This document shows positions 1 through 64,000 of a DNA stretch of 64,000 nt, in pieces. The DNA is from an uncultured delta proteobacterium (lineage in GTDB: Bacteria; Desulfobacterota; BSN033; UBA1163), in contig CAWHBU010000007.1 in NCBI GenBank assembly GCA_963827685.1, forward strand, positions 177,129 to 241,128, given 5' to 3'. How positions within the stretch are numbered: position 1 is the stretch's first letter; each line of letters opens with the position of its first letter. Below the pieces are notes generated by a model. The model was not told the DNA's origin. It did not search any database and saw nothing but the letters and a program-made list of their open reading frames with translations. Position numbers and translations under genes: made by a program.

Positions 1-894
1 ACGGTCTGTTGCGGATCAACGGAAGCCATGATCTCTTCCCTGATGGCCATCGTCAATTCTGGCGAAGAGGTCATTGTGTTCGAGCCTTTTTACGAGAACT
101 ATGGTCCGGATACCATCCTCTGTGATGCCAAGCCGCGATTCATCACGCTCCACGAACCGGACTGGCATTTTGACGAGCAGGAATTGACCCGAGCCTTCAC
201 CAATAAGACCAAAGCCATCATCATCAACACACCCAATAACCCCACCGGCAAAGTCTTCTCTCGTGAGGAATTGCAATTCATCGCCGACCTTTGCTTGAAA
301 TGGGGTGTGATCGCAGTGACCGACGAGATTTACGAGCACATTCTCTACGATGGAGCCCAACATATCAGTATCGCCTCTCTGCCCGGCATGCGAGATCAAA
401 CCATCACCGTCAACTCCATCTCTAAAACGTATAGCCTGACAGGATGGCGCGTGGGCTGGGCCATTGCTCCGGCTTCGCTGACGGCTTCCATCCGCAAGGT
501 TCATGATTTTTTGACTGTGGGAGCACCGCATCCTCTGCAAGAGGCTGCTGCCGTAGCGCTAAGGATTGGTCGAGGCTATTATGAAAATTTGGCGAAAGCA
601 TACCATGAGAGGAGGAATTTTTTCCTCCCTGTGTTACAGGAGGTTGGTTTTGGCGTTTTCCCTCCCCGCGGAGCTTATTATATCATGACCGATATCAGTC
701 CCTTTCGCTTTTCGGACGATGTAAAATTTGCTCTGTATCTGGTGGAGAAATGGGGCGTGGCCACTGTTCCGGGCAGTAGCTTCTACAGCCGTCCTTCTTT
801 GGGAGCGACCAAGATTCGTTTCTGTTTTCCAAAGAGAATGGAAACCCTTCAAGAGGCCGCTGAGAAATTAAGGAAGTTCAAAACAGAAAAATGA
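1..894 (+). CDS. PLP-dependent aminotransferase class I/II (5' end outside window)
   Basis: Frame open from base 1 (TVCCGSTEAM...); NTPNNPTG, DEIY and SISKTYSLTGWRVG (PLP lysine) motifs. Confidence 0.9.
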   Translation, partial: TVCCGSTEAMISSLMAIVNSGEEVIVFEPFYENYGPDTILCDAKPRFITLHEPDWHFDEQELTRAFTNKTKAIIINTPNNPTGKVFSREELQFIADLCLKWGVIAVTDEIYEHILYDGAQHISIASLPGMRDQTITVNSISKTYSLTGWRVGWAIAPASLTASIRKVHDFLTVGAPHPLQEAAAVALRIGRGYYENLAKAYHERRNFFLPVLQEVGFGVFPPRGAYYIMTDISPFRFSDDVKFALYLVEKWGVATVPGSSFYSRPSLGATKIRFCFPKRMETLQEAAEKLRKFKTEK

Positions 895-1102
895 TAAAAA
901 TAGTTTTTAGGTTAGGGCTAGGAAGCCCGTTTGGTTTAGGGTAAAAGGGTTCAGGGTAAAAGTTTGAAGACCAAAACCATAACCCTTCGACAAAACCGGC
1001 GTCCTTACCCAAACTCTTAAACGAATTGTTTCTTATCATCTAACTATAGTACCTAACTATTTTTTCATGAAGGATGCGTCATCCGCAAACGATGAAAATT
1101 CA

Positions 1103-1200
1103 ACCCATCTCCCCTCCCCCTTGACGGGGGAGGGTGAGGGTGGGGGTAAACACGCCGTACTCCCCCTGACCCTGTCCCTCTCCCACCAGGGGAGAGGGGA
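1103..1200. repeat. REP-like GC-rich double palindrome
   Basis: CCCCTCCCCCTTGACGGGGGAGGG ... CCCTCTCCCACCAGGGGAGAGGG hairpins between convergent genes. Confidence 0.65.
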
Positions 1201-1254
1201 ATAATTGTATTTATTTTCTAAATAAGGAAGGTAACCACGCTATACGGTGGGTAT

Positions 1255-1284
1255 AAAAAAGGGCGGTCACTTCGACCGCCCTTT
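1255..1284 (-). terminator. Intrinsic terminator (sod)
   Basis: AAAGGGCGGTC-loop-GACCGCCCTTT with A/T tract, ~30 bp beyond the sod stop. Confidence 0.8.
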
Positions 1285-1316
1285 CGGGCCTTCCACGAGC
1301 CTTTACTAAGACCTCC

Positions 1317-1895
1317 CTATTTGATACGTCCTTCCACGACCTCCCATTTGATATTTTTAAAGAAGGCCGTAATATAATCCGCCCTTTTCAATCCATAATC
1401 AATCATAAAGGCATGTTCGAAAACATCCATGATCAATAACGGATTGCAGCCTGCTGGATGCCCGACGTCATGCTCATTGATCCACTGGTTGATCAATTTC
1501 CCGCTTGCGGGATCCTGGTAGAGGATAGCCCATCCGACGCCCCGCATCGCGCCCACTCCTTTAAAATCGGCCTCCCAATTTTCGTAGCTTCCAAATTCTT
1601 CAGCCAACTTCTTCCCGAGTTTGCCGGACTTATTCAATGCTCCATTGCCCCCTAAATTCTCAAAGTAGAACTCATGGAGCCGCATACCATTAAACTCCCA
1701 GCCTAACCGACGCTTTAACTCGGCATATTCAGGAGTTCCAATCTTCCCTCCCTTTGCCATTTCTGAAAGGGAATCCAAGACCTTATTGGTATTAGTCACA
1801 TACCCCTGATAGAGAGTAAAATGGTTTTTCAATAAGGTCTCGCTAAATCCCTCCATTCCAATAAGCTTATTGTAATCTTTTGCCGTGTATGCCAT
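1317..1895 (-). CDS. sod: Fe/Mn superoxide dismutase
   Basis: NHFTLYQGY, LHEFYF and DVFEHAF metal-ligand motifs; AGGAGA RBS before ATG 1895. Confidence 0.88.
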   Translation of the reverse strand: MAYTAKDYNKLIGMEGFSETLLKNHFTLYQGYVTNTNKVLDSLSEMAKGGKIGTPEYAELKRRLGWEFNGMRLHEFYFENLGGNGALNKSGKLGKKLAEEFGSYENWEADFKGVGAMRGVGWAILYQDPASGKLINQWINEHDVGHPAGCNPLLIMDVFEHAFMIDYGLKRADYITAFFKNIKWEVVEGRIK

Positions 1896-2189
1896 GTCTC
1901 TCCTCCTTTCAATGATATATAATTTCATCATAACAAAAAAAATCTCAGTTTCAAGGAAATTTTTGAGGGGATTTCTAAAAAAGGGTAGAAATCCCTGATT
2001 TCACCGATTATGAAACGATTACACAGATAGGAAGGCATTGAAAAATGAGGTAAATCTGCGTAATCATCTCTTAAAATCTGTGTGATCAAAAGAGCGTGTA
2101 GTAATTTTTCAAAGCTCGCTGGGAACTTGACAAATTCAAAAGACGTAATTATTTTTTATTTAGAAATCAGAAGAAAGGAGTGATGAAGT

Positions 2190-2660
2190 ATGGCATGGGA
2201 ATTAACTACTTGGAAGCCCTTTAGGGAGTTGGCCCCTTTTAGGGAATTTGAGAGGATGAGGAGGGATATGGACCGGTTTTGGGACTCCTTCTTAGAAGGC
2301 GGATTAAGAAGGAAAACCGAGGACGGCGGGGAATGGCTTCCTTCTCTCGATGTCGCCGAGACAAAAAATGAGCTGGTGGTGAAAGCCGAAGTTCCTGGAA
2401 TGGACCCCAAAAATATCGATATCTCCCTTTCTGATGGGTTGCTCACCATTAAAGGTGAAAAGAAAGAGGAAAAAGAAGAAAAAGAGGCCGATTATCACCT
2501 TGTCGAGAGAAGTTATGGAGCCTTTACGCGTTCGATTCGCCTTCCTGCGGAAGTGCAGGGCGACAAGATCAATGCTTCTTACAAGAACGGTGTTTTGAAA
2601 ATCACCCTTCCAAAATCTGAGGAAGCCAAGAAGAAAGAAATCAAGATCAAGGTTGAATAA
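2190..2660 (+). CDS. Hsp20/alpha-crystallin small heat-shock protein
   Basis: AEVPGM, ERSYGAFTRSIRLP, YKNGVLKITLPK and IxI (IKIKVE) motifs. Confidence 0.93.
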   Translation: MAWELTTWKPFRELAPFREFERMRRDMDRFWDSFLEGGLRRKTEDGGEWLPSLDVAETKNELVVKAEVPGMDPKNIDISLSDGLLTIKGEKKEEKEEKEADYHLVERSYGAFTRSIRLPAEVQGDKINASYKNGVLKITLPKSEEAKKKEIKIKVE

Positions 2661-2687
2661 ACTTGGATTTTACACCAGTGAAATAAG

Positions 2688-2712
2688 AAAGGCGTCCGAA
2701 AGGACGCCTTTC
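2688..2712 (+). terminator. Intrinsic terminator (hsp20)
   Basis: AAAGGCGTCC-GAAA-GGACGCCTTT hairpin. Confidence 0.8.
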
Positions 2713-2858
2713 CTCAATTTAGCCAACCCTCTTTCCTATCCCCATCCCTTATCCCGAAATCCGCAATCTGCATTCTGCAATCTATTATTATACTATCTCC
2801 TTATATCCTCATATAAATATCTGTGATCCGCTATGCCCCATGCGCTCTGCGTGCATTT

Positions 2859-2888
2859 GGAATCGGCCAACTTTTTTATCGGTGACAC
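2859..2888 (+). repeat. Boundary motif A, copy 1
   Basis: GGAATCGGCCAACTTTTTTATCGGTGACAC. Confidence 0.75.
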
Positions 2889-3130
2889 TACGATTGCGAA
2901 CTCAAGGATAATGATTTGACCCCATTCCGCCGTCCCAGCGATGAGTCCTATTCCTTCGAGTCAATCTTGGTCAATGATTCTTGAGAACGTCAGATGGTCC
3001 TAAAAAGGAAAGTAGGTTATAATAGAGGCAAAATATGAGGTGAAAAGCAGAATAAAAGTTGCTTTCAGAACGATATACAACCAAATTCCAATCCCCATGA
3101 TCTCACAGGGACAATTTTGGGGAGCTTAAT

Positions 3131-3313
3131 GTGAAATGCGATCGATGTAACGGGATGATGATTCATGAGGAGTTTTTCGGTTCAAATGGTCCCTTCTTTA
3201 GCTGGCGGTGCTTAATTTGTGGAGAGGTTGTCGATCAGACGATCATAGAAAATCGGGATCATCAGAGCCACGGCGGGGAGTGGGACAGAAGAGGCAAGAA
3301 ATCGAAGAGATAA
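3131..3313 (+). CDS. Small CxxC...CxxC zinc-ribbon-like protein
   Basis: 60 aa, KCDRC...WRCLICG; GGGAG RBS; GTG start. Confidence 0.7.
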   Translation: MKCDRCNGMMIHEEFFGSNGPFFSWRCLICGEVVDQTIIENRDHQSHGGEWDRRGKKSKR

Positions 3314-3386
3314 TCCCATCTCAACCCTCCCAATCATTTTTCCATTAACCCATTAACTCATTTACGCGTTAACTCGTCTACGGTTA

Positions 3387-3417
3387 GGAATGGGCCAACT
3401 TTTTTATGGATGCCACC
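3387..3417 (+). repeat. Boundary motif A, copy 2
   Basis: GGAATGGGCCAACTTTTTTATGGATGCCACC, 20 bp from the PIN toxin stop. Confidence 0.8.
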
Positions 3418-3436
3418 GGCAATTCATTTCTTACTC

Positions 3437-3859
3437 TCATGAAACATACTCCAAAAACTCTTGTGGAGAAACAACCTTGCATGAAATTCCATTGGCTTTC
3501 AGTTTGTCGTGCGAAATACTAAGCAAGTCCTTGTCTCCTGTGACCAGGAATTCGGCTCCTGTCTCTTTACACAAAGAGAGATAATGATCATCCTTGGGAT
3601 CCCTTGATAAAACCACATGAGTTGAAATAGAAATGTGCTTCGCCAAACTTAACAATTGTTGGATTTTCTCCCGGAGAAATAGAATTTGGTCATTTGAAAG
3701 TTTTTTCGAAAGTCCCAAAATGACTCCTTGGAGCTCTCGTTCGATAGTGTCAGAAAGATAGACCTCATGATCTTCCAATGCCCGAACAACAGCCTCTAAG
3801 GGTTTTCCCCCAAAGGCAGCCGAGATGATTACGTTGGCATCGATAACGACTTTAGCCAT
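3437..3859 (-). CDS. PIN-domain toxin (type II TA)
   Basis: VVIDANV, RDPKDD and LVTGDKDLL motifs; overlaps the antitoxin stop. Confidence 0.88.
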   Translation of the reverse strand: MAKVVIDANVIISAAFGGKPLEAVVRALEDHEVYLSDTIERELQGVILGLSKKLSNDQILFLREKIQQLLSLAKHISISTHVVLSRDPKDDHYLSLCKETGAEFLVTGDKDLLSISHDKLKANGISCKVVSPQEFLEYVS

Positions 3860-4085
3860 AGATTTCCCGCCTGGCACGGTCGAGGGCTTTGAGGGCTTCC
3901 TTTTTTGAGATCCCAGCTTCTGCCAGGACCCTTCCAATTTCAAGAAGGATAATCTCTCCACTGTCTTTCTGGACAGGGGTTAGGCGGGCAATCGGTTTCT
4001 TACGTTTCATGACAACGATCTCGTTGCCTCCATTTAAATATTTGACCACATCCTGTTTGAACTCCCTGACACCTACGAATTTCAT
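3852..4085 (-). CDS. Phd/YefM-family antitoxin
   Basis: MKFVGVREFK...IVVMKRKKPIARLTP; directly upstream of PIN gene; GGAGG RBS. Confidence 0.85.
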   Translation of the reverse strand: MKFVGVREFKQDVVKYLNGGNEIVVMKRKKPIARLTPVQKDSGEIILLEIGRVLAEAGISKKEALKALDRARREIYG

Positions 4086-4197
4086 TTTCCTCACCTCCGA
4101 AAATAATGTTACCACAAATGTGGGAATAATGCAAAAGGTCTTTGATGGAGTGCCTGGAGTGGTGTCGGTCAGTTTCTACGGAGGCAAGAATCTTTAT

Positions 4198-4293
4198 TGA
4201 AAAGTAGAAGCACTTAAAAAAGTGTGCTTCCCGGAGAGGTAATTATCATTCCATATTGTGCGCTCGGCAGCGCACCTTCCGGCCAGTCAGGCG
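4198..4293. repeat. Module B copy 1 (paired with 12860-13021)
   Basis: AAGCAC..GTGCT and GTGCGC-TCGGCA-GCGCAC hairpins, CCAGTCAGGCG end. Confidence 0.7.
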
Positions 4294-4334
4294 TTATGGT
4301 TTTTCTTTGAGCTTTCAACTTTAAACTTTGAGCT

Positions 4335-4523
4335 TTACGCTATGCTCTATGCGCCATGCCCTTTGCGGTTTTTGTTTTGATGAGCCTTTTTATAGATGAT
4401 TCATTCTCCCCAACACCGCGTCTCCCTATCTCCTCGTCTCCCAAGCATCTTCTTATTGTCACCCTATCTCCCTATCTCGCCATCTTTCTTTTGGAGAGGG
4501 CCAACTTTCTTATGGATGAGCCC
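4335..4523 (+). repeat. ~180-bp direct repeat (left of glnK) ending in motif A copy 3
   Basis: Aligns with 8148-8322 (TGCCCTTTGCGGTTTTTGTTTTGATGAGCC...TTCTCCCCAACACCGCGTCTCCCTATC...GGCCAACTTT). Confidence 0.8.
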
Positions 4524-4595
4524 GTAGCTTCTGTAGCTTTTGCATAAACCAGACACCCTAAGTCTTCATCCAACGACCACCCCCTCCGCCTTCAT

Positions 4596-4988
<393 letters not shown>

Positions 4989-5027
4989 TTAAACTATCAA
5001 GTTCTTTTCTCCGAACTCCAGACTTAA

Positions 5028-6338
5028 TTAAAAAGAATATCCTACTTCGCCATGCTGACTGGTATCCAGACCACTGATCTCATGCTCTTCACTCACTCTC
5101 AAGCCCATGGCCCAATCAAGGACCTTCAATATGATCCATGTTACCACAAAGGAATAAACCCATACTGAAACGACGCTGAGTGCCTGAATCCCAATCAGCG
5201 AAGGATTGCCAAAGAGTAAGCCGTCATTTCCTGCTGAATTAATTGCCCTTGCTGCAAACAAGCCGGTGGCCAATACCCCCCATGTGCTTCCTACTCCATG
5301 AACAGCGACGACATCGAGAGAATCATCGTATCCGAATTTGGTCTTCAGGTTGAGGGCATAATAGCATAACACACCCGCAACCAGTCCAATGATGATCGCT
5401 GAAATGGGCCCCACGAATCCTGAGGCAGGTGTGATGGTCGCCAGTCCTGCTACGGCACCCGATGCCGCACCAAGAACGGTTGGGTTACCCCTGTCTGCCC
5501 ATTCAGCGATCATCCACGAAAGAGCTGCGGAGGCTGCGGAAAATTGAGTCGCTACAAAAGCAGACGTGGCAAGCGAACCCGATGTTAGGGCACTCCCGCC
5601 ATTGAAACCAAACCAGCCAAACCAGAGAATCCCTGCACCCAGAAGGGTCATCGTCAGATTGTGAGGAGGCATGTCTTCTTTACCGTAACCTTTTCTTTTT
5701 CCCACGACCAGAGCCGCCGCTAAGGAGGCAACTCCAGCGCTGATATGGACGACCAGCCCCCCTGCGAAATCAAGCCCGCCAAGATTTTTGATCCAACCCC
5801 CCACTCCCCAGACCCAATGTGCAAGGGGGTCATAGACAAATGTTGACCAGAGGATGAGGAAGACAAGATAGGTCTTAAATTTAAATCTTTCAGCAAATGC
5901 GCCAGTAATCAGGGCGGGTGTGATCACAGCAAACATCATCTGAAAGATCATAAAAGCCTGATGGGGAACTGTGGCAGAATAGCCAGGGAACGGATCAAGT
6001 CCCACACCTCTGAGTCCTATCCAATCAAGATTTCCAATCACATGACCCACATCAGGTCCAAACGCGAGACTGTATCCGTAGAAAGCCCACTGGATAGTGA
6101 TCACTCCCAGTGCAATAAAACTTTGCATGATCGTCCCCAGGACATTTTTTGATCTCACCAAACCTCCGTAGAAAAGGGCAAGCCCAGGCATCATCAACAT
6201 CACCAGGGCGGCGGAGATGAGAAGCCAGGCAATATCTCCCGAATCCATTTTGGGGAGTGAGGGGGCCGGTGCCTCGGCAAAAGCAACCCCGGCGATGAAC
6301 AGGCTCATCAACAACGACAGGAATAGGATTTTTTTCAT
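5028..6338 (-). CDS. amtB: Ammonium transporter
   Basis: PGLALFYGG, DFAGGLVVH, WFGWFGFNGGS, DDSLDVVAVHG; signal peptide after ATG 6338. Confidence 0.95.
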   Translation of the reverse strand: MKKILFLSLLMSLFIAGVAFAEAPAPSLPKMDSGDIAWLLISAALVMLMMPGLALFYGGLVRSKNVLGTIMQSFIALGVITIQWAFYGYSLAFGPDVGHVIGNLDWIGLRGVGLDPFPGYSATVPHQAFMIFQMMFAVITPALITGAFAERFKFKTYLVFLILWSTFVYDPLAHWVWGVGGWIKNLGGLDFAGGLVVHISAGVASLAAALVVGKRKGYGKEDMPPHNLTMTLLGAGILWFGWFGFNGGSALTSGSLATSAFVATQFSAASAALSWMIAEWADRGNPTVLGAASGAVAGLATITPASGFVGPISAIIIGLVAGVLCYYALNLKTKFGYDDSLDVVAVHGVGSTWGVLATGLFAARAINSAGNDGLLFGNPSLIGIQALSVVSVWVYSFVVTWIILKVLDWAMGLRVSEEHEISGLDTSQHGEVGYSF

Positions 6339-6427
6339 TACACGCCTCCTATGAAAAATTGCGGAATAAACCATCAAATACCTTCCATGCCACCTTATTG
6401 TCAAGAGCCCCCGATGTCGCGTATCAA

Positions 6428-8048
6428 CGGGCTGTTGCCCAAATGATACTTGCAACGATTATACATTCGAGCTATAAGCATGGCAGCACAAATCTGGAAT
6501 GGAGATATTGCCATGATGGGACAACAGACAGGAATTCAGCCGAAGATCTTCTATCATCATATGAACCTGGAACAAAGGATTCCCCGGACACACCTTCTGA
6601 GAAGGATTCAAGAGCAGATTGACTTTAACTTCATCTATGCAGAGGTCAGAGACACCTATGGGGGCAACGGGAATGTGTCCATTCCCCCTCCTGTAATCCT
6701 GAAGATGATGTTGCTGTTAGTTCTTTACAATGTTCGATCGGAACGAGAGTTAATGGAAACGATCCCCATGCGTTTAGACTGGCTATGGTTTTTAGGGTAC
6801 GACATAGACAGTGAGGTGCCGGATCACAGTGTTTTGAGTAAAGCCAGGGCGCGGTGGGGAGTGGAAGCGTTTAGGGGGTTCTTTGAGCGAATGGTGTGGC
6901 AATGTGTGGAGGCGGGGTTAGTGGACGGCAGAAAGATCTTTGTGGATTCGAGCCTGGTGGATGCGGATGCATCGAACAACTCCGTGATCGACACGCGATC
7001 GTTGAAGGTTCAACTCCAGGAGGGCTACAAGAAGCTGGAAGCACGATTAGAGGAAAAGAGCGAGAGCACGGATTCCTCCAGGAGATACGTTAAAGAGAAC
7101 AGCCGATACATTTCAACGACCGATCCGGATGCATCGATAGTGAATCGTGGCAAGCCCAAACTCTCCTATCAGGTTCATCGGGCAGTGGATGAGCGGAGTG
7201 AAGTGATCACGGCGATCGAAACGACAACAGGAGATGTCAATGAAGCGCATGAGATGATTCCTCTGATAGAGAGCCACCGTTTAAATACAGGGATCAATGC
7301 GGATACGGTGGTGGCCGACAGCAAATACGGGACGATCGAGAACTTTTTGGCCTGTCATGATAGAGGAGTAGAGGCCCACATGCCGGACTTGAGGGAAATT
7401 TCATTGAAGCGTACAGAAAAGCAGAATATCTTTGGGGAAGAGCGGTTTGAGTATGATCGGGAGAGTGACACCTATCGTTGTCCGGCTGGGCATCGGTTGA
7501 AGCCTAGATCATTACATATGAGTCGGCAAAGTAGAGATTACGCTGCACCCAAGAAGATTTGTGCAGCATGTGACTTAAGAGAGCAGTGTACTAGAAACAG
7601 ATCAGGTCGGACAATTAAGCGACATCTGAGGCAGGAAGATCTAGACAGGATGCGAGAAGCGAGTCGATCGGCCAAAGCGAAGCGGGATATCAAAGTGAGG
7701 CAGCATTTGATGGAGCGTTCCTATGCCAGAGGGACGCGGTATGGATATGACCGGGCACGATGGAGAGGGCTTTGGCGGGTGCAGATACAGGAATACCTGA
7801 TCTCTGCTGTCCAGAACATTGAGGTTTTGCTTAGGTACGGATCTTACCTAAAGAGAAGTCCATCGGTGATGATGGAGCAGATCAAAGGGGCTGTGACAAG
7901 GGAGATAAGGTCCTTTTCAGATTTTAAGGAGCTAATGAACTCAAAAATTGGCCGAATGGTGCTATTTGGTTTTACTTACCCTCGGCTATCATTCATGGAA
8001 ACTCAAACTGTCAGATATTTTTGAATTGGGCTTTTGAGCAACAGCCCG
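6428..8048 (+). mobile_element. IS1182-family insertion sequence
   Basis: Terminal IRs CGGGCTGTTGCCCAAA / TTTGAGCAACAGCCCG; 4-bp target duplication TCAA (6424-6427, 8049-8052). Confidence 0.9.
6513..8024 (+). CDS. IS1182-family DDE transposase
   Basis: PDHSVLS, FVDSSLVDADAS, STTDPDA, VVADSKYG, CPAG...C..C...C. Confidence 0.9.
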   Translation: MMGQQTGIQPKIFYHHMNLEQRIPRTHLLRRIQEQIDFNFIYAEVRDTYGGNGNVSIPPPVILKMMLLLVLYNVRSERELMETIPMRLDWLWFLGYDIDSEVPDHSVLSKARARWGVEAFRGFFERMVWQCVEAGLVDGRKIFVDSSLVDADASNNSVIDTRSLKVQLQEGYKKLEARLEEKSESTDSSRRYVKENSRYISTTDPDASIVNRGKPKLSYQVHRAVDERSEVITAIETTTGDVNEAHEMIPLIESHRLNTGINADTVVADSKYGTIENFLACHDRGVEAHMPDLREISLKRTEKQNIFGEERFEYDRESDTYRCPAGHRLKPRSLHMSRQSRDYAAPKKICAACDLREQCTRNRSGRTIKRHLRQEDLDRMREASRSAKAKRDIKVRQHLMERSYARGTRYGYDRARWRGLWRVQIQEYLISAVQNIEVLLRYGSYLKRSPSVMMEQIKGAVTREIRSFSDFKELMNSKIGRMVLFGFTYPRLSFMETQTVRYF

Positions 8049-8147
8049 TCAAGATCAGGCACCTATGCGAGGCAAAACCTGGAGGAAAATTGTCCCGTGT
8101 CAAGGGGCTGACCCCAGGCCACATTCCTAAATTCCTTTTATCACTCC

Positions 8148-8322
8148 TTACGCTATGCGCTTTGCCCTTTGCGGTTTTTGTTTTGATGAGCCTTTTCATG
8201 GATGATTTATTCTCCCCAACACCGCGTCTCCCTATCTTCCCATCATCTTCTTATTGTCTCCCTATCCCCTCATCTCCCCATCTTCATTTTAATGGGAATG
8301 GGCCAACTTTTTTGTGGATGAG
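8148..8322 (+). repeat. ~180-bp direct repeat (right of amtB/IS) ending in motif A copy 4
   Basis: Partner of 4335-4523; ends GGAATGGGCCAACTTTTTTGTGGATGAG. Confidence 0.8.
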
Positions 8323-8463
8323 AATCGTATTCGCTCTGCGATTTTGACGTTCAAATTGGGGTTCTAAACCTGAAATCAGCCTCCTTTTTTTAGAAATGAC
8401 TAATTCGATCAGGCGGCTAACTTTGTCCGATCCCAGCCCCGCCTACTTAAGTTGTTTTAGAAC

Positions 8464-9669
8464 CTACGTTATATATTCTTTTAGGTGAAGGGTCCCCTCC
8501 GTTTCGGGCCATTTCCCATCTCCTTTGCGTCCCCTTGTTTGAGCAGTTAGAATCTCTCGGCCGAAATGATCTCGCAGCCATTTTTTCAAGCCCGGAATCT
8601 CTTCCATCTCTCTTATCGACCGGGGATTTTTCAAAGCGAGACCATTGATCAAGGCGTTGTTCAAAAGGATTCCAGGCTCCATCCCTAAGTTTTTTGCCCG
8701 CATATCCCGCCAGGTTTTTAGTGCTTTGACCCTTTTGCGTAAGAGGGGTGACAAATCCGGCTTTGCCTCCCGGGGGTACACCGGAAGATCTTCATCGGGA
8801 ATGGCCATGGCCCGGTGAATTTCCTGCAGCAGGCGTGTCCCATATCTGTCGATTTGCTTCCGGCTCAGGACTTTTCCCGTTTCCAATTCTTCAAGGCGCA
8901 AAGGTTTTTTCATGGCCAATTCCAGGAGGGGTTCGTTGCGGAGCACCTTGAAGGGGGGAAGATCCGACTTCTGGGCCTGGGCCTCTCGGAATTCCAGCAA
9001 AGCCTCCAGAACCGCAAGACTCCTGGGATCCAGGAGAAAAGCCCCTTTCACTTTTAGGTAAAGCGGGTCATGGCTGGGGAGAGTGAATCGGACCTTACTC
9101 AGAAATAGGCATTCTTCCTCCATCCAGGATAATCGGCTCTTCTCTTCCAGTTCCTTTTCCAGCATACGGGCTAAGGGAATCAGGTACATGCCGTCCATCG
9201 CTGCGTATTCCACCATCTCCGGGGAAAGGGGTCTTTGGGACCAATCGGCCCGCTGATATTTCTTATTCAGCTCCACATGGACCCGACTTCGCAGCAACGC
9301 TTCCAGGCCGCTCTCCCGGAGGCCCAGAAATTTACAGGCCAACTGTGTATCGAAGAGGTTCTCGACCTCGAGCCGAAAGTCCCGGTACAGGGAACGGATA
9401 TCATAATCCGCCCCGTGGAATACTTTGCGGATGCGGGGATTGGAGAAAACGGGGTGTAAAGCGGAAAGATCCCTTAGCGCCAAAGGATCAATGACATAAG
9501 AGGCGGATTCCGTAGCGATCTGTATGAGGCATACCTTTTCGAAGTAGTGGTACAAAGAGTCCGCTTCCAGGTCAACCCCGATGATTTTGGCCTGACCCAG
9601 AATCCGGGCAGCCCCTTCCAATTGCGGAAGGGTCTCGATCCATTCATAGGAAAATTTATTTCCATCCAT
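8464..9669 (-). CDS. rnd: Ribonuclease D (DEDDy exonuclease + HRDC domains)
   Basis: GVDLEADS, FHGADYD, LFDTQLA, DWSQRPL..YAAMD; two HRDC-like C-terminal regions. Confidence 0.88.
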   Translation of the reverse strand: MDGNKFSYEWIETLPQLEGAARILGQAKIIGVDLEADSLYHYFEKVCLIQIATESASYVIDPLALRDLSALHPVFSNPRIRKVFHGADYDIRSLYRDFRLEVENLFDTQLACKFLGLRESGLEALLRSRVHVELNKKYQRADWSQRPLSPEMVEYAAMDGMYLIPLARMLEKELEEKSRLSWMEEECLFLSKVRFTLPSHDPLYLKVKGAFLLDPRSLAVLEALLEFREAQAQKSDLPPFKVLRNEPLLELAMKKPLRLEELETGKVLSRKQIDRYGTRLLQEIHRAMAIPDEDLPVYPREAKPDLSPLLRKRVKALKTWRDMRAKNLGMEPGILLNNALINGLALKNPRSIREMEEIPGLKKWLRDHFGREILTAQTRGRKGDGKWPETEGTLHLKEYIT

Positions 9670-9781
9670 CCTCTTACGCGCCTTCTTCCATCATGGTTTT
9701 GGTCTTACCGCTCTACTGTGAGGCCCGCCTCCATTTATTTAAATAATCTTGTTAATTTTTGCGGGCCTGACCCCACATTCC

Positions 9782-9973
9782 TTACAGTATTTTTTTAACC
9801 CGACCAATTTCACCACTTTCCAAGCGGACTTTAATACCATGGGGGTGAGTAGGAGATTTCGTCAGAATGTCTTTCACTATACCTTCGGTTAGCTTCCCAG
9901 AATGCTGGTCTTTCTTTAATACAATTAAAACCTGTAAGCCTGCTTTCACATCTGCACGATTTGTACCGTCCAT
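9782..9973 (-). CDS. YwbE-family protein
   Basis: LKKDQ.SGKLTEG.VKDILTKS.THPHGIKVRL. Confidence 0.9.
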   Translation of the reverse strand: MDGTNRADVKAGLQVLIVLKKDQHSGKLTEGIVKDILTKSPTHPHGIKVRLESGEIGRVKKIL

Positions 9974-10139
9974 GCTTCCACTTTCATTAAAAACTATTTT
10001 AACCTCAAATTTGCAGCCCTAAGCCCCAAATTGCCTATATTTTTCTCCAAGAAATTTACCAATGGAAAAAATGGAGATTTGACCCCTATCCTTCCTGACG
10101 CCATGCCCCAAGCTCCATGCGCCATGCAGTGTATTAATC

Positions 10140-10170
10140 GAATTGGGCCAACTTTTTTATGGATGACACC
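10140..10170 (+). repeat. Boundary motif A, copy 5
   Basis: GAATTGGGCCAACTTTTTTATGGATGACACC. Confidence 0.8.
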
Positions 10171-10229
10171 TCTTGACTGCACGCTCTGCACGAACGTCCC
10201 TATAGTTTTTCTGACACCGAAGCTTTTTT

Positions 10230-10943
10230 TTAATATAATCTATCCTGGATATTGTCAATCAGCTTATTAAAATAATTTGGCACTTTGGTTTCAAAAGTCA
10301 TCTGCTCGCCGCTGGTGGGGTGTTTGAAAGAAATCGATTTGGAATGAAGCGCTAAACGCCTGTACCCATTCTTGGTTTTACCATATTTACGATCGCCTAC
10401 GATCGGATGTCCCTTATCAGCCATATGTACGCGTATCTGATTCTTCCTGCCGGTCAAGAGATTAATCTCCAGCAGACTAAACTGCTTGGTCTCTTTAAGC
10501 ACCTTATAAGCAGTATGTGCCAGTTTGCCTTTTGTGACATCCGTTGTGGAATAGACGACATAAGCCTTGTTCTCAGACAGGTATGAGGTAATAATTCCCT
10601 CTTTTTGGGCCAACTGACCATAAACCACCGCAACATATTTCTTTTCCGTGCCTTTCCACTGAGCCTGCAAATGGTACTTAACTTCTTCGCTTTTTGCAAA
10701 TATCAGTACGCCGGATGTCCACTGGTCCAGCCTATGAACAATGAAAATTCGGTTTCGCGACTTTAGAGAGCCTTTGCGTACATAATCGGTTAGAATGTAG
10801 TAAGCCGTCTTGAATTTATTAGTCTCCGTCCCCACTGTCAATAGCCCCGCAGGCTTATCTACCACCAAGATATCTCTATCTTCGTAGAGTATTTCTAACC
10901 CTCTTGGCAGATGTTTGCTGGTCGAACGTTTTTTCTTAAGCAT
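10230..10943 (-). CDS. RluA-family pseudouridine synthase (copy 1)
   Basis: DKPAGL, HRLDQWTSG, TGRKNQIRVH, GHPIVGD, LALH. Confidence 0.92.
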   Translation of the reverse strand: MLKKKRSTSKHLPRGLEILYEDRDILVVDKPAGLLTVGTETNKFKTAYYILTDYVRKGSLKSRNRIFIVHRLDQWTSGVLIFAKSEEVKYHLQAQWKGTEKKYVAVVYGQLAQKEGIITSYLSENKAYVVYSTTDVTKGKLAHTAYKVLKETKQFSLLEINLLTGRKNQIRVHMADKGHPIVGDRKYGKTKNGYRRLALHSKSISFKHPTSGEQMTFETKVPNYFNKLIDNIQDRLY

Positions 10944-11176
10944 ACTGAGTACTCTTCTATCTTGTGCAAGTTTACTTGTGCAGGTTATAGCCTATTGCCA
11001 CATTGCTATCGAGTCACAAAGCATGAGGAGTAATAAAGGGGACGGTTCTATTTATTTAGATTCTTTTGCAATATTGCAAGCCTGACCCCACATTCTTACA
11101 TCATCTTCACTTTTTATGGATGACACCACTAATCTATTATGTAGATTAAATCGATGATTTGTGATATTATTAATTT

Positions 11177-11380
11177 GTGAACAGGAAGCCTTTGATTCAA
11201 GCAAATCCTTATCTAAAAGATCCTGCAAACCGGCAAAGACTACTCTCCATAGCGGTTTCTTCTTCTACAGCCATTGAAGGAATTCATAGAGTATTGCCAG
11301 AAGCTATCCGTTTTCGTCCCATAGCAGCCAAATCCGTTATACTTCGTGAACCCGTCGTGTCCTACGGATCACGGCGCTGA
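11177..11380 (+). CDS. Small hypothetical protein (Fic-associated type)
   Basis: KPLIQANPYLKDP...VSSSTAIEGI; overlaps a Fic remnant convergently. Confidence 0.6.
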   Translation: MNRKPLIQANPYLKDPANRQRLLSIAVSSSTAIEGIHRVLPEAIRFRPIAAKSVILREPVVSYGSRR

Positions 11381-11447
11381 AGACTCTCTCCATGGGCTTA
11401 TAGTCTCGATCCAAAGCCGATGCATCATGATGTCCACCCTTTTTCAT
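11337..11447 (-). pseudogene. Internally deleted Fic-family gene
   Basis: MKKGGHHDAS joined to ALDRDYKPMERVFSAVIRRTRR*, resembling the N- and C-termini of Fic proteins (from recall). Confidence 0.55.
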
Positions 11448-11527
11448 TATGAATCATCTTTCTCCGCTGTTGTCTCATTTTCCCCCGCGTTCCGAATTCC
11501 GCACTCCACATTCCGAAATCCGCAATT

Positions 11528-11641
11528 GGAGCGGCCAACTTTTTTATGGATGACCTAAATCCCTTTTAAGATTCTTATAATTTTATGGACGCCCCCTCTG
11601 ATCTCTATCAAGCAAAGTGTATAATGTAGCTTTGACCCCAA
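11528..11641 (+). repeat. Motif A copy 6 plus 109-bp block repeated at 13246-13354
   Basis: Identical apart from one base; ends TTTGACCCCAA. Confidence 0.9.
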
Positions 11642-11680
11642 AGCCCCGCCACATAGTTTTTCTGACACCGAAGCTTTTTT

Positions 11681-12394
11681 CTAATATAATCTACCCTGGA
11701 TATTATCAATCAGCTTATTAAAATAATTTGGCACTTTGGTTTCAAAAGTCATCTGCTCGCCGCTGGTGGGGTGTTTGAAGGAAATCGATTTGGAATGAAG
11801 CGCTAAACGCCTGTACCCATCCTTGGTTTTACCATATTTACGATCGCCTACGATCGGATGTCCCTTATCAGCCATATGTACACGTATCTGATTCTTCCTG
11901 CCGGTCAAAAGATTAATCTCCAGCAGACTAAACTGCTTGGTCTCTTTAAGCACCTTATAAACAGTATGTGCCAGTTTGCCTTTTGTGACATCAGTTGTGG
12001 AATAGACGACATAAGCCTTGTTCTCAGACAGGTATGAGGTAATCATTCCCTCTTTTTGGGCCAACTGACCATAAACCACCGCAACATATTTCTTTTCCGT
12101 GTCTTTCCACTGAGCCTGCAAATGTAACTTAACTTCTTCGCTTTTTGCAAATATCAGTACGCCGGATGTCCACTGGTCCAGCCTATGAACAATGAAAATT
12201 CGGTTTCGCGACTTTAGACAGCCTTTGCGTACATAATCGGTTAGAATGTAGTAAGCCGTCTTGAATTTATTAGTCTCCGTCCCCACTGTCAATAGCCCCG
12301 CAGGCTTATCTACCACCAAGATATCTCTATCTTCGTAGAGTATTTCTAACCCTCTTGGCAGATGTTTGCTGGTCGAATGTTTTTTCTTAAGCAT
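11681..12394 (-). CDS. RluA-family pseudouridine synthase (copy 2)
   Basis: Same motifs as copy 1; 229/237 residues identical. Confidence 0.92.
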   Translation of the reverse strand: MLKKKHSTSKHLPRGLEILYEDRDILVVDKPAGLLTVGTETNKFKTAYYILTDYVRKGCLKSRNRIFIVHRLDQWTSGVLIFAKSEEVKLHLQAQWKDTEKKYVAVVYGQLAQKEGMITSYLSENKAYVVYSTTDVTKGKLAHTVYKVLKETKQFSLLEINLLTGRKNQIRVHMADKGHPIVGDRKYGKTKDGYRRLALHSKSISFKHPTSGEQMTFETKVPNYFNKLIDNIQGRLY

Positions 12395-12534
12395 ACTGAG
12401 TACTCTTCTATCTTGTGCAAGTTTACTTGTGCAGGTTATAGCCTATTGCCACATTGCTATCGAGTCACAAAGCATGAGGAGTAATAAAGGGGACGGTTCT
12501 ATTTATTAAGATTCTTTTGTAATATTGCAAGCCT

Positions 12535-12802
12535 GATTCCAGATCTTGTTGAGCTTTTAGCCCCGTTTCCTTTTCCTCCATGAGTTGAGAGCAGAGATTG
12601 GAGCAGGAAGTAAAAGAACTATAGCCACAAATGGCGCTGCCTACGAAAGGCCTTTGATAAAAGCATTTGCAGCCATACTTTGAAAAGCAATCGACGGCAA
12701 TATGAATCTTAGGAACAAAAATGCAATGCCGGACACTAAAACACTTACCCACCAGGGGCATTCAACAAGTAAATTGAGTATAGATTCATCTTTTCGCGCC
12801 AT
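12535..12802 (-). pseudogene. N-terminal remnant of membrane-anchored Mrr-like restriction endonuclease
   Basis: MARKDESILNLLVECPWWVSV... two TM helices; internal stop at 12641, frameshift, truncated at the RluA repeat edge. Confidence 0.55.
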
Positions 12803-12859
12803 CAACTGCCTCTCAATTTCTAAACATTGAGACGTACACCTAGTTTTTAAGAACTTGAC

Positions 12860-13021
12860 TGAAAAATGGAAGCACCTAAGAGAATTGTGCTCCCCGGAAA
12901 GGGTCACCCCGTTAGAAATTCCAGTCGTTACGACTCCAAACAGAGCGGGGCATTATTTCTAACGGGGTAAATATCTTTTCATATTGTGCGCCCGGCAGCG
13001 CACTTGCCGCCCAGTCAGGCG
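12860..13021. repeat. Module B copy 2
   Basis: Aligns with 4198-4293 once the 12906-12968 insert is removed. Confidence 0.7.
12906..12968. mobile_element. 63-bp palindromic MITE-like insertion
   Basis: ACCCCGTTAGAAAT...ATTTCTAACGGGGT terminal IR; absent from module B copy 1. Confidence 0.75.
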
Positions 13022-13239
13022 CTTTGCATCTCTTGACTACAAAATTCAGTCAACGACTACTCAACGATTCTAAGACTCAATGACCCAATGACCGATTTAT
13101 TCTTGATGCCGTACCCCCTACCCTTTCTGCGCTGCCCTCGCGCAAAATCATCGAGCAGTTTCTTTCTTCAATCTGAAATCTGCAAACTGAAATCGCGACT
13201 CAGCATAAATTCCGCATTCGGCAATTCGCATTCCGCAAT

Positions 13240-13354
13240 GGAATAGGCCAACTTTTTTGTGGATGACCTAAATCCCTTTTAAGATTCTTATAATTTTATG
13301 GACGCCCCCTCTGATCTCTATCAAGCAAAGTGTATAATGTAGCTTTGACCCCAA
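13240..13354 (+). repeat. Motif A copy 7 plus 109-bp block
   Basis: Partner of 11533-11641. Confidence 0.9.
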
Positions 13355-13387
13355 GGTCCCCTCCAATAGCCTATTGACTCATCGCCC

Positions 13388-13420
13388 GAATTACCGGCCA
13401 ACTTTTTTACGGATGACACC
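13388..13420 (+). repeat. Boundary motif A, copy 8
   Basis: GAATTACCGGCCAACTTTTTTACGGATGACACC. Confidence 0.8.
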
Positions 13421-13478
13421 AGAGATCAATTTCTAAAAGCTTAACTTGTTGAATGTTGCGAAGTCCTTTTTGGTTAGC

Positions 13479-14276
13479 CTATTGGATCTTTTTTACTCTT
13501 TCCACTATTTTGGGCAGGATGTCTCCGGTTTTTCCTTGAATGAGATAATCTGAAATTCTTCTAGTCAAAGGAGTGGGCTCGGCATTTACTTCAACGATGA
13601 TTGTGCCCGGATTAGCTATCTGTGGTAAACTGGCAAAAGGATAAACGACAGCCGAGGTCCCACAAATTAGCATTAAATCGCATTTCCAAGCCTCTCTTTG
13701 ACTTCCTTCAAGAACGTCACTTGGAATGGGTTCCCCGAAGGAAACGACATCACCTTTGATCACTCCTCCACATTGGCAATAAGGAGGAAGCTTCCCCTCC
13801 ATTCTAATTTTCTCTAAACTGAGTTCATCTTTGCTGAACCTTCTATTACATACGACACACCTTAACTTATTAATGCCTCCATGGTACTCAATCGTTTTCT
13901 TGCTCCCTGCCTTTTCATGTAATCCATCTATATTTTGGGTAATGACGCATTTTAATATTCCCATTTTCTCGAGTTCGGCTAAAGCGTCATGTCCAGGATT
14001 AGGTTGAAACTTTCCAATCTCCCCAAGAATTGAGAAGAGCCTCGACACAGAGCTCTGAGGGTCCAGTCTTTCTTCCCAATATCTTGTTGGATTCGCCTTG
14101 AATTGCTCATAGACTTCATACGCCTTCATTTCAGCTTCAGGATTTTTGGTCCAAATTCCGTCTGGGCCACGGAAATCAGGGATTCCCGATTCGGTTGAAA
14201 TCCCAGCACCGGTTAAAGCTATCCCGTATCTCGCCTTGATTAAATCTTGGGCTGCCCTTTGTATTAAATCTTCCAT
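13479..14276 (-). CDS. cobB: Sir2-family NAD-dependent deacylase
   Basis: GAGISTESGIPDFRG, ITQNIDGLH, HG..CxxC..CxC, GTSAVVYP. Confidence 0.9.
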   Translation of the reverse strand: MEDLIQRAAQDLIKARYGIALTGAGISTESGIPDFRGPDGIWTKNPEAEMKAYEVYEQFKANPTRYWEERLDPQSSVSRLFSILGEIGKFQPNPGHDALAELEKMGILKCVITQNIDGLHEKAGSKKTIEYHGGINKLRCVVCNRRFSKDELSLEKIRMEGKLPPYCQCGGVIKGDVVSFGEPIPSDVLEGSQREAWKCDLMLICGTSAVVYPFASLPQIANPGTIIVEVNAEPTPLTRRISDYLIQGKTGDILPKIVERVKKIQ

Positions 14277-14535
14277 CTCCTATCTCCTCATCCAGCAATT
14301 TGAGCATATTTGAAAAACTAACTTGTTGAACGTTGCGGCCTGCCCCCGAAGTCTTCGCATTTTTATAGATGATACCGGTTTGCGATAGGTCTATTTCTTA
14401 AATAACTTAACTACGTCCCCGAGGTCCGTCACTGATCTTTCGCGTCAACAAATAAGTCAACAAAAAAATAAGGACCCCTGCTATCACTGCGATGAGGGCA
14501 ATAGTGTTACTTTCTATTTTTTTTCTTGAAGAAAT

Positions 14536-15180
14536 CTAAGGCCGCCATACATTGATAGGCTTCAATGCAGCATATAGATCTTCCGTGAAAAGTCTATCCG
14601 ACTCACTGGCGTCCGCGGCGCCGGATGGGTGATTGTGCGCCATGATCACCATGCTTGCGTTCGCCTGCAACGCCCGCGCCACAATCAATCGGATCTGTGG
14701 CCTGGCTTGGTCAACCGACCCGACAGCAAGCAAAGCGTCTTCAAGTAAAGTCCCGCGCCGATTCAGGAACAAAGCCCTAAAATGCTCCTCGGGAAGTCCC
14801 TGTAATCGTGATTGCAGGTATTCCGCAGCTGCATGTGTATTCTTTAGTGACAGCCGATATCGCACATCTGGGAGTGATATGCGCCGGCCAATCTCCATGG
14901 CCGCCGCCAACTGCGCTGCCTTTGCAGCTTTCAAACCCCTAACTTCCAGTAGGGCCGAAAGCGGAATCCCAGCCACTGCTCGGAGGGAACCAAATCTCCT
15001 AAGGATTTGCCGCGCCAATTCAACGGCACTCGTACCCTTGACGCCCACGCGGAGAAGGATCGCCACAAGTTCAGCGTCTGTCAAAGCTTGCGCCCCTTGG
15101 CGTAACAGCCGCTCCCGTGGCCGTTCATTCTCCGGCCAAGCCACAATGCCTTTTGACTTATTTTTTGCTAATTTAGACAT
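14536..15180 (-). pseudogene. radC: RadC (JAB domain) protein, C-terminally truncated
   Basis: ERPRERLL, ELVAILLR.G, HNHPSG..ASESD present; the usual terminal LLDHxI segment is missing. Confidence 0.75.
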
Positions 15181-15246
15181 TTCAACTTGCCTGTAGGGGT
15201 CCGGGGGACGTTGTTCAATTCTTTCACTAATTTTCCCTTCGGATAT

Positions 15247-15322
15247 CTCATCCACCCTCACCCTCTTTACCGTAAGGCGCAAGGCGTAAGTCATAAGACG
15301 CAAACAACAAAAAAGCCCATTC
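15247..15322 (-). repeat. Boundary element type 2
   Basis: Minus strand GAATGGGCTTTTTTG...heptamers...GGTGAGGGTGGATGAG. Confidence 0.65.
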
Positions 15323-15366
15323 TTTTTTAGAACAGGCTTAAGTTTGACGCAAAATCAGTGCCCATA

Positions 15367-15747
15367 TTATTCCAACCCGATAGGCAAATTCCTATATCTG
15401 GCAGATGTCTCATCAATCGTGACGACGACCCCTTCTTCTAACTCCTTCTCCATAGTGGATACGACTTCAATAATACGAGATGTAACAAGATCAGGTCTTG
15501 GATTCTCAAGACGAAGGTTTATGAGGCTTGGCTTTCCATATCCGCTTAATGCCAAGATTGCAGAAAAATCAAGATCTTGTGTAATGACTACCTTGTTTTG
15601 CTGTTGTGCATAGATAAGAATGTCTATGTCTTTGCTCCCTCTGTCCATTACCTCGGAAACCCGAACAATATTCCACCCGTTTTTTCTCAACTGTTCAACG
15701 GTCAAAGGAGAGATATTCATATCGGTGAGGAATTCAAGCCTAGGCAC
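15367..15747 (-). CDS. DUF5615 PIN-like toxin
   Basis: FLTDMNISP, DIDILIYA, VVITQDLDF; coupled to DUF433. Confidence 0.85.
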   Translation of the reverse strand: MPRLEFLTDMNISPLTVEQLRKNGWNIVRVSEVMDRGSKDIDILIYAQQQNKVVITQDLDFSAILALSGYGKPSLINLRLENPRPDLVTSRIIEVVSTMEKELEEGVVVTIDETSARYRNLPIGLE

Positions 15748-15985
15748 CTGCGACTCCTTTTATTGGAATCGGTTTTGCCTTCTCTGAAGAGAGCCAAGCC
15801 GCGTACTTTAAGGCTTGAACGACGTCCTCTTCTTCAAGTTCTGGATAAACCTTCAAAATTTCTCGCGTTGTCATCCCACTGGCAACGAGTTTGAGGATAA
15901 CTGAAACGGTTATCCTCATTCCTCGAATAGTGGGTTGCCCGAGGCAAACCTCTGGATCAATGGTTATCCGATCGAGTTCTTTCAT
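15740..15985 (-). CDS. DUF433 antitoxin
   Basis: RITIDPEVCLGQPTIRGMRITV...YPELEEEDV.QALKYAA. Confidence 0.9.
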   Translation of the reverse strand: MKELDRITIDPEVCLGQPTIRGMRITVSVILKLVASGMTTREILKVYPELEEEDVVQALKYAAWLSSEKAKPIPIKGVAGA

Positions 15986-16067
15986 AGGTTTAATCTCCTA
16001 ATCTTTTTGTTATTATATACACCAAATTACAAAAAATAGAAATAACAATGCAGGATAGGAGCGAAAT

Positions 16068-16204
16068 CTCATTCCCCCTCACCTTTCAATTGCTACCAAC
16101 TTCTCGTATAGAGCATAGCGCAGAGCGCATAGCGTTGGCTCTCGATCGCAAGCGTAAAGCGCAAGGCGTAAGCCGTAAGACACAAAAACAAAAAAGCCCA
16201 TTCC
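16068..16204 (-). repeat. Boundary element type 2
   Basis: Minus strand GGAATGGGCTTTTTTG...heptamers...AGGTGAGGGGGAATGAG. Confidence 0.65.
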
Positions 16205-16370
16205 ATTAATACCGTGATTCGTGGCCCCCTCAACCCACCGGGGCCGAAAACGGCGTGTTCCGTGTCCGTAAATCATTGAAAAACAAAAAGCCCATCCCAT
16301 TAATACAGTGATTCGTGACCCCCTCTACTCACTGGGGCCGAAGACGGCGTGATTCGTGAATCGCAAATAA
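16186..16370. repeat. Two ~95-bp tandem units
   Basis: AAACAAAAAGCCCAT.CCATTAATAC.GTGATTCGTG.CCCCCTC...GGGGCCGAA.ACGGCGTG repeated. Confidence 0.8.
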
Positions 16371-16398
16371 AACCAAAACGCAAGACATGAGGTAACAC

Positions 16399-16953
16399 CT
16401 AACTTTTCCTCTTCATTTTTGTGACATAAGGAACTTTAGGCTCTTCTACCAGAAAACCTATTCGTTTCTTTGGCGGTTCGGGCTCTGGCGGTGCCATTAA
16501 CTGGCGGATAGCATCGAAAACTATTTTGAACTGGGCATCGTATTTCTTTTCCAGGGCATCCAGCCTCCTGGCCAAATCTGTGTGCTGTGATATAATCTCC
16601 CGGAGTTTTGCAAAGGTCCGCATGATCTGGATATTGACCTGCACAGCCCTGGGACTGTTCAAAACACTGGATAGCATGGCCACACCGTGCTCTGTAAAGG
16701 CATAAGGGAGTGCCCCGCCAAAATACTTCTTGTGTGGTATCACATTTTGTGATACCAAGCGCTCCGCCTCAGCACTATTAAGCTGAAACATAAAATCTTC
16801 AGGAAACCTACTGATATTTCTCTTGACTGCCTGATTTAACACCCTTGTTTCAACCTCATAGAGTTCAGCCAAGTGCGTACTTAACATAACCTTTTGCCCA
16901 CGAATCAATAAAATTCGCCGCTCAATGACCCCTAAAGGAACAAGTGTCTCCAC
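16399..16953 (-). CDS. ORF6N-domain DNA-binding protein
   Basis: [53 protein letters not shown]. Confidence 0.9.
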
Positions 16954-17044
16954 TTAGCCACCTCGAGGATATCACAAATTGTGATCACCTTTAGCTTATC
17001 AAATATCTAAGGCCATACCAGGAAAACAAAAAGCCCACTTCCAC

Positions 17045-17445
17045 TCCACAATTGAACCGGCAATTTTCTGCTTGGTTTTAACCGTCAATAATTGCCATTG
17101 TTTCTTGTTCTGCAGAACAGCAGTCAATTGTGGAGCTGCTGCCTCCACAATCTATGGATAGGTTAAGTAGAATTGCCGGTACCTGTAAAGTTCACGACGA
17201 TCACACCGGGAAAGACCAAGTTTCCTGAGAGTTTCGGAAAGATCATCCATGAGCCTTTCACCCTATTTGGCACGATCCACTCCTAAACGCTCATATCGTT
17301 CAATGTAATAGCCGATAGCCCAGTTTCTCAGCGTCAGGCTGATATTGACCGCTTTGCTTGCTTGAGCCGAAAAAAGATCATGGGCCTTCCGTATAGATAA
17401 GACCAATTCGGCAAAAGTTAAATTTGTTTTCTTCTGCGTGCTCAT
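17045..17445 (-). pseudogene. YhcG/DUF1016 N-terminal remnant
   Basis: KAVNISLTLRNWAIGYYI...RAK*GERL...LYRYRQFYLTYP*; in-frame stops, nuclease domain absent. Confidence 0.75.
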
Positions 17446-17735
17446 AAATATTCTGCTTTCAGCTTGGTTTTGCATTCAGGACAGCAGAACGTGTTTTCGT
17501 TTACCTTTATAAAACGCAGCCCAGTATCCTTAACGGCATGGTCCTTCTTATGATAGGTAAACAGGCTGCCATCAAAGGCAACGTCTTCTATCAAGCCGCA
17601 GGTACATTCCAGTAATTCTCTATCATGAGTGAATAGACCGATTGCTTCTGCCTGTTCTTTTACCTTCACAAGCCTTCTTACCAATGGCTTCAGGTCGGAC
17701 AGGGAGGAACCATCATCATGGGTTTTTTCACTCAT
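17442..17735 (-). CDS. Hypothetical protein with CxC/CPEC zinc-ribbon
   Basis: DRELLECTCGLIED...FCCPEC; GGAAGGA RBS; overlaps next start. Confidence 0.65.
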   Translation of the reverse strand: MSEKTHDDGSSLSDLKPLVRRLVKVKEQAEAIGLFTHDRELLECTCGLIEDVAFDGSLFTYHKKDHAVKDTGLRFIKVNENTFCCPECKTKLKAEYL

Positions 17736-17833
17736 TCCTTCACCTCCAGCCTCACAAGTGGAACAGGGACGGTGGTTCTAAAACAACTTAGGTCCGAGGG
17801 ACCAGGTCGAATTCTGTCACTTGTTTTTCCCTT

Positions 17834-18022
17834 TCAGAAGCCTCGTTCCCCATCACCTTTCAATTGTTCCGGAGTGCGCTCCTGTAACCACAGCTTGCAG
17901 ACATTCTTCCAACCTATCCTGCGCCATTTTTTAAAAACCGCCTTCAACTCGTTCAAGTCGTTTGCTTCCAGAAGATCTCTCTGGGCAGCTTTAAAATCTT
18001 CAAGAGATGCAATGGCCGGCAT
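17834..18022 (-). CDS. Small hypothetical protein
   Basis: 62 aa, GAGG RBS, FKKWRRIGWKNVCKLW. Confidence 0.6.
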   Translation of the reverse strand: MPAIASLEDFKAAQRDLLEANDLNELKAVFKKWRRIGWKNVCKLWLQERTPEQLKGDGERGF

Positions 18023-18138
18023 GGTCTACCTCAAAATACCGCAGAGCGCATAGCGCATAGCGTAAATTCTTTATCGTGAGGCGCGAGGCGTAAGTCGTAG
18101 AAGGGAAAGAATTTAAAAAGTACAATTCCAAACCTTGT

Positions 18139-18273
18139 TCAACGAAGCCAGCGCTCGATCGGCGTTTTCAAAAATTCCCCCACTGGAATTCCTTGCTCTC
18201 CGACCAAGAGCTGACGTTTTACCCGAAAGGCTTTCGATAAGGCTTCCATCCCGAGAAGACGGCCCACCGTATA
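18139..18273 (-). pseudogene. C-terminal remnant of AAA+/DUF4143 ATPase (copy 1)
   Basis: GMEALSKAFRVKRQLLVGEQGIPVGEFLKTPIERWLR*, resembling the recalled family C-terminus. Confidence 0.6.
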
Positions 18274-18316
18274 ACAAATTACTCAATATGCTGAGTATTA
18301 TTACTCAACGTAATTA

Positions 18317-19421
18317 ATACAAACGCATTAAGTAATGTTACATAGCCTACGAATCTTTTGACAAGACCATGAGCGAGTTGTTTTACAAACGACAGACCAA
18401 AGATTATCAAGGTTTTCAAACCAACGGTTGGTGGTGGATTCATAGCGAACACTGCGCCAAATCCGTTCTTGCACGTTTAATCCCGGTTGATACGGGGGTA
18501 AATATTCGATATGGAGCCTCGGATGTTTTTTAAGAAATTGTTCGATGGGATCGCCTCTGTGCCAGCGGGCCCTGTCGACATAAAGCCAAATGGTATATTC
18601 TTTAAACCTTCCATAGAGGTGGCGCAAAAGTTTGAGAAACCCTTCTCTATCCCCCCGTTTTGTCTGAATCATGCCATAGCGTCCAAGCAAAGGATTGACC
18701 CACCCAGAGATATTCAAACGGATACGATGCTGGCTGGTCGTGGGAATCTTAAGACGCTTTCCTTTTTTCGCCCAGCCCCGGCTAAGCCTGGGGTGCATCG
18801 TAAAGCCTGTCTCATCCTGGAATACAATTGTCTCTTTTGGCCCCAGGGACTCAAGTTTTTTTTAAAGCCCGCTGGAACTTTCGGGCTTCTTGGCTTTGTG
18901 CTTGAAGATAAGAATAACTCGCTCTCTTTAACCGATAACCCAAATGATGCATCCAGCGTTGGGCTTGCCGCACCTTCAGGTTTATCCCGAAAGACCGTTT
19001 CAGATGAATCGCAACCGTTGGCCCATCCCATTGAGTCCGGTTTAAACCAAATTCCCGCGGAGACTTCTCTAAGTGTCCCTCCAGCACCCTTTGAATCTTT
19101 GTCTCTAACCGTGGAGGCCTTCCCGATCTTGGCTTGGATTTTAAGAACTCTAAGCCGTCTTTGTTCACCCCGTGAATCCATCGGCTTAAACTCATCCGGG
19201 TCAACCCTAACACCTCGGTTATCCATCCCGGACGTTGCCCTTCAAGCACCAGGAGTAAGGCGGCTATCTTTATGCCTATCCAAGCCCCTGATATTTGTTC
19301 GGCTAATGCTAATAAATGCTCTTTATTGGCCTCTTTATGCTCTAAGATTAATGTGGGATTTTTCATGCCCACATATTAACATAAATAAACTGTTATGTCA
19401 CTTTATTTAGGACGTTTGTAT
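18317..19421 (-). mobile_element. IS630-family insertion sequence
   Basis: Imperfect 28-bp IRs starting ATACAAACG; TA duplication; empty site visible at 21084-21085. Confidence 0.92.
18328..19372 (-). CDS. IS630 transposase in two ORFs (HTH 18851-19372; DDE 18328-~18855)
   Basis: HTH with GRPPRL; FQDETG, VDRARWH, LPPYQPGLNVQERIW; frames switch at an A8 run (18856-18863). Confidence 0.88.
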
Positions 19422-19541
19422 TAGTAAATTAAGTACCTCAACCGTGAGCCGTGAGGCATAATCGACTAGACAGTTTTTTGGCCAGAGTGGTCTTGCCGAC
19501 ACCTGGTAACCCAATAATGTGAATGATGGGGAAGAGGCTCA

Positions 19542-20096
19542 TCAACGGATCTCTTTCTCTATGCTTCTAAAAACCTTTAAGAAATGCTGTCCCAATGATT
19601 TGTCAAACTCCTTCAACCACTTTTTGATATAGCCTGAATCATACCTCGGGTTTTTTAACAGAATGGATCTCACATCCTCAAGATCCCTTGCCCTTCCGGC
19701 GATGACCTTATGGATCACGAGATCCTCAAGGGATGCAAATCTTACAGAAGTTCTACCCAGTTTGATATCTTTTGCCCTCTCAATGGCTTGCCTTTCATAC
19801 GGGGAGAATGAAAAGATAAAATCAACTCGAATACCACTTCTTTTATCTATGGTAGGAAGCACCATGTTCCGCTCCACAAATTCCTTTTCCTTCTGAACAA
19901 GACTCTTGAGGCCAATGATCGGGATGATTTTCTTAACTCTATCCAATCCACCCACACCCATCCCCAAGGTGATATCAATATCCCGGGTCAGTCTTGGCTC
20001 TCCATAAAGAAGCACAGCTTGGCCGCCTATGACCATGTAGGGAATCGAGGCCTTCTTCAACTGAAGCGCAATCTTTTTAAGCAATCTCTCAAACAC
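19542..20096 (-). CDS. Nucleotidyltransferase (TA-associated type)
   Basis: YMVIGGQAV..YGEPRLTRDID, EDLVIHKVIAGRARDLED. Confidence 0.85.
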   Translation of the reverse strand: MFERLLKKIALQLKKASIPYMVIGGQAVLLYGEPRLTRDIDITLGMGVGGLDRVKKIIPIIGLKSLVQKEKEFVERNMVLPTIDKRSGIRVDFIFSFSPYERQAIERAKDIKLGRTSVRFASLEDLVIHKVIAGRARDLEDVRSILLKNPRYDSGYIKKWLKEFDKSLGQHFLKVFRSIEKEIR

Positions 20097-20631
20097 TATT
20101 AACGACCTTTGCTATTTTCAGATCCACCTGTATTCCGTCGAGAGGGTTTTTTAATGGGATGACACCAAGAGTGACTGCTTCTTTATAGAGAGCCTCCACA
20201 ATGTGGAAATTCCTCGCCGGGTCCACTTTTTCCTTTCTCAAAAAGTCATTCTCAAACTTTAGGAGCTCCCTTCGTTTGCGCACATCCTTACGCTTAACTC
20301 TATAAATGGCTTTGGCTTCGGCAACAACGGGTGGAGGCTGTTGTTTCTTACCTTGGATTTCCACATGAACGCTGGCTCCGAGGACATCTGCAACTCGGCG
20401 CAGCATGCTGAGAGAGTGACCTTTATACGAAGGTGATTCCAGACGGCTAATCTGCTGTTGAGATGTCCCAACCCGCTTAGCCAGTTCTTTCTGAGACAAC
20501 CCAGACTTTTTACGAAGGGAAACAAGTTGAATGGCAACGTCCCAAGCTTCGCCAGCCTTTATGAATTTCTGAGCAAAACCCGGATCTTTCAACCGTTCTT
20601 CAAGATAGAGGTCAAAATTAGTTTTCTTCAT
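20089..20631 (-). CDS. XRE HTH protein fused to an NTase-partner domain
   Basis: LRKKSGLSQKELAKRVGTSQQQISRLE HTH, then ...EALYKEAVTLG..PLKNPLDGI; overlaps NTase start. Confidence 0.75.
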   Translation of the reverse strand: MKKTNFDLYLEERLKDPGFAQKFIKAGEAWDVAIQLVSLRKKSGLSQKELAKRVGTSQQQISRLESPSYKGHSLSMLRRVADVLGASVHVEIQGKKQQPPPVVAEAKAIYRVKRKDVRKRRELLKFENDFLRKEKVDPARNFHIVEALYKEAVTLGVIPLKNPLDGIQVDLKIAKVVNSV

Positions 20632-20907
20632 ATCTGTATCGATAAATTCTACAGTGAATTCCATAAATAGTCAACATCAAATTTGATGTAATTAAATCCA
20701 CGCGGTGTCGACCCGGGGGTGCGTAGTTGAATTCTTTCACATATTTCACCTTTGACAGATCTCATCCGCCCTCACCTTTCACATACCAACATAACGCATA
20801 GAGCATAGCGCAAAGCGCAGAGGGCATAGCGTAAATTCTTTATCGTGAAGCGCGAGGCGTAAGTCGTAGAAGGGAAAGAATTTAAAAAGTCCAATTCCAA
20901 ACCTTGT

Positions 20908-21042
20908 TCAGCTAAGCCAGCGCTCAATCGACGTTTTCAAGAATTCCCCCACTGGAATTCCTTGCTCTCCGACCAAGAGTTGACGTTTTACCCGAAAGGC
21001 TTTCGAGAAGGCTTCCATCCCGAGAAGACGTCCCACCGTATA
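20908..21042 (-). pseudogene. C-terminal remnant of AAA+/DUF4143 ATPase (copy 2)
   Basis: GMEAFSKAFRVKRQLLVGEQGIPVGEFLKTSIERWLS*. Confidence 0.6.
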
Positions 21043-21437
21043 ACAAATTACTCAATATGCTGAGTATTATTACTCAACGTAATTAGTAAATTAAGCAACG
21101 GTTTTTTTCCAAAAAGAAGCATTCTCTATAGTGTATCCTCCTGCGTCCCGCTTTGCGGGACTACGGAGGACAGGTAGCGTCCGCCTTCGCCAAGGGGCTA
21201 CTGACAAACTCAACTCCATATTCTGAAATCAAAACCTGACGGGGTATGTTTTTAACACCGAATAGCCTGTATACTTCTACCTTCTATCGAACTTTTTCAA
21301 TTTAGTCAATCCCGCTCCAGATTCTTTACCCTTTGGGGCGCCTTTTTATTTCTAACTACCTCCTCTCTCAAACTGATCAAAAGAAGCCATGCCCTCCCTT
21401 GAAAACAGATCGTCCCGCATGTTACTTTTAGTGAGTC

Positions 21438-22694
21438 ATGAAACTGCGAGTGGGTGCCAATTGGGATATTGCATTCCTGGATGCAGTGAAAGGGACATCG
21501 GTGGATGCCCTCTTCGGCAAACTTCCTTTCGATATTGTCGGCGGGGCGAGACCCGGTTTTGTTCTTCCCCAGATCAAGCGAACGGATGTGGAAGCCTATA
21601 TCAAGGCTTGTCACGATCGAGGGTTGGAGTTTAGCTATCTCCTCAATGCTCCTTGCCTTGGAAACCTCCAGTATTCGAAAAAAGGCTATGGGCAGCTCGT
21701 CGAGCTTCTGGAATGGATTGACCGTGCTGGCGCCGATTCGGTCACGGTGGGTATGCCTTACCTTGTGGATCTGGCGAGAAAACGTTTTCCCCGCCTCAAA
21801 GTGAAAATCTCCACCACCGCCCGGGTCAATACGGTGAGAAAGGCCCTTCAATATGAAGACATGGGTGTGGAGGAAATTATCGTTGATGAGCACATCAACC
21901 GTGAGTTCAAAACCTTAGAGGCCATCCGGAAAACGGTAAAATGTAATTTGGAATTGATCCTCAATAATATCTGCCTCTGGCAATGCCCTTATAATTACGA
22001 ACACGTCAACCACGACGGCCATGCCTCGAGGGAAGGAGAAGAGGACGAGTATTGTTATCTTCAATATCCGGGTTATCTCTGCCTTTACAGAAAATTGATG
22101 GACCCGGTGGAGCTTCTGAAATCGCCTTGGATCAGGCCGGAGGATATTCCCCACTATGAGGCAATCGGTTACGATCACTTCAAAATCACAGAGCGCTTCA
22201 AACGCACCCCTCTTCTTCTCGAGCATGTCGTGGCCTATGAAAATCGCCGCTATGATGGAAACCTCTTAGATCTCTTCACCCTTCCCAGAAGGGGGGCGTT
22301 CACCCCCATTCATCTGGAATATTTTATCCAGCCGAAACATGTCAACATCATGAAGATCTCTGAACTGGAAAAGGTCTTCGACTTAGAGGTGAGGGAATTG
22401 ATTCAACTGGACAACCAGAAGCTAAAAGGTTTTATTGAGCATTTCAAGACGAAGGATTGTAATCAGACCTCTTGCTCAAGCTGCCGATATTGCGAAACCG
22501 TCTTCGAAAAAGTGGCGGTGGTGAAAAAAGAGGAAGTGGAGCGGGCGGCTCAAAAAGTGAGAAATTTTTCTGAAAAACTTGTTTCCGGAGAAATTTTTGA
22601 AATCCCGCGGTCTCATCTTTTTTTCCGCATCCCGTTGGCCAAACGGTTGCTGAAGTATCTTGTGAAGCGGCAACTCATCACAAGTCCAAAATGA
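21438..22694 (+). CDS. U32 'peptidase'-family Fe-S protein
   Basis: GGAR, YLLNAPCLGN, NICLWQCPY, LLKSPWIRPED, FKITER; C-terminal CNQTSCSSCRYC. Confidence 0.85.
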   Translation: MKLRVGANWDIAFLDAVKGTSVDALFGKLPFDIVGGARPGFVLPQIKRTDVEAYIKACHDRGLEFSYLLNAPCLGNLQYSKKGYGQLVELLEWIDRAGADSVTVGMPYLVDLARKRFPRLKVKISTTARVNTVRKALQYEDMGVEEIIVDEHINREFKTLEAIRKTVKCNLELILNNICLWQCPYNYEHVNHDGHASREGEEDEYCYLQYPGYLCLYRKLMDPVELLKSPWIRPEDIPHYEAIGYDHFKITERFKRTPLLLEHVVAYENRRYDGNLLDLFTLPRRGAFTPIHLEYFIQPKHVNIMKISELEKVFDLEVRELIQLDNQKLKGFIEHFKTKDCNQTSCSSCRYCETVFEKVAVVKKEEVERAAQKVRNFSEKLVSGEIFEIPRSHLFFRIPLAKRLLKYLVKRQLITSPK

Positions 22695-22764
22695 CAAATT
22701 CCAAAACATAAACGTCGAATGATTGGTGCGCCCCCATTTATTGGGGGCGAGACCGATCAGATCA

Positions 22765-22790
22765 AGGCAGGCATAGAGGCCTGCCCTACA
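22765..22790 (-). repeat. GTAG-type REP palindrome between convergent genes
   Basis: Reverse complement GTAGGGCAGGCCTCTATGCCTGCC. Confidence 0.55.
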
Positions 22791-22826
22791 AAAGAATAAT
22801 TGATGAAATGGGATGTGTGACTATTT

Positions 22827-23252
22827 TTAATTCACTGAAAATATTTTTGTCAGGTGGGTCAATTGAAGGGGGTGTTTCAACAAGCCTTCGATCTTGAGGT
22901 TCCCGCCAAGAAGCTTTTTCAGGATATCCCTTCCAGTTTTATCAAGATAGTTAGGAAGGCCCATAAAGATGTTAATGAGACTGAGAGCTAAGATCGCATC
23001 GTGATCAGCGATGATCTTTAGGTCAGCTTTTCCAACGACGCCACCGTATATCATCAGCTCCCCACCTCTGAAAGCAAGGGTGACTGTGATATCAATATCC
23101 CTCGCTACAATCACAACATTCGAATGGAGGGCCTCGAAGCTCGATAGTTTTTGAGGGTTCTGCTCCAGATTTTGACGAAGGAGGTTAAATAGCATCTCCG
23201 CAAGGCCCACATCCTTCGCGCCGTCATCGAGGATGATCACAGGTTTTATCAT
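22827..23252 (-). CDS. SCP2 sterol-carrier-like protein
   Basis: ADLKIIAD...LLGGNLKIEG..L SCP2-like C-terminus. Confidence 0.65.
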   Translation of the reverse strand: MIKPVIILDDGAKDVGLAEMLFNLLRQNLEQNPQKLSSFEALHSNVVIVARDIDITVTLAFRGGELMIYGGVVGKADLKIIADHDAILALSLINIFMGLPNYLDKTGRDILKKLLGGNLKIEGLLKHPLQLTHLTKIFSVN

Positions 23253-23261
23253 TTTGATTGC

Positions 23262-24428
23262 TCACCAGGCGTCCTGATAGACCTTGAGAACCTCAGACGA
23301 ATCGCAAATGAACTTTGGGTTATAGACAATAGCTCCATCAGAGAGAGCAATTTCAGAACATTCATTGAGTCCCTCTTGGGGAACTCCAACTTCCCTCAGT
23401 TTTTGAGGAAGACCTAACCTCTTGGTGAAATCTGTGATCGTGTCTGCCAGGACACATCCTGCCTCATCCTGTGAAACCCTTTCGATGTTTACACCCATAG
23501 CTGAAAGTATATTCAGATAAACATCACCGCACGCATCGGCATTGTATCTCAGGCATGGAGGAAGAAGAATGCTATTTGCCAGTCCATGGTGGACCTTGAA
23601 TTTTGCCCCGACAGTATGGGCCAGGGCATGAACGATTCCCACCTGGGCATTAGAAAATGCAATCCCTGCCATGTTTGCCGCAATAAGCATCTGTCCCCTG
23701 GCCATCATGTCCTTACCATTGTCGACAGCTTTGGGGAGAAACTCTTTAACGAGCCTGATGGCATGGAGAGCAATTCCATCAGCCATGGGTTCCCTCTGCA
23801 AAGAATGGACTGCTTCAATGGCGTGGCACATGGCATCCATTCCCGTTGCCGCGGTCAGTCCTGGAGGCAACCCTTCTGTTATTTTGGGATCGAGGATGGC
23901 CACGTTGGGAAGGATATTGTAATCACCGAAGAGCAGCTTCCTCCCCTGGTCATGATCCTTGATCACCGCTATATAAGTCACTTCGCTTCCGGTCCCTGCG
24001 GTCGTCGGAATCACGATATGGGGCGTCTGCGGTCTGCTGAGGACTTGAAATCCGGCATAGTCCTGAAGTTTTCCCCCTTCTTTCAAAAGGATGGCCATTC
24101 CCTTGGCTGTATCGATGGCACTCCCGCCGCCTACACTAACGAGACAATCCGCAGCCAATTCCTTTCCGACCTTCGCTCCCTGATTGACGATATGGAGACC
24201 GGAATCGGGTTCCACGTCTGAGAATATCCCTACACATAAGCTCCCCAGAGCCTTTTTTATCTTTTCCGGAATATTCGTATTTTTAACAAGATCTTTATCT
24301 GTAACGATAAGAACCTTCTTGCATTTAAGGTTCTCTGCTTCAATGGCCACTTCGAGAGCAGTATTTTCGCCGAAGACTATCTTGGTAGGACTCCAGAAAA
24401 CGAAATTGAGGTTGGCATCGTAGGGCAT
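23262..24428 (-). CDS. Iron-containing alcohol dehydrogenase
   Basis: GGGSAIDTAK, PTTAGTGSE, GMDAMCHAIE, HALAH, HHG. Confidence 0.93.
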   Translation of the reverse strand: MPYDANLNFVFWSPTKIVFGENTALEVAIEAENLKCKKVLIVTDKDLVKNTNIPEKIKKALGSLCVGIFSDVEPDSGLHIVNQGAKVGKELAADCLVSVGGGSAIDTAKGMAILLKEGGKLQDYAGFQVLSRPQTPHIVIPTTAGTGSEVTYIAVIKDHDQGRKLLFGDYNILPNVAILDPKITEGLPPGLTAATGMDAMCHAIEAVHSLQREPMADGIALHAIRLVKEFLPKAVDNGKDMMARGQMLIAANMAGIAFSNAQVGIVHALAHTVGAKFKVHHGLANSILLPPCLRYNADACGDVYLNILSAMGVNIERVSQDEAGCVLADTITDFTKRLGLPQKLREVGVPQEGLNECSEIALSDGAIVYNPKFICDSSEVLKVYQDAW

Positions 24429-24473
24429 TATTCGGTCCTCCTCTCCAACAGGTCGAAATTTTCTCTAGGGGGC

Positions 24474-24899
24474 TCATGACTCATCCAGGAATTTCGTCTC
24501 AATTCTGGTGGTGCATTCGACGAGTTCCTGGGAGGCCTTCACAAAGCGAACGATGGTTGGCAAATCTCCTTTTAACTTGAGTTTTCCTTGCATCATCCCT
24601 TTTACCGGCTCCAGCTCTTTCTTTATGACTTGTTTCCATCTGGCGTAATCGCCAATGATACAGAAAGGTGCCTTCTGGGCTTCTTCAAGACCAACTTTTT
24701 TTGCCTCCCTGCAAACCCCCTGATGGAGGTCGAGCCACATACCGAAGTCTTCGTTTATGCCGATTTCTGGCTTGGCTGAAATGACCAATGCCACGGGCCC
24801 GGCGGTCCAGGTGGCAGCCGCCTTTTTATAGCCCTCACTGAGGTTGATCTGTTTTTTGTATTCCTCTACCCACTCTTCGCTTGGAAATGTTAGGACCAT
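24474..24899 (-). CDS. SCP2 sterol-binding domain protein
   Basis: FPSEEW, LDLHQGVC, GDYARWKQVI..ELEPVKGMMQGKLKLKGD. Confidence 0.85.
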   Translation of the reverse strand: MVLTFPSEEWVEEYKKQINLSEGYKKAAATWTAGPVALVISAKPEIGINEDFGMWLDLHQGVCREAKKVGLEEAQKAPFCIIGDYARWKQVIKKELEPVKGMMQGKLKLKGDLPTIVRFVKASQELVECTTRIETKFLDES

Positions 24900-24930
24900 G
24901 ACATACCTCCTTCACTATGTGATTTACCTT

Positions 24931-26793
24931 TTACCCATGTAACTTCTTTGCCAACTCATCAAGCCCTGCCTTGATCAAAACCTCTTTCTTGGGTTTCCCA
25001 TCCCGGTCCAGGCCTCTGAGTTCATAATATTCTCTCAGTAATTTCTCGACATCAGGAACGGAACCGACCGCACTTCCCTCTTTCAACGGCATAAGAATTC
25101 TTTTGGGAAGCCTGTCGTCCTTGGCGCTCACCCCCATCATATTTCCAAGTCCTCTCTTCAAAAGCCATGTCCTTTCTCCGCAAGAAAGAAGATCTTTCAA
25201 TGTAAAATCGAATCCAGTCGTCACCCGTACTATCTCTGCCAGCTCATTCGCTGAATACGTCCATGCGACGTATTCGCAGATCGCCAGGGAGTTACAGGGA
25301 AGGCCAAGGTCTTCGCAAAGTATTACCATCTCGGCTTTCCCTTCGCTTGTTTGACCTATATAATTTTCTTGAAAGCCGGCTTCTAGATAGGTACTGATCC
25401 CCTGTTCTACGCCGAGACTGAGGTGCATGAGGTGACAACCCCCTCTAATGGATGTCATGTAAGCGAGACCCATGCCGTGGAAACCCCGTGGATCATGCAT
25501 TGGAACCTCTAACCCTTTCACCTCAACGCTGAATTCCTCTGCACCTCTACCCAACTTCTTGGCTGCTTCCCTCGTCCCCTCTGACAGAACTGCTCCAATC
25601 CCCTCTCTCTTAGCTATCTGGTGGAGCAACTCGATAGTCCCGGCCATATTCCCCCACGTGAGTTCAATCCCGCCCGTATCCTTTTTGGTGATCAGTCCCT
25701 TCTCAAAGGCTTCCATGGCAAAGGCAACCGTAGCCCCGCAACTGATGGTGTCCATGCCGTATCGATTGCACCACTCATTGGCCTTGATCACCCCCGCAAG
25801 ATCATAGTTCATGACCAGAGTCCCGAAGGTGCAACAGGTCTCGTATTCAGGCCCCGGCCCCTCGTCAGTCTTGAAAGGTCCATCATCAACCTTGACCATC
25901 CTTTTGCAAGCAATCGGGCAAAAAGAGCAAGCATGATTTTTCGTGAGATACTTTTCGGTCAGCGAGGGGCCACCGAGATTCGCGGAGAGCTCAAAGTCTT
26001 CCCCGACCATCCAGTTTTTTATGGGAACATCGCCCGTCATCATACCCAGATCCATTCCGGCATCTGATCCCATAGATCGAAGAGACTGGGCGACCATCGC
26101 ATTGCGGGACTTTTCGATTAAAAGCTTTCTCAGAGTGGCATATTCCTCCGGATGAGAGATCTCTACTTTTTGGGTGCCCTTAACAACAATGGCCTTCAAT
26201 CTCTTTGAGCCCATCAAGGCACCCATCCCTGTTCTTCCGATGAAATCTCCCTTGTCGTTACAGATCGCTGCGAACTTGACCAGATTTTCTCCAGCCGGAC
26301 CGATCGATAGAACCTTTGACCTTTTCTCCTTCCCATGCCGTTCCTTGAGCAAATCGGTAAGGGTGTAGTTATCCATACCCCAGAGATCACGTGCATCCCT
26401 GAGTTCAACCTTATCATCCTCGATGCTGAGATAAACGGGCTTGGGTGACATTCCTTTAAAGATGATCCCGTCAATTCCGGCGAACTTCAGCTCCGGTCCA
26501 AAATTGCCGCCGCATGTCCCCTCCCCCCAGATTCCTGTCAGAGGAGACTTCCCACAAACGGCGAACCTCGATGTCCCTGGGAACTGCGTTCCTACGACAG
26601 GGCCGGTCATGACAATGAGGGGATTTTCAGACGACAATGGATCAACCCCGGGATCGAAGGAATCAAAGAAGATTTTGGCTGCCAATCCGCTTCCACCTAC
26701 AAATTTCTTCTGATCATCTTCTTTGATTGATCTGGTTTCGATTTTCCCAGAGCTGAGATCGATCTCCAATATCTTCTCCCTATATCCTCCCAC
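24931..26793 (-). CDS. aor: Aldehyde:ferredoxin oxidoreductase (W/Mo-pterin)
   Basis: KSPLTG, SIGPAGE, GRTGMGALMGSK, CxxCPIAC, PEYET, GMDTIS, DDRLPKR; GTG start with AAGGAG. Confidence 0.92.
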   Translation of the reverse strand: MGGYREKILEIDLSSGKIETRSIKEDDQKKFVGGSGLAAKIFFDSFDPGVDPLSSENPLIVMTGPVVGTQFPGTSRFAVCGKSPLTGIWGEGTCGGNFGPELKFAGIDGIIFKGMSPKPVYLSIEDDKVELRDARDLWGMDNYTLTDLLKERHGKEKRSKVLSIGPAGENLVKFAAICNDKGDFIGRTGMGALMGSKRLKAIVVKGTQKVEISHPEEYATLRKLLIEKSRNAMVAQSLRSMGSDAGMDLGMMTGDVPIKNWMVGEDFELSANLGGPSLTEKYLTKNHACSFCPIACKRMVKVDDGPFKTDEGPGPEYETCCTFGTLVMNYDLAGVIKANEWCNRYGMDTISCGATVAFAMEAFEKGLITKKDTGGIELTWGNMAGTIELLHQIAKREGIGAVLSEGTREAAKKLGRGAEEFSVEVKGLEVPMHDPRGFHGMGLAYMTSIRGGCHLMHLSLGVEQGISTYLEAGFQENYIGQTSEGKAEMVILCEDLGLPCNSLAICEYVAWTYSANELAEIVRVTTGFDFTLKDLLSCGERTWLLKRGLGNMMGVSAKDDRLPKRILMPLKEGSAVGSVPDVEKLLREYYELRGLDRDGKPKKEVLIKAGLDELAKKLHG

Positions 26794-26908
26794 AAAGCAT
26801 CTCCTTTCTCTAACAAAAAAAGGGATACATCCCATTTTATAATTCGATTTTTATACGGTTGCCCTTATAATCCTTGTCCTCCAACAAAAATGGTATATGT
26901 CCCTTTTT

Positions 26909-27472
26909 TTAGCGGCCATACTTACCGGTGATGGAGGCCGAACCAATCACCTTGCCCTCGATCGCCTTTTTAAAGGCCGAAAGAGAAGTATCTGCTCCGA
27001 GATCGAGCTTCTCCACATTGAGCGCATAAAGGGTCACCACATACGGATGGTCACCTGTTCCCTTGGGAGGTTGTGGCCCACCATACCCAACATCTCCGAA
27101 AGAGTTTTTCAGCTCAACAGATCCCTTGGGTATTTTCCTTTGGGAGGCCCCTTCCTCGACAGTGGTCACTTGTGGCGGAATATTAATGACCAGCCAGTGC
27201 ACCCAATTTTGAGCAACCGGGTGTGGGTCGACGATTGCGAGACAAAAAGATTTGGTTCCCGCAGGACCATTCTTCCACGCCAAAGGGAATGAAATATTCT
27301 TCCCTCCTGCTCCTGGCATGACATACTGGATCGGAATTTTCTCTCCATCCTTGAATGCAGAAGATGAGATTTCCATGGTTTCGCCTCCTAAAGCATCTTG
27401 TTGGACAACCCACAAAGAGACAACAATAGCTAACAATAAAATGCAATCTCGAAAGATTCTTCGGTCTATCAT
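26909..27472 (-). CDS. YbhB/YbcL (PEBP) family protein, signal peptide
   Basis: ISSSAF, DPHP...WVHW, YGGPQPPKG..HPY..TLYAL. Confidence 0.9.
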   Translation of the reverse strand: MIDRRIFRDCILLLAIVVSLWVVQQDALGGETMEISSSAFKDGEKIPIQYVMPGAGGKNISFPLAWKNGPAGTKSFCLAIVDPHPVAQNWVHWLVINIPPQVTTVEEGASQRKIPKGSVELKNSFGDVGYGGPQPPKGTGDHPYVVTLYALNVEKLDLGADTSLSAFKKAIEGKVIGSASITGKYGR

Positions 27473-27545
27473 ATCCGCTCTCCTCTTAGGGTTGTTTCCA
27501 TTTTACCTGGAAATCGCTTGACCGGTCAATGATATTCTTTGGGGA

Positions 27546-28975
27546 TGTCAAGCCAAAATAGAAATGTCCTCTTCTTACCAAAATAGAAATGTCCTATTCT
27601 TCAGATTTGAGATTCTAAGAGTTTTTCTCTGTTATAGGGATGTTTCCTAATCTTGAACTTCCTCCAAGGATGATCAGCCGGAGGAATGTAAGTCTTCCTC
27701 CTTCTCACAATAGCCGGCTGTTTCTTCTCTCTTAGTGGTCTCTCAGTGATCTCTTTAAATCTCAAAGCTCGACCTTTATGGGTCATGACCATTGATCCGT
27801 CGATTCGATCCTGAACCATCACCTTGGAGGCCTTGATCGTATCCTCAACCTGATAGAGCTTCCTGTTATGAGCCACCGTAAAGTCATTTCTCAGTGCTCG
27901 CTCTGTCTTAATGCATAAGATCGCATCCAGATCCACCCCCTTAGGTAAGGGCCTGTGGAAATCGTCTTTCTCCTGGGGCCAAACAGAGAACCTCTTGTTA
28001 TAGAGAGGAAGATATTCCTCTAAGAACTGATTGCCTTCCTCAATCGTCCTGATCCCTCTTAAACGCATCTCCTTGACCAGCCTGTCCTGAAGGGTCCGAA
28101 AGAGTCGTTCAATCCGCCCCTTGGCCTGCGGCGAATGGGCATGACTGACCTCTACCCCCAACTCTTTTAAGGCCCTCTCAAACTCACTTAACGGCCCCAC
28201 GTCATTTAACTCGTCCTCGATCGTTGGCTTGGCCGTCGACTTATAGGTCGAATGCTTATCCAAATACACCTTCATCGGTAAACCGTTTTTCTTGATATAA
28301 CGCTTGAAGCTATCCATCGCCGGGATCGTCCCCTCATACTCATAGAACCTCCCAAAGGCTTCCCCGGTAGCATCGTCAATATAGCTCATCAGAACACAGG
28401 GGCCACCTCTGTCCTCAAACCAAGCGTGATGGGACCCGTCCATCTGTACCATCTCGCCGTAATGATGCTTCCGCTCCCTCCACTGACGATGCCTCCCTCT
28501 CTTGCGGCTCTTCTTCCAATCCCCCGCCTCGATGAGCCACCTCCGTAAGGTCTCATCACTGATCTCTATCCTACCCCTTTCCAGAAGCTTCTCCGAGGCC
28601 AGGGTCGGCCCAAAACCCTTGTACTGTGCCCGGTAAAGTCGGATCACCCTGTCCTTAATCTTATAGGGTATCCTCCGGTTTGATGGCCTCCCTCTCGATT
28701 TGTGTATGACTCCCCTGTTCCCTTCATTCCTGATCCGCTTCACGATCCTCCGAATTTGCCTACCACTCAAGGAAAGAATCTCTGCTGCCTCTACCCGCTT
28801 GATGACCCTCTCCAGGACCTTCTGGATGACATGTAACCGCTTTAACTCTCCCTGACGTACCATGATCATGTCCTCTCCTGCCATCATGCCCTCCTCTGAA
28901 AAAGGGCATCTTAGCATGTCGAAAAGAGGACATTTCTAAATTGGTCAATTAGGACATTATCATTTTGGGATTACA
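27546..28975 (-). mobile_element. IS1202-type (ISNCY) insertion sequence
   Basis: TGT...ACA ends, repeated AAATGTCCT/AGGACATT sub-terminal sites, 16-bp TSD TGATATTCTTTGGGGA (27530-27545, 28976-28991). Confidence 0.9.
27601..28887 (-). CDS. IS1202/ISNCY DDE transposase
   Basis: GEMVQMDGS.H.W, IDDAT, YLDKHS, SPQAKGRIER..RTLQDRL, PPADHPWR. Confidence 0.9.
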   Translation of the reverse strand: MMAGEDMIMVRQGELKRLHVIQKVLERVIKRVEAAEILSLSGRQIRRIVKRIRNEGNRGVIHKSRGRPSNRRIPYKIKDRVIRLYRAQYKGFGPTLASEKLLERGRIEISDETLRRWLIEAGDWKKSRKRGRHRQWRERKHHYGEMVQMDGSHHAWFEDRGGPCVLMSYIDDATGEAFGRFYEYEGTIPAMDSFKRYIKKNGLPMKVYLDKHSTYKSTAKPTIEDELNDVGPLSEFERALKELGVEVSHAHSPQAKGRIERLFRTLQDRLVKEMRLRGIRTIEEGNQFLEEYLPLYNKRFSVWPQEKDDFHRPLPKGVDLDAILCIKTERALRNDFTVAHNRKLYQVEDTIKASKVMVQDRIDGSMVMTHKGRALRFKEITERPLREKKQPAIVRRRKTYIPPADHPWRKFKIRKHPYNREKLLESQI

Positions 28976-29292
28976 TGATATTCTTTGGGGATATTCTTTG
29001 GGGTTCTAAAAACTCTAACCACCGAAAATGGAGTCGCGGAGGGTTCCGTGGAACTCCATGAAAATTCTCCGACAACTTGCATTATATTTAAGGAAGGGGG
29101 GAAGCGACCTCGAAGGAATGACCTGATCAGGAGCCTTTTCCGCGGGGGAATGTTTCCTCCTACGGGGGAATATTTCTCAAGGATTATTAGTGTTCAAGTG
29201 AGGGTGTGATTCATTGATATTTGAACAGAAAATTATTGGGTTGGCTACTTCTTATCTTATAGCAGAAGTTAGAAGATCAATTTACGGAGAAA

Positions 29293-29423
29293 GTGAAGCT
29301 CCCCGCCCACAGGGCGGGGCTTCCCGGCAAGGTAATTTCATTTTATATTGTGCCCCTTCCTGCCTGCCGGTAGGCAGGGACCCCGCCTACAAGGCGGGGC
29401 TTGCGGGGCACGTTCCGGCCAAC
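29293..29423. repeat. Palindromic non-autonomous element (IS200/IS605-like ends)
   Basis: Two CCCCGCC.AC..GGCGGGG hairpins with nested CCTGCCTGCCGGTAGGCAGG; related copy at 42581-42693. Confidence 0.65.
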
Positions 29424-29540
29424 TATTGTTTAAGATACGATCATCTCTTAAAATAGGGGGGCGAGGCAGGCCTCATTTAACCCAAAGGGTTATTAATAAA
29501 ATTTGTGACATTCTGAAAGAAGTCTGATAGAATTTGTTTA

Positions 29541-30308
29541 ATGATGTTTATCAGAAAGTTGGGTGCACTATCACTGATGGGTTTGCGAAGAACAGGGCGC
29601 TTGGGTCTTTTCCTTGCCAAGACATTTTTCTTTGCGGTAACCCCTCCTTTGAATTTTTCACAACTTCTCAAACAAATTCAATTTATCGGATTTCAATCCG
29701 CTCTCGTCATTTTTCTGACAGGAGCCTTCACGGGGATGGTCCTCGGTCTTCAGGGGTTTTACACACTGAACCGATTCGGCTCGGCTGCGCTCTTAGGGCC
29801 GATGGTTGCCCTCTCCCTCATTAAAGAGCTTGGACCTGTCCTGTCCGGATTAATGGTTACGGGAAGGGCCGGCTCTGCGATGACCGCTGAAATAGGGATC
29901 ATGCGAATCACGGAACAGATCGATGCGATCGAGTTGATGGGTCTCAACCCTCTTCGGTATCTCGTCGTTCCAAAATTTTTGGCGGGCATTTTAGCCCTGC
30001 CTCTGCTCACTGCCATTTTCGATGTCGTCGGCATCTTCGGAGGCTATCTCATCGGCGTGAAGCTTCTCGGCATCGGCGAAGGTACCTACTTCGGCGAAAT
30101 GACCAATTACGTCCGCATCCAGGATGTCACAGAGGGGATCTATAAGTCTCTTAGCTTTGGAGTACTGATTACCTGGGTCTCCTGTTATAAAGGGTACTAT
30201 GTCGGATTCGGGGCCGAGGGCGTCAGCAAGGCCACTACCCAAGCTGTCGTCCTCTCATCGGTGTTGATCCTCTTCTGGGATTATATTCTAACTTCTGCTC
30301 TGTTTTGA
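29541..30308 (+). CDS. mlaE: MlaE ABC permease
   Basis: KELGPVL, GRAGSAMTAEIGIMRITEQIDA, GVSKATT.AVV. Confidence 0.93.
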   Translation: MMFIRKLGALSLMGLRRTGRLGLFLAKTFFFAVTPPLNFSQLLKQIQFIGFQSALVIFLTGAFTGMVLGLQGFYTLNRFGSAALLGPMVALSLIKELGPVLSGLMVTGRAGSAMTAEIGIMRITEQIDAIELMGLNPLRYLVVPKFLAGILALPLLTAIFDVVGIFGGYLIGVKLLGIGEGTYFGEMTNYVRIQDVTEGIYKSLSFGVLITWVSCYKGYYVGFGAEGVSKATTQAVVLSSVLILFWDYILTSALF

Positions 30309-30315
30309 GGACTGT

Positions 30316-31101
30316 ATGATCAAAATGGAAAACCTGTATAAGTCCTTTGAAGACCTCGAGGTGCTTAAGGGGGTATCGCTTCAAGTGGAGAGGGGTGAGA
30401 TTCTCGCTCTGATCGGAGGAAGCGGTCATGGCAAAACCGTTATTCTGAAACATGTCGCAGGATTGATGAAACCGGATCGAGGGCACGTTTATATTGATGG
30501 AAAAGATGTCTTCAGCCTGAGAGGGGATGAACTCGAACAGTTGAGAAGCCACTTGGGTTTTCTCTTTCAAAGTGGTGCCTTGTTTTCCTCCTTAACCGTT
30601 TTTGACAATGTGGCCTTCCCTCTGAGAGAAAAGACCCATTCAAGCAAAGAGGAAATTAGGGAAAAGGTACTCAATGTTTTGGAACAGGTCGGTTTGAGAG
30701 GCGCAGAGGACAAGTATCCGGCCCAGATCAGCGGAGGGATGATCAAACGTACTGCCCTGGCCCGTTCCCTGGTGAGGCATCCTGGGATCATGCTCTTTGA
30801 TGAACCCACCACGGGGCTGGATCCCGTGATTGCCCACACGATTCTCGACCTCATCAAATCGATTCACAAAGATCTTGGCTTCACAGGAATGATTGTTAGC
30901 CATGAGTTATCGAGAGTATTTCAAATCGTTCAAAAAGTGGCGATGCTCCATGATGGGATTATTCTGTTCGTGGGGACACCCGAGGAGATCATGGCATCCA
31001 GAGACCCTGTCGTTCGGCAATTCATCACGGAAGCATTGAGGATCCCATCGGGTGCCATGAGGGACTTCCATCAGGAGGGGAAGTTCGATGAGAAACGATG
31101 A
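30316..31101 (+). CDS. mlaF: MlaF ABC ATPase
   Basis: GGSGHGKT, FQSGALF, ISGGM, FDEPTTGLDP. Confidence 0.92.
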   Translation: MIKMENLYKSFEDLEVLKGVSLQVERGEILALIGGSGHGKTVILKHVAGLMKPDRGHVYIDGKDVFSLRGDELEQLRSHLGFLFQSGALFSSLTVFDNVAFPLREKTHSSKEEIREKVLNVLEQVGLRGAEDKYPAQISGGMIKRTALARSLVRHPGIMLFDEPTTGLDPVIAHTILDLIKSIHKDLGFTGMIVSHELSRVFQIVQKVAMLHDGIILFVGTPEEIMASRDPVVRQFITEALRIPSGAMRDFHQEGKFDEKR

Positions 31102-31146
31102 AGCCATTCAGCGATCATGGAGTCGAGGAACGTCAAGGGGGGAACG

Positions 31147-31587
31147 ATGAAAAAGTTTGATCTTGAGCTTGCGGTTGGATTATTTATCATTGCAGGAATC
31201 CTCTGTTTGGGCTACCTCTCCATCAAACTTGGGAAAATGGAGATTATGGGAGAAAGAGGATATGAAATCTATGGGGTGTTTTCCAACATCGGAGGTCTCA
31301 AAGTCGGCTCCTCCGTTGAAATCGCAGGAGTAAATGTCGGGCGCGTTAAAAGCATCACGTTAAATAATTATCAAGCTCATGTTGTCTTGAATTTTCCTAA
31401 GGCCTTAGGAATCCAGGAAGACGCCATCGCTTCCGTCAAGACCAGGGGCCTGGTCGGGGAAAAGTATATCGAAATCACGCCGGGTGGATCAGAGCAGGTT
31501 ATTAAACCAGGAGGCCGAATTCGGGAAACCCAGCCGGCCATCGATATGGAAGAATTGATTTCTAAGTTTGTCTTTGGGAAAATTTAG
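31147..31587 (+). CDS. mlaD: MlaD MCE protein
   Basis: N-terminal TM; GGLKVGSSVEIAGVNVGRV; TRGLVGEKYI. Confidence 0.92.
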   Translation: MKKFDLELAVGLFIIAGILCLGYLSIKLGKMEIMGERGYEIYGVFSNIGGLKVGSSVEIAGVNVGRVKSITLNNYQAHVVLNFPKALGIQEDAIASVKTRGLVGEKYIEITPGGSEQVIKPGGRIRETQPAIDMEELISKFVFGKI

Positions 31588-31609
31588 AGGATTTACCGAG
31601 GAGGTCTTT

Positions 31610-32215
31610 ATGAGCCCAACCTATCTTATCCGGGGTATATTATCCCTCTTTATCGTTGGGGCGATGGCTGTCCCCGTGCTGGCAGCGGATCCAATGGAAG
31701 AGATTAGACAGACGACGGACAAGATTCTCTCCATTGTCACCAATCCAGCTTTTAAAGCGCCCTCCAAGACTGAAGAGAAGGAGAAACTCATTCGCCAGGC
31801 AGAAGACGAGCGATTCGATTGGGAGGAGATAGCCCGCCGATCTCTGGCAACCCATTGGGCAGAGAGAACGGCCGAGGAGAGGAAAGAGTTCATCCGTCTC
31901 TTTGCGGACTTGCTGGAACGAACGTACATGAGGAAAGTGGAGGACTACTCCGGAGAGAAGGTCCTCTATGAGGGGGAAACCCAAGAAGGGGATTATGCCG
32001 CCGTCAAAGTCAAAATCGTCACCAAAAGGAACGATAAAGACATTGCCGTCGAGTACCGTCTCAAGAAAGAGGGAAATAACTGGCTCATCTATGATGTCTC
32101 GATTGAGGGCGTAAGCCTGGTCAACAATTACCGGACACAATTTAACAGCATCATATTGCAATCCTCTTACGAGAATCTGGTCAAGAGGCTGAGAGAAAAA
32201 GTCGAACTAAAGTAG
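31610..32215 (+). CDS. mlaC: MlaC/Ttg2D periplasmic lipid shuttle
   Basis: FDWEEIARRSL, W.IYDVSIEGVSLVNNYRTQF. Confidence 0.9.
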   Translation: MSPTYLIRGILSLFIVGAMAVPVLAADPMEEIRQTTDKILSIVTNPAFKAPSKTEEKEKLIRQAEDERFDWEEIARRSLATHWAERTAEERKEFIRLFADLLERTYMRKVEDYSGEKVLYEGETQEGDYAAVKVKIVTKRNDKDIAVEYRLKKEGNNWLIYDVSIEGVSLVNNYRTQFNSIILQSSYENLVKRLREKVELK

Positions 32216-32287
32216 GACTTCATTGAATCAGCTTGTTAGTGAAACGAGAGAGAAAAGACATCGTCATTTCAGAGTGAAGGTGAAGGG

Positions 32288-33196
32288 ATGAAGATTCTTT
32301 GCCGGCTCTGCATACTTTCAGCGCTATGTCTCATCCTGTTTCCCGGTCCGTGTGCTGGATCTCCTCCCTCTGAGGCTTCCGTTTCCATATCGCCTTCGGA
32401 CGAAGCCAATCCGATGGCAATAGCCATCGAACCTCTTGAACCTTTAAGTGAGGCAAAGCCGTCAGAATCTTCTTATCCCGTTGAGCCTTCCTTTTCTACG
32501 AATCAGGAAGATGAGCCGACTCAGATCACCGATGAAAATAAACCATCAGAACCCTCCGAGCTTGAAGAACCTGTGGCAGGCATTGCGGATCCCCTGGAAC
32601 CCGTTAATCGCGCCTTTTTCCACTTTAATGACAAACTTTATTTCTGGGTTTTTAAACCCGTTGCCACCGGATACAAGGCTGTCATCCCCGAGGATGGAAG
32701 AATTGGGGTACATAACTTTTTCTCCAATGTAACGACCCCTGTCCGCCTGGTCAACTGCCTGCTCCAGGCCAAATTCAAGGGTGCCGGCAATGAAACGGTT
32801 CGTTTTGTTTTGAATACGACCCTTGGCATAGGCGGTTTTTTAGACCCGGCCAAGAAGACATTCAGAATTGAAAAACAGGAAGCGGATTTTGGTCAAACCC
32901 TCGGAATCTGGGGAATTGGACCGGCTTTCTACATCAATTGGCCCGTACTGGGCCCGTCTAATGTGCGAGACACAGTTGGCTATGTCGGAGACCTTTTCTT
33001 CGATCCGCGAACCTATCTGGCCGCCCAATTTCTGGTGGCTGAGATTGTCAATACAGGTTCATGGGCATTGGATAAGGTTAACGAAACCTCTCTGACGCTT
33101 GGCGAATACGAGAATTTAAAAAAGGCCGCCCTCGACCCCTATATCGCTTTAAGAGAGGCTTACCAACAATACCGGCGGAATAAGATTGGGAAATGA
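32288..33196 (+). CDS. mlaA: MlaA/VacJ lipoprotein family
   Basis: DPLEPVNR..FHFND, NTTLGIGG, DFGQTLG.WG, LGPSNVRD, DPYIALR. Confidence 0.92.
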   Translation: MKILCRLCILSALCLILFPGPCAGSPPSEASVSISPSDEANPMAIAIEPLEPLSEAKPSESSYPVEPSFSTNQEDEPTQITDENKPSEPSELEEPVAGIADPLEPVNRAFFHFNDKLYFWVFKPVATGYKAVIPEDGRIGVHNFFSNVTTPVRLVNCLLQAKFKGAGNETVRFVLNTTLGIGGFLDPAKKTFRIEKQEADFGQTLGIWGIGPAFYINWPVLGPSNVRDTVGYVGDLFFDPRTYLAAQFLVAEIVNTGSWALDKVNETSLTLGEYENLKKAALDPYIALREAYQQYRRNKIGK

Positions 33197-33328
33197 AGAG
33201 CCAAACCGAAAAGTCCTTGATTCAGAATCTCAGAAACACCTCGAAGGTAACCTTGGTTCGATTCGAGGCCTCTTGAAGACCTTCGGTGGATCACTCCCAT
33301 TTGACAGCAACCCGCGCTGTCTCTCGCG

Positions 33329-34330
33329 CTAACGGTGATCGCGGAGATACCCGTTCTCTCGAAACCAATATACTGCGTCGCGCAAAGCCTCCTCAACAGG
33401 CCGTGGATTAAATCCCAAAAAGCGCCTTGCCTTTTCTATTGAAAAAAACATCCTTTTCCTTGCCAATCGCACCCCATTGAGTGTGACGCGCGGCTCTCTC
33501 CTGCTCACAATGCGGGCCCAGGCCTCAGACATACATGCGATGGGAAAGACGAGAGGATGGGGCAAACAGATTTTCGGAGGATTCTGGCCGGTGAGGGTCG
33601 CGATGGCACAGAGAATCTCTTTCAGCGTCATATTGCACGCTCCCAGGATGTATCGGTCACCCACTTTGCCATGCTCCAAAGCGAGGAGATGACCGATCGC
33701 CACATCATCCACATGGACCAAGTTGAGACCTGTATCCACATAGGCGGGCATACGGCCAGAGGCTGCATCAACAATGATCCGGCCGGTGGGTGTAGGTTTG
33801 ATGTCCCGAGGACCGACGGGGGTTGAGGGATTGACAATGATGACAGGAAGACCTTGCTCATCGGCGAGGCGCTTCACCTCCGCTTCAGCCATGAACTTCG
33901 AGCGTTTGTAATGACCAATCATGTCTTTGAGCGACACAGGCGTGTCTTCATCAGCAGGACTCCCGTTCAGAGTGAACCCAAGGGTTGCCACACTGCTCGT
34001 ATAGACAACACGCTTGATTCCAGCATTCATGGCGGCAAACATGATATGGCGCGTTCCAATGACATTGGTCTCATACATTTCGCCGGGCTTGGGAACCCAC
34101 AACCGGTAGTCCGCCGCTACATGAAACAGTGTGGAACAGTCCACCATCGCACGATCGAGTGACCGACGATCCGTGACATCGCCGGTGACGATCTCCACGG
34201 GCAAACCGGCAAGGTTGCGGCGATCACTTTTGGGTCTGACCAGAGCCCGGATGTGGTGACCGGCCGCAAGGAGTTGACGCAATACCGCAGACCCGACGAA
34301 ACCGGAGGCGCCCGTGATCAAAGTCTTCAT
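33329..34330 (-). CDS. hpnA: Hopanoid-associated sugar epimerase
   Basis: TGASGFVG, HVAADYRLW, YKRSK, GPRDIKPTPTG; in operon with shc. Confidence 0.9.
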   Translation of the reverse strand: MKTLITGASGFVGSAVLRQLLAAGHHIRALVRPKSDRRNLAGLPVEIVTGDVTDRRSLDRAMVDCSTLFHVAADYRLWVPKPGEMYETNVIGTRHIMFAAMNAGIKRVVYTSSVATLGFTLNGSPADEDTPVSLKDMIGHYKRSKFMAEAEVKRLADEQGLPVIIVNPSTPVGPRDIKPTPTGRIIVDAASGRMPAYVDTGLNLVHVDDVAIGHLLALEHGKVGDRYILGACNMTLKEILCAIATLTGQNPPKICLPHPLVFPIACMSEAWARIVSRREPRVTLNGVRLARKRMFFSIEKARRFLGFNPRPVEEALRDAVYWFRENGYLRDHR

Positions 34331-34468
34331 AGTCTCCCTTCGAGGAGATCCTCCTCTCTCACTGTCTTGGTACATGCGCCGCAGATCATATAGATTCCGC
34401 TCGCTACACCCTAACTCAGTGGAGACGGCAAATCCATCAGTGGGTGGGAATACCTCTCCTTTGATTCA

Positions 34469-35181
34469 CTATGGTGGAATGAGCAGATGGCTTCCTGCAA
34501 AGCGCACTACCTTTGCCAGTGTGACTTGTGCCGTGCGGAAATTCCAGCCGAGGCGGATCATCGGAAAGAGTTCCAAAGGGTGTTCCGCAAGCTTTTTCAG
34601 GAGTGTGAGGAATCTTATTCGCCCAAATTCATCCACAGCCGCTAAAGAGGTTTCAGGAATGGCCATATCAAATGGATCGGCGATGGCACGAATGGCCATA
34701 AACGGGGCGTGCGCTTCCTGAGCCACCTTGGCCACAGCCCCACTCTCCATGTCCACTGCCATCGCGCCAGTGCGTTCAAACAAAACTCTCTTTTCCGTGG
34801 AGCTTCTCAACACCGTGCCACTTTCAGCTAAGGGGCCTTGGTGAAGATCAACACAGCCTTTCAGTCGATTGAGCAAACGTCCATGCCAGGTTGGGTCAGT
34901 GGAATAGAGAGACTGATCAGTGTCGATGACCAAGCTTGGGAGAACCAGACTGCCAGAAGAAAGAGTTGGGACGAGCCCCCGGCGCTTCCCCAGCTCAGGA
35001 GGGCAGTTGCCCCGTGTTCCAGTAAATTCTTGGCAGCTCCCCCTGCCCTTCGTGGGCCAATACCGGAGAGCTGGATCACTGTTCCTTCTGGAAGGCGAAT
35101 CAACTCATTTGTGGCGAAGGTTTTTCTTACCAAGCTCCGGGCTTCAACCGCCGTCGCTACGACAATCCCTAAGTGTCTCAA
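34469..35181 (-). pseudogene. hpnG: Hopanoid-associated phosphorylase, frameshifted
   Basis: N half (GIVVA..EA, SWGSAGG) and C half (AVDMESGAVA, RAIADP) in different frames; switch at the C5 run 34976-34980. Confidence 0.8.
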
Positions 35182-37118
35182 ACTGATTTCCTACTTCGCA
35201 GGTTGCGATAGCGTGCCAACGCCCATAAGGGGAAGTATTTCGCGTACCCGTGATACTTCAGAAAGAAAACCCGAGGGAAACCCGGCGCGGTGAACCACTC
35301 ATCTTTCCATAGACCATCGGCCTGTTGTGTCCGCATGAGGTACTCGGCACCCCGGCGCAACTCAGTCGAATCGACCTCCCCCGCAGCCATAAGACCAAGC
35401 ATCGCCCAGGCCGTCTGGAACGGGGTGCTGGCGTAACCCTGTCCCGCCCGCTCCGGATGAAAATAAGTGTCGCAGTCCTCACCCCAGCCGCCATCAGGCC
35501 GTTGTACACTTTTCATCCAAGCGACTGCACGATGAATGGGTGCTTGATCTGGGTGGTGGCCTGTTTTTTCAAGGGCAGCGAGCACTGACCACGTGCCGTA
35601 GATATAATTGGCACCCCAGCGACCGAACCAGGAACCATTTTTCTCCTGTTCCTTCCGTAGATAATCAAGGCATGCCTTGAGCTCGCGGTCGTGATGGCCG
35701 AGTTGAGCCAGCAGGGTTGCACAGCGAGCACTCACATCGCTGGTTGGCGGATCGAGGAGAGCTTGGTGATCCGCAAACGGGATTTCATTAAGATAATAAT
35801 AGGTGTTGTCAGCATCGTACGCAGCAAACCCTCCGTTTCTTGACTGCATGCCGCAAATCCAATCGATGGCACGTTGGATCGATTCGTCGTAGCGCTTTGG
35901 GTCAGTCTGAATCATTGCCCAGGCGACCGCGGAGGTATCGTCGAGATCGGGATAGTATGAATTGTTAAACTGAAAAGCCCATCCACCGCCCTTGAGGTCC
36001 GGACGGTTCTCACACCAATCACCCGGCCCATCAAGTAATTGTCGATCTTTGAGCCACTCCAAAGCACGTAGGATATTTTCTGCGGTCATACTACTGGATT
36101 CTTCCTGCAGTGCCAGGCAGGAAAGAGCGGTATCCCAGACAGGTGATACACACGGCTGACAATAGGCTGTATTGCCACCGATGACAAGGAGGTTCTTTAA
36201 CGCCCCCTTGGTAGTCACCCGGTAAGGGTGCTCAGACGGATATCCCAGGCAAGCCAGGGCCTCGTGTGCATTGACCATAGCCGGAAAGATCCCGCCAAGA
36301 CCATCGATCCCGTTCAGTCGTTCGATGAACCACTCTCCCGCTTTTTCCACTGCTGACCGTCGAACGCTCTTGGGAATAAAGGGTTCCATAAAACGTCCCA
36401 TCCTGTCGAGCAGCAAGAAGACACGGTTAAGGCGGGAGCGGACGGGAAAGTAATGTTTTTCTTTCTCAGGTGGAGTGCAGAAGAGCTCGCGCATGTGGAT
36501 CTGCTTGGGATTTTTGGCCTTTGGCTTTAGACTGCATAAAATAGATAACGGAATAGCTACGGTTCGCGACCAGTAAGAGACCTTGCTGATGTGGAAAGGG
36601 AACCAGCGAGGCAACAGGATGAGCTCAACAGGTATGAAAGGGACACCGCGCCAAGGAATTTGGCCGAAAAGTGCAAGGGTGATGCGAGTGAACACATTCG
36701 ATCGCGCTGCGCCACCATGGGCAAGGATAGCTTCGCACGCTTTCACCATGTGGGGCGCATCAGGGCTATCCCCAGCCAATTTTAAAGCATAGTAAGTTTT
36801 TACAGAAGAGCTCATGTCGAACTGTCCGCCATAAAATAGCGGCCAGCCCCCGTGATCACCCTGGTGCCCACGGAGATAGACGGCTATTTTAGCCTGAAGA
36901 TCCTCGTCGATTTCATCCATGTAGTGCATCATCAAGATGTATTCGGCCGGAATCGTGCAGTCCGCCTCCAACTCAAAGCACCAATAGCCATCTGGATGCT
37001 GCAAGGCGAGCAGAGCCTCGCGGGCCCGTAAAATGGCCTGCTCAAGCCTCTCCCTAAAAAAAGAGTCTGCCAGATAGGAAATCTCTTCCTTTTTTTCGTA
37101 ATTCAATTGCGGGGACAT
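35178..37118 (-). CDS. shc: Squalene-hopene cyclase
   Basis: YPDLDDT (DxDD), QW repeats (QHPDGYW, QEKNGSW, QRPDGGW), GFPRVFFLKY. Confidence 0.96.
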   Translation of the reverse strand: MSPQLNYEKKEEISYLADSFFRERLEQAILRAREALLALQHPDGYWCFELEADCTIPAEYILMMHYMDEIDEDLQAKIAVYLRGHQGDHGGWPLFYGGQFDMSSSVKTYYALKLAGDSPDAPHMVKACEAILAHGGAARSNVFTRITLALFGQIPWRGVPFIPVELILLPRWFPFHISKVSYWSRTVAIPLSILCSLKPKAKNPKQIHMRELFCTPPEKEKHYFPVRSRLNRVFLLLDRMGRFMEPFIPKSVRRSAVEKAGEWFIERLNGIDGLGGIFPAMVNAHEALACLGYPSEHPYRVTTKGALKNLLVIGGNTAYCQPCVSPVWDTALSCLALQEESSSMTAENILRALEWLKDRQLLDGPGDWCENRPDLKGGGWAFQFNNSYYPDLDDTSAVAWAMIQTDPKRYDESIQRAIDWICGMQSRNGGFAAYDADNTYYYLNEIPFADHQALLDPPTSDVSARCATLLAQLGHHDRELKACLDYLRKEQEKNGSWFGRWGANYIYGTWSVLAALEKTGHHPDQAPIHRAVAWMKSVQRPDGGWGEDCDTYFHPERAGQGYASTPFQTAWAMLGLMAAGEVDSTELRRGAEYLMRTQQADGLWKDEWFTAPGFPRVFFLKYHGYAKYFPLWALARYRNLRSRKSV

Positions 37119-37576
37119 AAGTTCAACGGCACTGAATTGACTTTAGGATAAATTAGCACGCCTTCAGCTACAATGCAACTCAAAAATGATGAAGGCGAAA
37201 CCGTTGGAAATATCTCAAGGGCTTTTCTGGTAAACATAACGATAGAATTCTAATCGTTGGCAATGTCAATTGTCACCTCTGGATCCACATCCTGGGAAGG
37301 TGCATCAAGGAGGCAGCTTTCCTCTATGAAGCAGGCAAGATAGGCAGGCCACACCGAATACCAACAGGTTGGCCAAGCAATGAAAGGCCTTTTTGGAAAA
37401 GACAACCTGGGTTCCATTTGAACCGTTCATGAAGAACTTCACTGGATGATCCACATTTGATCACTTTTTTCATCCCAGAAACCCTTTCAGAAACCAACCA
37501 CTGTCGGTGAAACTCACCTTCTCTCTTGTTTTTTACGGCGTATTTTTTTATCATAAAACGTCTTACGTCAAATTGA

Positions 37577-37684
37577 TACTTCGACGGCGCCAAACCCGAT
37601 CCTTTAGGACAGGGTGAGGAGCGCTGCTCAGTATCAACCCTGAGTAAACCCCGGGCTTTAGACCGGGGAAAGTCGAAGGGTTGA
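37577..37684. repeat. Composite REP-like palindrome
   Basis: CTTCGAC...GCTCAG / TCAACCCTGAG...GTCGAAGGGTTGA with internal hairpins. Confidence 0.5.
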
Positions 37685-37703
37685 TTTCTTTGGACCGCTT
37701 GCG

Positions 37704-40358
37704 ATGATAGAACGGGCTCGAACTTATTCAACACGTCTTTTCGGAGCGTGGGCAGATTTCATCGGCCATCATTCCGCCCTTGTCCTTTTTCTCTCCGTCC
37801 TTGCAACGGTTGGGGTGCTGATCTATACGGTGAACCATTTTCGGATTGATACGGAACTGGCGGATATGATCTCCGAAAAGCTTCCCTATCGCAAACTGGA
37901 GAAAGAGTTCCAAAACGCCTTTCCTCAATTCAAGGAAACCATTGTGGTCGTTATCGACGCCGATACCCCTGAGACCGCCCGCCTTCAGAGACAAAAATTG
38001 GCCGAACGCTTAAAGAAGGAGACGGGCTTATTCAAAGGGGTTTACACGCCAGGAAGTGGGGAATTCTTTGAGAGAAATGGTCTCCTCTATCTGACCGTAA
38101 AGGACCTCGAAGCCCTTTCTGAAAACCTCGCAAGTGCCCAGCCTTTGCTCGGACTCATTTCAAAGGATCTAACCCTCCGGGGTCTCTTCTCCGTCGTCGA
38201 AAGGATTGTGAACCAAGAAGGGGATATCGAGCAGAAGACAAAGCTCGTACCCTTCTTGGATCACCTAGCCCAAACAGTTGAAAGTTCAACTTCAAACCGG
38301 CCGAGACCACTTTCCTGGCAGGAACTCATTCTGGGGAAAGAGGCGGCGGGAGAGGCAAGCCGTCAGTTTATAATCCTTGATCCTGTTCTTGACCACGCTA
38401 CGCTTTCCGGAGGAGAGGCTGGCATCGAAGCAATTTATCGTATCAGGGACGAGCTCGGCCTTCATGAAGCCAATGGGGTGACGGTCCGGCTGACAGGGGA
38501 CGTTGTTCTCAATTATGAAAATCTGGTTGCGGTGAACAGAGGAATGGGATTAACGACTCTCATATCCTTCCTCCTCGTGGCCGTCGCCCTTGTGATCGGC
38601 CTGGGTTCTGGCAGGCTTGTCTTCGCCAGCCTTGTGACCCTTCTCATGGGTTTCATTTGGACCCTCGGGTTTGCCATTGCCTTTGTAGGTCGTCTCAATC
38701 TCATTTCTGTCGCCTTCGGGGTGCTTTTCATAGGCCTTGGCATTGATTACGGCATCCAATACTGTATCCGGTATCGGGAGCTGATCGCATCGGGTCTCGG
38801 ACACCACGGGGCGATTGTCCAAACGGCAACGGGATTGGGCCTTGGCCTGCGGCTTTGCACCGTTGCCGCGGCCATCGGTTTTTACTCCTTTTTGCCAACC
38901 CCTTATACCGGCGTTTCAGAACTGGGGCTCATCGCCGGTACAGGAATGTTCATCAACCTCTTTGCTACCCTTACCGTACTCCCTGCACTCCTTACCCTGC
39001 TTCCCCTTAGGAAGGCAAGCATAAGAGAATTCACTCCTGACAGGCCCGTATACCGGGTGCTCTACAAACATGCTAAGGCGATCGTGCTCGGCGCGATCGT
39101 GATTGGGATAGGGGCTGCCTTCCTCGTACCCAAACTTTATTTCGACTATAATCCCCTCAATCTCTATGATCCGCATTCCGAGGCGGTTTTGACGATTAAG
39201 GAACTTTTCAAAAATGAAAGGACCTCTCCGTGGACAATCTCCATCCTTGCAGGAAATGCCAAAGAGGCAGAGGAGATGGCAGGCAGGTTAAAAGGTCTTA
39301 AAGAAGTCAAAGAGGCAATCACGATTGCCAGCTTCGTTCCTGAAGATCAGTCGAGCAAACTGGCGATCCTCTCCGACATTGCCCTTTTTATGCCGCCAGG
39401 ACTGCAAACGCTGAAACCAGAAAAGTTGAGTTATGAAAAGAACGTAGCGTCTTTAGAAAGTTTGGAAACCTCCCTGAAGAAGGTCCTCTCCACGGCTCCA
39501 AAAGAGAATGGCGACTATGCCACCCCTGTCAGCCGCCTCCATCGTTCCCTGGAAGGGTTCAGAAGAACTCTTCGTCATCCGGGAAATGGGAAGGAAGCAT
39601 TTGATAAGCTTGAGCAGAGTGTTCTTTCCAACTTGCCTGTCCTCTTTCATGAGCTCGAGACGTCTCTTCGGGCACATGCTGTGAAAGAATCGGATTTGCC
39701 CCGTGAATTACGTTCCCGGTATGTGGCACCGGACGGACGTTATCGTGTCGAGGTCTTCCCCCGAGAGAATATCTTGGAGACCGACTCTTTGAAAAGTTTC
39801 GTTGAAGCGGTGAGTGCCTTGGCCCCGAATTCAACGGATACGCCTGTAACGATACAGGAAGCAGGGAATGCAGTTGTCCGTTCCTTTCTTCTGGCGACTC
39901 TGTATGCTCTTTTGGCGATCACTCTCTACATGCTGATCGAGATCAGAAGTGCCTCAGATACCTTCCTCGTCCTTTTACCGCTCACGCTTTCGCTGCTGAT
40001 GACAGGGGCTACCTCCGTCATCCTCGATATCCCTTTCAATTTTGCAAACGTCATAGTAATCCCCCTTCTTCTGGGCAGCGGTGTGGAGGGTATCTATCTC
40101 ATCCACCGTTTCCGCACGGACCCGCCATCGAGTGGTAACATGCTGGAAACGAGCACGGCGAGGGCTCTCTTTTTCAGTACCCTGACGACCATCCTGAGCT
40201 TCAGCGCTCTCTCTTTTTCCCCCCACCGCGGCATGGCCAGTATGGGAAAGCTTCTCACCATCTGCATCGGTTCCCTCATGATCACCACGCTCGTTTTTCT
40301 ACCTGCGGTGTTGAAATTTGTAAAAACCACAGAAAGAAATCCGAGTCGCAAGGAATAG
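37704..40358 (+). CDS. hpnN: Hopanoid RND/MMPL transporter
   Basis: GRLNLISVAF.VLFIGLGIDY, FDYNPLNL, PFNFANVI, HRGMASMG; two MMPL halves. Confidence 0.92.
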   Translation: MIERARTYSTRLFGAWADFIGHHSALVLFLSVLATVGVLIYTVNHFRIDTELADMISEKLPYRKLEKEFQNAFPQFKETIVVVIDADTPETARLQRQKLAERLKKETGLFKGVYTPGSGEFFERNGLLYLTVKDLEALSENLASAQPLLGLISKDLTLRGLFSVVERIVNQEGDIEQKTKLVPFLDHLAQTVESSTSNRPRPLSWQELILGKEAAGEASRQFIILDPVLDHATLSGGEAGIEAIYRIRDELGLHEANGVTVRLTGDVVLNYENLVAVNRGMGLTTLISFLLVAVALVIGLGSGRLVFASLVTLLMGFIWTLGFAIAFVGRLNLISVAFGVLFIGLGIDYGIQYCIRYRELIASGLGHHGAIVQTATGLGLGLRLCTVAAAIGFYSFLPTPYTGVSELGLIAGTGMFINLFATLTVLPALLTLLPLRKASIREFTPDRPVYRVLYKHAKAIVLGAIVIGIGAAFLVPKLYFDYNPLNLYDPHSEAVLTIKELFKNERTSPWTISILAGNAKEAEEMAGRLKGLKEVKEAITIASFVPEDQSSKLAILSDIALFMPPGLQTLKPEKLSYEKNVASLESLETSLKKVLSTAPKENGDYATPVSRLHRSLEGFRRTLRHPGNGKEAFDKLEQSVLSNLPVLFHELETSLRAHAVKESDLPRELRSRYVAPDGRYRVEVFPRENILETDSLKSFVEAVSALAPNSTDTPVTIQEAGNAVVRSFLLATLYALLAITLYMLIEIRSASDTFLVLLPLTLSLLMTGATSVILDIPFNFANVIVIPLLLGSGVEGIYLIHRFRTDPPSSGNMLETSTARALFFSTLTTILSFSALSFSPHRGMASMGKLLTICIGSLMITTLVFLPAVLKFVKTTERNPSRKE

Positions 40359-40531
40359 CACGCCTTCAGAAGAAATGGCCTCTCCCCCTTCATCGAGGTT
40401 GCCCGATTGCAAATCACCTGGAAAAAGAATAAGATTGGTTCAAGTCACCCAGTTCAGTTTATTTTTTTGAAAAAACCCTCGGCGAAAGAATTGAGGAATA
40501 ATCAGAGAAAGTAGACACCCTGCTCCAATGG

Positions 40532-41721
40532 GTGCAGGAACAAAGGCTAATTGTGCAACTCTTTGGGTCTCTTTTGCAGTGGATCTGTTTGGTTCCCACG
40601 ATCGCGGGATCTATTTATTTGATTCTATGCCTGCTTGCGGTCTTGCGCTTCCGGACCCAGCCCGATGTTCGCCCGAGTACTCCTTTTCTCAATGGCCTCC
40701 GGTCACCATTCTGAAGCCCGTGCGGGGCCTTGAGAAAAACCAGGAGCATAATCTGCGTAGCGCCTGCCTGCAGGATTACCCAGAGTTTCAGGTCGTTTTC
40801 TCAATTCAAGACCCCGACGATCCGGTCCTCCCCCTGCTGAAAAAAATCGAACTGGAGTTTGGTTCGAAAAAAGTATCCGTGGTTATCGGAGATCGCCAGG
40901 TCGGTCCCAATGGAAAGATTAACAACCTTCTCGGTGCCCTACCCCGTGCGCATTACGATATCCTGGTCATCAGCGACAGTGACGTATACTTGAAACATGA
41001 TTATCTGAAAGCGATCATTGCTCCTCTGGCTGATCCCAACGTAGGATGTGTCTGTACACTTTATAAAGCGACCTGCGCGGATCGATGGTACGAGAAAATG
41101 GAGCTGCTGACCTTCAACGCCGATTTCATTCCCAGCGTGATCTTTGCCCATGTCACCGGATCTGCAAAGTTTTGTCTGGGATCTTCGATGGCATTGCGGC
41201 GGTCTTCCTTGAATGAACTAGGTGGCCTGGAAACTTTATCTGACTACCTCGTAGAAGACTATGAGATCGGCCGGAGACTCTGGACTTCCGGAAAGAAGAT
41301 CGCTATTGTGCGCTACTTCGTCGACATCGTAGTGGATCTTAAGAATCCATTTCAGTGGTGGAATCATCAGATCTTTTGGGATCAGAAAACCCGCGCAGCA
41401 CAACCCGCGGGTTTTTTTGCCACCCTACTGATTCGTTCTGTTCCCTTTGCACTTTTTTTTGCAGCGTCCCGTTCGGGAGATGCTGTCGGGCTGGTGGTCT
41501 TGGGAGGAGCCATTGGGCTTCGCCTGGCAATCGCCGCGGTCATTCTGGGATGGGGCCTTCGAGATAGGGAGGGGTTAAAAAGTCTTGCGCTTCTCCCATT
41601 AAGAGATCTAACAGATCTTGTTTCTTGGTTGTTGGCCATTACGAAAAAGAGGGTCATTTGGCGCGGTTCAGAGTTTAATTTGATCCGTGGACGTTTGGTG
41701 CCTCGGGAGAACCCATCATGA
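40532..41721 (+). pseudogene. hpnI: HpnI glycosyltransferase, frameshift after N-terminal TM
   Basis: TM segment in the 40532 frame; catalytic part (VTILKPVRG, NGKINNL, SDSD, LVEDY) in the 40528 frame; switch near 40655-40675. Confidence 0.78.
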
Positions 41722-42566
41722 AAAAGCTCATCATTACCGGGGATGACTTTGGTCTTTCGCGGTCGGTGAACGAAGCGATCGAAGAGGCCCATCGACGAGG
41801 TTATCTCACAGGCGCGAGCTTGATGGTGGGGGGGAAAGCCGCAACAGATGCCGTGGACCGAGCAAGGCGATTTCCTTCCCTGAAGATTGGCCTACATCTG
41901 GTGCTGGTGGACGGATTCTCCGTCTTACCTCCTGAAACCATTCCAAATCTCGTAGACCAAAGAGGTAGACTTCCAGCTCATCTCATCGGGGCAGGAATGA
42001 ATTTCTTTTTTCGGCTGAAGGTGAGGCAGCAGTTGGAGGCGGAAATCCGTGCACAGTTTGAAGCGTTCCAAAAGACCGGACTTTTACTCGACCACGTCAA
42101 TGCCCATCATCACATGCACCTCCATCCGACCGTATCGGGGCTCATCTTGATGGTTGGAAGGGATTACGGAATGAGAACCGTACGACTGCCTTATGAGCCT
42201 CCTTTACCTTCATGGCGAGCGTCGAGGAATGGACTTCTACGGAGGACGGGCACTTGCCTTCTCCTGTCGCCTTGGGTTTCTCTTTTAAAGAAAAGGTTCA
42301 AGCGTGCGGGGGTGCACTCGAATGATTTTGTTTTTGGCATGAACGACAGCGGTCGCATGAATTTAGATCTGGTCCTTCGTCTTCTCAGGCAGCTTCCTTC
42401 AGGAGTGACAGAAATCTATTTCCATCCTGTCGTTCCCGAGGCGGGCGGACGAGGAAAAGGCAGTCGCCCTCAGGACGATTTAGAAGCCCTGAAAAGTCTT
42501 GAGGTACGAGAGGCACTTCTCACCTCGGGTATCCAACTGATTGCGTTCAGTGACCTTCAGGAATAA
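41718..42566 (+). CDS. hpnK: HpnK/ChbG-family deacetylase
   Basis: IITGDDFG, GLHLVL, DHVNAHHHMHLHP, EIYFHP. Confidence 0.9.
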   Translation: MKKLIITGDDFGLSRSVNEAIEEAHRRGYLTGASLMVGGKAATDAVDRARRFPSLKIGLHLVLVDGFSVLPPETIPNLVDQRGRLPAHLIGAGMNFFFRLKVRQQLEAEIRAQFEAFQKTGLLLDHVNAHHHMHLHPTVSGLILMVGRDYGMRTVRLPYEPPLPSWRASRNGLLRRTGTCLLLSPWVSLLKKRFKRAGVHSNDFVFGMNDSGRMNLDLVLRLLRQLPSGVTEIYFHPVVPEAGGRGKGSRPQDDLEALKSLEVREALLTSGIQLIAFSDLQE

Positions 42567-42580
42567 TATCGAAATCCAAA

Positions 42581-42693
42581 GTGAAGCTCTCCGACCAGAA
42601 GCCGGGGCTTCCCGGGCACGCAGTGGCGAGCGGGACGCGAGCAAAGGAAATATCGTTTAAATTGTGCCCCTTCCTGGCTGCCGGTAGGCAGGG
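42581..42693. repeat. Degenerate copy of the 29293 palindromic element
   Basis: GTGAAGCTC...GGGGCTTCCCGG...ATTGTGCCCCTTCCTG.CTGCCGGTAGGCAGGG. Confidence 0.6.
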
Positions 42694-42742
42694 AGCGCAC
42701 CCGGATCATCGACTGTCTGTTGCAGCCTAATTAGATAAAGGC

Positions 42743-43111
42743 TCAAGGCAGGGAGGTTAAAGCGACTCCGAGGCAGACAAGAAGAATTCCCCCCCAGCGC
42801 TGGAAGGTGACGGTCTCCTTCAAGAAAAACTTCGCTCCAAGGGTGCTGAAAACATAGACCAATGATTTGGCGGGAAAAACAAGACTTAAGTCAGCCCAGG
42901 AGAGAACGATCAAAAATGAGAAGAAGGTGACGGCAACAAAAAAAATGCCGGAAAGAAAGCTTTTATTAGTGATCACCCTCCCCCCAATGGCCAGAAGGGC
43001 TTTCAGATTGAGGGTGGAGATCTCACCCACTTGCTTCATTCCTCTGGTTAGGAAGACATCCCCTGCTGAATCGGCCAACACGATGATGGCAATCAGAATC
43101 GCGGTTCTCAT
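42743..43111 (-). CDS. Small DMT/EamA-like 4-TM protein
   Basis: GMKQVG, LSWADLSLV.P, FLKETV..RW.G. Confidence 0.85.
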   Translation of the reverse strand: MRTAILIAIIVLADSAGDVFLTRGMKQVGEISTLNLKALLAIGGRVITNKSFLSGIFFVAVTFFSFLIVLSWADLSLVFPAKSLVYVFSTLGAKFFLKETVTFQRWGGILLVCLGVALTSLP

Positions 43112-43542
43112 CGCCCCCCACTTCTCAGAATCTCTTTGCTTTCGTGGTAGGCCTTTTGCCTCTCGGATCGCAAAATCAGGATGACGCCGATGGAAATCAA
43201 TAGAACCCCCGTCCATCTCGTCAGAGAAACGACTTCATGGAGGAAGTGGTTGGCAAACACCACATTCACCACGACTTCTGCGGAAACAGCGGGCACAACA
43301 AAGCTTAAATCGGCCCATGAAAGGGCGGAGGCAAAAAGAATAAAAGAAACGATTAAGAGAGCTGTTCCAAACCAAAGGGTAGGACTTTCAACGGCCTGGG
43401 GATATAGAACTAACCAATTGTTACTCCCGATCTCCTTCATCCGCATGCTGAGGAAAACGTTTCCGGCCGCCTGAGCAAATATGGCCGGAATCAACACAAG
43501 AATGGTTTTCCTCAAGGAAGTTCCTCTGGCAGTCGACGTCAT
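43108..43542 (-). CDS. Small DMT/EamA-like 4-TM protein (paralogous partner)
   Basis: GNVFLS, LSWADLSFVVP, FLHEVVS..RW.G; ATGA overlap with partner. Confidence 0.85.
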   Translation of the reverse strand: MTSTARGTSLRKTILVLIPAIFAQAAGNVFLSMRMKEIGSNNWLVLYPQAVESPTLWFGTALLIVSFILFASALSWADLSFVVPAVSAEVVVNVVFANHFLHEVVSLTRWTGVLLISIGVILILRSERQKAYHESKEILRSGGR

Positions 43543-43638
43543 GGGTGGTCACCGTCCCGCCTCTCGAACCTTCGATCTTTTCCATTTTTTCTGGTACCTA
43601 TCCAGTCACAGCGGAAATGTCTCCAGTGATTCATCCGG

Positions 43639-45075
43639 TCATACCTCTGTTTTAGCAGAATGAATAAAACCCTTTCTCTTCGCGCGAAGTCTCAAGAACT
43701 CTTTCCCTTCCTGGTATAACCGCCGGCGTTCGTTTCCGTCAAATAAAGCCCGGCGAACGATCCGAAAGATGATCCTGGGACGAAAATAATAACGGGCGTA
43801 AAGGTCTTCTACGGCTTTCAGGATCTCCCCTTTACTCAAATCCGGATATTGGAAGTTGGGCAGCTGATGTCCTTGGTCATCAGTCATCTCCGCGGAAATG
43901 AAATAGCCGTGATCTTGCAAGTATTGATAAAAATCCGTTCCCGGATAGGGGTGAGACATGGAGACCTGAATCGTCTCCGGGTCAAGCTTCATGGCAAACC
44001 GTATGGTTCTTTCGATCGTCTCACGAGTTTCGCCAGGAAGGCCCATTTGAAAATCTCCGTGAACCTTGAATCCCAAGCGTCTGCAATGCTTCATGAAGGC
44101 CAGGGCCTGCTCGACCGTTGCCCCTTTTTTGATGTTTTTTAGAATTGCCGGGTCCCCGGATTCAAAACCAACGATCAAAAGGCGGCAGCCGGCCTCTTTC
44201 ATCGCCTGGAGGGTTTCAAAGTCGGTTGTCGCCCGCGCATTACAGGACCAAGTGAACTGAAGGGGCTTCAGTTTCTGGCAAAGATCAAGAACCCGGGATT
44301 TGCCTATGGTGAAGGTGTCATCGTCAAAAAATATTTCCTTGACCTCGGGGAACAACTCCTGGGCTCGCCTCACCTCCGCAACCACATTATCGCTGCTGCG
44401 CGTACGCCAGCGATGGCTACACATGGTTTGCGGCCAGAGGCAAAAGGCACATAGCGCCGGGCACCCCCGAGACGTGTAAAAGGAGAGATAAGGGTGATGC
44501 AAAAAAGGGATATTATACTTAGTAATATCGAGATCGCGTTTAAAGATCTCCACCACAAAGGGCAGGGCATCGAGATCCTCAATCAAGGGGCGATCCGGGT
44601 TATGAAAAATGAGGCCATTTTTTCGGAAGCTGATGCCGACAATTTCTTCGAGTTTTTTCCCCCAGGCAAATTCGGCAACCGCATAGTCAAACTCTTTTCT
44701 TGCCACGAAGTCGATGGCCGGTGAAGCCTTGAGACTCTCCTCGGGCAGGACCGTAACGTGCGGACCGACAAATGCGATTTTCGTCTCGGGTTCGGCTTCC
44801 TTTATTCTCTCAGCCAGACGGACATCGCTTTGAAATCCAGCAGTTGAAGTGAAGATGACCACGAAATCATAACCGGTGGCAATGCGAACCGTCTCTTCCG
44901 GTTTGAACCCATGGGAAGGAGCATCAAGAAGATGACTGTCTCGAATCAAACCGGCGGGATAGGCGAGCCAAGTGGGATACCAGAAGGAGTGGATCTCTCG
45001 CCTTGCCGGGTAACGGGAACCGGCCCCACCGTCGAACTTCTCGAAAGACGGAGGATTCAAAAGCAGTGTTTTCAT
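43639..45075 (-). CDS. hpnJ: Hopanoid-associated B12-binding radical SAM protein
   Basis: LLNPPSFEKFDGGAGSRY, RGCPALCAFCLWPQT, FFDDDTF. Confidence 0.93.
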   Translation of the reverse strand: MKTLLLNPPSFEKFDGGAGSRYPARREIHSFWYPTWLAYPAGLIRDSHLLDAPSHGFKPEETVRIATGYDFVVIFTSTAGFQSDVRLAERIKEAEPETKIAFVGPHVTVLPEESLKASPAIDFVARKEFDYAVAEFAWGKKLEEIVGISFRKNGLIFHNPDRPLIEDLDALPFVVEIFKRDLDITKYNIPFLHHPYLSFYTSRGCPALCAFCLWPQTMCSHRWRTRSSDNVVAEVRRAQELFPEVKEIFFDDDTFTIGKSRVLDLCQKLKPLQFTWSCNARATTDFETLQAMKEAGCRLLIVGFESGDPAILKNIKKGATVEQALAFMKHCRRLGFKVHGDFQMGLPGETRETIERTIRFAMKLDPETIQVSMSHPYPGTDFYQYLQDHGYFISAEMTDDQGHQLPNFQYPDLSKGEILKAVEDLYARYYFRPRIIFRIVRRALFDGNERRRLYQEGKEFLRLRAKRKGFIHSAKTEV

Positions 45076-45130
45076 CCTTCAATCCTTTTCACTGAGATAC
45101 TCGCGTGTTACCTCCCAGGTATCGTGAAGC

Positions 45131-45359
45131 CGTCCTATCATGGAGCCCCACGGGCAAAGCCCGTGGTACCTCCATGAAATACCCGCCTACGCCCATGGAC
45201 GCTGAAACGCTTCGGTGCGCAAGTGCAAGGGCTTCGGCGGGTTATCCGCCGGTAGCGGAATCCGCCGTAGCATTAACCTAGGGGCACAGGAATGACTAAG
45301 CCGCGGAGTCCGCATTCATCCACGGGCAAAGCCCGTGGTCTTCTGCGTAGGCGGATAAA
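45131..45359. repeat. Palindromic non-autonomous element (IS200/IS605-like ends)
   Basis: CCACGGGCAAAGCCCGTGG hairpin twice (45148-45166, 45320-45338). Confidence 0.7.
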
Positions 45360-45606
45360 ACACCGTGCCATTCTTTTCCCTCTGATCTCTACCAAAGGCC
45401 ACGGTTCCTGTTCTCCTTGACCTGCTTCTTCGTTCCCCTTCCTTAACGGCAAGCAGGCTCCCGTGCTCACAAGTAAATATCAGATTTCGAAGTCTGTTTG
45501 TCAATATTTTTCGATTCTTCTCTCATAAAAAATATATCTGATTGCACTTGACAACTATTTTCATAGACGATTATCATTTTAGATATATTCAAATTTGGAT
45601 TAACGA

Positions 45607-46536
45607 ATGCAAGTGGTCCTCGCTCAACCCCGTGGATTCTGTGCAGGCGTGGTTCGCGCCATCAAGATTGTGGAGCGTGCCCTCGAGATTTACGGCACAA
45701 CTGTTTACGTGTTGCATGAGATTGTCCATAATCACCACGTCGTCAAAGATTTGAAAAACCAGGGTGCCTCATTTATTGAAACGCTCGATGACGTTCCTGC
45801 GGGTGCGGTGACCATCTTCAGTGCCCACGGTGTATCCACAGCCGTGGTTAAAGAGGCGGAAAAGAGAAATTTGAAGATCATCGATGCCACTTGTCCATTG
45901 GTTACCAAGGTTCATCTCCAGGCCCAGCGGTACAGCCGCCAAGGTTTCGAGATCATCATTATCGGTCATCCCGGCCATCCAGAGGTAGAGGCCACCCGGG
46001 GCTGGGTGGAAGGGCCAGTTTACGTCCTTTCGAGGAAAGATGAAGTGGAAAGGCTAAAGGTCAGAAACCCGAATCGCCTGGCCTATGTCACTCAAACGAC
46101 GCTCAGCCTTGACGACACCCGTGAAGTGATCGATGCCTTAAAAGGCCGGTGGCACAACATTCAGGGTCCTGAGTTGAGTGATATCTGTTATGCGACACAA
46201 AGCCGGCAGAACGCGGTCCGGCAACTGGCAAAAGACATAGGCTTATTATTAGTGGTCGGGGCCCGTAACAGTTCCAATTCGAATCGTCTGCGTGAGGTAG
46301 GTGAACATAGCGGCTTGCCTGCTTATTTGATTGAGGATATTGATGATCTCAACCCTGCTTGGTTCTCGGAAAAGACCAGGGTCGGCATTACTGCCGGAAC
46401 CTCTGCCCCCGAGGAAATGGTGCAAAAGGTTCTAAAAAGATTGCATGCCTATGGTGTAAGCCTGGTGAACGAGATGGCGGGTGAGCCTGAAAAAATGATT
46501 TTTCGCCTGCCGGATTCCCTATTCCCTCAAAGTTAG
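45607..46536 (+). CDS. ispH: 4-hydroxy-3-methylbut-2-enyl diphosphate reductase
   Basis: PRGFCAGV, IVHN, SAHG, DATCPLV, ICYATQ, SSNSNRL. Confidence 0.96.
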   Translation: MQVVLAQPRGFCAGVVRAIKIVERALEIYGTTVYVLHEIVHNHHVVKDLKNQGASFIETLDDVPAGAVTIFSAHGVSTAVVKEAEKRNLKIIDATCPLVTKVHLQAQRYSRQGFEIIIIGHPGHPEVEATRGWVEGPVYVLSRKDEVERLKVRNPNRLAYVTQTTLSLDDTREVIDALKGRWHNIQGPELSDICYATQSRQNAVRQLAKDIGLLLVVGARNSSNSNRLREVGEHSGLPAYLIEDIDDLNPAWFSEKTRVGITAGTSAPEEMVQKVLKRLHAYGVSLVNEMAGEPEKMIFRLPDSLFPQS

Positions 46537-46551
46537 TGGCGGGAAACTACC

Positions 46552-47622
46552 ATGGGTGTACCCTTCATTCAACAATATCGTATTTCGAGTTATTTGATCG
46601 ACCAGAAGCTTCACGGAAGGCGACGCTATCCACTGGTGTTGATGCTGGAACCCTTGTTTCGCTGCAACCTGGAGTGTGCCGGCTGTGGTAAGATCGATTA
46701 TCCCGAAGAGATTCTCAATCGACGTCTGAGTCTCAATGAGTGCCTTTCTGCGTCCGATGAATGCGGTGTGCCCGTTGTGGCGATTTCTGGAGGAGAGCCT
46801 CTGATCCATGAGGAGATGCCTTACATTGTCTCGGGTCTCATAAAAAGGAAAAAGTTTGTCTATCTCTGTACCAACGGATTATTGCTTAAAGCTCGTATCA
46901 AAGACTATACACCATCTCCCTACCTCACCCTCTCCATCCATCTGGATGGTAATCGGGAGAGGCATGATGCGTTGGCTTGCCGGCAAGGGGTATACGATTC
47001 AGCGGTTGAAGGCATCAAGCTGGCCTGTGCGAAAGGGTTTCGGGTGGCCATTAACTGTACCCTCTATGAAGGGATCACAGCACAAGACGTTTCAGGCTTC
47101 TTTGACTTTGTGATGAGTTTGGGGGTTGAAGGTATGATGGTGTCGCCTGCTTATCGATATTCGCAGGCGCCGCAAAAGGACATCTTCCTGAGGAGGACGC
47201 GAAGCATAAACCTCTTCCGCGACATCCTCAAACTTGGCAAAGGTCGAAAATGGAAATTCAATCAGTCGATTCTATTTCTCGACTTTCTGGCTGGCAACCA
47301 AGCTTATGAATGCACCCCGTGGGGCAACCCTACGCGGAATATCTTTGGCTGGCAGAGACCTTGCTATCTGTTGACGAAGGAAGGTTATGCTCCAAGTTTC
47401 AAAGCCCTTATAGACGAGACGATTTGGGAGAATTATGGCAATGGTCGCAATCCCAAGTGTGCCAACTGCATGCTCCATAGCGGTTTCGAGCCGACAGCAG
47501 TCAATGACGCTTTCGTACATCCCCTCAAGGCGCTTTGGGTCTATGTGCGTGGTCCCCGGACCGACGGCCCAATGGCTCAAGAATTACCAAATGCCTGTCG
47601 GGATTCTTTGGTTTCAAAATAG
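46552..47622 (+). CDS. hpnH: Adenosylhopane synthase (radical SAM)
   Basis: YPLVLMLEPLFRCNLECAGCGKI, CTPWG, GWQRPCYL, CANCM. Confidence 0.95.
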   Translation: MGVPFIQQYRISSYLIDQKLHGRRRYPLVLMLEPLFRCNLECAGCGKIDYPEEILNRRLSLNECLSASDECGVPVVAISGGEPLIHEEMPYIVSGLIKRKKFVYLCTNGLLLKARIKDYTPSPYLTLSIHLDGNRERHDALACRQGVYDSAVEGIKLACAKGFRVAINCTLYEGITAQDVSGFFDFVMSLGVEGMMVSPAYRYSQAPQKDIFLRRTRSINLFRDILKLGKGRKWKFNQSILFLDFLAGNQAYECTPWGNPTRNIFGWQRPCYLLTKEGYAPSFKALIDETIWENYGNGRNPKCANCMLHSGFEPTAVNDAFVHPLKALWVYVRGPRTDGPMAQELPNACRDSLVSK

Positions 47623-47638
47623 ACAATGGAAGGATGCT

Positions 47639-48241
47639 ATGGATCGGGTTTGTCTATTTATACTTCTTTCTTTAGTCATCAATACGGTCGAGCCATCGCC
47701 TTCAATCAGCGCCCATCCTGCAATCGATGTCGTTGAAAACTTACACAAAACCCTTCTCATCGTAATGAAAGAGGGCAACAAGATCGGTTACCAAGGTCGA
47801 TATGATCAGCTTGCACCGGTGATCACGGGCAGTTTTGACATGCCCTTTATCGCCAAAACAGTATTGGGTAGATATTGGGAGACGATGAATAGCGAACAAA
47901 AGTCAAAATTTGTCGAGACATTTAGTAAGCTAAGTATTGCCACCTATGCAGCAAACTTTGATACTTATTCCGGAGAACGCTTCAAGACGGTTTCAGAGAA
48001 AGAAGTGGGCGGTGGCCGAATTCTGGTACAGAGCCAGCTCATCAAGTCCGACGGCGGACAGGTTCAATTGGACTATCTTCTGCACCGCACCGACGGCCAA
48101 TGGCGCATAATCAATGTCATTGCAGAGGGCGTGAGCGATCTTGCCCTGAAGCGCGCAGATTATTCTGCGTTCCTTAAGAACAAGAGATTCGAAGCCTTAC
48201 TTCAAAAGTTAAACGAGAAGATTGCCCAATATTCTAAGTGA
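47639..48241 (+). CDS. hpnM: HpnM (MlaC-like) hopanoid shuttle
   Basis: YQGRY..LAPVI..SFD, WRIINVIAEGVSDLALKRADY. Confidence 0.85.
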   Translation: MDRVCLFILLSLVINTVEPSPSISAHPAIDVVENLHKTLLIVMKEGNKIGYQGRYDQLAPVITGSFDMPFIAKTVLGRYWETMNSEQKSKFVETFSKLSIATYAANFDTYSGERFKTVSEKEVGGGRILVQSQLIKSDGGQVQLDYLLHRTDGQWRIINVIAEGVSDLALKRADYSAFLKNKRFEALLQKLNEKIAQYSK

Positions 48242-48255
48242 GTTTGAAATCCTGC

Positions 48256-48831
48256 TTAAAATGAAATTCCCAAAAGAGCATTGTGTGTGTTTAATCCTCT
48301 ATCGCCTCTGAAGGGATCAGAGATATGATAGAAACGATATTCTGCCCTTAATGCCAATCCTTTCCCAAGGTTATAGTAAATGCCCGCACCCGTCTGAAGA
48401 ATTCCTCCACAATGCGTATCTCCAATCTCGTTCACCTTTTTACCAGCGCTGTCATAACCAAGCCCTCCTCCGGCGAGTATAAATAAAGAGCCCCATTTTC
48501 GTTGGATGGGTTTAAAAAGAATGTTGGCATTAACACCCAAAAAGTAGAAATCTTTTTCAGCAGAGATGTCCCAATAAGAAAAATTTCCTTCAAATTCTAA
48601 ATTCCAATTCTTGTAAAGAGCCAAATCGACGCGAGGAAGAAGTCCGTATATGTACATATGGGGTTTATTGTTCCATGCGTCACCTCTGCCTCCAAAAACA
48701 GAAAAGCCGTAATTGAATTGACTGACCTCTTCCCCGTAAGAATGAGAAATCAATAACCCAACCATCATAAAGGCAACGAAAGTGAAGAGCAAATACCTTT
48801 TACTTACCACCTTTTCACACATCTCCATCAT
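48256..48831 (-). CDS. PagL-like (acyloxyacyl hydrolase) outer-membrane beta-barrel
   Basis: Signal peptide; amphipathic strands; YRFYHISD...GLN motif; C-terminal Phe. Confidence 0.7.
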   Translation of the reverse strand: MMEMCEKVVSKRYLLFTFVAFMMVGLLISHSYGEEVSQFNYGFSVFGGRGDAWNNKPHMYIYGLLPRVDLALYKNWNLEFEGNFSYWDISAEKDFYFLGVNANILFKPIQRKWGSLFILAGGGLGYDSAGKKVNEIGDTHCGGILQTGAGIYYNLGKGLALRAEYRFYHISDPFRGDRGLNTHNALLGISF

Positions 48832-49120
48832 AGAGCCCCCTTTAAGTAACGGCTCAAGGATCGTCTGAAATTCAAAAAAAAATCAACTCAAGAGGTCATT
48901 CACTTATCATTCTTATTATACCTGCCGCTCAATCACCAATGTCAAGAAGAAAACCGACGCTCGTGCCCTTCCCTTGAGAAATTGCGAAACAATCCGGGAG
49001 GAAATCAGTTGGACAAATTTTAGTGGTGACAGGTCCCAAAATTTGTTAAAATATCTACGGGTGGGTTCCAGCCGGCCCATCTCAATATTGATCTGAAATC
49101 CGGATTTTTAGAGGATAACA

Positions 49121-49960
49121 TTGGAAGTTAGGCCAAAAAAGAGGACCTTTATCGGACTGTTAGTCTTTACCTGTGTTATTCTGTTCGTTCTCATTTTTCT
49201 TCTCTGGTATGTTCCCATGGTGGGGTTGAAAAACATTCATCCATCCCTCCCACCTATCTTCAGTTTGGCCCTCGCCTCTTTGGTCTTCCTCATCATCTTC
49301 GGCGGTCTACTCCTTGTCTTCACCATACTCCGGGGGAAAGACATCTTCCTATCTCATAAGCTGAGAGGTCTTGTTGCGAAAGTCCTCTTTCCGCTAATGA
49401 TTCTGATGGGAAAGGTAGTCGGTATACCCAAAGAGAGAGTTCGACAGTCTTTCGTCGAGCTGAACAACCATCTCATCCGATCGAACAGACACCGGGTCCG
49501 GCCCGATAAACTTTTGATCCTCCTTCCTCACTGCATTCAGAATTTTGATTGCGAGATTAAGATCACAGGGAATATTAGAAACTGCAAAGGCTGCGGAAAA
49601 TGTGAAATTAAAGATTTGATTGAACTCTCTGATCAATATCATTTAAAGATCGCAGTAGCCACTGGCGGAACATTGGCCAGGAGAATTGTTTTGGAGAACA
49701 GACCTGAGGCCATTGTGGCGGTCGCCTGCGAATTTGATCTGACCGCTGGCATTCAAGACACTTATCCGATTCCGGTGATCGGGATTCTGAACGAGCGTCC
49801 CAACGGGCCCTGCATCAACACCAAAGCGGATATTGAGAAGGTGAGGAGTGCCATTATTGATTTTCTTGAAGGCTCCCCGCCTTCCGACCCTTCAGGAAAG
49901 CCAAAAACCGATCCACCCCACCCATCCGATAGGCATAAGGGAAAAAGTTCCCGGGGATAA
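49121..49960 (+). CDS. DUF116 protein with two N-terminal TM helices
   Basis: LLPHCIQ...C..CKGCGKC, VATGGTLAR, AVACE.DL, NERPNGPCINT. Confidence 0.88.
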   Translation: MEVRPKKRTFIGLLVFTCVILFVLIFLLWYVPMVGLKNIHPSLPPIFSLALASLVFLIIFGGLLLVFTILRGKDIFLSHKLRGLVAKVLFPLMILMGKVVGIPKERVRQSFVELNNHLIRSNRHRVRPDKLLILLPHCIQNFDCEIKITGNIRNCKGCGKCEIKDLIELSDQYHLKIAVATGGTLARRIVLENRPEAIVAVACEFDLTAGIQDTYPIPVIGILNERPNGPCINTKADIEKVRSAIIDFLEGSPPSDPSGKPKTDPPHPSDRHKGKSSRG

Positions 49961-49966
49961 TTTCTG

Positions 49967-50863
49967 ATGGATATTAATCGATATTTACAAGAAAAGAAGG
50001 AATTGGTGGATTCGGCTTTGGAGAGATATCTCCCGAGAAAAGAAGAATTCACATTGAATCTTCACAAGGCGATGCAGCACAGTCTCTTTGCTGGAGGGAA
50101 ACGGATTCGCCCCATTTTATCCATTGCTTCCTTTGAGGCGGTGGGAGGAGAGGGAGAGAGGATCCTTCCCTTTGCCTGTGCCCTGGAGATGATCCACACC
50201 TACTCTCTCATCCACGATGATCTCCCAGCCATCGATAATGACGACTATCGCCGGGGAAAACCCACTTGTCACAAAGTATTTGGAGAGGCGACCGCCATCT
50301 TGGCAGGCGATGGCCTCCTCACAGAAGCCTTCAGACTGATGACAAATCAGCCTGCAAAGGATCTCTCCTCAAGTGACGGAGGGTTGGTCCTCGATCTGAT
50401 CAACGAGGTAGCTCGGGCGGCAGGGGTATCAGGGATGGTGGGCGGCCAGGTGGTGGACGTTGAATCAGAAGGAAAAGCAGTGGATCTCCCCACGGTCCAA
50501 TATATTCATACCCATAAGACAGGAGCGATGATCTTAGCCGCGGTTCGGGTGGGAGCCAAATTGGGGGCTGCAAAAGGGGAAATCCTCAAGGCACTGACCC
50601 GCTACGGGGAGAACCTCGGGTTGGCCTTTCAGATCGCCGACAATATTTTGAATGTCGAAGGAGAGGCTGCTTTAATGGGCAAAAAAACAGGAAGCGATCT
50701 TTCAAAGGGGAAGGCCACTTATCCTTCCGTGTTGGGAGTTGAGGAGTCGAAGAAAAGGGCAAGAGAATTGGTGCGCCTGGCGGTCGACGCTTTAAAGCCA
50801 TTGGGGCCGGAAGCCGATCCGCTCAGGGAGATTGCTCGTTTCGTTATTGCGAGAGAATATTGA
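49967..50863 (+). CDS. ispA: Trans-prenyl diphosphate synthase (IspA-like) with altered second Asp-rich motif
   Basis: GGKRIRP, HDDLPAIDNDDYRRG, GGQVVD, HKTG; second motif reads FQIADNILN. Confidence 0.85.
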   Translation: MDINRYLQEKKELVDSALERYLPRKEEFTLNLHKAMQHSLFAGGKRIRPILSIASFEAVGGEGERILPFACALEMIHTYSLIHDDLPAIDNDDYRRGKPTCHKVFGEATAILAGDGLLTEAFRLMTNQPAKDLSSSDGGLVLDLINEVARAAGVSGMVGGQVVDVESEGKAVDLPTVQYIHTHKTGAMILAAVRVGAKLGAAKGEILKALTRYGENLGLAFQIADNILNVEGEAALMGKKTGSDLSKGKATYPSVLGVEESKKRARELVRLAVDALKPLGPEADPLREIARFVIAREY

Positions 50864-50912
50864 TGGATGGACAGGGTGTCAGATCAGTTTTGATCAAATG
50901 ACTCCATAGGGA

Positions 50913-52049
50913 TTAGAACTTCTTGTGCCTCGCGTAGAATCTCCCTTTCCAAGGTGATCCTGCTCCAACCCAAAACCGAATTGCCGACGACCAGGTCATG
51001 GCAAGATAGAGAGTAGCGATTAATGGCAGAACCAAGGCCCACCCTCTGGACTGCTTATAGAACTTCAGGGTTGGCAGATAGCTCAGGATTAATGCTCCAA
51101 AGGCACAAGCGGAAATGATCTTTGCACTGGCAACCGGAAAGAACAATCCCGCAACCGGTAACCAGAATACCAGCAGCATGATAGTTGTTGTGCCAATTAG
51201 TAACATCGCCGAGTAACGAAGCTGGCAAAAAGCCGTCCGCGCCACCATGTTCCAAATACCCGCCAACTTGTCATAAGATCGCAGGCTGTGAACCGAATGA
51301 GTCAAACCAATCCAGGTTCTGTAGCCGAGCGACTTGACTCGCCTCGCCAAGGCACAATCATCGATCAACTCTTTGCGGATAGTCTTGAAACCACCGATTT
51401 CCTTGATCAGCCGGGTTTCCAATAAAATACATCCGCCGGCCGCCGCGGCGACACGAGTGAAACTGGAATTGGAGAGACGAAAAGGATAGAGCATCTTAAA
51501 GAAGTAGACAAAGGCCGGCATGAGCAATCGTTCCCAGAAGTTGACCATGCGCATTTGGGACATTAAGGAAACAAGGTGAAGATGGTTTCCTTTCAATTTC
51601 TGGCGAAGCGCCCCGACAATGCCCGGTCGCAGCTCAATATCAGCGTCCAATAAAAGGGTCAAAGGGGTGTTCATATGGCGAAATCCCTGCTCAAGTGCCC
51701 AAAGCTTTCCGCTCCAATCCGCTGGTGGTGATTCACCGGATATGATCCGCAAATTTTGTACGCCCAAGGTTTGTGCTGCGGTGACCGTCCCGTCCGTGGA
51801 TCGGTCGTCCACCACGACGACTGCAAGATCATTCCCCTGAGACTTCAAGCTTGACAAGGTCGTCCCGATTACTTCGGCTTCATTTCGCGCCGGGATGAGC
51901 ACGGTAATATCACTCAAATCAGCGTCCGGAGAAGTCGAGGCAGAATCGATAACCTCACGGGTATCCCACGGACGCCAAGGGAGAAGCATGATCGCTAACC
52001 AAATGAAAGCCCCGATCGCAGCAAGGTAGTTCCAGCACATGAATATCAC
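50913..52049 (-). CDS. hpnB: Hopene-associated glycosyltransferase
   Basis: IPARNEA, VVDDRSTDGT, WSGKLWAL, DADI, AAAAGGCIL, LIDDCALA, MVARTAF.QL. Confidence 0.88.
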   Translation of the reverse strand: MIFMCWNYLAAIGAFIWLAIMLLPWRPWDTREVIDSASTSPDADLSDITVLIPARNEAEVIGTTLSSLKSQGNDLAVVVVDDRSTDGTVTAAQTLGVQNLRIISGESPPADWSGKLWALEQGFRHMNTPLTLLLDADIELRPGIVGALRQKLKGNHLHLVSLMSQMRMVNFWERLLMPAFVYFFKMLYPFRLSNSSFTRVAAAAGGCILLETRLIKEIGGFKTIRKELIDDCALARRVKSLGYRTWIGLTHSVHSLRSYDKLAGIWNMVARTAFCQLRYSAMLLIGTTTIMLLVFWLPVAGLFFPVASAKIISACAFGALILSYLPTLKFYKQSRGWALVLPLIATLYLAMTWSSAIRFWVGAGSPWKGRFYARHKKF

Positions 52050-52054
52050 CCGGC

Positions 52055-52083
52055 AAAAAAGAAGCCCCTTTCCTCAAAGGGGC
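52055..52083 (-). terminator. Intrinsic terminator after tRNA-Leu
   Basis: GCCCCTTT-GAGG-AAAGGGGC then TTCTTTTTT on the minus strand. Confidence 0.8.
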
Positions 52084-52107
52084 CAAATTCAAATATTCTT
52101 GATTCTA

Positions 52108-52196
52108 TGGTGCCCAGGGCCGGACTTGAACCGGCACGGTGGGGGACCACCGAGGGATTTTAAGTCCCTTGCGTCTACCAATTCCGCCACCCAGGC
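52108..52196 (-). tRNA. tRNA-Leu(TAA)
   Basis: GCCTGGGTGGCGGAATTGGTAGACGC, anticodon arm AGGGA-CTTAAAA-TCCCT, long variable arm, GGTTCAAGTCC, CCA end. Confidence 0.95.
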
Positions 52197-52409
52197 ATTA
52201 TTCTATGTCGTCGGGTCACCAGTGAGTCGCTCGTCGTAAAACAAAAATATAGCTTTTGTTTCACTTTGTCAACTCCATTGGACTAGAAATGTCATCATCT
52301 TGACAAAAAAGGTCTGCTCCTCTATATAAATATATTAACTGATCGTCGAAATAGAGTGGGAAAGACCCAGGCAAATGCCTTGGGGGAGAACCAGAGCGGA
52401 AGGAATAAA

Positions 52410-53417
52410 ATGAAACTGCCTAAGTTCGAGTTTATCCAACCGCACTCACTACAAGAGGTTTGCTCCATCCTTGGAGAGCATGACAGCAAGGCAGTCCTCT
52501 TGGCTGGCGGCACTGCCCTCATGGTTGGCCTTCGCTACAGACTCAGCAAACCCGCCGTTGTGATTGGCCTGAAGGGATTGAAGGCGCTGGATTACGTGCG
52601 CCGAAACGGGAGCGGCGGACTTACCATCGGTTCTATGGTCACCTTGGAGACCCTCGAGAAATCCCCCCTTGTCTTAAACGAGTACGCTCCCCTGGCTCAG
52701 GCCGCCCAACTTGTGGGTATTCCTTCTATCCGCCATGGGGCCACCATTGGAGGAAACCTCTGTCTTGACACCCGGTGCATCTACTACAACCAGTCCGAGT
52801 TCTGGAGAAGCGGGCTAAAGGCTTGTTTCAAGCTGGGAGGAGACGTCTGCAACGCAGTCGAGAAAGGCCGGCGTTGCCAGGCGGTTTACCAGGGTGATCT
52901 TGGTCCAGTTCTGATAGCGCTGGGAGCTGAGGTGAAAATCACCTCGGCGAACGGTGAAAAGATAATTCCCTCAGCCGAGTTCTTCACCGGGAGAGGGGAG
53001 AAGCCCAATGTTCTGAAGCCCGACGAAATACTGGTAGAAGTCCGGATCCCAACTCCTGGCCACGGGGCTGCCGGGGCTTACGAGAAACTCCGTGTGCGCG
53101 AAGGCATGGATTTTCCTATGGCCGGAGTAGCCGTTATGGTGAAGAGGAACCGGAGCGGCACCATCGAACAGGCCAAAATAGTACTGGGAGCGGTCGGGCC
53201 TTCCCCAACAGAGGTGCCCAAGGCCGCGGGACTTCTGGAGGGCCACAAGCCTACAGGGGATCTACTTCAGAGCGTGTCCCGAGAAGCGGTGGATAGGGCG
53301 CAGCCGGTAGGAAACCTGGCTATGGATGCCGGCTATCGCAGGAAGATGGTGGGAGTGCTTGTAAAGCGGGCACTGCTCCGAGCACTGGCGATGGCCCCGG
53401 AGGTCAGGTCTCAATGA
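52410..53417 (+). CDS. XDH-family FAD subunit with [4Fe-4S] insert (HcrB-like)
   Basis: LAGGT, ATIGGNLC, DTRCIYYNQSEFWR..CFKLGGDVC....C. Confidence 0.88.
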   Translation: MKLPKFEFIQPHSLQEVCSILGEHDSKAVLLAGGTALMVGLRYRLSKPAVVIGLKGLKALDYVRRNGSGGLTIGSMVTLETLEKSPLVLNEYAPLAQAAQLVGIPSIRHGATIGGNLCLDTRCIYYNQSEFWRSGLKACFKLGGDVCNAVEKGRRCQAVYQGDLGPVLIALGAEVKITSANGEKIIPSAEFFTGRGEKPNVLKPDEILVEVRIPTPGHGAAGAYEKLRVREGMDFPMAGVAVMVKRNRSGTIEQAKIVLGAVGPSPTEVPKAAGLLEGHKPTGDLLQSVSREAVDRAQPVGNLAMDAGYRRKMVGVLVKRALLRALAMAPEVRSQ

Positions 53418-53709
53418 ATCTTCGTAACCCCTCACTGAAGCGTGGGAAATCTGACGATCCAGCAGGAATGCCTCCGAAAATCTTATCAAGCGGACGGATT
53501 ATATCTTTGCGGGTAGGGGTAACACTCTCCAGCGACAGCAGAGTACTTGGAGTGTTGGGGGCATTCATTTCGTTCAGAGACAAGCTGCGGTTACCGCTAT
53601 AAGATTTTCTCCGACACCCCTGCCGGATCTCAGCAAATCCACGGGAGAGTGAGGTATTACGAATCCTCGAGTATTGGAGTCGACATCCTATCCGGCATAA
53701 AGGAGAACC

Positions 53710-56481
53710 ATGGGAAGGATTCTCGTTTCACTAAATATAAATGGGCGAGTTGAAAGGCTTGAAATCGCTCCTCACAGCACCCTTTTGGAGGTCATCCGCG
53801 ATGATCTCCAACTTACCGGGACGAAGTGCGGTTGCGAGGATGGAACTTGCGGTACATGCACGATCTTGCTGAATGGGGCACCCGTGCGTTCCTGTTTACT
53901 TCTCGCGGCGGAAGTTGAGGGGCAAGAGATTGTCACCATAGAAGGATTGTCCGACGGAGAGAAGCTGCACCCGGTACAGGAGGCATTCGTCAAATACGGT
54001 GGCATTCAATGTGGGTTCTGCAGCCCGGGCATGATCCTTTCGGCCAAGGCGCTGTTGGACAAGAATCCTTCTCCCACGGAGTGGGAAATTCGGCAGGCTA
54101 TCTCTGGCAATCTGTGCCGGTGCACTGGCTATACCAAGATCGTCGAATCCGTGATGGCCCTCTCCGGTCAGCGAGCCTCATCATTGCAAAAGGAAGGTGT
54201 CATTTCAGACTATTCCGTAGTAGGTAAGCGAACGTCTCGAACCGACTCTGTCCCCAAAGCGAAGGGTGAAACCAAGTTCTCCGCCGATCTGTATTTACCA
54301 GGCATGCTTTATGCTAAAGTGCTCCGCAGCCCCTACGCCCACGCCAGGATACTGAACATCGACACCAGTCGAGCCGAGAAGCTTCCTGGAGTGAGGGCGA
54401 TCATCACCGGCAAGGACGCCATACCCTACCGATGGGGCGTATTTGCGTACACCCGGGATATGCAGTTCCTTCCTACGGACAAGGCCCGCTTCTTTGGCCA
54501 GGAGGTTGCTGCTGTGGCTGCCATCACCGAAGAAACGGCGCAAGAGGCCGTGGATCTGATCAAGGTGGAGTGGGAGCCTCTGCCGCATGTTCTCGACCCC
54601 GAACAGGCCTTGCTGGAGGGTGCTCCTCAGCTTCATGATGACAAACCCGGCAACGTCAGCGTGCGCATTTTCGTAAACGAAGGGAATGTTGACCGGGCTC
54701 TTGCCGAGTCTTATCTCGTGCAGGAGGGCCATTTTTCATCTCCAGAAGAGAGCTATTGCCAGTTAGAGAATTACGCCGTCGTGGCCAGCTTTGACAGCAC
54801 CGGGCTGGACATATGGTGTCCCAACGCGGGCCCCCATATGAAGGCGAGACCACTCAGCAACGCCCTGGGCATGGCGACCTCAGACGTCCGTGTCCGTAAG
54901 ATCGCCGTCGGTGGACATTTCGGCGGCAGGTCCGAGGTTTCACCTGCGGATTTTATGGCCGCGCTCCTCTCGAGGAAAGCCCGCCGTCCCGTTAAACTGG
55001 CCTACACCCGTGAGGAGAACTTCAACTGCGTACGGCAGGTGCACAGCAGTATTACGCACTCCAAAGTGGGAGTCGACGCCGAGGGAAGAATTACCGCCGT
55101 CGATATGAAGGTCATCATGGACGGTGGAGCTTATGCCAGCACCGGCCCGATCGCTGCCTCGGTCGCCTACATTATGATTGAAGAGGCCTACAAATTCGCC
55201 AATCTGCGCTATGAGGCCATCCGGGCCTATACCAACAAACCCCCTCGCGGAATGTACCCGCATCACCCCCGCACGACCTATGCTGGATTGGAGCTGCAGC
55301 TCGATGCCCTTGCCGAGAAACTCGGAATGGACCCCCTCGAATTCAGGATCAAGAACGCCGTCCACGAGGGCTACGTTACTCCTACCAGGACGGTGATCAC
55401 CTCCTGTGCCGAAGTTGAAACCATGCGCATGGCCACGGAGAAGGCTGGCTGGAAAGAGAAACGAGGCCATTTAGCGCCTTATCATGGCATAGGCATGGGC
55501 TGCGGCGCGATGATCAGCGGATTTCCGATGGGCATCCGCGGAGGATCCGCAGCCTTTGTACGGTTCAATGAGGATGGCGACGTCACAGTGATTTCTGGAG
55601 TGATGGATAACGGACAAGGCAACGACAGTATGATTGCTCAAATCGCTGCCGAGGAGCTGGGAATCCCGCTGGACCGAATCAAAGTCGTTACTGGGGATAC
55701 CAGTGTGACTCCGTCTGATCAAGGAGCTTACTCCCAAGCTTCCACACTGATTTCCGGCGGCGCAGTCAAAGCCGCGGCCGCCGACGCCAAGGAACAGCTC
55801 TTGGAGGTCGCTGCCCAAATGCTGGAGACCAAAAAAGATGACCTGGTAGGGCGTGATGGCCGCATTTTCATCAGGGGAGTACCGGAGAGATCTGTCGATA
55901 TCGCTAAAGTGGCGAGGACCGCTCTGGCGCAGAATCGTGCGATCTTAGGGCGTGGCGACCGTTGGCCCGACGCCGATCCCAAGCGGGACTGGATCAAAAA
56001 CCCCCGTGGGCAGGTAGCCTCCGCATTTTCCTTTGGCACGGCAGTGGCCGAGGTGGAGGTGGATCCAGAAACAGGCAAAGTGAAGCTACTCAACATGGTT
56101 GCGGCCCATGACTGCGGCTATCCTATCAACCCTCTGGCTGTTGAACAACAGATCCAACGCTCCGCAATGGAGGCGGGTCCACAGGGTGTGCTCATGGAGA
56201 AACATATATGGACCAGCAGAGGGCAGAACCTTAATGCCAACTTTGCCGACTACTGGTTCCCGCTCTCCACAGATGTGCCCAACATCGACCCTATCGTCGT
56301 GACCTCCAACGATCCCTTTGGGCCGTTTGGCGCCAAAGAGGGAGGCTTGTCCATTTCCGTTGCCATGATCGGAGCTGTTGCCAATGCCGTGCAGAATGCC
56401 ATCGGCGTTATGCCCAAGGAGCTTCCTGTTACACCCGAAGTGGTGCTGCACATGTTGGAGGAGAAGAAGTCTATCAAATGA
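53710..56481 (+). CDS. XDH-family fused 2x[2Fe-2S] + molybdopterin subunit (HcrC-HcrA-like)
   Basis: CEDGTCGTC, QCGFC, CRCTGY followed by LRSPYAHA, GGHFGGR, GQG, AHDCG..INP, GPFGAK. Confidence 0.9.
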   Translation: MGRILVSLNINGRVERLEIAPHSTLLEVIRDDLQLTGTKCGCEDGTCGTCTILLNGAPVRSCLLLAAEVEGQEIVTIEGLSDGEKLHPVQEAFVKYGGIQCGFCSPGMILSAKALLDKNPSPTEWEIRQAISGNLCRCTGYTKIVESVMALSGQRASSLQKEGVISDYSVVGKRTSRTDSVPKAKGETKFSADLYLPGMLYAKVLRSPYAHARILNIDTSRAEKLPGVRAIITGKDAIPYRWGVFAYTRDMQFLPTDKARFFGQEVAAVAAITEETAQEAVDLIKVEWEPLPHVLDPEQALLEGAPQLHDDKPGNVSVRIFVNEGNVDRALAESYLVQEGHFSSPEESYCQLENYAVVASFDSTGLDIWCPNAGPHMKARPLSNALGMATSDVRVRKIAVGGHFGGRSEVSPADFMAALLSRKARRPVKLAYTREENFNCVRQVHSSITHSKVGVDAEGRITAVDMKVIMDGGAYASTGPIAASVAYIMIEEAYKFANLRYEAIRAYTNKPPRGMYPHHPRTTYAGLELQLDALAEKLGMDPLEFRIKNAVHEGYVTPTRTVITSCAEVETMRMATEKAGWKEKRGHLAPYHGIGMGCGAMISGFPMGIRGGSAAFVRFNEDGDVTVISGVMDNGQGNDSMIAQIAAEELGIPLDRIKVVTGDTSVTPSDQGAYSQASTLISGGAVKAAAADAKEQLLEVAAQMLETKKDDLVGRDGRIFIRGVPERSVDIAKVARTALAQNRAILGRGDRWPDADPKRDWIKNPRGQVASAFSFGTAVAEVEVDPETGKVKLLNMVAAHDCGYPINPLAVEQQIQRSAMEAGPQGVLMEKHIWTSRGQNLNANFADYWFPLSTDVPNIDPIVVTSNDPFGPFGAKEGGLSISVAMIGAVANAVQNAIGVMPKELPVTPEVVLHMLEEKKSIK

Positions 56482-56628
56482 AAGTTCGCAGGCCTTTTCT
56501 ATAATAAGTGACATTGGAGACTCTTCTCTGATATACCATTCCTGGGTAAAATCCTTGACCTCTCCTTTTGCAAAATCCCGTAGCGCCCTTCTCATATCCT
56601 TTGGCTCATCGCTGAGTTGAAAATCCAT
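56482..56628 (-). pseudogene. N-terminal remnant of an acyl-CoA dehydrogenase
   Basis: MDFQLSDEPKDMRRALRDFAKGE...IIEKACEL, typical ACAD N-terminus, runs into the Mo gene end. Confidence 0.6.
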
Positions 56629-56713
56629 CTTTATTGAAGATAGTTCTTTGAAGCTCCGGGCTCCTTCTTGACATACAACTCCATTTTCCGTATATTTGAC
56701 TTGCCCTCGCTAA

Positions 56714-56729
56714 CTGTATACTGTATACG
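56714..56729. promoter_or_regulatory. Palindromic operator-like site
   Basis: CTGTATAC-T-GTATACG downstream of a TTGACT hexamer, ~80 bp before the operon; GntR-type-like. Confidence 0.5.
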
Positions 56730-56807
56730 GTCGAAAAGTACGGGACGGAGGCATGAAGCTTCTCGCTGGAGTTCTTACCCAAAGAAATTATAACCCTTAA
56801 GGAGGAA

Positions 56808-57956
56808 ATGAGAATGCAGGCATTAGTATTAGGCGGAACGGGGGGTATGGGTCAGGGAGTCGCCCGGGACCTCATTAAGCAGGAGCAGATTAAGAAAGTC
56901 ATTTTAGGTGACATCAATACAGACCCAGGTAGAGTGCAAGATAAGTTGCGCGCCAGTGGAAAGGTATCACTCAGTAAAATCGATGTGAACGATCACAACG
57001 GCTTGGTCAGAGTAATCAGGGATGCTGACGTTGTCATCAACTGCGCAGGACCATTCTACAAGACGGCTGTGGCAGTAGCCAGGGCAGCTGTTGAAGCGAA
57101 GGTCAATTATATAGATATTTGCGATGACTATGAGGCGACTGACATTCTTTTTGCTTCTGATATTGATCGCGCTGCCAAAGAAGCAGGAATAACCGTCTTA
57201 ACAGGAATGGGATCTGATCCGGGAACAAACAACGTAATAGTCAAGTGGTATGCAAATCAACTGGATCGTGTTGACGAGATCGCCTTATTCTGGGTAGTGA
57301 GTATCGCCGAACTCGCGGGTGCAGCCTGGGATCATAGCCTCCATATGACTTTAGGTAAAATCCCCCAATACTTGGATGGTAAGCTTGAATATGTAGATGG
57401 TGGTACTGGCGAGGAGACGGCTGAATTCCTTGAACCCCTTGGCACCTGTCAGGTTCGCTATGTGGGTCATCCACAGCCGCTCACAATACCACGGTATATA
57501 AAAGGGGTGAGAAGGGTGGTTATCAAAGGCGCGCTCATACCGTCATGGGTAGACCAGCTCATTAGAGAGCAGAGAGAGACAGGTTTTCTCAGTAAGGAGC
57601 CGGTAGAGGTGAACGGGACTAAAGTAACACCCTATGATCTGACTTTGCAGCTTTGGGGTGCCATTCCCAATAATAGAGATAAGGGACCCTTCGCTTCCGG
57701 CTTGAAAGTGATCGTAAAGGGGGAGAGAAAAGGGAAACAGGTGACATTCACTGCCGACATAGTGGGCAGGATGGCACCCGGAACAGGACTTCCCGCCTCT
57801 ATCGCAGCCCTAATGCTGGATGCTGGCGATGTTACGGTGAAGGGAGTGGTAGCCCCGGAAGGGTGCATCGATCCGGGAAAATTCCTTGCAGCATTACGAG
57901 AAAGGGGCGCCAAAATACATCAAACGGAAACGATAAAGTCTATGCTCGGACTTTAG
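56808..57956 (+). CDS. Saccharopine dehydrogenase-like NAD(P) oxidoreductase
   Basis: LGGTGGMG, VINCAGPFY, YIDICDD, GMGSDPG, GHPQP, GVVAPE. Confidence 0.85.
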   Translation: MRMQALVLGGTGGMGQGVARDLIKQEQIKKVILGDINTDPGRVQDKLRASGKVSLSKIDVNDHNGLVRVIRDADVVINCAGPFYKTAVAVARAAVEAKVNYIDICDDYEATDILFASDIDRAAKEAGITVLTGMGSDPGTNNVIVKWYANQLDRVDEIALFWVVSIAELAGAAWDHSLHMTLGKIPQYLDGKLEYVDGGTGEETAEFLEPLGTCQVRYVGHPQPLTIPRYIKGVRRVVIKGALIPSWVDQLIREQRETGFLSKEPVEVNGTKVTPYDLTLQLWGAIPNNRDKGPFASGLKVIVKGERKGKQVTFTADIVGRMAPGTGLPASIAALMLDAGDVTVKGVVAPEGCIDPGKFLAALRERGAKIHQTETIKSMLGL

Positions 57957-57988
57957 CCTGGACCAGACATGTCAAAGGGAGAATCTCT

Positions 57989-59248
57989 ATGAAAAACATT
58001 GATAAACTAAACAATGCGAGAAGTCTGGAACTTTTTGAAGAGGCAAAGAAATTTGTTCCCGGCGGAGTCCTGGGTGCCAGAAAACCCAGCGATTTTATCG
58101 AAGGAGAATATCCCATCTTTCTTGAATATGGAAAGGGCAGCAGATTAACCGACGTTGATGGAAATGAATATATCGACTTCCTCTGTGGCTATGGGCCGAT
58201 TATCCTGGGCTATAGAGAAGAAGAAGTTGATGAAGCTGTGATTAAGCAAATAAGAGACAAAGGTTTCTGCTTCACACTCACACAGAGGTATCAGAATCAG
58301 CTGGCGAAAAAACTCAGCGAACTCGTCCCCTGTTCAGAAATGAGCATTTTTTTAAAGACCGGTTCCGATGCCACGACGGCGAGCATTCGTATTGCGAGGG
58401 CATACACAAACCGGATCAGGGTTATGCGGTGCGGCTACCACGGCTGGCATGACTGGTGTGTTGAGATGAAAGGGGGCATTCCTGAAAAGTTCTACGAGGA
58501 TGTACATGAATTCCGTTACAACAATCTCAATCAGCTCGAGGACTTGATGGCAAGATATGGCGATCAGACAGCTGCCATCATTATGACTCCTTTTGGGCAT
58601 CACCTCCATCAAAGGATGGAAGAACCCAAACCCGGGTTCCTTGAAGGCGTAAGAGAAATCGCTACCAAGTATGGCGCAGTGTTGGTCTTTGATGAAGTCC
58701 GAACCTGTTTCAGGCTCAGAATGGGTGGAGCGCAAGAACTTTATGGAGTTACCCCCGATTTGACGGTCCTTGGAAAAGGAATGGCCAACGGATATGCCAT
58801 AAGTGTCGTTACCGGAAAAGCTGAAGTGATGATGGCTGCAGCACAGAAGCTTTTTATATCTTCTACTTTCTTCCCAAACAGTGACGGTTATATTGCCGCT
58901 CTGAAAACAATTGAAATTCTGGAACGTGACCATGTCCTTGACAAAATATGGGAAAAAGGCGGCCGTTTTCTGAAAAAAGTCCAGGGCGTCATTAACAAGT
59001 ATGACGTCGGAGCCGAGTTAAGCGGTGTTGCACCCATGTTTTTCATCACCTTCAAGAGGGATGAAGCGAATACCCAAAAAGCCAGACGCGATGATTTTTA
59101 CACTCAGCTTATCCGCAGAGGCATCTTTTTAACCCCACACCATCATGGATATATTTGCTACAGACACACGGAACAAGATCTGGACAGTACGGCTAAAGCC
59201 ATCGATGAAGCTCTGGCCTATGTAAATGAAAAACATCAAACAAAATAA
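57989..59248 (+). CDS. Class III aminotransferase, 3-aminobutyryl-CoA aminotransferase (Kat)-like
   Basis: GEYPIF, YIDFLCGYGP, KTGSDATT, GYHGWHDWCVE, FDEVR, GKGMANG, SSTFFPNSDG, HHGYICYRH. Confidence 0.82.
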   Translation: MKNIDKLNNARSLELFEEAKKFVPGGVLGARKPSDFIEGEYPIFLEYGKGSRLTDVDGNEYIDFLCGYGPIILGYREEEVDEAVIKQIRDKGFCFTLTQRYQNQLAKKLSELVPCSEMSIFLKTGSDATTASIRIARAYTNRIRVMRCGYHGWHDWCVEMKGGIPEKFYEDVHEFRYNNLNQLEDLMARYGDQTAAIIMTPFGHHLHQRMEEPKPGFLEGVREIATKYGAVLVFDEVRTCFRLRMGGAQELYGVTPDLTVLGKGMANGYAISVVTGKAEVMMAAAQKLFISSTFFPNSDGYIAALKTIEILERDHVLDKIWEKGGRFLKKVQGVINKYDVGAELSGVAPMFFITFKRDEANTQKARRDDFYTQLIRRGIFLTPHHHGYICYRHTEQDLDSTAKAIDEALAYVNEKHQTK

Positions 59249-59277
59249 CCTTAAATTTTAAAGATAAAAAATGAAGA

Positions 59278-59305
59278 ATGGCCCTTCTTTCCGAGGGAGG
59301 GCCAT
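59278..59305 (+). terminator. Hairpin after aminotransferase
   Basis: ATGGCCCTTCT-TTCCG-AGGGAGGGCCAT; no T-tract. Confidence 0.45.
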
Positions 59306-59556
59306 CACCAGTAGCATCAAAAAGGAGAGGCTTATGGTACCGCATGTAGATGTTTTCAAATGTCCGGGTTTGGGACATGTATTCGGGAAAGTCCAGAGCA
59401 TATTATTGGTTTAGCGAACAATAAGGGAGCGATTTTGACCGATCTCTGTGCGGAATGCGGAATCTGAACCTTTGCCTGTCCCTTCGTCTCCGTTATAAAT
59501 GAACTTCCCAATGGTGGCTATGAGACCTGTAATATCATGCATTTCTCAAAGAGATA

Positions 59557-59781
59557 ATGGTTAAGAACCCAGGAGTTCACGTGGACATCTGCCAAGAAAG
59601 AAGTTCGGCCGAAGGAGTTGAAAAAAATATCCATGAAAAGATGAAGACGAAAGGTTACCCGTTCATTGGTAGATTGAGACCTTTTAGGGGTTGTAAATTT
59701 GCCTTCGTTCATCCTGAAAATGTGAACGGGGTTCTTCTCGAACTTTTCGACTATCCTTGGAACGAATTCAAGAAAAAATGA
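59557..59781 (+). pseudogene. C-terminal remnant of VOC/methylmalonyl-CoA epimerase-like gene
   Basis: KFAFVHPENVNGVLLEL motif without an intact N-terminus. Confidence 0.55.
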
Positions 59782-60041
59782 TGGAATTGACCAAAGTTCC
59801 CTTTGATTTAAATGTTACCCTGGTTTCCCAGGGTGCCATTTTTTTATTTCGTAATCCATTTCGAATAGATAAAAATACCTTGACAGTCCAATTAATTATT
59901 GATATTTGAAAATCTAATCTTTAAGAAATAAAGGTTGAGATCAAAAAGGCAAAAAGAAGAAAGGAGGTGACCAGGGGTGATCACGGAATAAAAGTTCTTG
60001 GTGGTATCTTTGAATTCTTTTTCCAATGGAAGGAGGAGATT

Positions 60042-61439
60042 ATGAAGGAGTTTAAAGTTTTTCTTAGAGAAGACGAAATTCCAAAGCAATGGTACAATAT
60101 TCAACCAGACTTGCCCACCCCCCTGCAACCGCCCCTCCACCCAGGGACAAGGCAACCGATCGGCCCTCAAGACCTTGCCCCTGTCTTTCCCATGAATCTA
60201 ATAGAACAGGAAGTCAACACCAAGGATCGGTGGATTGATATCCCCCAAGAGGTGATGGAAAAACTCCTCATCTGGAGACCTACTCCTCTTCGTCGGGCTT
60301 ATGCATTAGAAAAAGTCCTGGAAACACCCGCCAGGATTTATTACAAGGATGAAGGGGTGAGCCCTCCGGGAAGCCATAAACCGAATACGGCCATTGCACA
60401 GGCTTATTACAACAAAGTTTTTGGCATCAAACGGATTGCAACCGAGACAGGAGCAGGGCAATGGGGAAGCGCACTCAGTTTTGCCTGCTGTCTCTTCGGA
60501 TTGGAGTGTAAGGTCTATATGGTCAGGATCAGTTATGATCAAAAACCTTATCGCCGTTTGATGATGAATACCTGGGGAGCCAACTGTGTTCCCAGCCCGA
60601 GCAAAGACACCCAGGCGGGGAAAAAGATTCTGGAGGCGCACCCGGATTCTCCTGGAAGTCTCGGGATTGCCATCAGCGAGGCTGTTGAAGATGCCGTCAC
60701 GTCAAAAGACACCCGATACTCTCTTGGAAGTGTCTTGAACCATGTCCTCATGCACCAAACGATCATCGGTCTCGAGGCCAAGAAGCAGTTAGAGAAATTT
60801 GGAGAGAAAAAGGTCGATATCATCACCGGGTGTGCGGGTGGAGGAAGCAACTTTGCTGGCCTCGCCTTTCCTTTTGTCCTGGATAAGATCAATGGTGCCA
60901 AGATTACCATTATTCCCGCAGAACCAACTTCTTGCCCCACGATGACGAGAGCACCATTTGTCTATGACTTTGGAGATAACGTAGGAATGGCACCCATGGT
61001 TCCGATGTACAGTCTCGGACATTCCTTTATCCCGGCACCCATCCATGCGGGAGGACTTCGCTATCATGGTATGGCTCCTCTCGTGAGCCAGCTGATCATT
61101 GAAGGATTGCTTGAGCCGCGAGCTTATAATCAACTGGAATGCTATGCAAACGCGGTTCTCTGGGCGAGAACCGAAGGTTTCATCCCCGCACCTGAGACCA
61201 GTCATGCTATATCTGTAGTGGTTGAAGAAGCGAAGAAGGCGAAGCAAGAGGGAAAGGAAAAAGTCATCCTTCTCAACTGGAGCGGCCACGGCATCATGGA
61301 TCTGGGTGGTTATGAATCTTATTTCAGCGGAAAACTCGTTGACTACCCATTGCCAGAGGAAGAGATGAGGAAATCCCTGAAGGATATTGAAGGATGGCCA
61401 AAACCGAAGATCATGAAGAAAGGAAAAGTCGTCGGATAA
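60042..61439 (+). CDS. trpB2: Tryptophan synthase beta chain 2 (TrpB2)
   Basis: [59 protein letters not shown]. Confidence 0.95.
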
Positions 61440-61446
61440 ATGATAG

Positions 61447-61481
61447 AATCCTACGGGCCTGTTAGACCCGTAGGATTTTTT
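61447..61481 (+). terminator. Intrinsic terminator-like hairpin
   Basis: AATCCTACGGG-loop-CCCGTAGGATT followed by T-tract. Confidence 0.7.
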
Positions 61482-61527
61482 ATTGAACGAGCTTGTACCA
61501 AATTCCTCAAAGTCTACCGAAGCACCC

Positions 61528-61797
61528 ATGATTGAAGAACATGATGCCCTCATCATCCGCTGCCCTCAATTAGGCGGCGAAGTCCCCTTCCGGTATTGTC
61601 GAACCGTTAACGAAGATCTTCCATGCCGAAAAATTATGGTTTGCTGGGAATTTAGAATTGAGATATCAAAATTCCTGGGCGAACATTATTCCATTGACCA
61701 AATCCAATGTGCCTTGACACCTCCGACCAAGACGAGGCTTGATACCATTCTCGAACTCATCGAAAAAGCGAAAAAGATAGAAGAAGAAGGAGAGTGA
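61528..61797 (+). CDS. Conserved small Cys-rich hypothetical protein
   Basis: RCPQLGGEVPFRYCR...LPCRKIMVCW; 4 bp before next gene. Confidence 0.75.
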   Translation: MIEEHDALIIRCPQLGGEVPFRYCRTVNEDLPCRKIMVCWEFRIEISKFLGEHYSIDQIQCALTPPTKTRLDTILELIEKAKKIEEEGE

Positions 61798-61801
61798 CCC
61801 G

Positions 61802-62896
61802 ATGGTGATCTCCGATCGGTTAAGAAATATTAAACCATCTGGGGTGAGGCGAATCTTTGATCTGGCACGCCAGATGAAGGATCCCATCAATCTTAGCATT
61901 GGGGAACCCGATTTTGATATCCCGGAACCTCTCAAAGAGGAAGGCATTGCATGGATCAAAAAGGGGTTCAACAAATATACTCCCACACAGGGTATCCCTG
62001 AATTGAGGGAAAAGATCGCCTCCCATCTGAAAAAGAAGGGGGTATATTTCGAGGAGGTTATGGTCACAGCGGGCGTGACCGGCGGTCTTCTCCTGGCCAG
62101 CCTTGCCCTCATCAACCCGGGTGATGAAGTCATCATCCCCGATCCATTTTTTGTGATGTATGAGTACCAGGTTCTTCTGATGGGAGGGGTTCCTGTCTTC
62201 GTCGATACCTATCCTGACTTCCGACTGAGGGAGGAAGAATTCGTTAAGAAATTATCGAAGAAGACGAAGTTTATTATCATCAATAGTCCAAATAATCCGA
62301 CTGGAGCCATCTTTCCAAAGGAAGATCTGATGAGGGTGGTCAGGATCGCCCGGGAAAGAAATCTTTTAATTCTCTCCGATGACATATACGATAACTTTGT
62401 TTTCGATGCCCCTTCCTGTCCCTGTATCGGACAATTCTATGAGAACACATTAACTTTTGGCGGATTCTCAAAGGGTTGGGGAATGACTGGATGGAGACTG
62501 GGTTATGCGGCCGGCCCTAAGGGGATCCTCCAACAGATGATTACCCTTCAGCAATATACATTCTCCAGTGTTAACTCCTTTGGTCAGAAAGCAGCGACCA
62601 AGGCCTTGGACTTCAGTGTGGAGAGTTATATTGCAGGATACAAAAAGAAAAGAGATTTGATCTACAACGGGCTAAAAGGAAAGTTTAATGTCCAAAAGCC
62701 AGAAGGTGCTTTTTATATCTTTCCGGAGGTCCCGGGAGGAAACGCAGAGGCCTTTGTAGAAAAAGCCATTCAGCAGAATCTCTTTATTGTGCCCGGTAGC
62801 GTCTTTTCCAAAAGAAATACCCATGTCAGGATCTCATTTGCCGCATCAGATGAAACTCTTCAGAAAGGAATTGAGGTCCTTCATCGAATCAGTTAA
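61802..62896 (+). CDS. PLP-dependent aminotransferase class I/II
   Basis: NLSIGEPDF, NSPNNPTG, SDDIY, GFSKGWGMTGWRLG. Confidence 0.92.
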   Translation: MVISDRLRNIKPSGVRRIFDLARQMKDPINLSIGEPDFDIPEPLKEEGIAWIKKGFNKYTPTQGIPELREKIASHLKKKGVYFEEVMVTAGVTGGLLLASLALINPGDEVIIPDPFFVMYEYQVLLMGGVPVFVDTYPDFRLREEEFVKKLSKKTKFIIINSPNNPTGAIFPKEDLMRVVRIARERNLLILSDDIYDNFVFDAPSCPCIGQFYENTLTFGGFSKGWGMTGWRLGYAAGPKGILQQMITLQQYTFSSVNSFGQKAATKALDFSVESYIAGYKKKRDLIYNGLKGKFNVQKPEGAFYIFPEVPGGNAEAFVEKAIQQNLFIVPGSVFSKRNTHVRISFAASDETLQKGIEVLHRIS

Positions 62897-62968
62897 AATT
62901 TGGTTTATTAGGGTTAGAATAGAGAAAAACCGACGTAGGTCGATTTGTACATAGTCGATGAGGTGAGG

Positions 62969-64000
62969 ATGTTGGAGGGAGAAAAAAGGGTTTTACTTGG
63001 AAATGAAGCTATCGCCAGGGGGATCGTGGAGAGCGGATGCCAATTTTTTGCAGCCTATCCAGGAACTCCCAGCTCAGAAATCCTCCCTGCTGTGGTCCAT
63101 TACAAAAAGGAAAATAACCTGGACATTTATGTCGAATGGTCCACCAACGAAAAGGTAGCTTTTGAAAACGCATTGGTGGCCTCCTACACGGGGAAGCGAG
63201 CTGCTGTGGCCATGAAGCAGGTGGGGCTAAATGTGGCCACCGATCCACTGATGAGTGCAGCCTATATTGGGACGATAGGAGGCTTTGTCATCATCAGTTG
63301 TGACGATCCTGGACCTTATTCGTCTCAGACCGAACAAGATACTCGCTTTATGGCTATGTTTGCAAAGGTCCCTGTTTTCGATCCAGCCAATCCAAAAGAA
63401 GCCCAGCAGATGTTACCCATCGCCTTTGAACTTTCCGAAAAATATCAGATTCCCGTCATCCTCCGTCCTGTGTTGAGGGTCTCCCATGCCCAGCAAACGA
63501 TCACTTTCAATCCCATTACCAAAATGGAAAGAAAAGCCGACTTTCCACACAACCCACAGCGATGGAGTGCAACACCCCGATATCGATTCGTCCTCCATAA
63601 ACAGCTCAACATCAAGCTCCAAAAAATTGCTGAAGAGCTGAGTTCCATGACCTCTCTCAATTTCGTTGAGAATGATCGGGAGAAGGCAGTTTTGGGAATC
63701 ATCGCTGGTGGAATTGGTTATGCCATAGCTCGGGATGTTCTTCCAGAACTGGGCCTACAGAAAGATATACCTATCCTCAAAATAGGAACTCCCTTCCCCT
63801 TTCCCACTGAGGTGGTGGAGGCATTCATCCAGAAATGCGATCATGTCCTGATCCTCGAAGAAACTGAACCGGTTATCGAGCTTCAAATACGGGACAAGTC
63901 AAAAATCACTGGAAGATTAGACGGAAGGATTCCCGACGAAGGAGAAATGCTTCCCGAAGTCATTACCGAGGTAATCTCTGATCTGTGTAAAAAGTTCTCC
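62969..64000 (+). CDS. iorA: Indolepyruvate:ferredoxin oxidoreductase alpha subunit (runs off window)
   Basis: LLGNEAIARG, AYPGTPSSE, WSTNEKVAFE, MKQVGLNVA, DDPG..SSQTEQD; absent from the ORF track because there is no stop in the window. Confidence 0.92.
   Translation, partial: MLEGEKRVLLGNEAIARGIVESGCQFFAAYPGTPSSEILPAVVHYKKENNLDIYVEWSTNEKVAFENALVASYTGKRAAVAMKQVGLNVATDPLMSAAYIGTIGGFVIISCDDPGPYSSQTEQDTRFMAMFAKVPVFDPANPKEAQQMLPIAFELSEKYQIPVILRPVLRVSHAQQTITFNPITKMERKADFPHNPQRWSATPRYRFVLHKQLNIKLQKIAEELSSMTSLNFVENDREKAVLGIIAGGIGYAIARDVLPELGLQKDIPILKIGTPFPFPTEVVEAFIQKCDHVLILEETEPVIELQIRDKSKITGRLDGRIPDEGEMLPEVITEVISDLCKKFS

Follow-up and report, generated by a model that had tools for sequence, protein, structure and literature searches.

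The 64-kb window, by which we mean the whole stretch of DNA that was analyzed, contains a gene island (2700..21390) that consists of an array of small gene units together with radC, toxin–antitoxin pairs and ORF6N and AbiEii genes. Pfam matches support the cargo names proposed in a first-pass annotation of the sequence, and RadC is among them. Specifically, the minus strand carries a PIN toxin and antitoxin cassette (3437..4115), a glnK (P-II) and amtB cassette (4596..6455) that is 95–98% identical to copies in three other species, cassettes for an RNase D-like protein (8464–9669) and DUF2196/YwbE (9782–9973; together 8464..9973), two cassettes for RluA-type pseudouridine synthases (copy A, 10230..10943; copy B, 11681..12394) and a SIR2/CobB cassette (13479..14276). 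The two rluA units are duplicates, in that an 892-nt block of copy B is 97.8% identical to the block of copy A. A multi-copy insertion sequence (IS) with a DUF772/DDE_Tnp_1_6 transposase (6421..8055, plus strand) is inserted upstream of amtB and lies outside the system. At the syntenic site between the Hsp20 and U32 peptidase genes of two relatives (G010 and G004) the island is missing and a gene of 922–927 aa is found.

A short motif recurs between these units. Scanning with GGCCAACTTTTTTRYGGATGA at up to three mismatches returned eight matches in the window, 8/8 on the plus strand (shuffled windows held a mean of 0.01 matches, and 0/100 shuffles reached eight); this confirms the eight full copies first reported, whose starts were placed 5–8 nt before ours because the GGAA-N prefix was included. 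Copy 1 (2865..2885; two mismatches) closes the array on its downstream side in the gene-reading direction. Copies 2 (3393..3413), 3 (4499..4519), 4 (8301..8321), 5 (10146..10166) and 8 (13396..13416) lie 24, 77, 143, 64 and 63 nt past the stop codons of the PIN toxin, glnK, rnd, rluA copy A and cobB, respectively, and with a sixth copy at 128 nt they bear out the reported spacing of 20–150 bp from the 3′ ends of minus-strand cargo. Copies 6 (11533..11553) and 7 (13246..13266) are each followed by a ~100-nt “cctaaatccc” module that contains a second, partial copy (11580–11607 and 13293–13320), both of the TTTTATGGACGCC type (repeat family D5) and on the plus strand, and copies 7 and 8 stand 150 nt apart with no gene in the unit between them. 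Four further copies, also on the plus strand, retain the right half only (TTTTTATAGATGA): at 4387..4399 and 8193..8205, with copies 3 and 4 lying 112 and 108 nt to their right; at 11111..11123, marking the 5′ boundary of the duplicated rluA unit; and at 14360..14372 in the cobB/radC interval, the final motif-derived sequence in the window. The six partial copies of the earlier account are thus real (6/6 on the plus strand), and its statement that none occurs past 14.4 kb agrees with the absence of any match beyond 13416 at up to three mismatches. Heptamer tracts do precede the copies, as had been noticed, but they occur throughout the genome (of 1388 period-7 tracts, 39 lie within the motif clusters) and are therefore no peculiarity of the motif. 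A coding reading of the motif region was rejected: no reading frame can be kept through the heptamer tract, and only short ORFs span the motif.

The site is direct and asymmetric, 25–34 bases long, with a conserved block of approximately (A/T)TTNGRAAG-GGCCAACTTTTTTATGGATGA-CACC and a sharp edge at which information content falls from 0.66 bit at position +24 to 0.04 bit at +25. Exact 21-mers of it are common to several genera. Against a dedicated recombination site, copies in old, diverged cassettes have drifted at about the background rate (3/21 positions in a cassette of 81% identity). Its only dyad is weak (CCA...TGG), which makes it an unusual site for tyrosine or serine recombinases and counts against a dedicated recombinase. 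The description of the motif as intergenic and non-palindromic holds: z values scattered about 0 for DNA folds of 33 copies and averaged −0.18 for sense-strand RNA folds, with no hairpin indicated by either. The sense strand has an A run and no U run, and a search of window positions 1–22000 against Rfam at E up to 1 gave no relevant match.

The genome of this organism (G000) contains 33 motif copies, 30 of which fall in four clusters, each of a single polarity, that together occupy ~61 kb of 5.23 Mb; the backwards control pattern had 0 matches. The motif was found in 14/14 other genomes of the genus and in 6/10 other genera of the family, and in 0/16 genomes outside the family. Across 31 array regions from 14 genomes, picked for holding several motif copies, 145/146 copies keep the polarity of their array. 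The next ORF lies on the strand opposite to the motif for 116/139 copies and on the motif strand for the remaining 23, among whose neighbors are a PhdYeFM gene with Pfam support and a transporter block of eight genes; the motif is not flipped there. Polarity is a property of the array and not of the neighboring gene. Units comprise one or two genes (median 1.1 kb), and gene-free mini-units leave 71–217 nt between neighboring copies. The motif follows the end of one gene, at a median of 70 nt past the stop codon (≤150 nt for 96/116 copies), and precedes the heptamer tract and upstream region that belong to the next. Half sites are also more numerous on the array strand than on the control strand (left-only, 8 vs. 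1; right-only, 34 vs. 20). The clustering and polarity check that the first-pass annotation had proposed therefore finds copies that are grouped and polar, not scattered singly in random orientation.

Cassettes turn over between relatives. They are 90–99% identical to copies in other species, compared with 78–89% for the flanking aminotransferase, SOD and Hsp20 genes of the same genomes, and the high-identity counterparts of the window's own cassettes are scattered in other species. One array in G011 joins units that are also found in three different G000 arrays, and the G000:C1 and G010:C2 arrays have a common groEL flank and 0 cassettes in common at ≥85% identity. G010 and G004 differ by one clean single-unit indel with a motif copy at each end; the left flank of the lone G010 copy at that position is that of one of the two, and its right flank is related to that of the second. 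Cassette pairs in which flank sharing switches across the motif number 35 and 42. Cassette order and content thus vary between arrays and species, and units assort independently. In six block pairs, homology begins shortly beyond the stop codon, extends across the gene, its upstream region and the heptamer tract, and stops at the far edge of the motif; one of these is a unit that the C4 and C5 arrays share at 98.2% identity. In seven others the motif goes together with the gene on the opposite side. Against a crossover at the motif, homology blocks stop there in only 13/236 alignment ends, and the 30–110 nt between motif and stop codon are not co-inherited with the gene in most high-identity pairs. 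Metagenome contigs contain many joints between different motif copies, but their shorter side is only 21–27 nt. They represent other cassettes sharing the motif and not rearrangements of the window's array. Among the matches listed from these contigs there was no excised-circle junction, and RNA contigs gave no transcript ends at the array.

Known site types account poorly for the motif. Core sites of attC (RYYYAAC ... GTTRRRY) lie 50–150 nt apart, and we agree with the first-pass annotation that the motif, which has neither a hairpin nor an inverted core partner, is not attC. A GTTGGCC-like partner was near only 2/42 copies, and any GTTRRRY lay within 140 nt of 11/142 copies vs. 13/142 control segments. 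A loose attC scan of 454,127 bases of arrays gave five matches, 0 at the motif, while the same scan recovered two attC sites beside intI in locus L159 and one in L160; a canonical integron with attC hairpins occurs separately in the same genus. Likeness to dif, a site with two arms around a 6-bp center, was rejected, as a candidate dif (G000:C2:737718, found with a consensus search pattern) shares only TTATG with the motif. So was a tRNA or tmRNA origin (best ungapped match 17/31 positions among 50 tRNA/tmRNA genes; tRNA genes occur within 30 kb for the C4 array alone), as was a REP/BIME-type repeat, since the motif is not palindromic and 30/33 copies are clustered. A MITE or IS end was rejected on inverted copies numbering 1/146, the lack of a second conserved end and the failure to find a target duplication, and the in-array IS family (DUF772/DDE_Tnp_1_6) starts ≥20 nt from the nearest motif, which sets the motif apart from the ends of that family.

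Nor did a search for the enzyme yield one that follows the motif. Contig C7 carries 0 tyrosine recombinases, in line with the reported lack of an integrase in the window; the G000 genome has no serine recombinase, and the arrays of G000 and G010 are all without a recombinase within 10 kb. Both of these genomes contain IntI only as a fragment (135–141 aa). IntI (TIGR02249) scored above cut-off in 12/41 genomes with no relation to motif counts, and gave no match in five genomes with 4–24 motif copies each (G002, G005, G007, G008, and G012). Contigs bearing tyrosine recombinases overlap those bearing the motif only for IntI, on three contigs where the two are 5–11 kb apart, with housekeeping-type genes between them on the one that is annotated (G011:C108). 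No motif-like sequence occurs within ~1.5 kb of 13 intI loci (L017–L029) or of the G000 intI fragment, and none within 7–9 kb of the latter; at L029, the sole motif matches are array copies ≥5.6 kb from intI. IntI is thus not supported as the motif's enzyme, as its presence and position do not track the motif, and the same is true of a three-recombinase element, present in 7/24 family genomes and unrelated to the motif. A 433-aa DDE transposase at array edges is an ordinary IS (eight identical copies), and an IS200 adjoining the C1 array has 18 identical copies scattered over the genome; both adjoin arrays rather than sit within them. An IS200/IS605-type single-strand element was rejected on this scatter and on the lack of a hairpin linked to the motif. 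Three ~200-aa tyrosine recombinases are stand-alone paralogues beside very large ORFs, and our guess is that they belong to restriction–modification loci.

The explanation that we favor, tentatively and at a little under even confidence, is that a trans-acting cassette recombination system, integron-like but not an integron, recognizes the motif and crosses over there. One- or two-gene units, most with their own upstream region, would be joined head to tail via direct copies of an asymmetric, double-stranded site, and recombination between two copies would excise, insert or reorder units, such that arrays would come to differ in content and order between species while site and polarity persist. 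As the enzyme is not encoded beside the arrays, it would have to be supplied in trans or brought in on a transient element. Beyond the anatomy, polarity, lineage range, non-attC nature and cassette-level shuffling observed here, we infer that the motif itself is where crossover occurs and that a dedicated enzyme exists, and there are weak hints that the exchange falls between GGCCAAC and the T run. The gene-capture reading of the first-pass annotation is therefore supported in part: the motif marks the joints of shuffled units and may be the crossover site of a dedicated enzyme, against which stand the lack of a recombinase near the arrays and the indels that are bounded otherwise.

The strongest competitor, which we consider possible though unlikely, is a mosaic intergenic repeat without a dedicated enzyme, whose short portable homologies would let RecA-type recombination, slippage or post-uptake repair exchange units. 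With the same low probability, the motif would then be one module of a lineage-specific set (heptamer tracts, hairpin elements, and a TTGCAAGACCTGACCCC element that follows 10–19 of 142 copies and is also dispersed elsewhere), and the arrays would be islands that tolerate exchange. Spacers do combine several repeated modules, each assorting independently of the others. In G004, an additional 1-kb unit has direct repeats of a hairpin-rich module (~110 nt) on its two sides instead of the motif, and another array difference between relatives swaps an entire spacer. Homology blocks also end at points spread along the spacers, and the fruitless enzyme search likewise fits this alternative. Yet 21–34 bp is at the lower limit for general recombination, sharp-edged exact conservation across genera would be hard to keep without sequence-specific recognition, and the motif is strictly polar and confined to arrays whereas the other modules are scattered genome-wide.

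We regard as improbable that the motif is a cis-acting expression element (a factor-dependent terminator, insulator, roadblock or part of an unusual promoter), with shuffling due to another cause. Its position shortly past the stop codon and ahead of the next unit's heptamer tract and upstream region is what such an element would predict, and as no intrinsic terminator was found between gene and motif, another terminating signal would be useful there. However, neither strand forms a hairpin, the sense strand has its A run where a U run would be expected, and Rfam offers no match; sigma-70-like promoters and intrinsic terminators are not enriched relative to shuffles, with 0 matches on full motif copies, and sigma-54 spacing, judged by eye, does not fit. 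Array polarity is moreover kept where the neighboring gene is reversed, and tandem copies occur with no gene between them.

Less probable still is the conserved end of a non-autonomous transposable unit, one-ended or rolling-circle, with a variable other end and a transposase elsewhere: the abrupt stop at +24/+25, the six block pairs ending at the motif's far edge, the many active transposases of the genome and the location of the motif on the C-rich strand in 5/5 arrays, as strand-specific single-strand mechanisms predict, speak for it, but there is no subterminal hairpin of the kind that HUH enzymes need, no second conserved motif at the units' other end and no target duplication, the motif moves with the gene on its other side in seven other block pairs, and the IS families seen are ordinary, multi-copy and scattered rather than array-specific.

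Returning to the cassette system that we prefer, among its closest known likenesses are sedentary chromosomal integrons and CALINs, which are attC clusters without an integrase. Shared features are the head-to-tail, mostly co-oriented one- or two-gene units of ~1 kb, the richness in toxin–antitoxin pairs, the polar repeat between units, the variation in content and order among relatives and the existence of arrays with no integrase nearby. The arrays differ in their linear, asymmetric site of 25–34 bp, which has neither the hairpin nor the inverted RYYYAAC/GTTRRRY pair, and in that IntI is unlinked; the toxin–antitoxin units, at least those read, also carry promoter-like sequences of their own, unlike in integrons. 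Xer-dependent pdif modules of Acinetobacter plasmids are likewise small gene modules bounded by a short site (~28 bp) with the recombinase encoded elsewhere, but pdif sites resemble dif and alternate in orientation, whereas motif copies here are all direct and unlike the candidate dif. Palindromic or inverted sequence and genome-wide dispersal characterize the REP/BIME elements of enterobacteria and the intergenic mosaic elements of Neisseria, some of which are targets of recombination or integration; as lineage-specific short repeats in mosaic spacers they resemble the motif, which is however non-palindromic, strictly polar and limited to a few arrays.

Tycheposon islands of Prochlorococcus grow by successive integrations at one att site that push older elements inward, leaving direct att repeats and integrase-less cargo, with integrase-bearing elements rare and transient (bioRxiv 10.1101/2020.12.28.424599). 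One repeated site, direct repeats and cargo without an integrase are common to both. Tycheposon repeats, however, consist of partial tRNA genes, and a tRNA gene stands at the start of the islands (bioRxiv 10.1101/2020.12.28.424599), whereas the motif here has no tRNA or tmRNA match, tRNA genes are lacking near most arrays and the units are far smaller. The motif sequence was not found in either orientation in the literature, and no description of it was found in work on integrons or cassettes in Syntrophales, Syntrophaceae and Desulfobacterota or on repeats in Syntrophus or Smithella, as far as the accessible portions of these sources extend. We would propose, a shade less confidently than the recombination reading itself, a previously undescribed site-specific cassette system of Syntrophales-related Thermodesulfobacteriota, with a linear, asymmetric, double-stranded site of 25–34 bp, that would coexist with canonical integrons in one genus and whose recombinase may be trans-encoded or transiently carried.

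Integrons, defined by IntI and folded attC sites, are to our knowledge the one kind of platform for stacking single genes into exchangeable arrays that is well understood. The arrays described here have an integron-like layout and signs of turnover but an unfolded, different site, in a lineage where true integrons occur as well. If no enzyme exists, they still show a short polar repeat organizing flexible islands. Should one be found, the system would represent a second, independent solution to gene capture and would explain the exchange of accessory genes between species of uncultured syntrophic anaerobes in peat, wetland and sediment.

The first-pass annotation of this DNA had described eight full copies of a polar intergenic repeat between one- or two-gene units, and these were recovered as eight matches to GGCCAACTTTTTTRYGGATGA at up to three mismatches, on the + strand only (at 2865, 3393, 4499, 8301, 10146, 11533, 13246, and 13396), vs. 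0.01 matches expected by chance from shuffles of the window. Its six partial copies are present, likewise on the + strand, no motif lies beyond 14.4 kb of the window, as it had stated, and Pfam agrees with the names it had assigned to the cargo. Alignment of 80 motif copies from the source genome (G000) and six related loci outlines the conserved block: conservation is strong at positions 0–20—the very part by which the copies were selected—and moderate at positions −9 to −1 (about WTTNGRAAG) and +21 to +24 (CACC), with a sharp edge after +24, where information content falls from 0.66 to 0.04 bit. Half sites holding only the left part number eight on the array strand vs. one on the opposite strand, and right-only half sites 34 vs. 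20.

The motif is a real and lineage-wide feature. At up to two mismatches G000 holds 33 copies, and a backwards control pattern gave zero matches there; 30 of the 33 sit in four clusters that together cover ~61 kb of 5.23 Mb, and three are singletons. Strand is uniform within each cluster, i.e., all − for the five copies on contig C1 and the nine on C4, and all + for the eight on C5 and the eight on C7 (those of the window, which spans G000:C7:177129–241128). Allowing four mismatches yields larger clusters and a fifth, a pair at C4:726–729 kb, and in five of five G000 arrays the C-rich strand carries the motif. Among 41 genomes searched, 21 have the motif (G000, 14 of 14 others of the genus, and 6 of 10 other genera of the family), and 0 of 16 from outside the family do. 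Scanning for exact matches in a single genome from each species returned 88 stretches with the motif, nearly all from metagenome-assembled genomes labelled Thermodesulfobacteriota, delta proteobacterium, Syntrophales or Syntrophaceae, and a few on short contigs binned to other groups. Our literature search found no published description of the motif or its arrays.

In 31 regions from 14 genomes, picked for holding several motif copies, 145 of 146 copies obey the polarity of their array, at a median copy-to-copy spacing of 1140 nt (quartiles 829 and 2006 nt). When ORFs were called by a simple longest-ORF rule, 116 of 139 copies had the next ORF rightward encoded on the strand opposite the motif, and the distance from motif to stop codon had a median of 70 nt. 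The neighbouring ORF was on the motif strand for 23 of 139 copies, some of these genes being Pfam-supported, and beside them the motif retains array polarity; polarity is thus a property of the array and not of the adjacent gene. As most array genes are co-oriented, polarity relative to replication is inseparable from polarity relative to genes.

In two compared genomes (G010 and G004), the flanks of the window's array—aminotransferase, SOD, and Hsp20 genes to one side and a gene for a U32 peptidase to the other—adjoin, separated by one 922–927-aa gene only and with no motif at the syntenic site, and window 2.7–21.4 kb is therefore an island. Its cassettes recur in other species and on other contigs at 90–99% identity, while the flanking core genes in those genomes share 78–89% (91–93% in G003, the sole closer genome). 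An array of G011 strings together first a unit known from the G000 C4 array, then the PIN pair and glnK-amtB units of the window, and then one from the G000 C1 array. This C1 array and that at 193 kb on G010:C2 have a common groEL flank and no shared cassette at an identity of 85% or above. Within G000, the C4 and C5 arrays each carry a nitroreductase unit of 1116 nt, the two being 98.2% identical, and the duplicate copies of rluA share 97.8% identity. At window 8464–8539, the RNase D-like gene loses its homology to 92–96% identical relatives 61–75 nt before the ORF's 3′ end, and a replacement of its last 20–25 codons seems to have taken place in G000.

A long near-perfect palindrome lies between the aminotransferase and SOD genes (window 1109–1201), matched only, and below threshold, by microRNA hairpin models on both strands. 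A tandem 80-nt repeat (two copies, 86% identical; window 16185–16358) follows an ORF6N gene. A 1.1-kb repeat at window 18312–19425 has at least five other copies in G000, 100% identical; Pfam matches nothing in its 299-aa ORF, and the repeat is therefore probably an IS with an unrecognised transposase type. The C4 array has at its upstream edge a CD-NTase (DncV-like) gene and then a gene for a SEC-C-motif protein (G000:C4:501211–502931; 3212–4929 of fetched locus L035), which may form a CBASS-type defence unit.

On its left side the motif merges into a heptamer tract, e.g., CGCTATGC, found in 30 of 145 left flanks vs. 33 of 3011 background chunks. G000 has 1388 period-7 tracts genome-wide at a low TRF threshold, 39 of them in motif clusters; inside arrays they stand almost exclusively directly left of the motif. 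These tandem tracts recall the short tandem repeats of cyanobacteria. A dispersed element, in which a terminator-like hairpin comes after a GTGCGC...GCGCAC hairpin, lies between heptamer tract and gene in two window units (4225–4336 and 12877–13052) and has >30 partial copies in G000; in a wetland metagenome the contig depth of its bin far exceeds that of every other bin (4499.8 vs. 14.9–1534.5).

That the motif is not attC, as the first-pass annotation had held, is borne out by fold, core-partner, and attC-scan tests, all negative, and we reject the attC reading. DNA folds of the motif strand gave z values of ~0, an inverted core partner was found for 11 of 142 copies vs. 13 of 142 controls, and a loose attC scan of 454 kb of arrays gave five hits, zero at a motif. 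The same scan finds two canonical attC hairpins (GCCTAAC...GTTAGRC) beside intI in a same-genus genome (locus L159; G013:C108, 9768–13611), so true integrons with ordinary attC coexist with motif arrays. This locus is a canonical integron with divergent cassettes and a full-length IntI of 430 aa with an N-terminal extension. A dif identity was likewise rejected (the candidate dif is ordinary and the motif unlike it), as was a tRNA or tmRNA origin, no end of either matching the motif.

No serine recombinase occurs in G000. Its tyrosine recombinases comprise a XerC/D-like pair, a three-recombinase element present three times, three small paralogues, several phage-type integrases, and an IntI fragment. 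No array has one of these within 10 kb, and the same is true of the two-contig genome G010. IntI and the three-recombinase element are not supported as the motif enzyme: the occurrence of neither tracks the motif across genomes. Within the family genomes, a tyrosine recombinase and the motif share a contig in only three cases, all with IntI (G011:C108, G013:C108, and G021:C250; two are orthologous), and in each the motif lies on the intI strand, 5–11 kb further downstream; on G011:C108, the sole contig annotated, housekeeping-type genes intervene. We treat this sharing as a lead, not as evidence. A C-terminal IntI fragment (191 bits; model positions 188/197–315) is kept in both G000:C3:782919–783275 and G010:C1:720662–721045, and no motif lies within 7–9 kb of the G000 fragment. 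The three paralogues, of ~200 aa and lacking the N-terminal domain (G000:C4:172548–173156, C6:132834–133430, and C2:692523–693119), adjoin 1051–1086-aa ORFs and several short ORFs, and possibly act as invertases in phase-variable type I restriction systems.

We lean, with somewhat less than even confidence, toward the motif being a dedicated recombination site. Among 118 between-array alignments (at least 250 nt, at least 85% identity), seven begin within −19 to +2 of the motif in both partners and six finish at +19 to +27 in both; the remaining ends are scattered over the spacer or inside coding sequence. Where paired cassettes sit in different contexts, the sharing of flanks switches across the motif, a modest effect (35 and 42 pairs): with the motif 3′ of the shared gene, right-flank agreement is ~0.35–0.5 vs. 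0.27 at baseline, with no rise on the left, and with it 5′ the pattern is reversed. One clean indel sets motif-unit-motif in G004 against a single motif in G010, which has the left flank of the first G004 copy and, on its right, a relative of the second copy's right flank. From two variant positions there is a hint that the crossover fell between GGCCAAC and the T run. Other differences count against a joint confined to the motif. A second extra G004 unit lies between direct copies, ~110 nt long, of a hairpin-rich module, a further array difference replaces the entire spacer, and in most high-identity pairs the 30–110 nt from motif to stop codon hold one of several alternative modules, which do not travel with the gene. 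We consider it unlikely, though the strongest rival, that the motif is a mosaic repeat which general recombination exchanges. We think it distinctly improbable that the motif is a cis-regulatory element: sigma-70-like promoters and intrinsic terminators show no enrichment and none falls on any full copy, RNA folds of the sense strand reveal no structure (mean z = −0.18), and no Rfam family matches. Least probable is that the motif is a transposon end. Although it fails every defining integron test, in its behaviour the motif resembles the junction site of an integron-like array of cassettes.
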